Of a stretch of DNA of 64,000 bases, positions 1 through 64,000 are shown in pieces. Below the pieces are notes generated by a model. It saw only the letters and a program-made list of their open reading frames with translations. It was not told where the DNA came from and made no database searches. The stretch comes from Pseudovirgaria hyperparasitica (lineage: Eukaryota), in the NCBI GenBank assembly GCA_010093815.1, contig ML996589.1; one strand, given 5' to 3'. Each line of letters opens with the position of its first letter. Positions within the stretch are counted from its first letter, which is position 1. The position numbers and the translations under genes are program-made.

Positions 1-1279
1 CGGATACCTTGCAGAGCTGTGCAAGACCTGCTTGTGTGAAGTGGTCCTGGGCTTGTGGCCACCACTTTGTTCCGGAAAACGGGACCTCTCTCCAGAATCT
101 ATGGCTTATTAGTATGAAGATATCATGGAATTTCATAGTGGTACGTGCTTCTTCAAGCTCAACTCGTCCTGGTGTCGGTTCAAATCGGCCTGTGCAAATA
201 TAAACAAGCAACCAGGACCCCAGATTGAAACGAAGTGGCCCATACGCTTTCCAAAAGCTACGCTTTCATCAATCTTCTCCAGCGTCCTGAGCCGAAACCG
301 AGGATCGTTCGGCCACAGCGACTCCAGGAAGTCAGCAATGGCATCTCGGGTAGCCTTTATCGGCTTCCTTGCGGCGGCACCCTGGCGAGAATTCGACACC
401 GGGAAGAGCTTAAGAAACTCGTGGTATACCAGCCAGCAATAGTAGATACATGCTCGGACATGGACTGTCTGGTCTGTCAAGGAGTCGAGGAAGAAGATGA
501 TTTCGCCAATGTTCGGGCCTACCGACAGCTTTCGAGTTCCTAAATCAAAAAATCGCTCGGGGGAGCCATTACACTTCCGCAGCAAGTTCTCAAGGGCGTC
601 ATTTACTCCAGTCTCTCGCTTTAGTATGGTCCATGGATCATAAGCTGGACGTACAATCGGTGTAAATACCAATGAATTGCGTGACACACCAGAAGGTGAG
701 CGGCCAGCAGAGTCTTCTACTTGCTTTGGCACCCTGCGTGGAGCCGTTGTGTTCTTTGCCATGGAGAATCTTTGGTAAAGGAATTTCAAGTTCTTCTGGA
801 CCACAGCCGGAAGAATGATGTCAGATTCGAAGATCATCCTAACGGCCTGATTGTTGTCAGCCGACCCTCCTATTACGCTGTTCGTAGAGTTGTCTGTAGA
901 ACACTCGTACCTCGTTGTCTGAGAGTAGCCGAATGAACGTCTCAGTGAATGAAGGAGCGTCATACGCGCCACTGTTTGGTTCATGGGCGTCACTCTCTGG
1001 TATGACGTCTTCGCACTCATCGTCGGATGGGCTTACACTTGGAGTTGGCTGTAGAGCAGCAGGTTCCTGCGTTGAAGGCTTTGGCGTTTGAGCTCGCTTT
1101 GGCGGTCGCCCACGCCTCGCTGGTGGAATAGGCTCTTGAGGTACTTGTGACTTTTCTGGCTCTACGGGCTGTGGTAGGGGAACCCTTGCTGGCTGCGAGG
1201 TACCATTAGCGTTAGCACTATTGTCGACACTTCGCTTGTTAATGCGCGTTAACCTAGAATTACCAGCCCGTGGAGGCAT
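1..1279 (-). CDS. Orphan protein with N-terminal Pro-rich region and AT-hook (RRGRPPK) and a helical C-terminal domain; spliced, 3' end runs off the window
   Basis: ATG at 1279 (MPPRAGNSR...). A phase-0 intron at 910..847 (GTACGA...GCTGAC...CAG, 64 nt) joins ORF 857..1402 in frame to ORF 133..1020 (...LSDNE|AVRMIFES...). A second intron ends at 99 (CTAAT...TAG), with the donor at 148 (GCACGT) or 144 (GTACCA); both downstream frames stay open to base 1. Confidence 0.75.
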
Positions 1280-1963
1280 TTTGACCGTCCACACAAATGG
1301 AGGTAGAAAATTCTGCGCAGAAATGGTGTCAAAGGGAGAGAATCTCATTAGGAAAGCGAACGAAAGATAGAAACCGCGCCAAATTTTAAGCAAACAATCC
1401 ATGTGGCATGGGCCAATGATCTACGTTACACAGTTGAAGTAATAATATATATTAAATCCGCCTAAGGAACTAGCAAGCTTACCGGGAGTACACATGCTCT
1501 AAAAAGTTTCAAGAGTTAAGAGGGTTTCTGTAGCGAAGTCTAACATAGAATAACTAATAATATCTTCTATTATTAAGCCGACGAAGGGCCTCTTGGCCGT
1601 ATTAAAGCCCTAGTACTATATATGACAAGGAGGCCAATAACGTGGATTCAGGCGTTAGTCTTAGCTAGATGCAACAGCCATCACATCGAACTTCATGACC
1701 TCTTCATCCTACGAGCTCTACCTTACGCATTTAATAATGCTTTTATAGTAGAGGTCATTGGCTTCTGCCGTTAATTACTATCGTTGCGCCCCCATTGACT
1801 AGACTCTTCTCTCTTACTAGAACTTAAGTATATACATGTATACATATTCTAAGCGTACTTGAATTCGCAAAGGGTTTAATCGAAAGGACTATAATTGGTA
1901 AATCTCGGTTACTCTAGGCTCTGATTATAACAAGGAAAATAATTTGTAACTTCTTGAAGTTTA

Positions 1964-2089
1964 CTATTACTGAAACTCGGAGACTCCGGGCTACGATTTT
2001 TGGAATAGAGTACGGTATAATGCTAGCTATTATCGAAACTCGGAGACTCCGGGCCACGATATTAGACTATAACATAGTATAATACTTAG
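1964..2089. repeat. Two imperfect tandem 63-bp units in a RIP-degraded stretch
   Basis: GAAACTCGGAGACTCCGGGC(T/C)ACGAT recurs at 1972 and 2035, 63 bp apart, with matching flanks (ctatta..., ...gtataat). Confidence 0.7.
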
Positions 2090-3661
2090 ATACTAGACTA
2101 TTAGACCTAGAGAGAGTAAAATAGAAATCCCTAGATTTCTTAAGATATACTTTTAGATATATATTATTGAACTCCGGAGTATAATAGATAGTAATATAGA
2201 ATAGTAGTTACTACTTAATATAATCGATGGCGTTAAACCGCTAGACTTATATAATCTGTTAGCGGTATTATTGGGACTTAACTAAGGTTAGGAGCTAGTA
2301 AACTTATATCTAAACGGGACTATCATAAAACTAAGAAGCTACTATGTCTAGCTCCAAGTACGATTAACATAATATTAGCGCTATCAAGACCTTAGAACAA
2401 ACCACTCATTGCTAAGATTATTGCTAGAATGCTTTGGCTCAAAGATATCTTCTCACAGCGGTGGCGATACTCAGTCCCACAGCATCGATAAAAACGATTT
2501 TTGGCATATAATTATGAATCTTACAGATAAAAACTACCCTGTATAACGGTTCTTCTTTGCTTTTCCATCGAATACCATAATACCATGCGTGCCACCGAAC
2601 AGCAGAATAACATGCGAGTGATACATGCGATGAGTAACCCGTTTATTGCAATGCCCATAAAGTATGCTAAAAGGTCGAACTGTGCGAAGATGTCTAGCCA
2701 CTCTTGATTTTGGAACGCGTTGCGACTCTGTTCGCGTTAAACATACGATCGCGAACAGACACTATTATCGGTAGATAAGGTCTTCCGTGATGCTGGTTAA
2801 AGACCAACTATTTTTTCGAAATTTCCCGAGAACTAATCACCGTTCATGCTGTTTCCCTTTCCGTTACACGGGTAAAACTCCATCCATAGGAGATGAGGAC
2901 TTCCCTAGATTGGTATGTACTTCAAAACGCAAAACTAGCATAGATTTGTGCTACCGCCTCTGATACCTAGTAGTGCAGTCGACACTGCTAAGTGATGTAG
3001 TGCTCTCTATGCTGTTAGGAAGGTGATTAGTGATTATCTCTAATGTGCCACAATCAATGAACAGCACTCCCACGCTTAGCTTTCGTCATAGTCCTTGCTT
3101 CTGGTCCCGAATCTAGAAATCCACTAGTCCAAGTGCGTATGTAAGCAAACAAGTTTTCGCGAAGGGTCCATATCAATCATGCTGTATTCAAGCCCTCGTG
3201 GATCTCGGCATGTGTTAGTATAAGTAATATCAAGCAACCTACCAATTGTGCGTGAGATAGGCACCAAGGTTTGAAAAATATCTAAGTACATATACAAAAG
3301 AAGCGACGAGAGTCCGTATGGGCTTTTGGACGTCAAATGTAGATAAAGAAGAGTACCTAGAATATTACTATGATCTAGTCATCAACCTCTATATAGAATA
3401 AGACTTGGATAGAAACGAAGTGGTGAGGTAATGCTTCTGTTATAGATAGCCATGCTCATACCCTAGTCTAGCGAATACGACTTTGGCCGCAGCCATGGGG
3501 CCACCAGTCATAAGAGCAAGAAGGTGTGCGACTCCAGACACAAAGGAATTGTATAAGAGAAGCCGTGGATAGTAGAAACTATGTTACCAACCTGGCATTC
3601 GTGCCAAGCGGTTCATGTCCATTGAACATCAAAAAGAGTAAGCCGAGCCAAATTGATTTAC

Positions 3662-4342
3662 AGATTCTTCGACTTCGACACTTTCAAATCGACCTCCAAA
3701 ATCGAAGACGATCAGGCGGCGCACTTGAACTTCGTGTGCACAGTCCACAGTGTCGATGAATTTCAAAGGGACAGAAATAATATTATCAGTAAGGAGTAGA
3801 TGAAGCGCGTTAGGGAGGAAGCCGAGAGAGGGCAGTGGAGAAAAAGATCAGGCTGGAGGCAGCTCCTTGAAACTTTGAATGAACGATCAGAGGATGATGA
3901 CCCATTGGAGTCGCTGCCTTGGAAAATAGCCAGGCTTCGGCACCAGCGGGTTACGAGTGATCCTTCGAATTGGGGCCTGTCCTATTAAAGACCGCTCAAG
4001 AAGGATAGAGCGCTAGATGAAGGCGTCCCGAACGTCTCGCTCATCATAACATTAAAATCACTCGTTTTTGAATAGCTAGCAAAGTACGCCGAATATAGGC
4101 AGAATTGTGTACCGATACGGTGTGGAAAAAAAGGAGCTAAAAATGCAAGAACTACAAAAGGTAATGAAGACGATAAATATCATAAGCTCTGTAGTCGATT
4201 AAGTAATTTTAATAATAGCATAGAAGCCGGATCGGTTGTTTACGAGGGCTTCCTTTAGTCAAACCAGACGACCTAGGAAAAGCCTTCTAGGCGTCCATCG
4301 CTCTATTCTCGCCTAAGGCTTCGGGAGCAAGACATTCGCTAA
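3662..4342 (+). pseudogene. RIP-damaged gene relic of unknown family
   Basis: The frame of ORF 3800..3988 reads as protein-like both upstream (RFFDFDTFKSTSKIEDDQAAHLNFVCTVHSVDEFQRDRNNIISKE*) and downstream (*RPLKKDRALDEGVPNVSLIITLKSLVFE*LAKYAEY...). It is broken only by TAA/TAG codons, as expected from CAA/CAG/TGG after RIP. Confidence 0.4.
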
Positions 4343-5561
4343 GTAAGTATCGGCAGAGTTGATTTCGGATTTATTGATAATTTTTATGACCACGTGTTGC
4401 TTCTCCTGTGAATTAAAAAGTGATTCGTGCGGCAAATACGATCATGTTTGGCATAGATGGATGTGAACTTGGAGCAGGGCATCTGAAAACCCTGGGAGAG
4501 TCTGTGACACTTAGGATTCCACAAGCATGGTTGACATGCGCAATCGACACTCAAGTTTGGGGATGTGTGTTCGCCAACGCTGTGAAACTTTGATTTCAGT
4601 GCACTGGGTGAATGAAAGTGCCGGATAGGTGGATAGTTACAAACCATGATCTCTCTTCCCATGAATGTAAGCAGTAACAAGCCCTAGCCCGAACATTATT
4701 TACTAAGCAAATCGGTAAGCTAAATAGCATTGTTCTTCTCCACTTCACCGGGTCGGTGCAGGGGCTGACATTGACCTATAGTTTAGCCCGACTGTGTTAA
4801 AAGCTACGTAGCTATAGCGCAGCATAAGCCAATACTAACAGGTTTTTTCCCTTCCAAGCCTTGCATACATATGGTGCATTATCTAATTTAGGGCTTTGTA
4901 CACTGGTGTAAGCGTACTTGTCCTTTCAATCATCTCGTCTTTAGATGAAAGACTGCGTTTACAGACAATAGAATGGCTGTATGGATACGAGAACCTTATT
5001 TGTAAAGACGGACCTCCCCCTAGTCCATAGAGAATGACCTAACAAATGATTCTAAAGTTGCTAGCTGCGCGTTCCTAGTACTAGTATTACATCATAGGGG
5101 TATAGATAGATAAGAGTATTCATTAATGTATTTACAAGCTAGCTAAGCCTAGTAAAGTTTGCGTAGAACACATCCTTAATTAACTAGACACTGGTCTTCT
5201 GTACACTCCAGGCCACAAGGTTGTGCTAGCTGTATACATATCTCTGATGAGGTATCATCTTAGCCCATCTTTGTTCGCATAGTAAGCGTCTATGCTATCC
5301 TACACAATGAATAGGCCAAATCCACGTTAGACCTACCATCTTTTAGCCACTGTTGTGACTGCTCCAAGATTGTCATTTGGATGTTACAAACAAGCAACTT
5401 ACACCGCCTACTCTCCTGTGTCGGGAGAAAAACATCATGTTTTGCTAATACTGTTTGTGCCGGGCGCTACGAAGCCTTTTGTCTTGAGGCACGGCACTCA
5501 TGGCTTTCTCAGGGCATGCAGTATGGTTGGTACGTATAAATAGAGCACATTCGGCAGCAAA

Positions 5562-5602
5562 TGCTCAGATTCTGCTCAGGTTCTGCTCAGATTCTGCTCA
5601 GA
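5562..5602 (+). repeat. 11-bp tandem repeat (TGCTCAGATTC, ~3.5 copies) upstream of the gene at 5683, after a TATA-like TATAAATA at ~5536
   Basis: The sequence tgctcagattc tgctcaggttc tgctcagattc tgctcaga is read directly. Confidence 0.75.
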
Positions 5603-5682
5603 CTCACCTGCTCCATCGCTCAGATCCTGCAGCTTCCTCAAATTTGTAAGTGTCAGAGTATTCTGCTGTGACTAGTAACGGA

Positions 5683-6686
5683 ATGCCTGTACCTGGCTAT
5701 TTCCCACGAACTCCCTCACCATCACCGGCAAGCGGAAGTCGCTCGTATCGCCTTTTCCGTACGCTTGTGCCCGCGCCAGAAGAAGCAATGATGAATATCG
5801 CGAGTCCATCCGAGAGCAGCTCAAGCTCGCCGACCCCGGAGCAGCACGACTTTGTTGACTCCGTCTCTGAGTTGCACCTGTCAGCACTGCACGTCGACGA
5901 AGACAACAGAAGGTCGACCCGCCAGGCATCCCTTGGACCCAGCGACAGCGCTTCGTATGTGACGGCACGAGACTTCAACACAGTTTATGCACCACCAGAA
6001 GATCAAGATGGCGAGAAGCATGGTCTCAACGCTTCCGGCATAGAGTCGATGACTTTGCCGGGAGGTATCACTGTCAATGTGACATACGGCAGGCATGCAG
6101 CTTCACTCAAGGTATGTTTGACGGAACCTGGTGCGCATTGTTAGAATATTCTACTAAATTCACCTCATAGCATTCTCGTGTTTCCGACAGCGACATGGAC
6201 CACGTGCTTGGCGAAGAAAACGGAGATGACAATAGCTCTGGCGACGACATCAGCACTTCACGACCCTCTCCGAGCCCATACAAGCGTGCACGTCCGTCGA
6301 ACAAAACCCAAGGCGGCACACGTACAGCGGCAGCAGGACGTGCATCTGGCGCCCGCCGTCGACTGCCCGACTCCAGCATCTCAACTCACATGCGCGGTAT
6401 GACAGCGGCGAATACATTGAGAATTGCACAAGAAGCCCAACGCCGCAGGATCATGCGCGAGGCAGAGGAGGCGCACCTAGGACAGCTTCGGGACAAGGCT
6501 ATGGCGATTGAGCTGTTTGACACAAGTCTGAGGGCCGCGGTGGTGAGCTTGTATCGCAAGGCGGCAGCGGATTGCCCAGAGCTTGCGGGCCTCAGTAGGT
6601 TGTATCAGGAGCTTGTGCAGGGTCTGGGAGATGAAGGGTTAATGAGGGAGCTAAGTGCGGTCGGGGTGTGGAAGGCTAGGTTTTAG
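5683..6686 (+). CDS. Orphan protein, 314 aa, join(5683..6111,6171..6686); Ser/Pro-rich disordered N-half and helical/coiled-coil C-terminus
   Basis: A phase-0 intron at 6112..6170 (GTATGT...CTAAA...CATAG, 59 nt) joins ORF 5650..6144 to ORF 6195..6686 in frame (...ASLK|HSRVSDSDMDHVL...). Composition is GC-balanced with no RIP stops. Confidence 0.75.
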
Positions 6687-7631
6687 ATGGTCGGTGTTGA
6701 TGTCGTCGTTGTCATCTAAGAGTAGTGGAATGGATCAGGTGACTGTAGCGAACTCAGCATGTCTACTTTGATGCAACTCTTCCATCCATTCTATTCGTCG
6801 ATGTCCTAATCCCTGGTACTAAGTTTCTCTCCTTCTTTTTCCCATTCGGGTCTCTTCCACATCATCCGTGGCCCTCTAAGATGTTATTCCTGTAGGCTCC
6901 ATGACTTACGGCCACCGCCATGCCATGTAAGGTGGTAAAGAGGGCTGAACAATCGCGCCGCCAGATCCAGATCCGGATCCAGGCCAGGGTTAGGGCCATG
7001 GTCAAACATCACACAGACCGCATGGATTCGTCGTTTGCCTAGAACCTGCTGCAACACGCCATCGATGCTGTGTGATTGCCGATGCTATATTTATCGCGAC
7101 AAGCTATGTTATCGTTGACCGTCTGAATCAGTGACATACGAATGACTTCCTGCTGAGTGGTCCGGAGGTGGGTCCGACAGCTCCACACACGCAGCGGCCC
7201 GCAGGTCCTGGCAGCTTTTGATTAAAATGATGTATTTCTTCTTAGTCTCTCACAGATGAATTAGCGGCATGCGGATGCGTCCATCTTCCCGACAGTATAT
7301 TGTGCCGTATGGAAGCCAAGTCACAAGCCTTGCGCAACATCATGCCGCCGTCCACGCTCGCTCGCTCGACGCGACGCAGGACCAGATACAAGACCATCGC
7401 AATCAAGTTTGGTTGCTATGCGTCTGCCGTCATCCGGCGTCCATGATGCAAGCCTTCTCTGTCTTCTCCTGTTTTTGTTGTTGTTGCCGCCGCTGTACTA
7501 TATTTACCCCAAAGCGGCGCCCGTCTTCCATTCCGCAAGGCCAAACAAAAATCAAAGGAAGCTGCTGCGCTTTCCTCACGGCAGCACATATCCCACCTGT
7601 TTTCCCTTACTTTGTTCCCTTCGCGATAGCC

Positions 7632-8430
7632 ATGGGTACCACATCTACACCCTTAGTCCAGCGTCCAGAGGGTAATGGCTATGTCACACCTGCCAGCGTT
7701 GGTGAGCGACTTCTCCCCTGATCCGTCGACAGCCGTCTAACCCCTATCAGTTCTGGAATCCGAGACAGACGCGGTGAAAGATACAGCCATCACCACGATC
7801 GCGCAGCTAGTGATGCGTCTAGACGAGCAGGACCAGGCCCTTGAGATGGTGTCGAAGCGGCTCGACAAAGTCGAAGAGCGAGAGAATAGCTCTAACAACA
7901 AACGGCAAAGGCCGTCACCCGAGAGCTCATCCAATCGATCGAAACGTCAGGCCTTGCCCGTGGATGGACTTGTGCCTGCGAAGAAGGGGTCACTGTATAC
8001 GCCTCCAGTTGCAAAACTGCTCTCTATTCCGAAAGGAAAACGCATGGAACAGCTAAAGTGGACGCCCAGTGCATTCTCCTATCCGGATGCGCATGGCTGG
8101 ATCTACTGCGCCTACCCACCCAACCTGATCCGCGTTCAAGATCTTGAGCGCAAGACAGTATCCGACTACGTCATGGCGATGGCCAAATACGTCGGTGAAC
8201 CCCAGTCACACCGGGCTGGCGAAGTGCGTAGAGTCGACTGGCGAATCGTTAAAGAGGAGCTGAGTTACATGCGGCCCGAGGTCTCGAAGAGGGCTCGGCT
8301 GGTTAAGAGAGACGGAGGAGGTGGAATGCCACCACGGACGGACAAGGAGACAATGGTGGAGATCATCGATGATGTGAGCGAGCAGAACGTTGCGCTGGCA
8401 CTTGGGATCGACTATTCAAAAGGAACCTAA
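7632..8430 (+). CDS. Orphan protein, 249 aa, join(7632..7701,7751..8430); N-terminal coiled coil followed by basic NLS-like motifs (KRQRP, RSKRQ)
   Basis: ATG at 7632. A phase-1 intron at 7702..7750 (GTGAGC...CTAAC...CAG, 49 nt) puts exon 1 in frame with ORF 7774..8430. Confidence 0.78.
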
Positions 8431-9960
8431 ACCGTTGGAAGAGCAAGAAGGCATTCTACTTCTATGACATGAGTATCAAGGTAGCGGAGGAGGCACTGGA
8501 GAGGAGTAGAGGGTGGTATTGCTACGCTTTGTAATGTATTCTTAGTGCCAGAGTTCAGATTCCAATAAATGATTCATCCCTTAATGTCTACCCTGGTCGA
8601 CCGTACGCAAATCGTCACCAGCACGCAGCATTATCCAAATATGACCTTGTATTCCCACCCATCTTGCCCACCTAACCAAGCCTAGACAAATCCACAACTC
8701 ATAGCGCTACCCATGTTTCGACGAACAAAGAGCTTGTGGTAGAGAGGAAGGACGATATGTGCATACGTTTGTGGAACATTGAGGCTGTAGACGTTATTCA
8801 TTGATTGAATTAGTTGTGTATGTATATAGAGAGAGAGATAGTCTCTCATAAACCATTTAATGTGGTAACTACTAGTCCTAACCCGGCAGTTATAATCACT
8901 GAGTAACTTCCTTCAATACTCCCCTATACTATAAACATATATATACAAGGTGATGGAAGCGGCACAAGAATTGGCTGAATAACGCAAACCTTCTTCGGGA
9001 AAATGTAGGTCCCTAGCTTAAACTGCAGGCGTAACCAGAGCTTGTGAGTTTCTTACTTGAGTTCCGGGTTTGTTTTTGCACTCTTGTGGCTCAAACCGCT
9101 TCTTGCCGATTCCAAATCCTCATCAAGCGGAACAAAAGGTGCCAGCGTCACGGTATATCTGCTATGAAGGGTCAATAGAAGGAAATACGAGCGAAGTATA
9201 AGCTGAGTAAGAGTACCAACGAGCAGGGGGATCAAAAAGGTCTAACAATGGCGCCTAAGTGATTCGTTCAAGTAGCACTACGGCTGCCGGTCATGGATGC
9301 AAGTTGCTCTTGTTCGCCAAGTATGTGCACAAGAACATGCAGGACGACCTCGGTTTAAAGAGAGCAATTGAGTTCCCCAAAGACAGGTGATAGGAGTGTG
9401 AGCTAGCAAGGAAAGCGCCCTAGGTGAGACTGCGAATGACGAGATCTCAGTGCAAGTGGCGAGCTCTATCAGATACTTCAATGTCCATTGCCCGGTTAGC
9501 CTGCAGCCCCTTGCGTCCAAAGCGTGCTCTCCAAAACAGACGAACGTCACCTTTCTATCTCTCCTCAGCTACCTTGTGCTTATTATTCAGGGCAATGAAT
9601 CTCACGAACCATTCCTTTCATGGTGAGTCAGCGCAGGGTTCAATTCCGATAGATCAGTCAATCTATAGCTTTACGCACGAGCCACGTGTCTGAAAGGCAG
9701 CATCTTCGATTCCAATGCACAGCCAGCTCCAAGCGCCCCTTAGAGAGACCTTAAGCCGCTTGCAAAGCGCTTCCTTGTCTGAAGGTCAGCACAAGTGCAA
9801 CCATATTCCACTTAGTTCTTGACTCTTGCTAGTGCTGGCCGATCTTGCACAACAGTCGTCGCGCGTACTTGCTTAGAATCATCTCGGCGAAGAAAGCTTT
9901 CCTGAAGCTTGCTTTAATACTCCCTATCATGCATCTACAGGCCCTAATTCACCCTATATC

Positions 9961-10790
9961 ATGACACTACTCAGTACCAAAGAAGATAGCATCGAACTAG
10001 TGAGCTTTATCGAGACTAAGGCTCCAGATTTCACGATCTTATTACATCGATAACAAACCCCTGCTAGCCGCAAATCAACAATTCACGATAGTACTTACTA
10101 TACTTCGCGGAGTAAACCAATAGGAACCCTCGTGGGTTTGGGAAAGTTGTTGGTACTATAAAAAAGCACGGCCCGATGGACACAAGTGGATGTGGATTGA
10201 TAGCTACTATGTTAATCTCATAAGTTCCACTGAGCTACAGGAGTCCCTCAATTCGATGTGGAATTACTATTCACGTGGTAACATATGCTGAGCATTCTTG
10301 GCTGATGTGCAGGACATGTTAGCAGGCGGCAAGAAATTTACGGACAGTGAATGGTAATATAGAGGACAGACATTACAAGACCTAGGTGCGGCAAGAAGCG
10401 TCGAGTTTTATAATTGCGATTGGAAATATAACGAAACTCGATACGAACGAGCTATGTAAATATCGTTCATTACAGCCATTAGCGAGGATGTGCTAACACG
10501 GCATACGTGTATGAATAATGCATGTGCAGCTAAAAAGCTTTCCTAGGCGGTACATCGGCAAGTCCTTCGAGAGGAAAATTAAAAGAATTTACTTTTGGGT
10601 CTCTTTCAAGTATACATGACGCTTCACTATGGGGAAGGCCAATAGAAAGCATTCTCTCGTCTGCAGGAAGTACTTTACGCTTCCATAGGAGATGAGACTA
10701 TCCTTTCATTTCGTCGGAGTCTTCTTGGAGGCAAGTAACCTCTACTAGCCTATTTTCCTAACAGACTTTGCTCCCGTGCCTCCTATGGTA
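9961..10790 (+). pseudogene. HET-domain (HET-E N-terminal type, heterokaryon incompatibility family) pseudogene
   Basis: Manual translation gives MTLLSTKEDSIELVSFIETKAPDFTILLHR*. After frameshifts it continues KKARPDGHKWMWIDSYYVNLISSTELQESLNSMWNYYSRGNIC*AFLADV...FTDSEW*YRGQTLQDL...VEFYNCDW...KLS*AVHRQVLREEN...LLGLFQVYMTLHYGEGQ*KAFSRLQE. This follows the family motifs YAILSHxW, WIDTCCI, SSAELSEAINSM, SRWFxRGWTLQEL, SWAAxR and LLGLFxVxMPLLYGEG in order. Confidence 0.9.
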
Positions 10791-12203
10791 AATGTAAGGT
10801 CTTTAACTATAATTAGCTAACCTATAGTGCTATTCTCGTATACGAAACCGTACCTCTTAACAATTGAAGATTTAAGGTTTCTCGATGCCTCGAGATACTA
10901 GCCCTCTGCATTCCTCTAAAGAAGGGTGCCGGTAATATATCTCAACGAGTGCGATGTCTTCTTCTTAAGGGAACGGGAATTTAGCTTACGTCTTATAGAA
11001 GAAGAGTCTTAATCATCTACGACGAGATGCAACTAGAAGAAAGTACAACAATAGGCACAAGTTTCGAGGCTTCTAATGGAATTCAAGTAATAAGACAGAC
11101 AACAGCTAATTCGATAGACCACCGGATTGCCACCACAGACGCTCGAATTACACTAGTAACAAATAAATCCAAGGAGGTAGCTTAGGAAGTGCCTTTTGTT
11201 GCTAGCCCACCCTCTTTGCAAGGATATTATATTTCACTTGTCGTAGCGTGGCTCGTGGATGATTGGTCCATACGAAAGATCGCATAGACGAATAGAGGGA
11301 GGGAACAGCCAGAGCCATATATAAGTAAGATATCGCTCGTTTATACCAAGTCTTAGAAAGTTAGCAAGCGTGGAGCCTAGGTGGCGGTGTTACTTACGAC
11401 TTGTGGTACAATTCAACCTTGACAAATTAATTATATGTGGTGTTTCTATTAGAACTTCCTCAACTAAGTATCGATATAGATAGTACGCCTTCGTATTACG
11501 TGCTATCTACTTAGAACATTTAAGGGTGCGTCTATTATAATTAGTATATTATAGAGCGAGTTTAGAAAGGGAAGACTTATACGTTAAGTTTATAACCTAG
11601 TAAAGGTTACGACGTAAAATCTACGTTTATAACACGCTTAAGCTCTAAGTTTTATTACAAGTAGAAAGTAGACGTAATTAAGGTCATTAAATATATTCTA
11701 TAATTATATATAGAGAACTAAGTTCTAGGAGATAGAGTCGAAGCTATTTAACCGTTTAGATACTAGTCCCGTTTAGAAAGTAGTATCTCTTACTTAAAGT
11801 ACCTTCCGATAACACTCCCCTATACTAAGTATATATATATACTTAGTACTATTAGAATAAAGGAAAGCTTAAAGTAAGTAATAGTAAGAGATAGTACTAA
11901 AAGAATAAAGGAAAGAGAGATATAAGAGAAATAACTAAGAGAGAAACAGCTATAAGTAAGATAACTCTACTATAAACTAATTATCATCTTTATTTAATTT
12001 AGTAGTAGTAAGGGTAGTTCTTTTATTCCTATATTAGTAATATTATTATAACTTATAATATACTATATAGATATAACTCTATTAGTAAATAATTCTTAAA
12101 CCGCGTAATAGTATATTATAATATATTTAGACTATACTATAATTTACTAGTTTCGGATAAGGGCTATAATAGCTTAATTATCTATAAGAAGATAAGGAAC
12201 TAG

Positions 12204-12542
12204 TATAAGAATAGGGTTATTAGATAGTAGTATAGTTAGATAAAATAATAGGGTATATTCTATTATAGAATAAATTACTACTAAACCCTTTTAATAGAAA
12301 TCTAAGAGTATATATATAAAGAGACGCTAATCTATCTAGTATATAACTATTTACTGCCCTTTATACTACCTTCTAACTCTATTAGCTAAGGTATATATAG
12401 ATTAGATTATACCTAAGACTAAGTTCTAATAATTATCCCCTTCCTTTAGAAAGCTACCCTTAGTAACCTAGATTATTATCTATCTCTATATCTCTATCCT
12501 AAATCTTATAAGACCTTAGTTATTCTCTATACTTTATCTTAG
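12204..12542 (-). mobile_element. Gypsy G2 3' LTR (12204..12431, 228 bp) plus PPT and internal 3' sequence, interrupted by LINE A1
   Basis: Colinear with 47805..48143. Termini are T(G/A)TAAGAA...TTCTAA(C/T)A, and the adjacent pyrimidine tract (ccccttccttt) is a minus-strand PPT. Confidence 0.7.
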
Positions 12543-12543
12543 G

Positions 12544-15500
12544 AAAACTTCTCACACCCTAACGGACTAAACTAGTCAATTCAGGGTAAAACAGCGATTT
12601 ACATACATTAAACGATAGAGTATACCAAGTATAATAACCTCCGATACACGTGCGTACGTATAGTATATAATACACGATAATACCGACGTATAGAGATACT
12701 ATATATATACGCTCAAAGACTCTTCGATAATATAAGTATAGACTATATCTAATAAACGCTAATACGCTAACCCCCTTTTATTAGTTAAGGGCTACCCTTA
12801 ACTAATAACTATAGCGGCCTTAGGCATCGTAATACCCCGGCATACGCCAGATATACCCCTACTAGTACGGTAGAAACGGCTATATAGCGATATTAATATA
12901 GATAGCTAGACACCTATCTAAAATATAGGAACTAACTAAGGGTGCGAAGCGCTATAGATAACCTAGACCGAGGGGACCCCGAGAGGGGAGACCCTCCTAG
13001 ATAAAATTAAATACTAGATAATATATATAGAGAGGGACGCCGAGAAGGGAAAGAAGACCCTTCTTTATATATTCCGGGACCTTATCCGGAACCTAAGAGG
13101 AATTACGGAGGAAGAAAGGAAGTCGCCACGAGAGGAACCTAGTAGTAGACTTAACCGAATAGAAGCTAGTCTACGGAGAATCTAGGAAGAGCTATTCTAA
13201 GGTAAGCGCCCTAATATATAGACTTAGATTATAGTAATACCCGGAGCTACCGCACTAAGGACTACTAGAACTATAGATAGAGTATATAGTATACGTGTCG
13301 TAATCTAGGATAAGAATATACTAGCGTAGATCTAATAGGTATCCCTAAAGGAAATTATAAATAAGATTAATAAATAGAAAGGAATATAGTTAAGCGTCGT
13401 GGCTACTAAAGTTACGCTAGGTAGGATAGTACTTACTACTATAATAAATACTATATAGTAAAACATCTCGCGAGATCCGAACGCGATAGATAGTATCTTC
13501 CCTAGCGCGTCTATTAGGGTAGCTATATACCCGATTATAGTATACGTAGTACCTATACGGGGATAGACTATTAGAGCGGAGAATATTATACATATAGAAT
13601 AATCTAACGCGCGAAAATACCCAGGGATTAAGATTATAAAAGCGTGGTAGAAGAACCTATAGGCGATTAAGACGACGGCGAAAAAACACTCTACTATAAT
13701 TATAGAGCTCCGAGACCCCGCCCTTATATAACGTATTATATAGAAGGGATTCCTAGTAGAAGGAGAGCTCCTTATAGCCGAGCTATAGAATAGAGCATAG
13801 GTAATAATATAGTACTTTAACTATTAAGGGTATAGATATACTATATAAAGGTGCTTATAGAAGACCAAGTGCGGATAGTACCGTGGGGACCACGCTATCT
13901 AGAAGTGCCCTTATAAACCGCGAGGAGACGGACTAAGAAACAGGGATATAGTATAGTATTTAAACTACGACGGGAAATACCCGTCGTGGTCGTTAACGTG
14001 TATAAAATATAAATAGGTTATAGAATATATTCATACGATAAAAGCAAGAGGCGCGAGATAGTTATAGAATATAATACCTACTACGAGCCCTTCCTTTATA
14101 ATACCCCTAACCTCCCCTCCGGAAGGTAGTTAGGCGGGATAGTAGACTATCCCAAAGACGATAGGACGACTAAAAGGTATAGTTAAAGCCGCTGCCGCGC
14201 GAGGATAGTCGCGCCTCTAAGGAATAAGTATATAGGTATATATACTTCCTAGTACCTAATAAGGGACTAGAATATACTCCGAATTATATAGATAAATATA
14301 TAATATAAAAGAGAGAACTAGGCGACGCTCCTTAAAGAGACCGGGGCTATAATACTCGCTATCTAGGAACTCTATAAATACTACTAGATAAGTAAACCAA
14401 CCACACACCCCGGATACTATACTATACACCCTCTAGGACTAGAAAGACGAGTCCTCTTCTATATTTATAGGTTAATACCACTCTTATTATAGTTATATAC
14501 CGAGCGCGATAACCTTAGGATAATACTACACCTATAAATAGATATAGGCCCCCTATATATATATAATATATATAACTAATAACATATACTTATACTAGAC
14601 GAGATGCTTAAGGGTACCACGGAACTAGGGTAATATATCCTTCTAGGAGACTTTAACCTCTACTACCAATAGTAGGGAGGCCTAGCCGTAGTTAGGGAAG
14701 AACTTAGAGTAAGAGAACTACGTACCCGCTACTACGACTTTCTATACCTACTTATACCTATAGAATAAGTTATATAGAAAAAATATAAATAGGACGAAGA
14801 CGGGTCTACGCTTAATCTTACCTTCGCCATAGAGTATATTAGTTACCGGATCTAATACTACCGCCTAGGCCAGGTATAGACGGATTCCGACTATAAATAT
14901 ATGGAAACTATAATAAACGTATATACCCCGAATGAATAACGGGGACGATAGATATAGAAGAATACTAACTAGGAAAAGTACCTAAAGGACCTAGAATCAG
15001 CGATCCTAGATCTCTCTATAGTCGATATATCTAACGACCTAGCTATAGACCAGGCCGTATAGATACTTCTATAAATATACTAGAATACGAGAAATAAACA
15101 CGTACTATACCGAATATACCGGCCCCTAGAAGTAAAGGGGATTCCTTAAGTATAGGAAAGTAGATAAGACGCCCGAAGGCTATATATACGCGTATACCGT
15201 ATAAGAATACCCGAGTCGTAGAAAGAATAGAAGGAAGTAATATAATAACGCGATAAAGTCCTCTATAATAAAAGGCGTAAATAGTAGCGTATAATTACTA
15301 GTTAATAGACATGATACGTAATAGGGCTATGGCGCATAGCGAAATGGGCTAAGGGCGTAGACACTCTAACACCCCCGCTACTTATGCCTCCCCTAATATA
15401 TTAGGGGAGAACATACTCTATAAGCCTTAAGAAAACTAAGGCCCTACGGGAGGCTATATTCCCTCTCCCGGAACTAGTAGACCTATTAGACGTTCACGGC

Positions 15501-15731
15501 GCCAAATACCTATATATAGTAGACATTCCCGAAGAAGTTACGGAGGAGGATATACTTAATATTATTAAGATACTCCCAAATGATAAAGCACCCGGACCAG
15601 ATAGAATTCTAAATTAATGCCTAAAAAGCACTATAAAAGCGACCCTACCACTTATTACTCGTATATTCTAAGCATGCGTCACGTAGGGGTACCACCCCTA
15701 GAGCTTCTAAGTCGCCTATACTATTATACTT
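12544..15731 (+). mobile_element. Tad-like LINE, subfamily A copy A1 (5' UTR, ORF1, endonuclease, start of RT), RIP-inactivated, interrupted by LINE B1
   Basis: After RIP reversal ORF1 has CCHC knuckles (QCFNCQGYGH...C, KCGWCRGDH...C). ORF2 has AP-endonuclease motifs (QxN, IQEP, GDFNLHH, LDLTF, SDH) and KAPGPDGI. Colinear with the other copies. Confidence 0.92.
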
Positions 15732-17977
15732 AAAAAAACTTCTTCTACATCCCCAAGAGGCTAACTTGGTCCATTCGGGGTAATATACCGAGATATACAC
15801 CTTAATTAATAGAGTATACCGAGTATACTAACTACTACTATACGCACGTACGTGTAGCGTCGAAACTAAGATATTATCGCCGTGTAAAGATATATATATA
15901 CCCTCTTAAAATCCTTACGGAGATAGAGGCACGGACTACGCTACTAGAACGCCGACACGCTAACCCCCTTTTATTAGTTAAGGGTAGCCCTTAACTAATA
16001 AATATGGCGGCCTTAGGCACCGATATACCCCGGTATATACTAGATATACCCCCACCGGTACGATAGAAAAGGCTATATAGCGATATTACTAAGGGTAACT
16101 ATATACCTATCTAAAACGTAGAACACACCTAAAGGCGCACGCCGCTATAGATAGACGGAATAAAGGGGACCCCGAGAGGGGAAACCCTCCTAGATCGTAT
16201 TAACTACTAGGTAGTACGTATAGAGAAGGAAGCCGGAGAGGGCTAGAAGACCCTTCTATATATATTCTAGAACCTTATCTAGAATCTAAAGGGAATTACG
16301 GAGGAGAAGAAGAAGATATAACTAGGAGGACTAGAGGGTAGGCTCGACTAAATAGAGGCTAGCCTACGTAGAATCTAGGAGGAACTCACTTAAGGTAAGC
16401 GCCCTAGTATATAGGTATAAATAGTAGTAATACCGGAGGCTATACTATGGGCCCCCCGGACTAGTGACGTGGCGTATAGTATATACGTCGTAATCTAGGA
16501 TAAGGATACCCTAGTATAGGTCTAGTAAGTATCCCTAAAGGATATAGTAAGTAAGATTAACGAATAAAAGGGAATATAGTTAAACGTTATCGCCGCTAAA
16601 CTCACGCTAGAAGGAGTAGTACTTACCACGATAACGAATATCACGTAGTAGACCATCTCGCGCGATCTAAACGCGATTAGTAGTATCTTTCTAGGCGCCT
16701 CTATTAGGGCGGCCATATACCCGATATAGGTATACTCTATACCCGTAAGTAGATAGATTATTAGAGAAGAGGATATTACGCGGATAGAATAGTTAAATAA
16801 GCGAAAATACCTAGGGATTAAGATTATAAGAGTATAGTAGAAGAATATATAAGGGATTAAAACTAGATTAAAGGTATACTCTACTATAATAGTAGAGCTT
16901 AAGAACCCCGCCCTCGCGTATTAAATTACGTAAGAGGGATTCCTAGCGGAAGGGGAGCTTCTTATAGTAGAACCATGGGATAGAGCATAGGCGATAATAT
17001 AGTACTTTAACTATTAGGGATACGGGTATACGGTATAGCGGTACTCCTAAAAGACTAGGTATAGGTGGTATTAATAAGAATATAGTACCTAGGAGTGCCC
17101 CTACGGGACACGAGGAGAGGGCTAGAGGGATAGAGATACGGCGAAGTACTCTAACTACGATAGTAAGTACCTATCGTGGTCGGCTACGTGCGCGAAACGT
17201 AAATAGGTTACCGAATATATCTACTTAATCTAGATGAAGGGAGTAAGGTAGCTATAAACGATACGATCTACTACCGTTTCTCTCTTTACTATAATACTAC
17301 TACTATAGACTACCTCCTTATAAGGAAGTAGTTAGAAATAGTAAACCGTTCTAAGAAAGCTAATAATAGGACGGCCCTAAGGAATTACTAAGGCCGCCGC
17401 CGTATGAGGATAGTCGCGTCTTAGAGGAACAAATATATAGGTCTATATATTCCCTAGCACCTAATGAGAGACTAAGATATACTCCTAATTATATAGGTAA
17501 ACGTATAGTATAAACATAAGAACTAGGCGATACTCCTCGAGGAGACCGGAGCTATAATACTCGCTATATAGGAGCTATATAAATACTACTAGACGAATAA
17601 ACTAATAACATACCTAGAATATTATATAATACACCCCCTAGGACCGGAGAGGAGAGTCCTCTTCCATATCTATAAGTCTATCCTACTCTTATTATAGTTA
17701 TATACTAAACGAGATAACCTCCGGATAATACTATACCTCTAGATAAATATTAGACCCCTCTATATATATAATATATATAATTAGAACTGATCGCTTTAGG
17801 CGGATAATATGCTTAAGGGTACTACCGAGCTAGGATAACATATCCTCCTAGGAGACTTTAACCTCTATTATAGCTAGTAGGGTAGACTAACTATCACCCG
17901 CGAAGAGCTTCGAGCTAGAGAACTACGTACCTAATACTACGGCTTCCTATACCTTCTTATACTAGTAGAATAGATTA
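15732..17977 (+). mobile_element. Tad-like LINE, subfamily B copy B1 (5' part), nested in A1, truncated by an assembly gap
   Basis: Starts AAAAAAACTTCTTCTACATCCCC where A1 ORF2 breaks off. Colinear with the first ~2.2 kb of B3 (from 49637). Confidence 0.9.
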
Positions 17978-18922
17978 NNNNNNNNNNNNNNNNNNNNNNN
18001 NNNNNNNNNNNNNNNNNNNNNNNNNNNNNNNNNNNNNNNNNNNNNNNNNNNNNNNNNNNNNNNNNNNNNNNNNNNNNNNNNNNNNNNNNNNNNNNNNNNN
18101 NNNNNNNNNNNNNNNNNNNNNNNNNNNNNNNNNNNNNNNNNNNNNNNNNNNNNNNNNNNNNNNNNNNNNNNNNNNNNNNNNNNNNNNNNNNNNNNNNNNN
18201 NNNNNNNNNNNNNNNNNNNNNNNNNNNNNNNNNNNNNNNNNNNNNNNNNNNNNNNNNNNNNNNNNNNNNNNNNNNNNNNNNNNNNNNNNNNNNNNNNNNN
18301 NNNNNNNNNNNNNNNNNNNNNNNNNNNNNNNNNNNNNNNNNNNNNNNNNNNNNNNNNNNNNNNNNNNNNNNNNNNNNNNNNNNNNNNNNNNNNNNNNNNN
18401 NNNNNNNNNNNNNNNNNNNNNNNNNNNNNNNNNNNNNNNNNNNNNNNNNNNNNNNNNNNNNNNNNNNNNNNNNNNNNNNNNNNNNNNNNNNNNNNNNNNN
18501 NNNNNNNNNNNNNNNNNNNNNNNNNNNNNNNNNNNNNNNNNNNNNNNNNNNNNNNNNNNNNNNNNNNNNNNNNNNNNNNNNNNNNNNNNNNNNNNNNNNN
18601 NNNNNNNNNNNNNNNNNNNNNNNNNNNNNNNNNNNNNNNNNNNNNNNNNNNNNNNNNNNNNNNNNNNNNNNNNNNNNNNNNNNNNNNNNNNNNNNNNNNN
18701 NNNNNNNNNNNNNNNNNNNNNNNNNNNNNNNNNNNNNNNNNNNNNNNNNNNNNNNNNNNNNNNNNNNNNNNNNNNNNNNNNNNNNNNNNNNNNNNNNNNN
18801 NNNNNNNNNNNNNNNNNNNNNNNNNNNNNNNNNNNNNNNNNNNNNNNNNNNNNNNNNNNNNNNNNNNNNNNNNNNNNNNNNNNNNNNNNNNNNNNNNNNN
18901 NNNNNNNNNNNNNNNNNNNNNN
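17978..18922. other. Assembly gap (N run)
   Basis: Run of N. Confidence 1.
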
Positions 18923-21900
18923 AGTATAGATACTTAGGCTTTCGTTAGCCCTTTATATATCTATTTACTTAGTTCCTTCTATGGCCCTCGAATCTACTCT
19001 AGATATCTATTCTACTAGAAGGTCTAGTAGGTACAGAGTGCCTCTTTCTACTTATCTTAAGTCCACGACCGTATATTTTTCATGAGTTCTTAAAGGCTCT
19101 ACTAGTCTAGAAGAGCGTCTAGGTTATCTCGGACTTCTTATACTACTTAGCTAGAGTCGGCTTCTATTAAGTACCTATACCGTATTTAATTCCGGCCTAT
19201 ATATAGGAGTACGCGGTAATATATACTAATTCGTACACGTAGCGCGGCGAAAGTATATTCTACGTTTCCTATACGTTTCTATACTTATTATTTAGTAAAG
19301 TATACCACCCTCTATGTCTAGTAGAAGTTATATATACTTATAACGTCTATCTCGCGTCGTAGTAGCACCGTGTTAGTAGCTTTATATACGCCTAATATAA
19401 GACGGAGTATACGGTTCTATATAGATTCGAGCTTTATTCGCCTAGTCTATATAAGAACTATATACTAGTACTCGTGTCCATACGTGAAGGCGGGTCGTGC
19501 TATAGATATATATAGCTAGCGTGCCTTATCCCGGGTGGTTCCCTATATAGAGGCTATAATCCGTCGTATAGCGGCTTCTATCTAGAGGGCCCTAGAGACG
19601 GCGTATACCACTTATAGTCTCTATTTAAGCTTACTATCTAGTATAACTCTAAGCGCGCATATACTTTATACTAGTAGTTCGTTAAATATATCGATTTAGA
19701 GGCGTTATTTACCTTCTCTAGTTATCTATTTCCCTTAATAATTAATAAAGTACATGAGCTAGTATTTCTCTAGGGCGAACTTTACTCCGTAGCGTTTTAC
19801 CTACTAGAGGCACCTCTTATAGTCCTATTCTAGTCGTCTATATATTTAGTTGGTATTATTATTAATAGCTAGGAGGTATATATTATCGGCGTATCTAACT
19901 ATCTCTATATACTTTATTCCTTAAAGAAGGTCTATTGTAAAGAAGAGAAATAGGATTGGAGAGATAGTACTCCCTTATAGGATGCCGTATACCGTCTCTT
20001 TATATTCGCTCTAGTATCTAGAGATATATATCTAAGTTATTCTTTCTATAAGAAATAACTATATAAAGCGTATAATCTATTCTAGTATTCGTCTTATCCG
20101 GAGGTTATAAATAAGTCTTATATAGTTTACCTTATTAAACGCTCCGGCTATATCGAGGGAGAGGAGCGATACTACCCGTCCCTATTTCTATACGGCCTAG
20201 ATAACTTTAATAATATATTAGATAGCTATTATTAGGGAGCTATCTATCTTTATCTTCTAGTTCGGAGGGAGGAGATTATATTCCTATACCGCGGTACTTA
20301 TCTTCTTTACTATTATAGCCTCTAGTATATTACCTAGGTAGAAGAGAAGGGCGATTAGTCTCTATCCCTTTAGGGAGTTAGAGCTCTTTCCTAGTTTCGG
20401 GAGTATAATAGTATAGGCGACTCGGAAGCTCTAGGGGTAGTACCCCTACGTGACGTATACTTAGAATATATAAGTAATAAGCGGTAGGGTTACTTTTATA
20501 GTACTTTTTAGGCATCGATTTAGAATTCCATCTGGTCCGGATGCTTTATCATTTAGAAGTATCTTAATAATATTAAGTATATCTTCCTCCGTAACTTCTT
20601 CGGGGATATCTACTATATATAGGTATTCGGCGCCGTGAACGTCTAATAGATCTACTAGTTCCGGGAGAGGGAACATAGCCTCCTATAGGGCCTTAGTTTT
20701 CTTAAGGCCCGTGGAGTATATTCTCCCCTAATATATTAGGGGAGGTATAAGTAGCGGGGGTATCGGAGTATCTACGCCCTTAGCCTATTTCGCCATGCGC
20801 TATAGCCCTATTACGTATCATATCTATTAACTAGTAATTATATACTACTATTTACGCCTTTCGTTACGGAGAACTTTATTATATTATTATATTACTTCCT
20901 TCTATTCTTCCTACGACTCGGGTATTCTTATACGGTATACGCGTCTATATAGCCTTCGGGCGTCTTATCTACTTTCCCGTACTTAAGGAATCCCCTTTAC
21001 TTCTAGGGGCCGGTATATTCGGTATAGTACGTGTTTATTTCTTATATTCTAGTATATTTATAGAAGTATCTATACAGCCTGGTCTATAGCTAGGTCGTTA
21101 GATATATCGACTATAGAGGGATCTAGAATCGCCGATTCCAGGTCCTTTAGATACTTTTTCTAGTTAGTGTCCTTCTATATCTATCGTCCCCGTTATTTAT
21201 TCGGGGTATACACGTTTATTACGGTTTCCATATATTTATAGTCGGAATCCGTCTATACCTAGCCTAGGCGGTAGTATTAGATCCGGTAACTAATATACTC
21301 CGTAGCGAAGGTAAGGTTAAGCGTAGACCCGTCTTCGTCCTATTTATATTTTTTCTATATAACTTATTCTATAGATATAAGTAGGTATAGGAAGTCGTCG
21401 TAGCGGGTGCGTAGTTCCCTTACTCTAAGTTCTTCCCTAACCACGGCTAGGCCTCCCTACTATTAGTAGTAGAGGTTAAAGTCTCCTAGGAGGATGTATT
21501 ACCCTAGTTCCGTAGTACCCTCGAGCATCTCGTCTAGTATAAGTATACGTTATTAGTTATATATGTTATATATATATAGGGGGCCTATATCTATTTATAG
21601 ATATAGTATTATCCTAAGGTTATTACGCTTAGTATATAACTATAATAAGAGTAGTATTAACCTATAAATATAGAAGAGGACTTATCTTTCTAGTCCTAGA
21701 GGGTATATAGTATAGTATCCGGGGTGTATAGTTAGTTTACTCGTCTAGTAGTATTTATAGGGTTCCTAGATAGCGAGTATTATAGCCCCGGTCTCTTTAA
21801 GGAGCGTCGCCTAGTTCTCTCTTTTATATTATACGTTTACCTATATAATTCGGAGTATATTCTAGTCTCTTATTAGGTACTAGGGAGTATATATATCTAT

Positions 21901-23591
21901 ATACTTATTCCTTAGAGGCGCGACTATCCTCACGCGGTAGCGGCTTTAACTATGCCTTTTAGTTATTCTATCGTCTTTAGAATAGTCTACTATCCCGCCT
22001 AACTACCTTCCGGAGGGGAGATTAGGGGTATTATAAAGGAAGGGCCCGTGGTAGGTATTATATTCTATAACTATCTCGCGCCTCTCGCTTTTATCGTACG
22101 AATATATTCTATAACCTCTTTACGTTTTATACACGTTAACGACTATAACGGATATTTCCCGTCGTAGTTTAAACACTATACTATGTCTCTATTTCTTGGT
22201 CCGTCTCCTCGCGGTTTATAAGGGTACTCCTAGGTAGTATGGTCCCTACGGTACTATCCGCACTTACTCTTCTATAAGTACCTTTATATAGTATATCTAT
22301 ACCCTTAATAGTTAAAGTACTATATTATTACCTATACTCTATTCTATAGCTCGGCCTTAAGGAGCTCTCCTTCTATTAGAAATCCCTTCTATATAATATA
22401 TTATACGAGGGCGGGGTCTCGGAGCTCTATAATTATAGTAGAGTGTTTTTTCGCCGTCGTCTTAATCGCCTATAGGTTCTTCTACTACGCTTTTATAATC
22501 TTAATCCCTAGGTATTTTCGCGTATTAGATTATTCTATACACGTAATATCCTCCGCTCCGATAGCCTATCCCCGCACGGGTACTATATATACTATAATTA
22601 GGTATATAGCTACCCTAATAGACGCGCCGGGGAAGATACTATCTATCACGTTCGGATCTCGTGAGATATTTTACTATATAGTATTTATTATAGTAGTAAG
22701 TACTACTCTACCTAGCGTAACTTTAGTAGCCACGACGCTTAACTATATTCCTTTCTATTTATTAATCTTATTTATAATTTCCTTTAGGGATACCTATTAG
22801 ACCTACGCTAGTATGTCCTTATCCTAGATTATAATACGTATACTATATACTCTATCTATAGTCCTAGTAGTCCTTAGTATAGTGGCTCCGGGTATTACTA
22901 TAATCTAAGCCTACGTGTTAGGGCGCTTACCTTAGAATAGCTCTTTCTAGATTCTCCGTAGGCTAGCTTCTATTCGGTCGAGCCTACTACTAGATTCCTC
23001 TCGTGGCGACTTCCTTTCTTCCTCTATAATTTCTCTTAGATTCCGGATAAGGTCCTGGAATATATAAAGGAGGGTCTTCTTTCCCTTCTCGGCGTCCCTC
23101 TCTACACGTATTACCTAGTATTTAATTTTATCTAGGAGGGTCTCCCCTCTCGGGGTCCCCTTAGTCTAGGTTATCTATAGCGCTTCGCACCCTTAGTTAG
23201 TTCCTATATTTTAGATAGGTGTCTAGCTATCTATATTAATGTCGCTATATAGCCGTTTCTACCGTACTAGTAGGGGTATATCTAGCGTATACCGGGGTAT
23301 TACGATGCCTAAGGCCGCTATAGTTATTAGTTAAGGGTAGCCCTTAACTAATAAAAGGGGGTCGGCGTATTAGCGTTTATTAGATATAGTCTATACTCGT
23401 GTTATCGAAGAGTCTTCGAGTATATATATATAGTATCTCTATATATTAGTATTATCGTGTATTATACGCTATATGTACGTACGTATGTTAGAGGTTGTTA
23501 TACTTAGTATACTCTATTATTTAATATATGTAAATCGCTGTTTTGCCCCGAATTGACCAGTTTAGTCCGTTAGGGTGTAAGAAGTTTTTTT
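18923..23591 (-). mobile_element. Tad-like LINE subfamily A copy A2, 3' end lost in the gap
   Basis: Reverse complement of A1/A3. The RT motifs LDMAGAFDKV, GIPQGSTISP and GYADD are recoverable after RIP reversal. The 5' end AAAAAAACTTCTTACACCC is at 23591. Confidence 0.92.
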
Positions 23592-23636
23592 CCGCTAGAA
23601 TTAATACTAATTATAGAGGATCCCTATTATTTAATA

Positions 23637-26600
23637 TAATAATAATAATATTAGTAAACTAGGTAGAGTACCACTCTATAGGCGCATGCCTCCTCTAGTC
23701 TAAGCTACTATATAAGAAGAAACCTACGAATAGGAAAAACTCCCTTATATCCATGACTACGCTCTATCTATCCTCTCGTTCTTTATATATATATAGCCCT
23801 AGAGGCTACTCATAGGCCTATAGCCTATATTATAATAGTTTACCCTTAGGTAGCACGTGTAGATACGGAGATTATTAGTTAAGGGCTGCCCTTAACTAAT
23901 AATCGCGGTTCTCCTAGGGTTCTTCCGACGTATACTAGGGTTCTTCTAGTATATATCGGGCTTCTTCCGGTATATATACGCGGGTCTACTAGAACTAGAG
24001 GAGAGGAAGATGTACGAGCATCTATTAGGCGACGTCCTTAGGGTACTTATTAAGCTATTATATAATATCGGAGATTCTCGTTATACGGACGAGGGCTTAT
24101 CTTAGGGTATAGAGGCTAGAGTACGTCGCGAGGTAGTGGCGTATTATACCTCTCCGGCCGTAGTCCTCGCACTAGGGAGATATATCTAGGACGCCTCTCT
24201 AGTAGAGGTAATATAGAAGATCTATAGCGCCTGTTTAGGCTTAGAGGAGTATAGATGCTTAGGCCTTCGTAAGCCCTTTATACATCTATTTACTCGGTTC
24301 CTTCTAAGGCCCTTAGATCTATTCTAGATACCTATCCTATTAGGAGGCCCACTAGGCTTTAAGTACCTCCCTCTATTTATCCTAGATCCACGACTATATA
24401 ACGCGGCTAAGCTCCTTAGGGCTCTATTAGCTCAGGACGGTATCTAGATTATTTCGAACCTCCTACGCGGTCTAGCTTAAGTCCGCCTCTATATAGTATT
24501 TATATTATACTCGAGTTTATCCTATAGTAGGGAGGGCCTAGTAATACGCGTGGATATGTGTGCGTAGTACGGCGAAGGTATATACCCTATCTCCTCTACG
24601 TTCTTATACTTATTATTTAGTAAAGTATATAAGTCTCTATATCTAGTAGAAGTCCTATATACTTATTACGTTTATCTCGCGTCGGAGGAGCGTTATGTTA
24701 GTAGCTTTATATACGCCGGAGATAAGGCGGAGTATACGGTTTTATATAGACTTAAGCTTTACCCGCTAAGCTTATATAAGGGCTGTGTACTAGCACTCGT
24801 GTCCGTATATAAAGGCTAGGCGTGCTAGGGAGACGTATAGCTATCTCGCCTTATCCCGGGCTATTCCCTACGTGGATGCCGTAATCTAGTATATAGCGGT
24901 TTCTACCTAGAGGGCTCTAGAGACGGCGTGTGCCACCTATAGTCCCTATTTTAGCTTATTATCGATTATAACGCCGAGTGCTCGTATACTCTATACTAGT
25001 GGTTCTATAAAGGCGTCGATTTAGGGGCGACGTGCCCCCTCCCTAGTAGCCTATCCTCTATAGTAGTTAATAAAGTATATAAGCTAGTATTTTTTAGGTG
25101 CGAATTTTACTCCGTGGCGCTTTACCCACTAGACGCATTTCTTATAGTCTCATTCGAGTCGTATACATGTTCTACTAGTACTACTATCGACCGTAAGGAG
25201 GTATATATCGTCCGCGTATCCGACTACCTCTATATATTCTATTCTCTAAAGGAGGTCTACTATAAAGAAGAGGAAGAGGATCGGGGAGATAGTGCTCCCT
25301 TACGGGATGCCATATACCGTCTCCTTATATTCGCTTCGGTATCCAGGGATATATATTTAAGTAGTCCTTTACGCGAGAAAGGACTATATAAATCATATAA
25401 TCTACTTAGGTATTCGCCTTATCCGGAGGTTATAGATAAGTCTTATATAGTTTACCTTATTAAACGCCCCTACTATATCTAGGGAGAGTAGCATAACGAC
25501 TCGTCCTTATTTCTATATAGTCTAGATAACCTCGAGGATATATTAAATAGCTATAATTAGGGAGCTTCCTACCTTCGCCTTCTAGTTTACTAGGAGAAGG
25601 CCGTGTACCTATACTACTATACTTATCTTCTTAGTAATCGTAGCTTCTAGTACCTTACTAAGGTAGAAGAGGAGGGTAATCGGCCTCCATCCCTTTAGCG
25701 TGTTTAGGCTCTTCCCTAGTTTTAGGAGTATAACCGTGTATATAGTTCGGAAGCTCTATAGGTGGTATCCTATATAGGCGCACGCTCGGAATATATAGCC
25801 TATAATTAGTAAGGTCGCCTATATGGTCCTCTTAAGGTATTAATTCGGAATTCTATCTAGCCCGGGCGCTTTATCATTCGGGAGTGTCTTAATAGCGCCG
25901 AGTATATTATTATCCGTGATTTCTCTAGGGATACTCACGGCTTCTAGGTATTCCGTGCCGTTAATATCTAATAGGTCTATAGGTTCTAGGAGAGGGAACA
26001 TAACCTCTCGTAGGATCTCTATTTTCTCGAGGCTCGTGGAGTACGTCTTTTCTTAATATATAAGAGGGGGTATAAGTAGTATAGGTGTCGGGGAGGCGGT
26101 GCTTTTGGCCCATTTTACCATATGCCATAGTCTAGTAGTATTACGTGTATATCTATCCGTGACTATATACTACTATTTATATCGCTCGTTACGGAGGACC
26201 TTATCTCGTTATCTTCTCGCCTCTCTCTATTTATCCTACGCTTTAGATATCTAGTTATAGTATACACGTATATATAATCTCTAGACTTCTCGCCTATGCT
26301 CTCGTACTTAAGGTATACTTTTCGGGTCTAGGGGTCTATATATTCGGTACGGCACGTGTTTATCTCTTACTCTCTAGTACGCCTATAGGAGTGTATTCAC
26401 GGCCTGGTTAATGGCCGGGCCATTAGATACGTCGACTATAGACGGGTCTAGGATCGTCGATTCCAGGTCCTTTAGGTACTTTTCCTAGTTAGTATCCTTC
26501 TATAGCTATCGCCCTCGTTAGTCTTAAGGGGTGGATACATCTATTACGGTCTCCATATATTTATAGTCGGAGTCTATCTATATAAGGCTTGGGCGGTAGT

Positions 26601-28928
26601 ATTAAGTCCTATTATAAATATGTCTAGTGGCTAGGGTAAGGTCGAGTATGGATCCGCCCTTATCTTATTTATATTTTCGCTAGATAATCTATCCTACTAG
26701 TATAAGAAGGTATAGAAAGCCGTGGTATCGGGTGTATAGTTCTCTAGCTCGAAGCTCTTCGCGGGTGACGGTTAGTCTACCCTACTAGCTATAATAGAGG
26801 TTAAAGTCTCCTAGGAGGATATGTTATCCTAGCTCGGTAGTACCCTTAAGCATATTATCCGCCTAAAGCGATTAGTTCTAATTATATATATTATATATAT
26901 AGAGGGGTCCGATATTTATCTAGAGGTATAGTATTATCCGGAGATTATCCCGTTTAGTATACGACTATAATAAGAGTAGAATAGACTTATAGATATAGAC
27001 GAGGACTCTCCTCTCCGGTCCTAGGGGGTGTATTATATAATATTCTAGGTATGTTATTGGTTTATTCGTCTGGTAGTATTTATATAGCTCCTATATAGCG
27101 AGTATTATAGCTCCGGTCTCCTTAAGGAGTATCGCCTGGTTCTTACGTTTATACTATACGTTTACCTATATAATTAGGAGTATATCTTGGTCTCTTATTA
27201 GGTGCTAGGGAATATATAGACCTATATATTTATTTCTCTAAGACGCGACTATCCTCGTACGGCGGCGGCCTTAGTAATTCCTTAGGGCTGTCCTATTATT
27301 AGCTTTCTCGGGATAGTTTACTATTCCTAACCGCTTCCTTATAAGGAGGTAGTCTATAGTAGTAGTATTATAGTAAAGAGAGGAACGGTAGTAGGTCGTA
27401 TTATTTATAGCTACCTTACTCCCTTCATCCGGATTAAGTGGATATATTTAGTAATCTATTTACGTTTCGCGCACGTAGCCGACCACGACGGGTACTTACT
27501 ATTGTAGTTAGAGTACTTCGCCATATCCCTATCTCTTTAGCCCTCTCCTTATATTCCGTAGGGGCACTCCTAGGTACTATATTCTTATTAATACCACCTA
27601 TATCTAGTCTTTTAGGAGCACTGCTATACCGTATACCCGTATCTCTAATAGTTAAAGCACTATATTATCGCCTATACTCTATCCTATGGTTCTACTATAA
27701 GAAGCTCCCCTTCCGCTAGGAATCCCTCTTACGTAATTTAATGCGCGAGGGCGGGGTCCTTAAGCTCTACTATTATAGTAGAGTATGCCTTTAATCTAGT
27801 TTTAATCCCTTATATATTCTTCTACTATGCTCTTATAATCTTAATCCCTAGGTATTTTCGCCCGTTTAACTATTCTATCCGCGTAATATCCTCTTCTCTA
27901 ATAACCTATCCGCTTATAGATATAGAGTATATCTATATCGGGTATATGGCCGCCCTAATAGAGGCGTCTAGAAAGATGCTACTAATCGCGTTCGGATCGC
28001 GCGAGATAGTCTACTACGCGATATTTATTATCGTGGTAAGTACTACTCCTTCTAGCGTAAGTTTAGTAATAATAACGTTTAACTATATTCCCTTTTATTC
28101 GTTAATCTTACTTACTATATCCTTTAGGGATACTTGCTAGACCTATACTAGGGTATTCTTATCCTAGATTACGACGTATATACTATATACCACGTCGCTG
28201 GTCCGGGGGGCCCGTAGTATAGCCTCCGGTATTACTACTATTTATATCTATATACTAGGGCGCTTACCTTAAGTAAGTTCCTCCTAGATTCTACGTAGGC
28301 TAGCCTCTATTTAGTCGAGCCTATCCTTCGGTCCTCCTAGTTATATCTTCTTCTCCTCCTCTATAATTCCCTTTAGATTCCGGATAAGGTCCTAGAATAT
28401 ATATAGAAGGGTCTTCTAGCCCTCTCCGGCTTCCTTCTCTATATATACTACCTAGTAGTTAATATAATCTAGGAGGGTTTCCCCTCTCGGGGTCCCCTTT
28501 ATTCCGTCTATCTATGGCGGCGTGCGCCTTTAGATATGTTCTACGTTTTAGATAGGTGTATAGTTACCCTTAGTAATATCGCTATATGGCCTTTTCTATT
28601 ATACCGGTGGGGGTATATCTAGTATATACCGGGGTATATCGGTGCCTAAGGCCGCTATATTTATTAGTTAAGGGCTACCCTTAACTAATAAAAGGGGGTT
28701 AGCATATTAGTATTCTAGTAGCGTAGTCCGTGCCTCTATCTCCGTAAGGATTTTAAGAGGGTATATATATATCTTTACACGGCGATAACGTCTTAGTTTC
28801 GACGCTATACGTACGTGCGTATAGTAGTAGTTAGTATACTCGGTATACTCTATCGATTAAGGTGTATATCTCGCTATATTACCCTGAATGGACTAAGTTA
28901 GCCTCTTGGGGATGTAAAAGTAAAGTTT
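23637..28928 (-). mobile_element. Tad-like LINE subfamily B copy B2, full length (~5.3 kb)
   Basis: (TTA)n tail at ~23637-23650, 3' UTR, ORF2, ORF1 and 5' UTR are all present. Reverse complement of B3. No TSD is visible. Confidence 0.92.
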
Positions 28929-29912
28929 AAATAGTTTTCCTATCTAACTATACTACTATCTAATAACTCTATTCTTATATTCGAATTACTCTCTATATAG
29001 TACTATAGTTAAGATAGTCTAACTAGAACTAAGAAGGTTAACACGATCTACTATAGGGATAAGTAATACTATATTAAATAATAGGGATCCTCTATAATTA
29101 GTATTAATCCTAGCTATTTCTAACTAAGAAGTAGAGATATTAGACTAAATCACGGAGCTTTTAGACGAAGAAATAGTAGATATACTAAGTAACTTCTAAT
29201 AATATAAAGCTAGATAATAAGTTATAGCGGAGCCACGTAAGGTATTATAATAAACTATTACTAAACTTTAAGAATACGTTATAAATTAGACTTAAGAGAT
29301 TTAAACTCTTAAAGAATAGATAGAACGCGCGAAACTCCTTATAAAGAGATAAGAACTTAAGGAGTCTCTTAAAGAACTACGCCGAATAATAGTAGATAGA
29401 TAACTTTCTATACTAATTTAGGCGGAATTAGTTTACCTACTATTAGAGTTATAATAATCTACTATACTCCTAGCCGCTTCATTACCGATTTACCCTACTC
29501 CTTCTCTAGATATACTAAAATCTAAAGACCTAACTATATTTATAGAGAAGAACTAAAAGGAGTAGAAAGACTAGAAGAGAGACTACGAAAAGTACTTCCT
29601 TAATAATCCTCTACTCTTTTCTACTAAAGTATAATATATTTTATTTAGAGAATAATACCTAGACTTATAATTCTATAATTAATAGAATATATAGAAGGAA
29701 GTATAGCTACTATCTGTAATAACCTAGAAATATTTAGCTATATTTATACTAAACACTCTTAGAACGGATAGAGAATATAAAAGAAAGGTACTATCTAAGT
29801 TAAGAAGCGTACTATAATAACCGAACTAGATATCTACTTAACTACTATAATACCTCTAAAACCTATAGAATAATATCTCTACGCTATAGAAAAATATTTA
29901 TATATTCTAGTT
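28929..29912 (+). mobile_element. gag: Gypsy 5' leader and gag fragment (probably family G2), RIP-degraded
   Basis: After RIP reversal one frame gives a coiled-coil segment, then approximately PKSKDPTVFTGKNQKEWKDWKRDCEKYF...TWEHLATFMLNTLG...LRSAxQQPNQT, a typical fungal Ty3/Gypsy capsid pattern. Confidence 0.65.
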
Positions 29913-32900
29913 GGCTACGAAGCCTCACGAACCGCGTCCACGTCGTCGTAGCTAGGCAATGCCTCTATAGAGGTAGTAAGAGGTTTAGAGCGGCGTTAAT
30001 GGCAACCTAGTCGTCGCTAGATAGATGGTTAAAGAGTTTTCGCGGAGCGTCTACCTTACTAAACCACGCTAATATAACCTAGCTAGGGAAGTATATACTT
30101 TCATTCTATCCCTAATTAACGCGTTAAGAGAAGTTCACGAGAATAAAGGGATAAGAAAACCACCTAACGCGCTACTACTATGTCGAAAGCAGGCCTAAAT
30201 CTATCTTACTAACTAGGTAGACGAAGCGGAGGTCCTAGTAGCGCGATAGGATACCTCGAGGCTTAAACGGCTCTAGGAACGTAAGGAACACGTCGAGGGT
30301 AACTAAGAAACTACTACTAGAAGAACTTATTAAAGCTAACTCTCCTATAGTATTAAACTACGTTTATTAAGCCGCCTAGTACGACTACTAGTAGCACGAC
30401 TCTATTAAGACCTTTCGCTCGATACAAGATACCACTTTACTACTAATAGATAGAGTAGCTCCCGCGTACGAGAGATGTTATAGTCTACCATAGAAGGTAG
30501 GATACTAGAGTATATAGATAATAGTATATAGATATAGGTAGAAGGCAGCTATAGGGACCCTTTAAGAGTAGTAGAAATAAGTCAGGTTAGTAGAAAGAGA
30601 ATACCTAAGTCGCCTAGGCGTATATACGTAAGGGATTTAGAGGATACTCTCCTATAAGACACGGTCGGCCTATTATAGAGAGATCCTTATAGGTAACGCG
30701 AAACCGAAAAGTAGTAATACTTAAAGGCGGGGCGTGGTATATAGTAGTAACTACTAGCTCTAAGGACCTTACCCCTTTAATAGGCTCTAACCCTTAGTAT
30801 ATCTAGAAGTAGATAGGATTACGTCCTAGCTAGAGAGACTACTATATAGCCCGAGAGAACGGATGCGCGTATCGATTTATAAAGAGATAGAACGTGTCGC
30901 CTATAAGGCACGTACGCTAGTATTATAAGTTTAAGGAGTAAACCTCGTAGTTACCTAGCTAGGAGAGGCTTCGGTTACCTCTTCTAGTAGAGCCGGAGAT
31001 ATAAGCCTAGAGGGGATAAGATAAGGCGAAAATAGGAGTAGGGCCTAATGGTATAGAGCACGTCGAACCTATAGGAGTTATCTAACTCCGAACTAGAGGC
31101 CCTCGATATAGCCGGAGCGTTTAACAAGGTAAACCACATAAGACTTATTTATAACCTCCGGATAAGACGAATACTAGAATGGATTATACGCTTTATATAG
31201 TTATTCCTTATAGGAAGAATAACTTAGATATATATCTCTAGATACTAGAGCGAATATAAAGAGACGGTATACGGTATTCTATAAGGGAGCACTATCTCTC
31301 TAATTCTATTTCTCTTCTTTATAGTAGACCTTCTTTAAGGAATAAAGTATATAGAGATAGTCGGATACGCCGATAATATATACCTCCTAGCTATTAATAA
31401 TAATACTAACCGAACGTATAGACGACTAGAATAGAACTATAAGAGGTGCCTCTAGTAGATAAAATACTATAGAGTAAAGTTCGCCCCGGAGAAATACCAG
31501 CTTATACACTTTATTAACCGTTAAGGGAAATAGGTAACTAGGGAAGGCGAACGACGCCCCCGAATCGACGCATTTAATAAACTACTAGTATAAAGCATGC
31601 GCGCGCTCGGAGTCATACTAGATAGCAAGCTTAAATAGGGACCATAAGTAGTATACACCGTCTCTAGAGCCCTCTAGGTAGAAGCTACTATATAACGGAT
31701 TATAGCCTCTATATAGAGAACCGCCCGGGATAAGGCACGCTAGCTATATATATCTATGGCACGACCCGCCTTTATATACGGACACGAGTACTAGTATACG
31801 GCCCTTATATAGACTAGGCGAATAAAGCTCGAATCTATATAGAACCGTATACTCCGTCTTATATTAGGCGTATATAAAGCTACTAATACGGTGCTACTAT
31901 GACACGAGATAGACGTTATAAGTATATATAACTTCTACTAGATATAGAGAGTAGTATACTTTACTAAATAATAAGTATAGGAACGTATAGGAAACGTAGA
32001 ATATACTTTCGCCGCGCTACGTGTACGAATTAGTATATATTACCGCGCACTTCTATATATAGGCTAGAATCGAATACGGTATAGGTGCTTAATAGAAGCT
32101 AACTCTAGCTAAGTAGTATAAGAAGTCCGAGATAACCCGGACGCTCTCCTAGACTAGTAGAGCCTTTAAGAACTCGTAAAAAATATATAGTTATAGACTT
32201 AAGATAAGTAGAAAGAGGCACTCCGTACCTACTAGACCTTCTAGTAGGATAGATACCTAGAGTAGATTCGAGGGCTATAGAAGGAACCGAGTAAATAGAT
32301 ATATAAAGGGCTAACGAAAGCCTAAGTATCTATACTTATCTAAGCCCGAACGGGCGCTATAGAACTTCTATACTATATCTATAAGAGAGGCGTTCCTAAT
32401 ACCTCCCTATAGTATAAGGCGTATAGCTAGAGAGGTATAATACGCTACTATCTAGCTATATACCCTAACCTCTATATATAACGGTAATAGCTTATCTACG
32501 TTACGAAGACTTTAGATATTATATAATAGCTTAATAAGTACCCTAAGAATATCTCCCGATAGATACTTATATATCTACTACTCCTCTAGTACTAGTAGAC
32601 CCGGAAATATATACCGGAAGAGACCCGGCATACGCCGGTAGTAACCTAATATATACCGGAAGAACCCCGGGAGAACCCCGATTATTAGTCGAGGGCAGCC
32701 CTTAACTAATAACCTCCGTATCTACACGTGCTATCTAAGGGCGAAATAACGGTAATATAGGCTATAGGCTAATAGGCGTACCCTATAGCTATATACTTAA
32801 GACGAAACAGAGGTTTAACGAGATGTAGTTATAGATATAAGGAAGTTTTTCCCTATAGGGTTTCTTCTTACATAGTGGCTTAGACTAGAGAAGGCATAGG

Positions 32901-32951
32901 CCTATAGAGTACTACTCTACCTAGTTATATAATATTATTATTATTATTATT
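29913..32951 (+). mobile_element. Chimeric retroelement copy 1: 1188-bp unknown module (29913..31100) fused to ~1.85 kb of LINE A 3' end (from RT LDMAGAF to tail)
   Basis: The module is colinear with the reverse complement of 52618..53805. From 31101 the sequence matches LINE A ORF2 and 3' UTR and ends in (TTA)n. Confidence 0.88.
32682..32712. repeat. 31-bp palindrome TTATTAGT(C/T)(G/A)AGGG-nnn-CCCT(T)(G/A)ACTAATAA; least-mutated example of 13 complete copies in the window
   Basis: Copies start at 12778, 15971, 23324, 23872, 28661, 32682, 35988, 40798, 42711, 47343, 49873, 52492 and 56232, with a partial copy at 60633. Confidence 0.95.
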
Positions 32952-33065
32952 ATAGAATTACTTAACGTGATTTACGTAGTTTATCTTAATAATATACTAA
33001 TTTACTCTAATAGTATATAGAATTATAAAGAATATGTGAAATCGGTACTAAATTATCTAAGATAG
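32952..33065 (+). mobile_element. pol: Gypsy G2 RT fragment (YLDD region)
   Basis: Reverse complement of ~59283..59396. Reads GLLDVICVVYLDDILIYS...HVKSVL after RIP reversal. Confidence 0.8.
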
Positions 33066-36000
33066 TATTAGGGCTAACACTAGGATAGACTTAACTAGAA
33101 TACTATAGTCTAGTACGGTCCGTAATAGGTGGACCTAGGGTAAGCTAGCTAGAATAAGCGAGACTACTATATAAGTAGGCCGCACATACTTAATTCCTAC
33201 TCTTTAGGAATTAACCTCGTTAAGAGAGTAGACTACCCTTTTAAATATATTCCCGAATCCTCCTATGACCTATTAGACTACTATCCTACGTCTATAATCC
33301 TTATATTTTGATTTCTCTTTATATAGCACGATAGTAGTTCATAGAAATGGCTCTAACTACTCGTTATAACACCCGTCGCACCGCCTCTTATAGTAGACCT
33401 TCTCCTAACCTAAACGAGAAGAATAGTCTACCTATAACTACCCCTACTAATGACTATACCTTATAGACTATCGCACCGATAACTCGTACGATATTCCGTA
33501 TAACTATAGAAGATATTATAGAATATAAGGATAGAGTCTATTATACTCTATCTTAGTCTAGTTTGAACTATACTAGACCTAACCTTAATACGAGGCTAGA
33601 CCTTATTAACGTTAACGAGTTAATCCGTTAGAATTACCTAACGTTAACTATACCTTATAACGACGTATATACTAGACTATATAAAGAGAGGTAATAATAG
33701 GTTTAACTCGAGTAATAACTACACGAACTCGACGAAGCTCGAGGATATACTATAAGACTTAAAGCTATATTACGCGCTTTAGTTCTAGTAATAACTAATC
33801 TATATTTATATAGACCTATACTAACTAAAACGATCTATCCTAGTCTACTACTATCCCAATTACCCCGACCTAAGAAACTACCTTACTTTAATAGTAAAAG
33901 TAGAAAGAGTTTCCATGCATAGGCTTACTAATATAGCCGATTCTTCTATCTATTCACGAACGATAGCGATAAAATTAGATTCGCCTAGAACTACCTTAAC
34001 CCGACGCCTTTAGAACGTTAGATAGTATACTAAATTAAATATTCTAAGGATATCTATAACTAGGACACGTTCACCAAATTTCTCCTCTAATATTTTAGCG
34101 ATAGGGCTAAACGACGCGACTAGGCCTAGGGCCATATCTTCGAGACTCGATAACGAGATAATTAGTTACCGTTATAACTCCTTAAATACCTTCGGCCCCT
34201 CTAGAGAGAAGCCGAAGAAGATTATATGATTTAATAGTGTGACGACTTTAAATAGTCCCTCGCCCTAAATATAAAGGACCGTCTCGACCTTATAATAATA
34301 ATCTCTATAGACCTCTAAGCTCTTATAAACCTCGTAGAGCGATACTAGCGTATAATAAATAATTAATACCGCGCTAGTGCACGACTATCTCTAACGATCT
34401 AATCTAACGTAAAATCGTCTAACTAAAACTAATTTAGTAATAGATCTCGCGGGATATTATAAGGCTACTACTACGCCTTAAATTTAAAACCACGCGGATC
34501 GTATCGTGGATCTCTCTACTAATTAATATATCGAGATACAAGGACCGACTTATATAAATAACCTAAAGTTACTTACTATACCTATAGTAGAATAGGCTAT
34601 ATAGTACCTAAGTACCGTTTAGGGAAGCTACTAAGTGCTAACATAACTAACTAACTAGTTATATACTATAAGTGCTAGTAGCTAGAACATATCGCGCCTA
34701 ACTACCTAGTATAGAATATAAAAAACTAATAGCCTACGAGAAACCCTCGCGACTTATAGACGCGACTATAATAGAGGGATAATCCGCTAAATAATATATT
34801 AAACTATAGGCTAGATCTATTAAGGTCCCTTATAGATAATATTAGACTATAATACTTAATAGTAGGTCGGCTACTAACGTTATATCGACCTAATAAGCAC
34901 GAGAACTTAACGCTAATATCTAAGCTCTAATAGGTACTATGTTCTATGGTATCGACGGTCCTATTAAGTTATACGGTATCTATACTATTAAATACGGTAT
35001 CTAGGATAGCGGAGGGAAATAGAAACTCTACTACTTAACCTTTATCGTAGTAGATAGTCCCTTTAATATAATCCTAGGTATACCGTAGCTTAAGAAATAT
35101 AACCTAAAACTAGACTTCCTTAAGAAGATAGCTAGCTAGCGTATAAATCTACCTTAATAGAAACTAGTATAGCTTATTAATAACGAATAATTCTAGAAAG
35201 ATTACGAGAAGGCAATCTCTACTATCTATATACTCTTACTTACGTAAAATAGCGAGCTTAGTATTAAAGTAGACGAAAACCTACTATATTAGTATAAAAT
35301 ATACTAATATATTACGTTAGCGATCGATTTCTCCGAACTACCTTAATACTAATCTACTAACCTTACTATTAATCTTAAAGACGGCTAGTAACCTCTATAT
35401 AGACCTATCTACCCTCTTTTAGAACCTAAGTTATAAGCCCTTTAAGAATATATCAAAAAGAACCTTACGCGAGGATAGATTAGGCCTAGTATATCTCTAG
35501 CCGGAGCTCTAATCCTCTTTATAAAGAAGAAGGATAGAAGCCTCCGTCTATATATTAACTACTATAGCCTAAATAATATTACGCGAAAGAATTATTACCT
35601 ACTATCTCTTATCTCCGAGTCTATTAATAGACTAGGACACGTAAAGATCTTTACTAAGCTCGATCTACGTAACGTCTACTATCGCCTTCGCATTAAGGAA
35701 GGCGACGAATAGAAAACGGCTTTTAGGACCCGTTATAGATACTTTAAGTATAATAATAATAATAATATTGTATAACTAGGTAGAGTAGTACTCTATAGGC
35801 CTATGCCTCCTCTAGTCTAAGCTACTATGTAAGAAGAAACCCCATAGGGAAAAACTTCCTTATATCTATAACTACATCTCGTTAAGCCTCTATTTCGTCT
35901 TAAGTATATAGCTATAGGGTACGCCTATTAGCCTATAGCCTATATTACTATTATTTTACCCTTAGGTAGCACGTGTAGGTGCGGAGGTTATTAGTTAAGG

Positions 36001-39000
36001 GCTGCCCTTAACTAATAATCGGGGTTCTCCCGGGGTTCTTCCGGTATATATCGGGTTGCTACCAGCGTGTACCGGGTCTCTTCCGGCATATATTTCTAGG
36101 TCCACTAGAATTAGAGGAGTAGTAGGTGTATAATCATCTACTAGGCGACGTCCTTAGGGTACTTATTAAGCTATCGTACGATATCGGAGGTTCTTATCGT
36201 ATAGATAAGCTTCTACCTTTACGTGTGAAGATCGGGGCATATTACGAGATAGTAGCGTATTATACCTCTCCGGCCGCACGCCTTATACTATAGAGACACG
36301 TTAGGGACGCCTCTCTTATAGAGGTAGTATAGGAGTTCTATGGCGCCCGTTCGGGCTTAGAGGAGTATAGATGCCTAGGCCTTTATAAGCCCTTTATACA
36401 TCTATTTACTCGGCTCCTTCTATGGTCCTTAGATCTACTCTAGGTACCTATCCTACTAGGAGGCCCACTGGGCCCGGAGTGTCTCTTTCTACTTATCTTA
36501 GATCTATAATCGTATACTTCGTCCGAGCTCTTAAAGGCTCTATTAGTCTAGAAGGGTATCTAGGTTATCCTTAATCTCTTATGCTACTCGGTTCGAGTCT
36601 ATTTCTATCGGGCACTTATACCGTAGTTAAGTCCGGCCTATATATAAGAGTGCTTAGTAGTATACGCTAACTCGCGCGCGTAGCGCGGCGAAGGTATATT
36701 CTACTTTTCCTACACGTTCCTATACTTATTATTTAGTAAAGTATACCACCCTCTATGTCTAGTAGAAGTTATATATGCTTATGACGTCTATCTCGCGTCG
36801 TAGTAGCACCGTGTTAGTAGCTTTATATGCGCCTAATATAAGACGGAGTATACGGTTCTATATAGATTTAAGCTTCGTTCGCCTAGTCTATATAAGGGCT
36901 ATATACTAGCACTCGTGTCCGTACGTAAAGGCGGGTCGTGCTATAGATATATATAGTTAGCGTGCCTTATCCCGGGCGGTTCTCTACGTGGAGGCTATAA
37001 TCCGTCGTATAGCGGCTTCTACCTAGAGGGCCCTAGAAACGGCGTATGCTACCTATGGTCCCCATTTAAGCTTATTGTCGATTATAACGCCGAGTGCGCG
37101 TATACTTTATGTCGGCGGTTCGTCGAAGGCGTCTATTCTAGGGCGTCGCTCGCCTTCCCTAGTGGCCTATTTCCCACGGCGGTTAATAAAGTACATGAGT
37201 TAGTACTTTTCGGGAGCGAACTTTACTCCGTGGCGCTTTGCCTATTAGATATATCGCCCGTGGTCTTATTCGAGTCGTCTATATATTTGGCTAGTATTAT
37301 TATCGATAGCTAGAAGGTATATGTCGTCTACGTACCCTACTACCTCTATGCGTTATATTCCCTAGAGGAGGTCTATAGTAAAGAAGAGGAATAGGATTAG
37401 AGAGATAGTACTTTCTTATGGGATGCCGTAAGCCGTCTTCTCGTACTTACTTCGATATCCGGGGATATATATCTAGGTGACTCTTTCGGCGAGGAAGGAC
37501 TATATAAACCGCGTAATCCACGCGGGTATACGCCTCTTCTATAAGTTATAGATGAGTCTCGTGTGGTTTACTTTATCGAATACGCCGGCCATGTCGAGGG
37601 AGAGTAGCGTTACTACACGTCTCTACTTCCATACGGTCTAGACGACTTCGAGGATGTGTTAGATAGCGGTAATTAGGGAGCTTCTAGCCTTCGCCTTCTG
37701 GTTTGCTAGGAGGAGGTTGTATTCCTATACTATGGTACTTATCTTCTTCGCGATCGTGGCCTCTAGTATCTTCCCGAGATAGAAGAGGAGGGCGATTGGC
37801 CTCTATCCTTTCGGGGAGTTAGAGTTCTTCCCTGGTTTCGGGAGTATAACGGTATAGGTAGCCCGGAAGCTTTGGGGGTGGTATCCGTTCTTAATATATG
37901 CTTAAAATATATAACTAATGAGCGGTAGGGTAGCTGGTATAGTACGTTTAAGGCACCTATTCGGTATTCTATCTAGTCTAGATGCCTTATTATTCGGGAG
38001 TGCTTTAACGGTGTTAAGTATATCCTCCTCGGTAACCTCTTGGGGGATATTAATTACGTCTAGGTATTTAGTATTATTAATATCTAATAGGTCTACTAGC
38101 TCCGGGAGGGGGAACATAACTTCACGTAAGATCTCCGTCTTCTCCGGGCTTATAGAGTATATTCTCTCTTAGTATATTAGGGGAGGCATTAGTGGCGGCG
38201 GTGTCGGCGCGTCTATACCCTTAGCCTACTTTACCATACGCTATAGCCCTACGGCTTACCGTGTGTGTTTATCGGTAATCGTACGCCATTGCTTTCGTCG
38301 TTTATTACGGAGGGCCCTATCACGATATCGCACTGCTTCCTTCTACTCTTCCTACGCCTCGGTTATCCGGATATAGTATACACGTGTATATAGTCTACGG
38401 GCGTCTCTTCTATACTCTCGCATTTAAGGTATACCCCTCGCTTCTAGGGGTCTGTACGTTTGGTATGGCACGTGTTTATCTCTTATAACTTAGTATACTT
38501 AAAGGAGGACTTGCACGGCCTTATCTATGGCTAGGCCGTTAGATACGTCGACTATAGAGGGGTCTAGAATCGCCGATTCTAGGTCCTCTAGGTATTTATC
38601 CTAATCGGTGTCCTTCTATAGCTATTTTCCACGTTATTCATTAAGAGTAGAGACGTCTATTGCGGTTTCCATGTATTCGTGGTCGGAGTCCGTCTATATC
38701 CGGCTCGGGCGGTAGTACTATACTCTATGGCTAATGTGCTCGGTGGCGAGGGTAAGGTCGAGCGTAGACCCGTCCTCGTCCTATTTATGTTTCCTCTAGG
38801 TAATCTACCCCACGGGTGTAAGGAGGTATAGGAAGTCGTGGCACCGTATATATAGTTCCCTTGCTCTGAGTTCTTCTCTCGCGACGGCTAGGCCTCCCCA
38901 CCACCTATGGTGGAGATTAAAGTCGCCTAGGAGGATGTGTTATCCCGGCGTCGTGGTGCCCTCTAGTATATCGTCTAGCGTGAGCGATCGCTATTAATTA

Positions 39001-42000
39001 TAGATGTTATAGATGTGGATAGGCCCTATGCTTATCTAGAGATGTAGCGTTATCCGGAGGTCATTACGTTCGGTGTAAGACCATTCTAAGAGCGGGATTA
39101 ACTTATATATATAAAACATGACTCTCCTGTCCGGGCCCGTAGGGTAGATGGTGTAGTATCCTAGGTGTGTTGTTAGCTTGTTGGTTTGGTAGTGTTTATA
39201 TGGTTCCTAGATGGCTATTATTACGGCTTCTATCTCTTCTAGGAGCGTCGCTTGGTTTTCTCGTTTATATTATACGTTCGCCTATATAATGATAAGTGTG
39301 TCTTATACCCTTATTAGGTGCTAGGGAAAGTTCGAGTCTATATGTTAGTGGCGCTAAGGCGTGATTGTCCTCGCGCGGTAGCGGCTTTGAGTATACCCTA
39401 GGGTCGGCCTATCTTTCTCTATATAGTATGCTATTGCGCGTTGTCCTCTCCCCTTCGGGGGGTGGTTACTGGATTTATAAGTAAAGTTAGGGATAGTAGC
39501 GAGGGTAGCGAGGGCCTTATGGCTTGGTATATCTATCTCGCTTCTCTTGTCTTTATCGCGTTAATATATTCTACGACCTACTTGCGTTTCGTGCACGTTA
39601 CCGACTAGAATAGGTGTTTCCCGTCGTAGTTAGAGCACTTGGCGGTGTCCCTGTCTCGCGTCTCGTCGCTCTACGTCTTATAAGGGTATTCCTTAGTATT
39701 ATGGCCCTGTTTATACCACCTATAGGCGGTCTTCTAAGAGCACCTCTGCCTAGTGTACCTATATCCCTAATAGTTGAAGCATTGCGTTATTACCTATACT
39801 CTATCCCATGGTTCTACCGTAAGTAGCTCTCCTTCGGCTAGGAAGCCCTTCTACGTTATTCTATAGGCGAGAGCGGGGTCCCTAAGCTCTACTATTATAG
39901 TAGAGTGCTTTTTCGATTTTGTCTTGATCCCTTAGACGTTCTTCTACCACGCCTTCGCAATCTTAATCCTAGGGTACTTCGGTTCGTTAGATCGCTCTAT
40001 TCGCTCGATGTTATCTTCTCTAATAACGTGTCCTTAGACGGGGACGGTATATACCTATATCGGGTACGTGGTTACGCGGACGGACGCGCTAGGGAAGATA
40101 TCGTTAATCGCGTTCGGGTCGCGCGAGATAGTCTACTAGGCCGTGTTAGTAGTGGTAGTTAGTACTATACCTCCTAGGGTGAGTTTAGCGGCCACTACAT
40201 TTAACTATATCCCTTTCTATTCGTTAATCTTATTTATAATGTCCTTTAGGGACGCTTGCTAGACTTATACGAGTACTTCTTTATCCTAGATAGCGACTTA
40301 TATACTACATGCCCCGTCCGTGGGTGCCCTTGGTGTTTTAGCTAACATGGCTATTCCGCTTATGGGTGCGGCGACCTGTGCCCACGTGCTAGGGCGTTTT
40401 CCCTAGGCGAGGCCCTCCTGGATTCTCTATAGGCTAGCCTCTATACGATCTAGTCTGGATTCCGGGTCTAATTCCGGCGCCTATTTTACTCCTATAGTGA
40501 GCTCCCTAATATTCCGGATAAGGTTCCGGAAGATACTAAGGAGGGCCGTTTCTCCCTTCTCGACTTCCCTCTCTACACGTGCCACCTAGTAGTTAATCTT
40601 GTCTAGGAGGGTCTCCCCGGGCGGGGTCCCCTCCGTCTCTATTATCTATGGCGTTATACGCCCTTGGTTATTCGTCGTTTATTAGACGGGGGTTTGATCG
40701 TCCTAGGATATGCCGCTATATGGCTGTTTCTACCGTACTAGTGTTAGGGGTATACCCGGTGGAAGCCGGGGTACGTCGGTGCCTAAGGCCGCCATGATTA
40801 TTAGTTAAGGGTAGCCCTTGACTAATAAAAGGGGGTCGGCGTGTCGGCGTTTATTAGATGTAGTCTATGCTTGTATTATTAAAGAGTCTTTGAGTGTATA
40901 TATATAGTGTCTCTATACGTCGGTATCGTCGCGTATTATACGCTGCACGTACGCACGTGTGTCGGAGGTTGTTATACTCGGTATACTCTATCGTTTAATG
41001 TATATAAATCGCTGTTTTGCCCCGAATTGACCAGTTTGGTCCGTTAGGGTGTGAGGACTTTTAATACTTTAAGTATACTATGGTCCCTTTTAGACTAACT
41101 AACGCGCTAGGCACCTTCTAAGCGTATATTAATAACGCGCTAGTAGGCCTACTCGACACGATATATATCGTGTACCTAGATAATATTCTTATCTTCTTAG
41201 ATAACGAGGAGAAGTATATCTAGCACGTATATATAGTCCTAGATAGGCTAGAAAAGTATAAGCTATATATTAAGCTATCTAAATGTGAGTTCCATTAGGA
41301 CTATATTAACTTTCTTAGCTTTATTATTACTAATTAAGGTATAACCATAGAGAGAGATAGAGTTACTACTATTATGGACTAGTCTAAACTAAAATCCGTT
41401 CGAGATATACGTGTCTTTATTAGCTTCGCTAACTACTACCGAAAATTTATTAAATACTTCTCCCGTTTAGCCGCACCACTTAATACGTATACTACTACTA
41501 CCGACTTATCTATTATAGTCCGTGGTAGATAGAAACAGCATAATATTAAATTATAATCTATTAAATTAACTAAGGTCGAAAGAACATCCTTTAAGAAGAT
41601 TAAAGAAGCATTTATAACCGCCCTATTACTAGTATACTTTAATCTAACTAAACCTATTCGCGTCGAAACTAATATATTAGGATTTATAATCTCGGGTATA
41701 CTCTTCTAGCCTAGACTAATAGAGTCTAAAAAGGTCTAATAGTATCTAGTTACGTTCTTCTCGTGTAAGATAGCCGACGTTAAGACTAGATATACTATTT
41801 ATAACTAAGAGCTACTAGTAATAGTAGAGTTGTTTAAGTAGTGGCGATATTATCTTAAAGGTACTATATATAACATTAAGTTACTAACTAATTACTATAA
41901 CTTAAAGGGGTTTATAAGCACGACGGTTTTAAATCGTCGATAGGTTCGATAGGCTAAGTAGCTTATAAATTTCTACTTTATAATCTACCATCGATCTAGA

Positions 42001-42475
42001 AGTATAAACCTAGCTAATAGAATATTAAGAAGACCTAACTATAAAGAAGGCGCCTAGGATTATAGTAGCTATAGGGTCCTAGAGTAGCTATAGGCCTAAC
42101 TCTTAAGGACGAGGTTAGATAATAAGTTATCCGATAATTAGCGAGATGCTAACGCCGATACTAGTAATCGAATTTATAAGACTAAAGCTAGTAACTAAAG
42201 ACGCGGTACCGAAGTCCCTAGTAAGCTATTTATCGGCGCTATTAGGGAGGGCGATAGTACCCGGCGTGTATATTAAGTAGACCTCGCCTAGTTAATCGTG
42301 GATCTATAAAAGATAGACCTAATAGTTTTAAAGTTATGTAAAATATAGTAAGATAGATTATTATAGACCGAAGTAGACTATAAGTAGACCTTCGTAGACG
42401 GCTTACTCTACTATAATAGAAAGTACTATATACCAACGGGCAACGCACGATTTACTATAGTTAGCCGATAAAGCG
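33066..42475 (+). mobile_element. Ty3/Gypsy family G1: probable 5' LTR (~33066..33305), gag (33347..34729), pol (PR, RT, RNase H), interrupted by LINE C and cut off at LINE A3
   Basis: Gag starts MAPTTR... and has two CCHC knuckles at ~34570-34710. Pol has protease LDSGS, RT GPIYPLS...[27 protein letters not shown] and YLDD (~41170), and RNase H ETDASG, all after RIP reversal. Confidence 0.88.
35753..41063 (-). mobile_element. Tad-like LINE subfamily C, full length, inserted in G1 RT with a 14-bp TSD
   Basis: TSD ATACTTTAAGTATA at 35739..35752 and 41064..41077. Tail, both UTRs and both ORFs are present. It has A-type UTRs but diverged ORFs. Confidence 0.93.
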
Positions 42476-45400
42476 AAAAACTTCTTACACCCTAACGGAC
42501 CAAATTAGTTAATTCGGGGTAAAATAGCGATTTATATATATTAAACGATAGAGTACACCGAGTATAACAACCTCCGACACATGTACGTACGTATAGTATA
42601 TAATACACGATAATACCGATATATAGAGATACTATATATATACGCTCGAAGACTCTTTAATAATATAAGTATAGACTATATCTAATAAACGCCGACACGC
42701 TAACCCCCTTTTATTAGTTAAGGGCTACCCTTAACTAATAACCATGGCGGCCTTAGGCATCGTAATACCCCGGTATACGCCGGATATGCCCCTACTAGTA
42801 CGGTAGAAACGGCTATATAGCGATATTAATATAGATAGCTAGACACCTATCTAAAATATAGGAACTAACTAAGGGTGCGAAGTACTATAGATAATCTAGA
42901 CCGAGGGGACCCTAAGAGGGGAGACCCTCCTAGATAAAATTAAATACTAGGTAACACGTGTAGAGAGGGACGCCGAGAAGGGAAAGAAGACCCTCCTTTA
43001 TATATTCTAGGACCTTATCCGGAATCTAAGAGGAATTACGGAGAAAGAAAGGAAGTCGCTACGAGAGAAACCTAGTAGTAGACTCGACCGAATAGAAGCT
43101 AGCCTACGGAGAATCTAGGAAGAGCTATCCTAAGGTAAGCGCCCTAATACGTAGGCTTAGATTATAGTAATACCCGGAGCTACCGCACTAAGGACTACTA
43201 GAACTATAGATAGAGTATATAGTATACGTGTCGTAATCTAGAATAAGGATACGCTAGCGTAGGTCTAACGGGCATCCCTAAAGGAAATTATAAATAAGAT
43301 TAATAAATAGAAAGAAATATAGTCGAGCGTCGTGGCTACTAAAGTTACGCTAGGTGGGGTAGTACTTACTACTATAACGAATACTATATAGTAAAACATC
43401 TTACGAGATCTAAACGTGATAGATAGTATCTTCCCCGGCGCGTCTATTAGGGTAGCTATATACCCGATTATAGTATATATAGTACCCGTATAGAGATAGG
43501 CTATCGGAGCGGAGGATATTACGTGTATAGAATAATCTAATACGCGAAAATACCTAGGGATTAAGATTATAAAAGCGTAGTAGAAGAATCTATAGGCGAT
43601 TAAGACAACGGCGAAAAAATACTCTACTATAATTATAGAGCTCCGAGACCCCGCCCTTATATAATATATTATATAGAAGGGATTTCTAATAGAAGGAGAG
43701 CTCCTTATAGCCGAGCTATGGGATAGAGCATGGGTAATAATATAGTACTTTAACTATTAAGGGTATAGATATACTATATAAAGGTGCTTATAGAAGACCA
43801 AGTGCGGATAGTACCATGGGGACCACGCTATCTAGAAGTGCCCTTATAAACCGCGAGGAGACGGACTAAGAAACAGGGATATAGTATAGTATTTAAACTA
43901 CGACGGGAAATACCCGTCGTGGTCGTTAACGTGTATAAAATATAAATAGGTTATAGAATATATTTATACGATAAAAGCAAGAGGCGCGAGATAGTTATAG
44001 AATATAATACCTACTACGAGCCCTTCCTTTATAATACCCCTAACCTCCCCTCCGGAAGGTAGTTAGGCGGGATAGTAGACTATCCCAAAGACGATAGGAC
44101 GACTAAAAGGTATAGTTAAAGCCGCTGCCGCGCGAGGATAGTCGCGCCTCTAAGGAATAAGTATATAGGTATATATACTTCCTAGTACCTAATAAGGGAC
44201 TAGAATATACTCCGAATTATATAGATAAATATATAATATAAAAGAGAGAACTAGGCGACGCTCCTTAAAGAGACCGGGGCTATAATACTCGCTATCTAGG
44301 AACTCTATAAATACTACTAGATAAGTAAACCAACCACACACCCCGGATACTATACTATACACCCTCTAGGACTAGAAAGACGAGTCCTCTTCTATATTTA
44401 TAGGTTAATACCACTCTTATTATAGTTATATACCGAGCGCGATAACCTTAGGATAATACTANNNNNNNNNNNNNNNNNNNNNNNNNNNNNNNNNNNNNNN
44501 NNNNNNNNNNNNNNNNNNNNNNNNNNNNNNNNNNNNNNNNNNNNNNNNNNNNNNNNNNNNNNNNNNNNNNNNNNNNNNNNNACGAAGACGGGTCTACGCT
44601 TAATCTTACCTTCGCCATAGAGTATATTAGTTACCGGATCTAATACTACCGCCTAGGCTAGGTATAGACGGATTCCGACTATAAATATATAGAAACTATA
44701 ATAAACGTATATACCCCGAATGAATAACGGGGACGATAGATATAGAAGGATACTAACTAGGAAAAGTACCTAAAGGACCTAGAATCGGCGATCCTAGATC
44801 CCTCTATAGTCAATATATCTAACGACCTAGCTATAGACCAGGCCGTATAGACACTCCTATAAACATACTAGAATATAAGAAATAAACACGTACTATACCG
44901 AATATACCGGCCCCCGGAAGTAAAGGGGATTCCTCGAGTATAGGAAAGTAGATAAGACGCCCGAAGGCTATATATATATATATACCGTACGAGAATACCC
45001 GAGTCGTAGGAAGAATAGAAGAAAGCGATATAATAATATGATAAAGTCCTCTATAACGAAAGACGTAAATAGTAGCGTATAATTACTAGTTAATAGATAT
45101 AATATATAATAGGGCTATAGTATATAGTGAAATAGGCTAAGGGCGTAGACACTCCGACACCCCCGCCACTTATACCTCCCCTAATATATTAGGGGAGAAT
45201 ATACTCTACGAGCCTTAAGAAAACTAAGGCCCTATAGGAGGCTATATTCCCTCTCCTAGAACTAGTAGATCTATTAGACGTTCACGGCGCCGAATATCTA
45301 TACGCGGTAGATATCCCCGAAGAAGTTATAGAGGAGGACATACTTAATATTATTAAGATACTCCTAAATGATAAAGCACCCGGACTAGATAGAATTCTAA

Positions 45401-47612
45401 ATCGATGTCTAAAAAGCACTATAAAAGCGACCCTACCGCTTATTACTTATATATTCTAAGTATACGTTACGTAGGGGTACCACCCCTAGAGCTTCCGAGT
45501 CGCCTATACTATTATACTCCCGAAACTAGAAAAGAGCCCTAACTCCCTAAAGGGATAGAGACTAATCGCCCTTCTCTTCTACCTAGGTAAGATACTAGAG
45601 GCTACGGTAGTAAAGAAGATAAGTACCGCGGTATAGGAATATAATCTTCTCCCTCCGAACTAGAAGGTAAAGGTAGATAGCTCTCTAATAATAGCTATCT
45701 AATATATTATTAAAGTCGTCTAGGCCGTATAGAAATAGGGACGGGTAGTATCGCTCCTCTCCCTCGATATGGCCGGAGCGTTTAATAAGGTAAACTATAT
45801 AAGACTTATTCATAACCTCCGGATAAGACGAATACTAGAATGGATTATATACTTTATATAGTTATTCCTTATAGAAAGAATAACTTAGATATATATCCCT
45901 AGGTACTAGAGCGAATATAAAGAGACGGTATACGGCATCCCATAAGGGAGTACTATCTCTCTAATCCTATTCCTCTTCTTTACGGTAGACCTTCTTTAAG
46001 GAATAAAGTATATAGAGGTAGTCGGATACGCTAATAATATATACCTTCTAGCTATTAATAATAATACTAACTGAACGTATAGATAACTAGAATAGAACTA
46101 TAAGAGGTGCCTCTAGTAGGTAAAACGCCATAGAGTAAAGTTCGCCCCGGAGAAATACCAGCTCATGCACTTTATTAATCGTTAAGGGAAATAGGTAACT
46201 AGGGAAGGCGAATAACGCCCCCGAATCGACGTATTTAATAAACCACTAGTATAAAGTATGCGCGCGCTCGGAGTTATACTAGATAGTAAGCTTAAATGGG
46301 GACTATAAGTGGCATACGCCGTCTCTAGGGCCCTCTAGATAGAAGCCGCTATACGATGGATTATAGCCTCTAGATAGGGAACCGCCCGGGATAAGGCACG
46401 CTAGCTATATATATCTATAGTACGACCCGCCTTCACGTACGGACACGAGTACTAGTATATAGCCCTTATATAGACTAGGCGAATAAAGCTCGAATCTATA
46501 TAGAACCGTATACTCCGTCTTATATTAGGCGTATATAAAGCTACTAACACGGTACTACTACAACGCGAGATAGACGTTATAAGTATATATAACTTCTACT
46601 AGATATAGAGGGTGGTATACTTTACTAAATAATAAGTATAGGAACGCATAGGAAACGTAGAATATACTTTCGCCGCGCTATATATATAAATTAGTATATA
46701 TTACCGCGTACTCCTATATATAGGCCGGAATTAAATATGGTATAGGTGCTTAATAGAAGCCGACTCTAGCTAAGTAGTATAAGAAGTCCGAGATAACCCG
46801 GACGCTCTTCTAGACTAGTAGAGCCTTTAAGAACTCGTGAAAAACATATAGTTATAGACTTAAGATAAGTAGAAAGAGGCACTCCGTGCCTACTAGACCT
46901 TCTAGTAGAATAGGTACCTAGAGTAGATTTAAGGGCTATAGAAGGAACTGAGTAAATAGATGTATAAAGGGCTAACGAAAGTCTAAGTATCTATACTTAT
47001 CTAAGCCCGAACGGGCGCTATAGGACTCCTATACTATATCTATAAGAGAGGCGTTCCCGACACCTCCCTATAGTATAAGGCGTGCGGCCGGAGAGGTATA
47101 ATATACTACTATCTAGCTATATACCCTAACCTCTATATATAATAGTAATAGCTTATCCACGTTACGAAGACTTTAGATATTATATAATAGCTTAATAAGT
47201 ACCCTAAGGACGTCTCCTAATAGATACTTATATATCTACTACTCCTCTAGTACTAGTGGACCCGGAAATATATACCGGAAGAGACCCGGTATACGCTAGT
47301 AATAACCCGATATATACCGGAAGAACCCCGGGAGAACCCTAATTATTAGTTAAGGGTAGCCCTTAACTAATAACCTCCGTATCTATACGTGCTACCTAAG
47401 GGTAAAATAACGGTAATATAGGCTATAGGCTAATAGGCGTACCCTATAGCTATATACTTAAGACGAAATAGAGGTTTAACGAGATATAGTTATAGATATA
47501 AGGAAGTTTTTCCCTATAGGGTTTCTTCTTATATAGTGGCTTAGACTAGAGAAGGCATAGGCCTATAGAGTACTACTCTACCTAGTTATATAATATTATT
47601 ATTATTATTATT
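42476..47612 (+). mobile_element. Tad-like LINE subfamily A copy A3, nominally full length, containing gap 44462..44581
   Basis: 5' AAAAACTTCTTACACCC, ORF1, ORF2 with C-terminal CKACGRRG...HH...C zinc finger (RIP reversed), 3' UTR and (TTA)n tail. No RNase H is recognisable, and the flanks do not form a TSD. Confidence 0.9.
44462..44581. other. Assembly gap (N run)
   Basis: Run of N. Confidence 1.
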
Positions 47613-47804
47613 ATAGTTAATACTAGAAGCGTAAAATATATTCCGATTATTAAAGAATTACTTTATAACTACGCCGATTCTTAGGTATTTTAATTCTAAG
47701 AAATATATTTAGGTTAAAACTAACGCGTTAGAATTTATAATTACTAGAATTATTAGTTAACTATATAAAGATATAAAAGATAAGATATAATAGTACCCGG
47801 TCGC
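47613..47804 (+). mobile_element. pol: Gypsy G2 RT/RNase H connection fragment
   Basis: Reverse complement of ~58791..58983 (APILRHFDP...RVETDAS...WHPVA after RIP reversal). It ends at the LTR starting 47805. Confidence 0.8.
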
Positions 47805-48516
47805 TGTAAGAATAGGGTTATTGGATAGTAGTATAGTTAGATAGAATAATATAGTATATTCTATCCTAGAACGAATTACTACCGAACCCTTTTAGTAGAA
47901 ATCTAAGAGTATATATATAAAGGGACGCCGATCTATCTAGTACGTGACTATTTACCGCCCTTTACGTTACCTCCTAACCCTATTAGCTAAGGTATATATA
48001 GGTTAGGTTCTATCTAAGACTAAGTTCTAATAATTATCCCTTCCCTCTAGAAAGCTACTCTTAGCGATCTAGATTATTATCTATCTCTATATCCCTATTC
48101 TAAGTCTCGTAAGACCTTAGTCGTTCTCTACGCTTCGTCTTAGATACTTACTAATATTTACTAATCTAAGATTTACATAAGCGGTTTCCTAATAAACTAG
48201 ATTTTATCTATCCTAACTTCTTATATAGGTAAGATTATCTAATTAGGCCTAGCGTATTACGTAATATAATTAGATAAGCCTAGGTACTACCTATATTAAA
48301 ATCTTTTCTTAGAAATATTTCTTTCTTTAAAAAACTTCTTAACTCTTTATAGAGTTTTTTAGATTATTAGGTATATTACCTAATCCTTATAGATATAGAT
48401 TTATATAGATTTACTATAATTTAGTACGATTTACGTAATTTACTAATTTTTATACCATCCTTAGCTAGTAATAGTATAATTCATAATAATCTATATAAAT
48501 TAGTAATAATTATAAT

Positions 48517-49000
48517 ATGGTTTCCCGAAATCTTAACACTCTAAAGTAATTAGTATAGAAATAGATACCTTCGAATAATCCCTATCTCGTATACGTTACC
48601 GATATATTAAAAGCTATTAATCTACCCCGACCTAGGCCGGGCTCTAATAATCTAGCTATATATTATTATAGTTATTACTTTCTATCGTATATTACTTACG
48701 GCGGTACTAAATCTATAATATATAGTACTTATATAACTAAGAAGCGTTATTACTTATAGGTAATTAAATAAGTTTAAAGAACTTTACGTAGATTTACTTA
48801 TATTAATATAGATTACTACTAGGCCTCTAGTAACCCCTACTAATAAGAAGCGTAGTACTACCAATCGTAATACCTTAGAGAAGGCTTTTTACAAGCTATA
48901 TATCTAAGGTAAGGGTTACGCCTAGGAGTATAATTCTAATAAGATCCGTAAGGATTTATCGGAATCTACTATAGCTATTATTACCGCGATTACTAGGTAA
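48517..49000 (+). pseudogene. Putative antisense accessory gene within G2, Zn2Cys6-like Cys spacing, one intron (48760..48811)
   Basis: ATG at 48517. TAT/TAC codons (possible RIPped TGT/TGC) at 48664-48753 are spaced x2-x7-x7-x2-x6. A GTAATT...TATTAAT...TAG intron-like segment follows, and the frame then continues with only TAA/TAG stops. Confidence 0.4.
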
Positions 49001-49636
49001 TATCGTTTTTCTTAAATCGTTATAGATTCTTATTAATATATATTAATCTCTATAATAGTACTAAAATCTCTACTACTTTAGACTTCTTTCTATATACCGG
49101 CGATATTAAAATTCCTAGAAAACGTTCTAGTAAAAAGGCTAAGGTTCCCTCCTCGCGCGTGCTAAAGAGCTATAAATTTAGAGAAGATAGCTCTAATCTA
49201 GAAGTTTCTATACTAAAGGTATATAGTTCTATACCGATCGTTAAATCTTTTCACTAATTTATATAATTCTTAGCGTGCCCACACCGGTCCGTCCCTCTCC
49301 ATCCCAGGTCCCACCACTCTATAGGTTTCTATAGAGAAGTTTATAGCTATAAGACACGCTATATAGAATTTATAGCGTCGGAACGAAAGGCTAGAGACTT
49401 ATATTATAAAGCTCTATACTATACTAAATAAGAACTAGTAGAAGGAATTAGATATAACTATCGCGGTAATTAGTACTTCTACTTCTACTCCGACTTAATT
49501 AGTTTAGATCTATACTAATCGGTACTAATATATTTCTTTTATCTAGTGTTTTTGGTTTTTAGTTTTAATTTTAAAGCGATCTTACTTCTTCTAGATAGAT
49601 TAGTACGAATTTATATAGATCTATATAGATCTTTAT

Positions 49637-52600
49637 AAAACTTCTTTTACATCCCTAAGAGGCCAACTTGGTCCATTCGGGGTAATATAGCGAGATACAC
49701 ACCTTAATTAATAGAGTACACCGAGTATACTAACTACTACTACACGCACGTACGTATAGCGTCGAAACCAAGACGTTATTACCGTGTAAAGATATATATA
49801 TACCCTCTTAAAATCCTCACGGAGACAGAGGCACGGACTATACTACTAGAACGCCGATACGCTAACCCCCTTTTATTAGTTAAGGGTAGCCCTTAACTAA
49901 TAAATATGGCGGCCTTAGGCACCGATATACCCCGGTATATACTAGATATACCCCTACCGGTACGATAGAAAAGGCCATATAGCGACATTACCAAGGGTAA
50001 CTATACACCTATCTAAAACGTAGAACATACCTAAAGGCACACGCCGCTATAGATAGACGGAATAAAGGGGACCCCGAGAGGGGAAACCCTCCTAGATTAT
50101 ATTAGCTACTAGGTAGCACGTATAGAGAAGGAAGCTAGAGAGGGCTAGAAGACCCTCCTATATATATTCTAGGATCTTATCCGGAACCTAAAGGGAATTA
50201 CGGAGGAGGAGAAGAAGATATAACTAGGAGGACCGAAGAATAGACTCGACCGAATAGAGGCTAGCCTACATAGAATCTAGGAGGAACTTACTTAAGGTAA
50301 GCGCCCTAGCATATAGGTATAAATAGTAGTAATACTAGAGGCTATACTACGGGCCTCCCGGACCGGCGACGTGGCGTATAGTATACGCGTCGTAATCTAG
50401 GATAAGGACACCCTAGTATAGGTCTAGTAAGTATCCCTAAAGGACATAGTAAGTAAGATTAATAAATAAAAGGGAATATAGTTAAACGTCGTTACTACTA
50501 AACTCACACTAGGAGGAGTAGTACTTACTATGATAACGAATATTACGTAGTAGACCATCTCGCGTAATCCGAACGCGATTAGTAGTATCTTCCTAGGCGC
50601 CTCTATTAGGGCGGCTATATACCCGATATAGATATACTCTATACCCGTAAGCGGATAGGTTATTAGAGAAGAGGATATTACGCGGATAGAATAGTTAAAT
50701 AAGCGAAAATACCTAGGGATTAAGATCGTAAGAGCATGGTAGAAGAATATATAAGGGATTAAAACCAGATCGAAGGTACACTCTACTATAATAGTAGAGC
50801 TTAAGGACCCCGCCCTCGCGTATTAAATTACGTAAGAGGGATTTCTAGTAGAAGGGGAGCTTCTTATAGCGGAACCATAGGATAGAGGATAGGCGATAAT
50901 ATAGTACTTTAACTATTAGGGATACGGGTATACGGCATAGTGGTACTCCTAAAAGACTAGGTATAGATAGTATTAATAAGAATATAGTATCTAGGAGTGC
51001 CCCTACGGGATATAAGGAGAGGGCTAGAGGAATAGGGACACGGCGAAGTACTCTAACTACGACGGTAAGTACCCGTCGTGGTCGGCTACGTGCGCGAAAC
51101 GTAAATAGGTTACCGAATATATCTACTTAATCCGGATAAAGGGAGTAAGGTAGCTATAAACGATGCGACCTACTACCGTTCCTCTCTTTACTATAATACT
51201 ACTACTATAGACTACCTCCTTACGAGGAAGCGGTTAGGAATGGTAAACCATCCCGAGAAAGCTAATAATAGAACGGCCCTAAGGAATTACTAAGGCCGCC
51301 GCCGTACGAGGATAGTCGCGTCTTAGAGAAACGAATATATAGGTCTATATATTCTCTAGCACCTAATGAGAGACCAAGATATACTCCTAATTATATAGAT
51401 AAACGTATAGTATAAACGTAAGAACTAGGCGATACTCCTCGAGGAGACCGGAGCTATAATACTCGCTATATAGGAGCTATATAAATACTACCAGACGAAT
51501 AAACCAATAACACACCTAGGATATTATATAATACACCCCCTAGGACCGGAGAGGAGAGTCCTCTTCCATGTCTATAAGTCTATCCTACTCTTATTATAGT
51601 TATATACTAAACGGGATAACCTCCGGATAATACTATACCTCTAGACGAATATCGGACCCCTCCATATATATAATATATATAATTAGAACCGATTGCTTTA
51701 GGCGGATAATATGCTTAAGGGCACTACTAAGCTAGGATAACACATCCTCCTAGGAGACTTTAACCTCTATTATAGCTAGTAGGGTAGACTAACCGTCACC
51801 CGCGAAGAGCTTCGAGCTAGAGAACTACGCATCTAATACTACGGCTTTCTATACCTTCTTATACTAGTAGAATAGATTACCTAGCGAAAACATAAATAAG
51901 ATAAGGGCGGATCTACACTCGACCTTACCCTAGCTACTAGATACATTTATAATAGGACTTAATACTACCGCCTAAGCCTTATATAGATAGACTCTAACTA
52001 CGAATATATAGAGACCGTAATAGACGTATCTACCCCTTAAGACTAACGAGGGCGATAGCTATAGAAGGATACTAACTAGGAAAAGTACCTAAAGGACCTA
52101 GAATTAACGATCCTAGACCCGTCTATAGTCGACGTATCTAATGGCCCGGCTATCGACCAGGCTATGAATACACTTCTATAGGTGTACTAGGGAGTAAGAG
52201 ATAAACACGTGCCGTACCGAATATATAGACCCCTAGACCCGAAAAGTATAATAATAATAATAATAATAATATTATATAACTAGGTAGAGTAGTACTCTAT
52301 AGGCCTATGCCTCCTCTAGTCTAAGCTACTATATAAGAAGAAACCCTATAGGGAAAAACTTCCTTATATCTATAACTATATCTCGTTAAATCTCTATTTC
52401 GTCTTAAGTATATAGCTATAGGGTACGCCTATTAGTCTATAGCCTATATTACTATTATTTTACCCTTAGGTAGCACGTGTAGGTGCGGAGGTTATTAGTT
52501 AAGGGCTGCCCTTAACTAATAATCGGGGTTCTCCCGGGGTTCTTCCGGTATATGTCGGGTTGCTACCGGCGTATACCGGGTCTCTTCCGGCATATATTTC

Positions 52601-55600
52601 GGGGTCCACTGGTACTAGCCTCTAGTTCGGAGTTAGATAACTTCTACAGGTTCGACGTGCCCTATACCATCAGGCCCTACTCCTGTTTTCGCCTTATCTC
52701 ATCCCCTCTAGGCTTATACCTCTAGCTCTACTAGGAGAGATAACCGAAGCCTCTCCTAGCTAGGTAACTACGAGGTTTACTCCTTAAACTTATGATACTA
52801 GCGTACGTGCCTTATAGGCGACACGTTCTATCTCTTTATAAATTAACACGCGCATCCGTTCTCTCGGGCTATATAGTAGTCTCTCCGGCCAGGACGTAAT
52901 CCTATCTACTTCTAGATATACTAAGGGTTAGAGCCTATTAAAGGGGTGAGGTCCTTAGAGCTAGTAGTTACTACTATATACCACACCCCGCCTTTAAGCA
53001 TTACTACTTTTTAGTTTCGTGTTACCTATAAGGATCTCTCTATAATAGGCCGACTATGTCTTATAGGAGAGTATCCTCTAAATCCCTTACGTATATACGC
53101 CTAGGCGACTTAGGCATTCTCTTTCTACTAACCCGACTTATTTCTACTACTCTTAAAGGGTCTCTATAGCTGCCTTCTACCTATATCTATATACTATTAT
53201 CTATATACTCTAGTATCCCACCTCCTACGGTAGACTATAATATCTCTCGTGCGCGGGAGCTACTCTATCTATTAGTAGTAAAGTAGTATCTCGTATCGAG
53301 CGAAAGGTCTTAATAGAGTCGTACTACTAGTAGTTATACTAGGCGGCTTAATAAACGTAGTTTAACACTATAGGAGAGTTAGCTTTAATAAGTTCTTCTA
53401 GTAGTAGTTTCTTAGTTGCCCTCGACGTGTTCCTTACGTTCCTAGAGCCGTTTAAGCCTCAAGGTATCCTATCGCGCTACTAGGACCTCCGCTTCCTCTA
53501 CCTAGTTAGTAAGATAGATTTAGGCCTACTTTCGATATAGTAGTAGCGCGTTAGATGGTTTTCTTATCTCTTTATCCTCGTGAACTTCTCTTAACGCGTT
53601 AATTAGGGATAGGATAGAAGTATATACTTCCCTAGCTAGGTTATATTAGCGTGGTTTAGTAAGGTAGACGCTCCGCGAAAACTCTTTAACCATCTATCTA
53701 GCGACGACTAGGTCGCCATTAACGCCGCTCCGAATCTCTTACTACCTCTATAGAGGCATTGCCTAGCTACGACGACGTGGACGCGGTTCGTAAGGCTTCG
53801 TAGCCGACCCGAAAAGTATACCTTAAGTGCGAGAGTATAGGTAAGAAGTCCGGAGATTATACACACGCGTATACTATAACCGTATACCTAAAGCGTAGGA
53901 TGAATGGAGAGAGGCGAGAAGATAATAAGATAAGGTCCTCCGCAACGAGCGACGTAAATAGTAGTATATAGTTACGGATAGACATACACGTAATACTACT
54001 AGACTATAGTATATAGTAAAATGGGCCAAAAGTACCGCCTCCCCGATATCTATACTACTTATACCCCCCCTTATATATTAAGAAAAGACGTACTCTACGA
54101 GCCTCGAGAAAATAGAGATCCTATAAGAGGTTATATTCCCTCTCCTAGAACCCGTAGATCTATTAGATATCGACGGCACGGAATACCTAGAAGCCGTAAG
54201 TATTCCTAGGGAAATCACGGACGATAATATACTTAGCGCTATTAAGATACTCCCGAATGATAAAGCGCCTAGACTAGACGGAATTCCGAATTAATACCTT
54301 AAGAGGACCATATAGGCGACCTTACCGATTATAGGCTATATATTCCGAGCGTACGCCCGTATAGGATACTACCTATAGAGCTTCTAAACTATATATATAG
54401 TTATACTCCTAAAACTAGGGAAGAGCCTAAACACGCCGAAGGGATGGAGGCCGATCGCCCTCCTCCTCTACCTTAGTAAGGTACTAGAAGCTACGATTAC
54501 TAAGAAGATAAGTATAGTAGTATAGGTACACGGCCTTCTCCTAGTAAACCAGAAGGCGAAGGTAGAAAGCTCCCTAATCATAGCCATTTAACATATCCTT
54601 AAGGTTATCTAGACTATATAGAAATAAGGACGAGTCATCACGCTACTCTCCCTAGACATAGTAGGGGCGTTTAATAAGGTAAACTATATAAGACTTATCC
54701 ATAACCTCCGGATAAGGCGAATACCTAAGTAGATTATACGATTTATATAGTCCTTCCTCGCGTAAAGGACTACTTAAATATATATCCCTAGATACCGAAG
54801 CGAATATAAGGAGACGGTATACGGTATCCCGTAAGGGAGTACTATCTCCCCGATCCTCTTTCTCTTCTTTATAGTAGACCTCCTTTAGAGAATAGAATAT
54901 ATAGAGATAGTCGGATACGCGGACGATATATACCTCCTCGCGGTCGATAGTAGTACTAGTAGAACATGTACACGACTCGAACGAGACTATAAGAAATGCG
55001 TCTAGTAGGTAAAGCGCCACGGAGTAAAATTCGCACCTAAAAAATACTAGCTTATATACTTTATTAACCGCCGTAGAGGATGGGCTACTAGGGAGGGGGT
55101 ATGTCGCCCCTAAATCGACGCCTTTATAGAACCACTAGCATAGAGTATACGAGCACTCGGCGTTATACTTAATAATAAGCTAAAATAGGGACCATAGGTA
55201 GCACACGCCGTCTCTAGAGCCCTCTAGGTAGAAACCGCTATACGCTAGATTACGGTATCTACGTGGGGAATAGCCTAGGATAAGGCGAGATAGCTATACG
55301 TCTCCCTAGTACGCCTAGCCTTTATATACGGACACGAGTACTAGTATACGGCCCTTATATAAGCTCGGCGGGTAAAGCTTAAGTCTATATAAAACTATAT
55401 ACTCCGCCTTATCTCCGGTGTATATAAAGCTACTAATATAATGCTCCTCCGACGTGAGATAAACGTAATAAGTATATAGGACTTCTACTAGATATAGAGA
55501 CTTATATACTTTACTAAATAATAAGTATAAGAACGTAGAGGAGATAGGGTATATACCTTCGCCGTACTACGCACACGTATCTGCGCGCATTACTAGGCCC

Positions 55601-56507
55601 TCTCTACTATAGAATAAACTCGAGTATAATATAAATGCTATATAGAGGCGGACTCGAGCTAGACTATATAGGAGGTTTAAAATAACCCGGATGCTATCCT
55701 AAGCTAATAGAGCCCTAAGGAGCTTAGCCGCGTTATACGGTTATAGATCTAGGATAAATAGAGGGAGGTACTTAAAGCCTAGTAGGCCTCCTAATAGAAT
55801 AGGTATCTAGAATAGATCCGAGGGCCTTAGAAGGAACCGAGTAAATAGATGTATAAAGGGCTAACGAAGGCCTAAGCATCTATACTCCTCTAAGCCCGAA
55901 TAGGCGCTATAGGTCTCCTATATTATCTCTACTAGAGAGGCGTCCTAGATATATCTCCCTAGTGCGAGGACTACGGCCGGAGAGGTATAATACGCCACTA
56001 CCTCGCGACGTACTCTAGCCTCTATACCCTAAGATAAGCCCTCGTCCGTATAACGAGGACCTCCGATATCACGTAATAGCTTAATAAGTACTCTAAGGAC
56101 GTCGCCCGATGGATGCTTATACACCTTCCTCTCCCCTAGTTCTAGTAGACCCGCGTATATATACTAGAAGAAGCCTAATATATGCTAGAAGAACCCCGGT
56201 ATACGTCGGAAGAACCCTAGGAGAACCGCGATTATTAGTTAAGGGTAGCCCTTAACTAATAATCTCCGTACCTATATGTGCTACCTAAGGGTAAACCATT
56301 ATAATATAGGCTATAGGCCTATAGGTAGCCCCTAGGGCTATATATATATAAAGAACGAGAGGATAGATAGAGCGTAGTTATGGATATAAGGGAGTTTTTC
56401 CTATTTATAGGTTTCTTCTTATATAGTAGCTTAGACTAGAGAAGGCATGCGCCTATAGAGTGGTACTCTACCTAGTTTACTAATATTATTATTATTATTA
56501 TTATTAT
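49637..56507 (+). mobile_element. Tad-like LINE subfamily B copy B3, full length, 13-bp TSD, carrying the nested chimeric element copy 2
   Basis: TSD TATAGATCTTTAT at 49624..49636 and 56508..56520. ORF1 ATG at 49906, ORF1/ORF2 overlap at ~51364-51369, (TTA)n tail. Confidence 0.93.
52251..53805 (-). mobile_element. Chimeric retroelement copy 2: 1188-bp module (53805..52618) fused to 367 bp of LINE A/C-type 3' end; 15-bp TSD
   Basis: TSD GACCCGAAAAGTATA at 52236..52250 and 53806..53820. The host B3 ORF2 resumes seamlessly after the TSD. Confidence 0.93.
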
Positions 56508-59500
56508 TATAGATCTTTATGTTTTCTTTTAGCTTTCTTAATTTTATCTTTCTTTAATAATAACTTCTTTAATCTCTTTAGTAATCTATACCGATCTATA
56601 CCGATTAGCACCGATTTTCGATGTCCATTTCTCTTAGTGAATCATTTTTCTAAGTCTCTTTTTTAGTTAAAAATTTTTAAAATTCTAAGTTTGAACTTTC
56701 TAAGGGAGTTCTAAGTTCGAACTTTCTAAGGAAGTTCCTTAATTCCTTAGAGTGTTTTTAAAGATCTATGTCTCTTTAACCTTCTTCCTTTTAGGCGGCC
56801 GTCCTTAGCGCCGAACTATACTAAAAAACGTTAAATTACCGTACTTTAGTATAATTCTCTACGATTCCGCGGCTTTCTTTACTAATTACTACTTATATAC
56901 TAATATCGCTACTTTACTAATGTTTATTATAGGTTTCTAAGTATCTTTATTAGAATTATATCCTTTCTAATAAATTTTATATAGCCACGTACTATCTTCG
57001 GCGCGTTACTAGCTAAGTATCTACTTAACTTCGTAGATATCTATACCTTCTTATATAACTACTTTATATAGTATCTATTCGGAATGATCTGGTAATAATA
57101 AGGTATAAAATAGCTCGAGAAGCGTAATATAGAATATATTATATATCTTTAATATAGGAGGGAGTTATAACTCATACGCCTAGTTATTAATTACACGAGT
57201 AATCTTATATAGATCTATTATTATATAGTTAAGCTTCTTCTTTAGTCTAATACTACGAATATTCTTACTATTTAGTAATACTTTATCCCTAATATTAAAG
57301 ATCATAGGTTTTCTACCCTTATTATAGTGCGATTTACTATAATCCGTAGTATCTTATAGTAACTTTATAACGCTTCTTTACGTTTAGAATGGTTCTATAG
57401 TAATTTCTATTACTTTAACGTTAGATTATTCTACTTTAAACTAAGTCCCTAAGAACTATATATTATAGTTCTAACCGAAGTTTACTTCGAACGGACTTAT
57501 GTAGGTTAATATATATCGGCTATTATTATACGCGAATTCCGTAATATAGACTAACCTTATCTAGTTATTCTACTTATAGTTATAATATACACGTAAATAC
57601 GCCTCGACTATCTAATTCTACCGCTCTATCTATCTATCTATTTATAGATAGAATATAGTACTAAGTTTCCGCTTAATTCCTAGCGTATAGTAGAAATCCT
57701 TCTAAAATTTAGATATTATCTATAGACCTCTATCCGAAACTATACCGTTTAGTATACTATAGAGCCGAACTATATCACGGAGTAGTATATCTATAAGATC
57801 CGGTACTTAGATTATCTTCCTTATAGGGATATAGTATAATATCTTTATAAATCTATCTAGAACTACGAGTAAACTATTATAAATATACCTAGAATACTTA
57901 CTTAGAGGTAGATCTATAATAAAATCCATCGATAATTCCTTCTATACCTTCTTTAGTATAGGTAATAACCTTAATTTACTATATAGTAAATATCTATATA
58001 CTTTCGTATACTAGTAAACGTTATACGTTTTTACGTAGTCCTTTATATATTTATAAAGACCCGGCTAGTCGTACGTTCTTCGGATTAAATCGACCGTCCT
58101 TATAATACTAAAGTATTCTACTAACGCGTAATCGTACTATTCCCTTAAAATATTAATTTATAAGCCGCCTTCCGGCACGTAGAGTCGGCCTTAGAAGTAG
58201 ATCGCGTCTAATCGTTATTTCTACCTTAATAACCACGGCGGATCTATAGCGCTTCCTTTTATACTTATAACTTTCTTTACTAATATATTAGAATTCTAGA
58301 TAGATTTAATTAAGTCTTTAAGGGTTTTCTTATTTCCTTAGACGTTTATTTAGATTACTTAATACCCGCTCTAATTCCCGCGGAGAATCGCCGAAAGTGT
58401 TCTAGCTTCTAGTATTCTATTAGATAACTAGTCTTATAGTATCTAAAGTATAGTATAGTCTAAATTATACCGACTATCTACGTTATTCTATAACGATTTC
58501 TTATAATCTTTACGCTGCGATAGAGGATTAGCTTTATTCTCTCTTCTAGCTTTATATAAGATTTTAAAGTTAAATATTAATATCTACTTAGCCTAACGTA
58601 CTTATTAGCGATTAAGGACCTTAGTTAATATAAAATAATATAGATTTATATAATCTAATAATAATTCGATCTAATATACGGAGCCTTCTAAATAATATTA
58701 CTATTACTTAAAACTCTCAACGATTATAAGTAGTTCCTAGTTATATATATTATAACGCGTCTCTATATCCGCTATTTTATAGAAAAAGAAGGCGACCGGG
58801 TGCTATTGTACCTTGTCCTTCGTATCTTTATACGGTTAACTAATAATTCTAGTAATTACGAATTCTAACGCGTTAGTTTCGACCCGAATATACTTCTTAG
58901 GATTAAAATACCTAAGAATCGGCATAGTTATAAAGTAATTCTTTAATAATCGGAATGTATCTCGCGCTTCCGGCGTTAACTATATCTCGACTAACTTAGC
59001 TTTACGCTATACTCGCCTACCTATAGGGATTTTACTACCATTCTCTATAAGTTTATTAAGCGGCGCCGTAATTTATAAGAAGCCTATAATAAATTTATAA
59101 TAATAGTTGACGAAACCTATAAACGTTCTAATTTAACGTATAGTAGTAGGTTCTAGCTATTCTATAATGGTCTTTACACGCTCTAGCTCCATTTTTAGGC
59201 CGCTATATATTATAATAAAGCCGAGAAACCTAACTTCTTATTAGTAAAACTCGTATTTAGATAATTTTACGTAGAGTTTATACTATCTTAGATGATTTAG
59301 TACCGATTTCACGTGTTCTTTATAATTCTATATACTATCGGAGTAAATTAGTATATTATCGAGATAAACTATGTAAATCACGTTAAGTAATCCTATGAGT
59401 ATAGTATTAATATATCCTTAAAACGCTTCTAGCGTATTTATTAGCCCGAATGGCATAATAGTATACTTAAAATAACTATATCTAGTCCGAAATATAGTTT

Positions 59501-60487
59501 TCTACTTATCTCCGCGACGAATTCAAAGCCGGTAATATATATCTTATAAATCTAGCTTCGTAAAGTACTTTACCTTTATTAATTAGTCTAAAGATTTACT
59601 AACTAGTAGTAATAGATAACGATTCTTCTTAGTTACTATATTTAGTGCCTGATAGTCGATATATAGATATAAACTTCCGTCTTTCTTCTTTATAAAGAGA
59701 ATAGATACGCCGGCTAATAACGTACTATAATATATCTAGTCTCTTCCGAGGTATTCTTTAATATATTTATAAAGAACTTCGAGTTCTAGTCTCGAAAGTA
59801 GGTAAAGTAGACTATAAGGGACGTCTACTCCCTCCTTAAGCTTAATCTTTAGCTTATACGGTCTATAGTTAGAGAGAAGTAACGTATCTTCTACCGAAAA
59901 CACATCCGTATACTACGAATATATATTAGATAGCGTGTCTTTGCTCTAATTATTACTATTATTCTCGTCTTTATTAATGATTAATAAGAATATAAGATAG
60001 ATTAGCGATAATCGGGTCCGTATGGTAAGGTTCCATGCCTCCTTACTAATAGTTATAACTTACTAGTATAATTTACTACGGTGTTATTAGAACGTTAATA
60101 TCTCCTTCTAAAAATTAAGGATAGGGTTTAGACGTCTAAGCTAAGGCATGCCTAGAATCATATTCTATTAGCTAATATTAGCTACGATAAATTTATTAGA
60201 TATGTACTATTTTATTATCTTCGAGTTATAAACTTCGTAATTCGTTATAGCTTTACCTAAAGTTCTAACTTTATATCTATTAACTATAATAATAATAATA
60301 ATAATATTATATAACTAAGTAGAGTAGTACTCTATAGGCCTATACCTCCTCTAGTCTAAGCTACTATATAAGAAGAAACCCTATAGGGAAAAACTTCCTT
60401 ATATCTATAACTACATCTTATTAAATCTCTATTTCGTCTTAAGTATATAGCTATAGGGTACGCCTATTAGCCTATAGCCTATATTAC

Positions 60488-60632
60488 NNNNNNNNNNNNN
60501 NNNNNNNNNNNNNNNNNNNNNNNNNNNNNNNNNNNNNNNNNNNNNNNNNNNNNNNNNNNNNNNNNNNNNNNNNNNNNNNNNNNNNNNNNNNNNNNNNNNN
60601 NNNNNNNNNNNNNNNNNNNNNNNNNNNNNNNN
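60488..60632. other. Assembly gap (N run)
   Basis: Run of N. Confidence 1.
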
Positions 60633-62217
60633 CCCTTAACTAATAATCGGGGTTCTCCCGGGGTTCTTCCGGTATATATCGGGTTACTACCGGCGTATAC
60701 CGGGTCTCTTCCGGTATATATTTCCGGGTCTACTAGTACTAGAGGAGTAGTAGATATATAAGTATCTATTAGGAGACGTCCTTAGAGTACTTATTAAGCT
60801 ATTATACGATATCTAAAGTCTTCGTAACGTAGATAAGCTATTACCGTTATATATAGAGGTTAGGGTATATAGCTAGATAGTAGCGTATTATACCTCTCCG
60901 GCCGTACGCCTTATACTATAGAGAGGTATTAGGAACGCCTCTCTTATAGATATAGTATAGAAGTCCTATAGCGCCCGTTTAGGCTTATATAAGTATAGAT
61001 ACTTAGGCTTTCGTTAGCCCTTTATATATCTATTTACTTAGTTCCTTCTATAGCCCTCGAATCTACTCTAGGTACCTATTCTACTAGAAGGTCTAGTAGG
61101 CACGGAGTGCCTCTTTCTACTTATCTTAAGTCTACGACCGTATATTTTTTATAAGTTCTTAAAGGCTCTACCGGTCTAGGAGAGCGTCTGGGTTATCTCG
61201 GACTTCTTATACTACTTAGCTAGAGTCGGCTTCTATTAAGCACCTATACCGTATTTAATTCTAGCCTATATATAGAAGTGCGTGGTAATATATACTAATT
61301 TATGCACGTAGCGCGGCGAAAGTATATTCTATGTTTTCTATATATTCCTATACTTATTATTTAGTAAAGTATACTACTCTCTATATCTAGTAGAAGTTAT
61401 ATATACTTATAACGTCTATCTCGTGTCGTAGTAGCACCGTGTTAGTAGCTTTATATACGCCTAATATAAGACGGAGTATACGGTTCTATATAGATTCGCG
61501 CTTTATTTACCTAGTCTATATAAGGGCTATATACTAGCACTCGTGTCCGTACGTAAAGGCGGGTCGTACTATAGATATATATAGCTGGCGTACCTTATCC
61601 CGGGCGGTTCCCTATATAGAGACTATAATCCGTCGTATAGTGGCTTCTATCTAGAGGGCCCTAGAGACGGCGTATACTACTTATAGTCTCTATTTAAGCT
61701 TACTATCTAGTATAACTCCGAGCGCGCGCATGCTTTATACTAGTAGTTCGTTAAATGCGTCGATTCGGGGGCGTTATTCGCCTTCCCTAGTTACCTATTT
61801 CCCTTAACGGTTAATGAAGTGCATGAGCTAGTATTTCTCTAGGGCGAACTTTACTCCGTGGCATTTTACCTACTAGAGGCACCTCTTATAGTTCTATTCT
61901 AGTCGTCTATACGTTCGGTTAGTATTATTATTAATAGCTAGGAGGTATATATTATTAGCGTATCCGACTACCTCTATATACTTTATTTCTTAAAGAAGGT
62001 CTACTATAAAGAAGAGGAATAGGATCGGAGAGATAGTGCTCCCTTATGGGATACCGTATACCGTCTCTTTATATTCGCTCTAGTATCTAGAGATATATAT
62101 CTAAGTTATTCTTTCTATAAGAAATAACTATATAAAGCGTATAATCTATTCTAGTATTCGTCTTATCCGGAGGTTATAAATAAGTCTTATATAGTTTACC
62201 TTATTAAACGCTCCGGC

Positions 62218-62927
62218 NNNNNNNNNNNNNNNNNNNNNNNNNNNNNNNNNNNNNNNNNNNNNNNNNNNNNNNNNNNNNNNNNNNNNNNNNNNNNNNNNNN
62301 NNNNNNNNNNNNNNNNNNNNNNNNNNNNNNNNNNNNNNNNNNNNNNNNNNNNNNNNNNNNNNNNNNNNNNNNNNNNNNNNNNNNNNNNNNNNNNNNNNNN
62401 NNNNNNNNNNNNNNNNNNNNNNNNNNNNNNNNNNNNNNNNNNNNNNNNNNNNNNNNNNNNNNNNNNNNNNNNNNNNNNNNNNNNNNNNNNNNNNNNNNNN
62501 NNNNNNNNNNNNNNNNNNNNNNNNNNNNNNNNNNNNNNNNNNNNNNNNNNNNNNNNNNNNNNNNNNNNNNNNNNNNNNNNNNNNNNNNNNNNNNNNNNNN
62601 NNNNNNNNNNNNNNNNNNNNNNNNNNNNNNNNNNNNNNNNNNNNNNNNNNNNNNNNNNNNNNNNNNNNNNNNNNNNNNNNNNNNNNNNNNNNNNNNNNNN
62701 NNNNNNNNNNNNNNNNNNNNNNNNNNNNNNNNNNNNNNNNNNNNNNNNNNNNNNNNNNNNNNNNNNNNNNNNNNNNNNNNNNNNNNNNNNNNNNNNNNNN
62801 NNNNNNNNNNNNNNNNNNNNNNNNNNNNNNNNNNNNNNNNNNNNNNNNNNNNNNNNNNNNNNNNNNNNNNNNNNNNNNNNNNNNNNNNNNNNNNNNNNNN
62901 NNNNNNNNNNNNNNNNNNNNNNNNNNN
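62218..62927. other. Assembly gap (N run)
   Basis: Run of N. Confidence 1.
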
Positions 62928-64000
62928 TTATTAGTTATATATATTATATATATATAGGGGGCCTATATCTATTTATAGGTATAGTATTATCCTAAGGTTA
63001 TCGCGCTCGGTATATAACTATAATAAGAGTGGTATTAACCTATAAATATAGAAGAGGACTCGTCTTTCTAGTCCTAGAGGGTGTATAGTATAGTATCCGG
63101 GGTGTGTGGTTGGTTTACTCGTCTAGTAGTATTTATAGGGTTTCTAGATAGCGAGTATTATAGCCCCGGTCTCTTCGAGGAGCGTCACCTAGTTCTCTCT
63201 TTTATATTATACGTTTACCTATATAATTTAGAGTATATTCTAGTCCCTTATTAGGTACTAGGGAGTATATATACCTATATACTTATTTCTTAGAGGCGCG
63301 ACTATCCTCACGCGGTAGCGGCTTTAACTATACCTTTTAGTCGTCCTATTATCTTCGGGATAGTCTACTATCCTACCTAACTACCTTCCGGAGGGGAGGT
63401 TAGAGGTATTATAAAGGAAGAGCCCGTAGTAGGTGTTATATTCTATAACTATCTCGCGTCTCTCGCTTTTATTATATAAATGTATTCTATAACCTATTTA
63501 CGTTTTATATATGTTAACGACTATAACGGGTATTTTCTATCGTAGTTTAAATACTATACTATGTCCCTGTTTCTTAGTCCGTCTCCTCGCGGTTTATAAG
63601 GGTACTTCTAGATAGCGTGGTCTCTATAGTACTATCCGCACTTAGTCTTCTATGAGCACCTTTATATAGTATATCTATACCCTTAATAGTTAAAGCACTA
63701 TATTATTATCTATGCCCTATTCCATGGCTCGGCCATAAGGAGCTCTCCTTCTACTAGGAATCCCTTCTATATAATATATTATACGAGGGCGGGGTCTCGG
63801 AGCTCTATAATTATAGTAGAGTGTTTTTTCGCTATTATCTTAATCGCCTATGGGTTCTTCTACCACGCTTTTACGATCTTAATCCCTAGGTATTTTCGCG
63901 TGTTAGATTATTCTATACACGTAATATTCTCCGCTCTAATAGTCTATCCCTATATAGATACTACGTGTACTATAATTAGGTATATAGCTACTCTAATAGA

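Follow-up and report, generated by a model that had tools for sequence, protein, structure and literature searches.

The window analysed here, a stretch of 64,000 nucleotides from contig ML996589.1 of Pseudovirgaria hyperparasitica (GCA_010093815.1), contains two copies of a module of about 1.19 kb, one on each strand and each joined at its 3' end to the terminal part of an A-type LINE (Table 1). A BLAST search of copy 1 against the 64-kb window returns these two copies and nothing further; they align without gaps over 1188 bp at 95.3 % identity (E = 0), and transitions account for 55 of the 56 sites at which they differ. Both start with GGCTACGAAGCC and end with ...CCGAACTAGAGGC, the termini being 5' GGCTACG... 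and 3' ...CTAGAGG(C), the latter without polyadenylation, and the 5' end, which is identical in the two copies, adjoins a TSD in copy 2. The final C is ambiguous in both copies, as it could instead be the preceding base of the LINE, and the length of the module is therefore 1187 or 1188 nt. Two copies with shared termini, as described in the initial annotation, are found in the ungapped alignment; the length of 1188 bp given there may be one base too long. Every copy in the window is heavily RIP-mutated and presumably dead.

Table 1. Positions of the chimeric copies, their target sites and the related LINEs in the 64-kb window.
Feature	Position	Strand	Remarks
Module copy 1	29913-31100	+	1188 bp; BLAST, direct reading
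LINE 3' part, copy 1	31101-32953	+	1853 bp; starts in RT domain, ends in (ATT)n tail
Module copy 2	52618-53805	-	1188 bp; non-coding, RIP-mutated; BLAST, direct reading
LINE 3' end, copy 2	52251-52617	-	367 bp (368 with the shared C); (ATT)n tail
5' TSD of copy 2	53806-53820	-	TATACTTTTCGGGTC on element strand; identical to 52236-52250
3' TSD of copy 2	52236-52250	-	exact 15-bp repeat of 53820-53806
Uninterrupted paralogous target site, LINE copy E	26314-26328	-	copy 2 flanks overlap there by exactly 15 bp
Older D-type LINE, target of copy 2	49637-56504	+	halves 49637-52250 and 53806-56504
Full-length A-type LINE, reference	42477-47614	+	5.14 kb; interrupted by N run at 44462-44581; RVT_1 E = 2.1e-11
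Sister LINE copy	41062-35750	-	Exo_endo_phos_2 8.8e-13, RVT_1 3.1e-16

The carrier is an APE-type LINE, in which endonuclease and RT domains, an (ATT)n tail, TSDs and 5' truncation are all observed. In copy 1, the LINE part shows 92.9 % identity to 45761-47614 (BLAST) and differs from LINE copy H by only 2 transversions over 1585 aligned bases; its entry corresponds to position 45762 of the full-length reference copy and falls within the RVT_1 match at 45547-46215. The LINE part of copy 2 is 93-95 % identical to the 3' ends of A-type LINEs, and the entries of the two copies, which share the same module ends, are 1485 bp apart. The original observation that A-type LINE sequence follows the module directly, for about 1.85 kb in one copy and 367 bp in the other, is upheld by BLAST, with 1853 versus 367-368 bp retained. 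A hairpin in the LINE 3' UTR is located at 32682-32712 in copy 1 (from the fold) and at about 52492-52523 in copy 2, and hairpin and tail are present in both chimeras of the window.

Copy 2 interrupts an older D-type LINE that carries a TSD of its own, TATAGATCTTTAT, and its halves are separated by 34 query bases, which equal the flanks minus one TSD. The TSD of copy 2 abuts the first base of the module on one side and the LINE tail on the other, and the same 15-mer, TATACTTTTCGGGTC, is present once in the paralogous LINE copy E, which represents the empty site of copy 2. Module and LINE end of copy 2 therefore integrated as a single unit with a TSD, and, because a TSD is found at both ends of the element and an empty-site paralogue exists, the insertion took place in the present form. 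The initial annotation had proposed a single-unit insertion from the tail and a clean 15-bp TSD, and both the exact repeat and the paralogous empty site bear this out. TSDs of 13-15 bp flank the ordinary LINEs of the window, which fits insertion of the chimera by the same machinery. For copy 1 no TSD is recognisable, even with transitions allowed for, and no paralogue within the window is informative about its flanks.

In addition to the two copies of the window, six further module-LINE joints are found in contigs from four public sequencing runs on two samples. In all six the module is left at 31098-31101, so that its last base differs by no more than 2 nt, and the LINE is entered at 31238, about 31496, 32368, 32381, 32525 and 32581, respectively; the joint of copy 2 itself (32586) was also recovered. 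The second of these entries had been given as 31507, the ‘11 letters between’ being in reality LINE sequence. A bar of 31 letters per side is reached on both sides by two of the six new joints, the other four, placed at 80 % likeness, having 28-29 letters on the shorter side; the joint at 32581, from the second sample and two runs, is bridged by 58 letters and that at 32381 by 44 letters. Four distinct junctions (copy 1, copy 2, 32381 and 32581) are accordingly solidly supported. Runs X3/X4 are without cover outside about 29821-32966, which agrees with the ends of the element and carries no evidential weight; a joint from 29965 to 30114 in these runs has a 53-letter side that would begin exactly at 29913, if that side is the shorter one.

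Over all eight junctions (four of them with sides under 31 letters) the 3' end of the module lies at 31098-31101, and the LINE lengths retained are 1853, 1716, about 1458, 586, 573, 429, 373 and 368 bp. The six further joints indicate that the module always ends at one point while the LINE is entered at varying ones, and that copy 2 is not simply a deleted form of copy 1. Defined module ends and independently arisen junctions had been suggested from the two window copies, with ragged ends or a single LINE junction as the contrary outcome; what the public contigs contain is one module exit and several LINE entries. The two parts are joined directly and in the same orientation, with neither poly(A) nor other filler at the junctions, and the joint varies by 1-2 nt, a C being present, absent or doubled (as read from coordinates rather than from contig letters). 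A pyrimidine stands just before the LINE entry in seven of eight junctions (binomial P = 0.02, post hoc), and neither GCC nor, in transition-blind form, purine-pyrimidine-pyrimidine is found upstream of the entry in any of the eight. Trans-splicing as the joining mechanism was rejected because AG precedes none of the eight entry points. Judged by their entry coordinates, the remaining junctions should also keep the hairpin of the LINE 3' UTR.

No coding capacity is apparent in the module. Its period-3 signal-to-noise ratio is 0.42 in copy 1 and 0.31 in copy 2, indicating no codon periodicity, whereas six LINE coding windows with a comparable load of RIP mutations reach 1.9-5.3, and a Pfam search of the six module frames (with X at stops) gave no match beyond NNH6, which was rejected at E = 0.28. 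This agrees with the initial annotation, in which no protein was recognised. A search for known RNAs (ribozyme, snRNA, telomerase RNA), which the initial annotation had recommended, was run with Rfam cmscan over 29700-33300 and yielded no module match at E up to 1, U6 and other snRNAs included, although RIP may hide a family; two sub-threshold matches in the LINE part, CRISPR-DR60 (23.4 bits, gathering score 45) and mir-1277 (22.5 bits, gathering score 81), were dismissed as chance. ARAGORN reports 0 tRNA genes and no tRNA-like head in the module, and Pol III features are likewise absent from it. The folds of both ends of both copies and of one internal piece give z-scores of 0.03 to 1.01, so that the module folds no better than its shuffles (the LINE 3' UTR has z = -0.84), and RIP mutation may have erased any module structure. 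Furthermore, a transition-blind (purine/pyrimidine-coded) BLAST of the module against the rest of the window reaches at most 64 bits, which reflects no real similarity in view of a null of 58-83 bits (reversed, shuffled) and a positive control of 1654-2279 bits. Within the window, LINE 5' regions included, the module is thus not seen as the ordinary 5' part of a known TE, the outcome that had been named as speaking against its being a discrete unit. RIP-tolerant pattern scans of metagenomes for the 5' and the 3' end of the module returned 0 matches each.

The initial annotation had likened the architecture to that of MINE, an element also reportedly treated by Fudal et al. in 2005. MINE of Magnaporthe grisea/oryzae combines a 1113-nt WEIRD RNA, which has no solo gene and no assigned function, with 230-5461 nt of the LINE MGL, and shows 28 junction sites and TSDs of 10-20 bp (Gogvadze et al., 2007, PMC2104539). 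The comparison is apt in architecture (PMC2104539), kinship in sequence having been compared by three primers only. As in MINE, a full-length non-coding 5' part of about 1.1-1.2 kb with constant ends (1187-1188 nt here) is joined directly, in the same orientation and without poly(A), to a variably 5'-truncated resident LINE at many junction sites, and the TSD of 15 bp, taken from copy 2, lies within the MINE range. A pyrimidine before the LINE entry is also common to the two, in 18 of 18 rows of Table 3 of the MINE study (PMC2104539) and in seven of eight junctions here. However, the carrier LINE measures 5.1 kb here versus about 6 kb for MGL, the motif GCC*A/U of MINE junctions is found in none of the eight, and the copies here are saturated with RIP-type transitions. 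Three 20-nt WEIRD/MINE primers (PMC3978060) find no match in the module, transition-blind comparison included: their best placements have 7-11 plain mismatches, and those with 1-3 transition-blind mismatches lie at non-corresponding places and are no better than elsewhere in the window. Such mismatches, on the evidence of these primers, exclude near-identity of the module with WEIRD, but not distant homology.

Other systems share single features with the element. U6/L1 and other snRNA/L1 chimeric pseudogenes of mammals (PMC6789731, PMC4476161, PMC11838501) likewise consist of a complete RNA with an exact, non-polyadenylated 3' end fused to a variably 5'-truncated LINE and flanked by TSDs, with template switching or RNA ligation as the mechanism. 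In contrast, the 5' partner here measures 1.19 kb and belongs to no Rfam family (U6 and snRNAs gave no match at E up to 1), and the module apparently predominates as the partner, or is the only one, instead of being one among many cellular RNAs. Identity with a U6/L1-type pseudogene was rejected, the 5' partner not being a known small nuclear or nucleolar RNA in the Rfam cmscan at E up to 1, a result that RIP may mask. SINEs with LINE-derived tails (Mg-SINE, PMC2104539) are similarly non-autonomous and dependent on recognition of a LINE 3' end, but combine one fixed LINE-derived tail with a Pol III head, whereas the LINE part here ranges from 0.37 to 1.85 kb and a tRNA-like head is lacking; with 0 ARAGORN genes, no Rfam match to 5S, 7SL or tRNA, and a variable tail, a SINE was also rejected. 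LINE 5' transduction, too, places foreign sequence 5' of a LINE within one TSD, but joins it to the first base of the LINE, while the joints here are internal, at LINE position about 3285 and later.

The reading preferred here, which is given a probability of about 0.55, is that of a family of bipartite, MINE-type chimeric retroelements in which the exact 3' end of a module RNA is joined to a 5'-truncated LINE RNA and the product is inserted by the LINE. The partners would be a discrete, non-coding and non-polyadenylated module RNA and a 5.1-kb LINE encoding an APE-type endonuclease and RT. The LINE would nick the target and prime reverse transcription on its own RNA; the RT would then leave the LINE template after 0.37-1.85 kb or more, in seven of eight cases just 3' of a pyrimidine, resume on the extreme 3' end of the module RNA and copy this to its 5' end, and integration of the product would generate a TSD of about 15 bp. 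Every distinct junction would go back to an event of its own. We infer that the join was made by template switching during reverse transcription, and the module would exist as a free RNA of about 1.19 kb. Both copies in the window carry a LINE part, and no LINE-free copy of the module was seen.

Template switching and ligation of the RNAs before reverse transcription cannot be told apart from sequence, and the latter is possible, if doubtful, as the route taken. A module RNA presumed to end in a 2',3'-cyclic phosphate or 3'-phosphate would here be ligated by a cellular RNA ligase to 5'-OH LINE RNA fragments, produced by an endoribonuclease cutting after pyrimidines, and the chimera, carrying the LINE 3' end, would undergo ordinary retrotransposition. 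This mechanism has been demonstrated with RtcB for human U6/L1 chimeras (PMC6789731). The DNA product expected of it would be the same: the module would end at a constant point and the LINE begin at varying ones, poly(A) would be absent and a TSD present. The pyrimidine before the entry (7/8 here, 18/18 MINE table rows) would be the trace of cleavage 3' of pyrimidines. However, the preference for a pyrimidine is only slight (P = 0.02, post hoc) and may equally reflect RT pausing, and the 1-2-nt variability of the joint fits non-templated addition by the RT somewhat better. Ascomycetes generally use a Trl1-type tRNA ligase and not RtcB, so that the ligating enzyme would differ from RtcB, although a cyclic phosphate and a 5'-OH are ends that Trl1 can join as well. 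A rather unlikely variant regards the module not as a captured housekeeping RNA but as a dedicated, tail-less parasitic RNA, whose sole means of spread would be the joining of its exact 3' end to LINE RNA fragments that start just after a pyrimidine; WEIRD would be its functional counterpart and only possibly a distant relative.

Also to be weighed are two explanations that dispense with a discrete module RNA or with repeated joining. That the module is the ordinary 5' part (an extended 5' UTR or promoter region) of a different LINE or TE family, the chimeras being recombinants of two elements, would agree with the lack of Pol III features or a tRNA head and with the known formation of mosaic LINEs by template switching between LINE RNAs (PMC2104539), and a parent element could sit elsewhere in the genome, the search having covered the 64-kb window. 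The last base of the module is nevertheless constant (to within 2 nt) in front of every LINE sequence, which requires an RNA end at that point and not the interior of a longer transcript; the module lacks a coding signal, it resembles none of the 5' regions of the three LINE subfamilies of the window in the transition-blind comparison (64 bits, null 58-83), and its GG...GC ends are unlike the TG...CA of an LTR. This origin is considered distinctly improbable. More improbable still, to the point of being very hard to credit, is the non-autonomous spread of one ancestral chimera, with the different junctions arising by later internal deletion or as artefacts of repeat assembly or alignment. The LINE part of copy 2 is indeed a subset of that of copy 1, and several of the extra joints come from short contigs with short sides of 28-29 letters, but a single left breakpoint common to all eight junctions is not expected of deletions, the TSD at both ends of copy 2 together with the empty-site paralogue indicates insertion as is, and the junctions at 32581 (58 letters, two runs, other sample) and 32381 (44 letters) are well bridged.

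Among the literature found by search, no fungal family other than MINE is described in which a single long non-coding RNA has been fused time and again to LINE tails. The element described here would be a second, MINE-like family with the architecture so far described for MINE, and a different LINE together with a module that the WEIRD primers do not match indicates that such fusions are not peculiar to a single species. Module ends and junction rules can now be compared between two systems, and entry into the LINE after a pyrimidine is a candidate common rule. In a RIP-proficient genome, any cellular gene from which numerous 1.2-kb retrocopies had been derived would become a target of RIP as well, and this favours a parasitic over a housekeeping origin of the module. 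If the module is indeed a dedicated parasitic RNA, the shared pyrimidine rule would point to endonucleolytic cleavage and ligation of the fungal tRNA-ligase type, instead of template jumping by the RT, as the general route to such chimeras. Chimeras of this kind are also of practical weight, as illustrated by the rice blast fungus, in which insertion of MINE inactivated an avirulence gene (PMC2104539).

In a BLAST search of copy 1 against the window, the module gives two matches only, at 29913-31100 (+) and 53805-52618 (-), which align by BLAST without a gap over 1188 bp at 95.3 % identity and share the start GGCTACGAAGCC and the end CCGAACTAGAGGC. The 56 sites at which the copies differ comprise 55 transitions and a single transversion, and both copies are strongly marked by RIP, the source of C-to-T and G-to-A transitions, in their TpA/ApT (2.34 and 2.26) and (CpA+TpG)/(ApC+GpT) ratios (0.19 and 0.24). 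Since the final C may be the LINE's own preceding base in both copies, the length of the module is 1187 or 1188 nt.

Each copy is fused directly to the 3' part of a LINE, which in copy 1 is entered at position 45762 of the reference LINE copy, within the RVT_1 match of the latter (45547-46215), and which in copy 2 is represented by its last 367-368 bp. The 15-mer TATACTTTTCGGGTC flanks copy 2 on both sides, next to the module's first base (53820-53806) and to the tail end (52250-52236), as a target site duplication (TSD), comparable with the 13-15 bp TSDs of ordinary LINE copies in the window. The host of this insertion is an older LINE of the D-type subfamily, and the 34 bases between its aligned halves correspond to the flanks minus one TSD. 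In the paralogous LINE copy E, the flanks of copy 2 overlap at 26314-26328 by exactly the 15 bp of the TSD, which identifies this position as the empty site. Copy 2, module and LINE end together, is thus inserted as one unit, and the initial annotation, which had described one module present twice and a unitary insertion with a 15-bp TSD, is borne out on both points. No TSD was found in the flanks of copy 1.

The carrier is an ordinary endonuclease/reverse transcriptase (RT) LINE, as indicated by the Exo_endo_phos_2 (8.8e-13) and RVT_1 (3.1e-16) matches of a less mutated copy at 41062-35750; the reference full-length copy (42477-47614, 5.14 kb), translated with X at stops, also matches RVT_1 (E = 2.1e-11). 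The reference copy starts with AAAACTTCT.ACACCCTAACGG, a start found at six further 5' ends within the window, and terminates in (ATT)n. About 250 bp 5' of this tail, the 3' UTR contains a hairpin with a near-perfect 14-bp stem (TTATTAGT..GGG / CCC..ACTAATAA), a candidate RT recognition element. The window contains approximately nine whole or partial LINE copies in three subfamilies, separated by transversion differences of ~3.5 % and ~7.5 %. Within a single subfamily (copies D, E and G), the divergence is 25 % with transitions included, while the copies are 99.9-100 % identical in a transition-blind comparison, and nearly all of their divergence is therefore attributable to RIP. RIP-like transitions (C-to-T, G-to-A) in fact saturate the window, which is AT-rich, full of transposons and of fungal type. 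Four runs of N (17978-18922, 44462-44581, 60488-60632 and 62218-62927; 1920 bases in total), possibly assembly gaps, each lie within a LINE copy. The first 10,000 bases (1-10000) are gene-like, with a higher GC content (0.42-0.54) and ORFs of 150-295 aa without recognised relatives; one of these (133-1020 on the minus strand, 295 aa) has an exact match in the Protein Atlas, with no related cluster there.

The module has no recognisable coding capacity, in keeping with the earlier remark that no protein could be recognised in it. Each frame contains 25-42 stops, the longest open stretch is 59 codons, and a Pfam search of all six frames gave no match. Three-base periodicity is absent from both copies (signal-to-noise 0.42 and 0.31 for copies 1 and 2), compared with values of 1.9-5.3 for six LINE windows of the same size that are equally RIP-mutated. 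Rfam yielded no match to the module at E values up to 1, a tRNA search found none, and the module folds no better than its shuffles (z = 0.03 to 1.01). Complementarity between GCCTC near the 5' end (bases 9-13, within 29913-29926) and GAGGC at the 3' end (31093-31100), as well as a 6-bp hairpin at the 3' end of copy 1 (GGAGTT/AACTCC), one pair of which is broken by a transition in copy 2, gives no folding signal beyond the shuffles and may be due to chance. A RIP-blind, purine/pyrimidine-coded BLAST of the module against the rest of the window, including the 5' regions of the LINEs, revealed nothing similar (top score 64 bits versus 58-83 for controls and 1654-2279 for a LINE positive control). 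With its GG start and GC finish, the module is also unlike an LTR.

Additional junctions were sought in four public sequencing runs (X1-X4) from two samples. Of the words in the stretch, 70 % occur in X1 and 60 % in X2; X3 and X4 bear an identical species label and contain almost none. Run contigs were aligned to 29700-33300 at 80 % likeness, with 31 letters on the shorter side as the bar for a junction.

Positions of LINE features in the window and of module-to-LINE joints in sequencing-run contigs
Feature	Position	Strand or run	Remarks
LINE part of copy 1	31101-32953	+	1853 bp, A-type subfamily, directly 3' of module
LINE 3'-UTR hairpin, copy 1	32682-32712		kept in chimera
LINE 3'-UTR hairpin, copy 2	~52492-52523		kept in chimera
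LINE copies	12544-17733, 18923-28921, 35750-47614, 49637-56504, 60278-64000		three subfamilies
Joint, arrival point	31238	X1, X2	shorter side 28 letters
Joint, arrival point	31507	X1, X2	shorter side 28 letters; 11 letters between parts
Joint, arrival point	32368	X2	shorter side 29 letters
Joint, arrival point	32381	X1	shorter side 44 letters
Joint, arrival point	32525	X2	shorter side 29 letters
Joint, arrival point	32581	X3, X4	shorter side 58 letters; second sample, not listed for first sample
Joint, arrival point	32586	X1	shorter side 48 letters; copy 2 itself

Seven joints in these contigs begin at 31098-31101, the last bases of the module. The 11 intervening letters of the one arriving at 31507 are LINE sequence altered by transitions, which places its true entry at ~31496. 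Including copy 1, there are eight LINE entry points, which retain 368-1853 bp of LINE, the aligned stretch being able to show no entry further 5' than that of copy 1; of the six new joints, four have a shorter side slightly below the 31-letter bar, and the strict count is four solid junctions. The earlier claim of independent junctions from a fixed module end is supported by these entry points. The summed depth of contigs is about ten times lower over the module than over the LINE part, a figure that does not equate to copy number.

A constant left breakpoint and variable right breakpoints within one TSD are the pattern predicted for the joining of an RNA that has a genuine 3' end to 5'-truncated LINE RNA or cDNA, and the lack of poly(A) at the joint indicates that the joined RNA was not polyadenylated. 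The LINE RT could switch templates in the course of target-primed reverse transcription, which is the classical explanation of such chimeras (PMC2104539). Alternatively, the module RNA might be ligated to LINE RNA before insertion, a route demonstrated with RtcB for human U6/L1 (PMC6789731). The DNA alone fits both routes alike, and template switching is only mildly preferred. Judged from contig coordinates and junction contexts, the joint varies by 1-2 nt: a C may be there once, twice or not at all. In seven of eight cases the LINE base that precedes the entry is a pyrimidine (expected fraction 0.46; P = 0.02, post hoc), and the same holds for every one of the 18 rows in Table 3 of the study of MINE, the chimeric retroelement of Magnaporthe (PMC2104539); this could reflect either a site of RT pausing or cleavage on the 3' side of pyrimidines ahead of ligation. 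Trans-splicing is disfavoured as a joining route, AG preceding none of the LINE entries.

The architecture is the same as that of MINE, in which a non-coding 5' part, WEIRD (1113 nt, versus 1187-1188 nt for the module; GenBank EF585235-EF585237), precedes 230-5461 nt of the LINE MGL (368-1853 bp at the joints observed here), with 28 junction sites in 33 elements (here 8, of which 4 are solid) and TSDs of 10-20 bp (15 bp for copy 2); no solo WEIRD copy was found in that study (PMC2104539). In contrast, the GCC*A/U motif of MINE junctions occurs at none of the eight entries, and the LINE is 5.1 kb long rather than ~6 kb. Three published WEIRD/MINE primers do not match the module, even transition-blind. 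The element is MINE-like in architecture rather than identifiable as MINE; distant homology to WEIRD is possible, the sequence comparison extending to these three primers. In the literature searched, MINE-type elements appeared only from Magnaporthe, alongside mammalian LINE-1 chimeras, and other cases in print are possible.

X3 and X4 contigs show C or G opposite T or A of the window at 265 places and the reverse at 26, indicating that less RIP-mutated copies of both LINE and module exist in the second sample. The finding of the initial annotation as a whole is confirmed, and extended by the junctions from public runs: the element represents a family of MINE-like chimeric retroelements, which in this window is old and RIP-inactivated.
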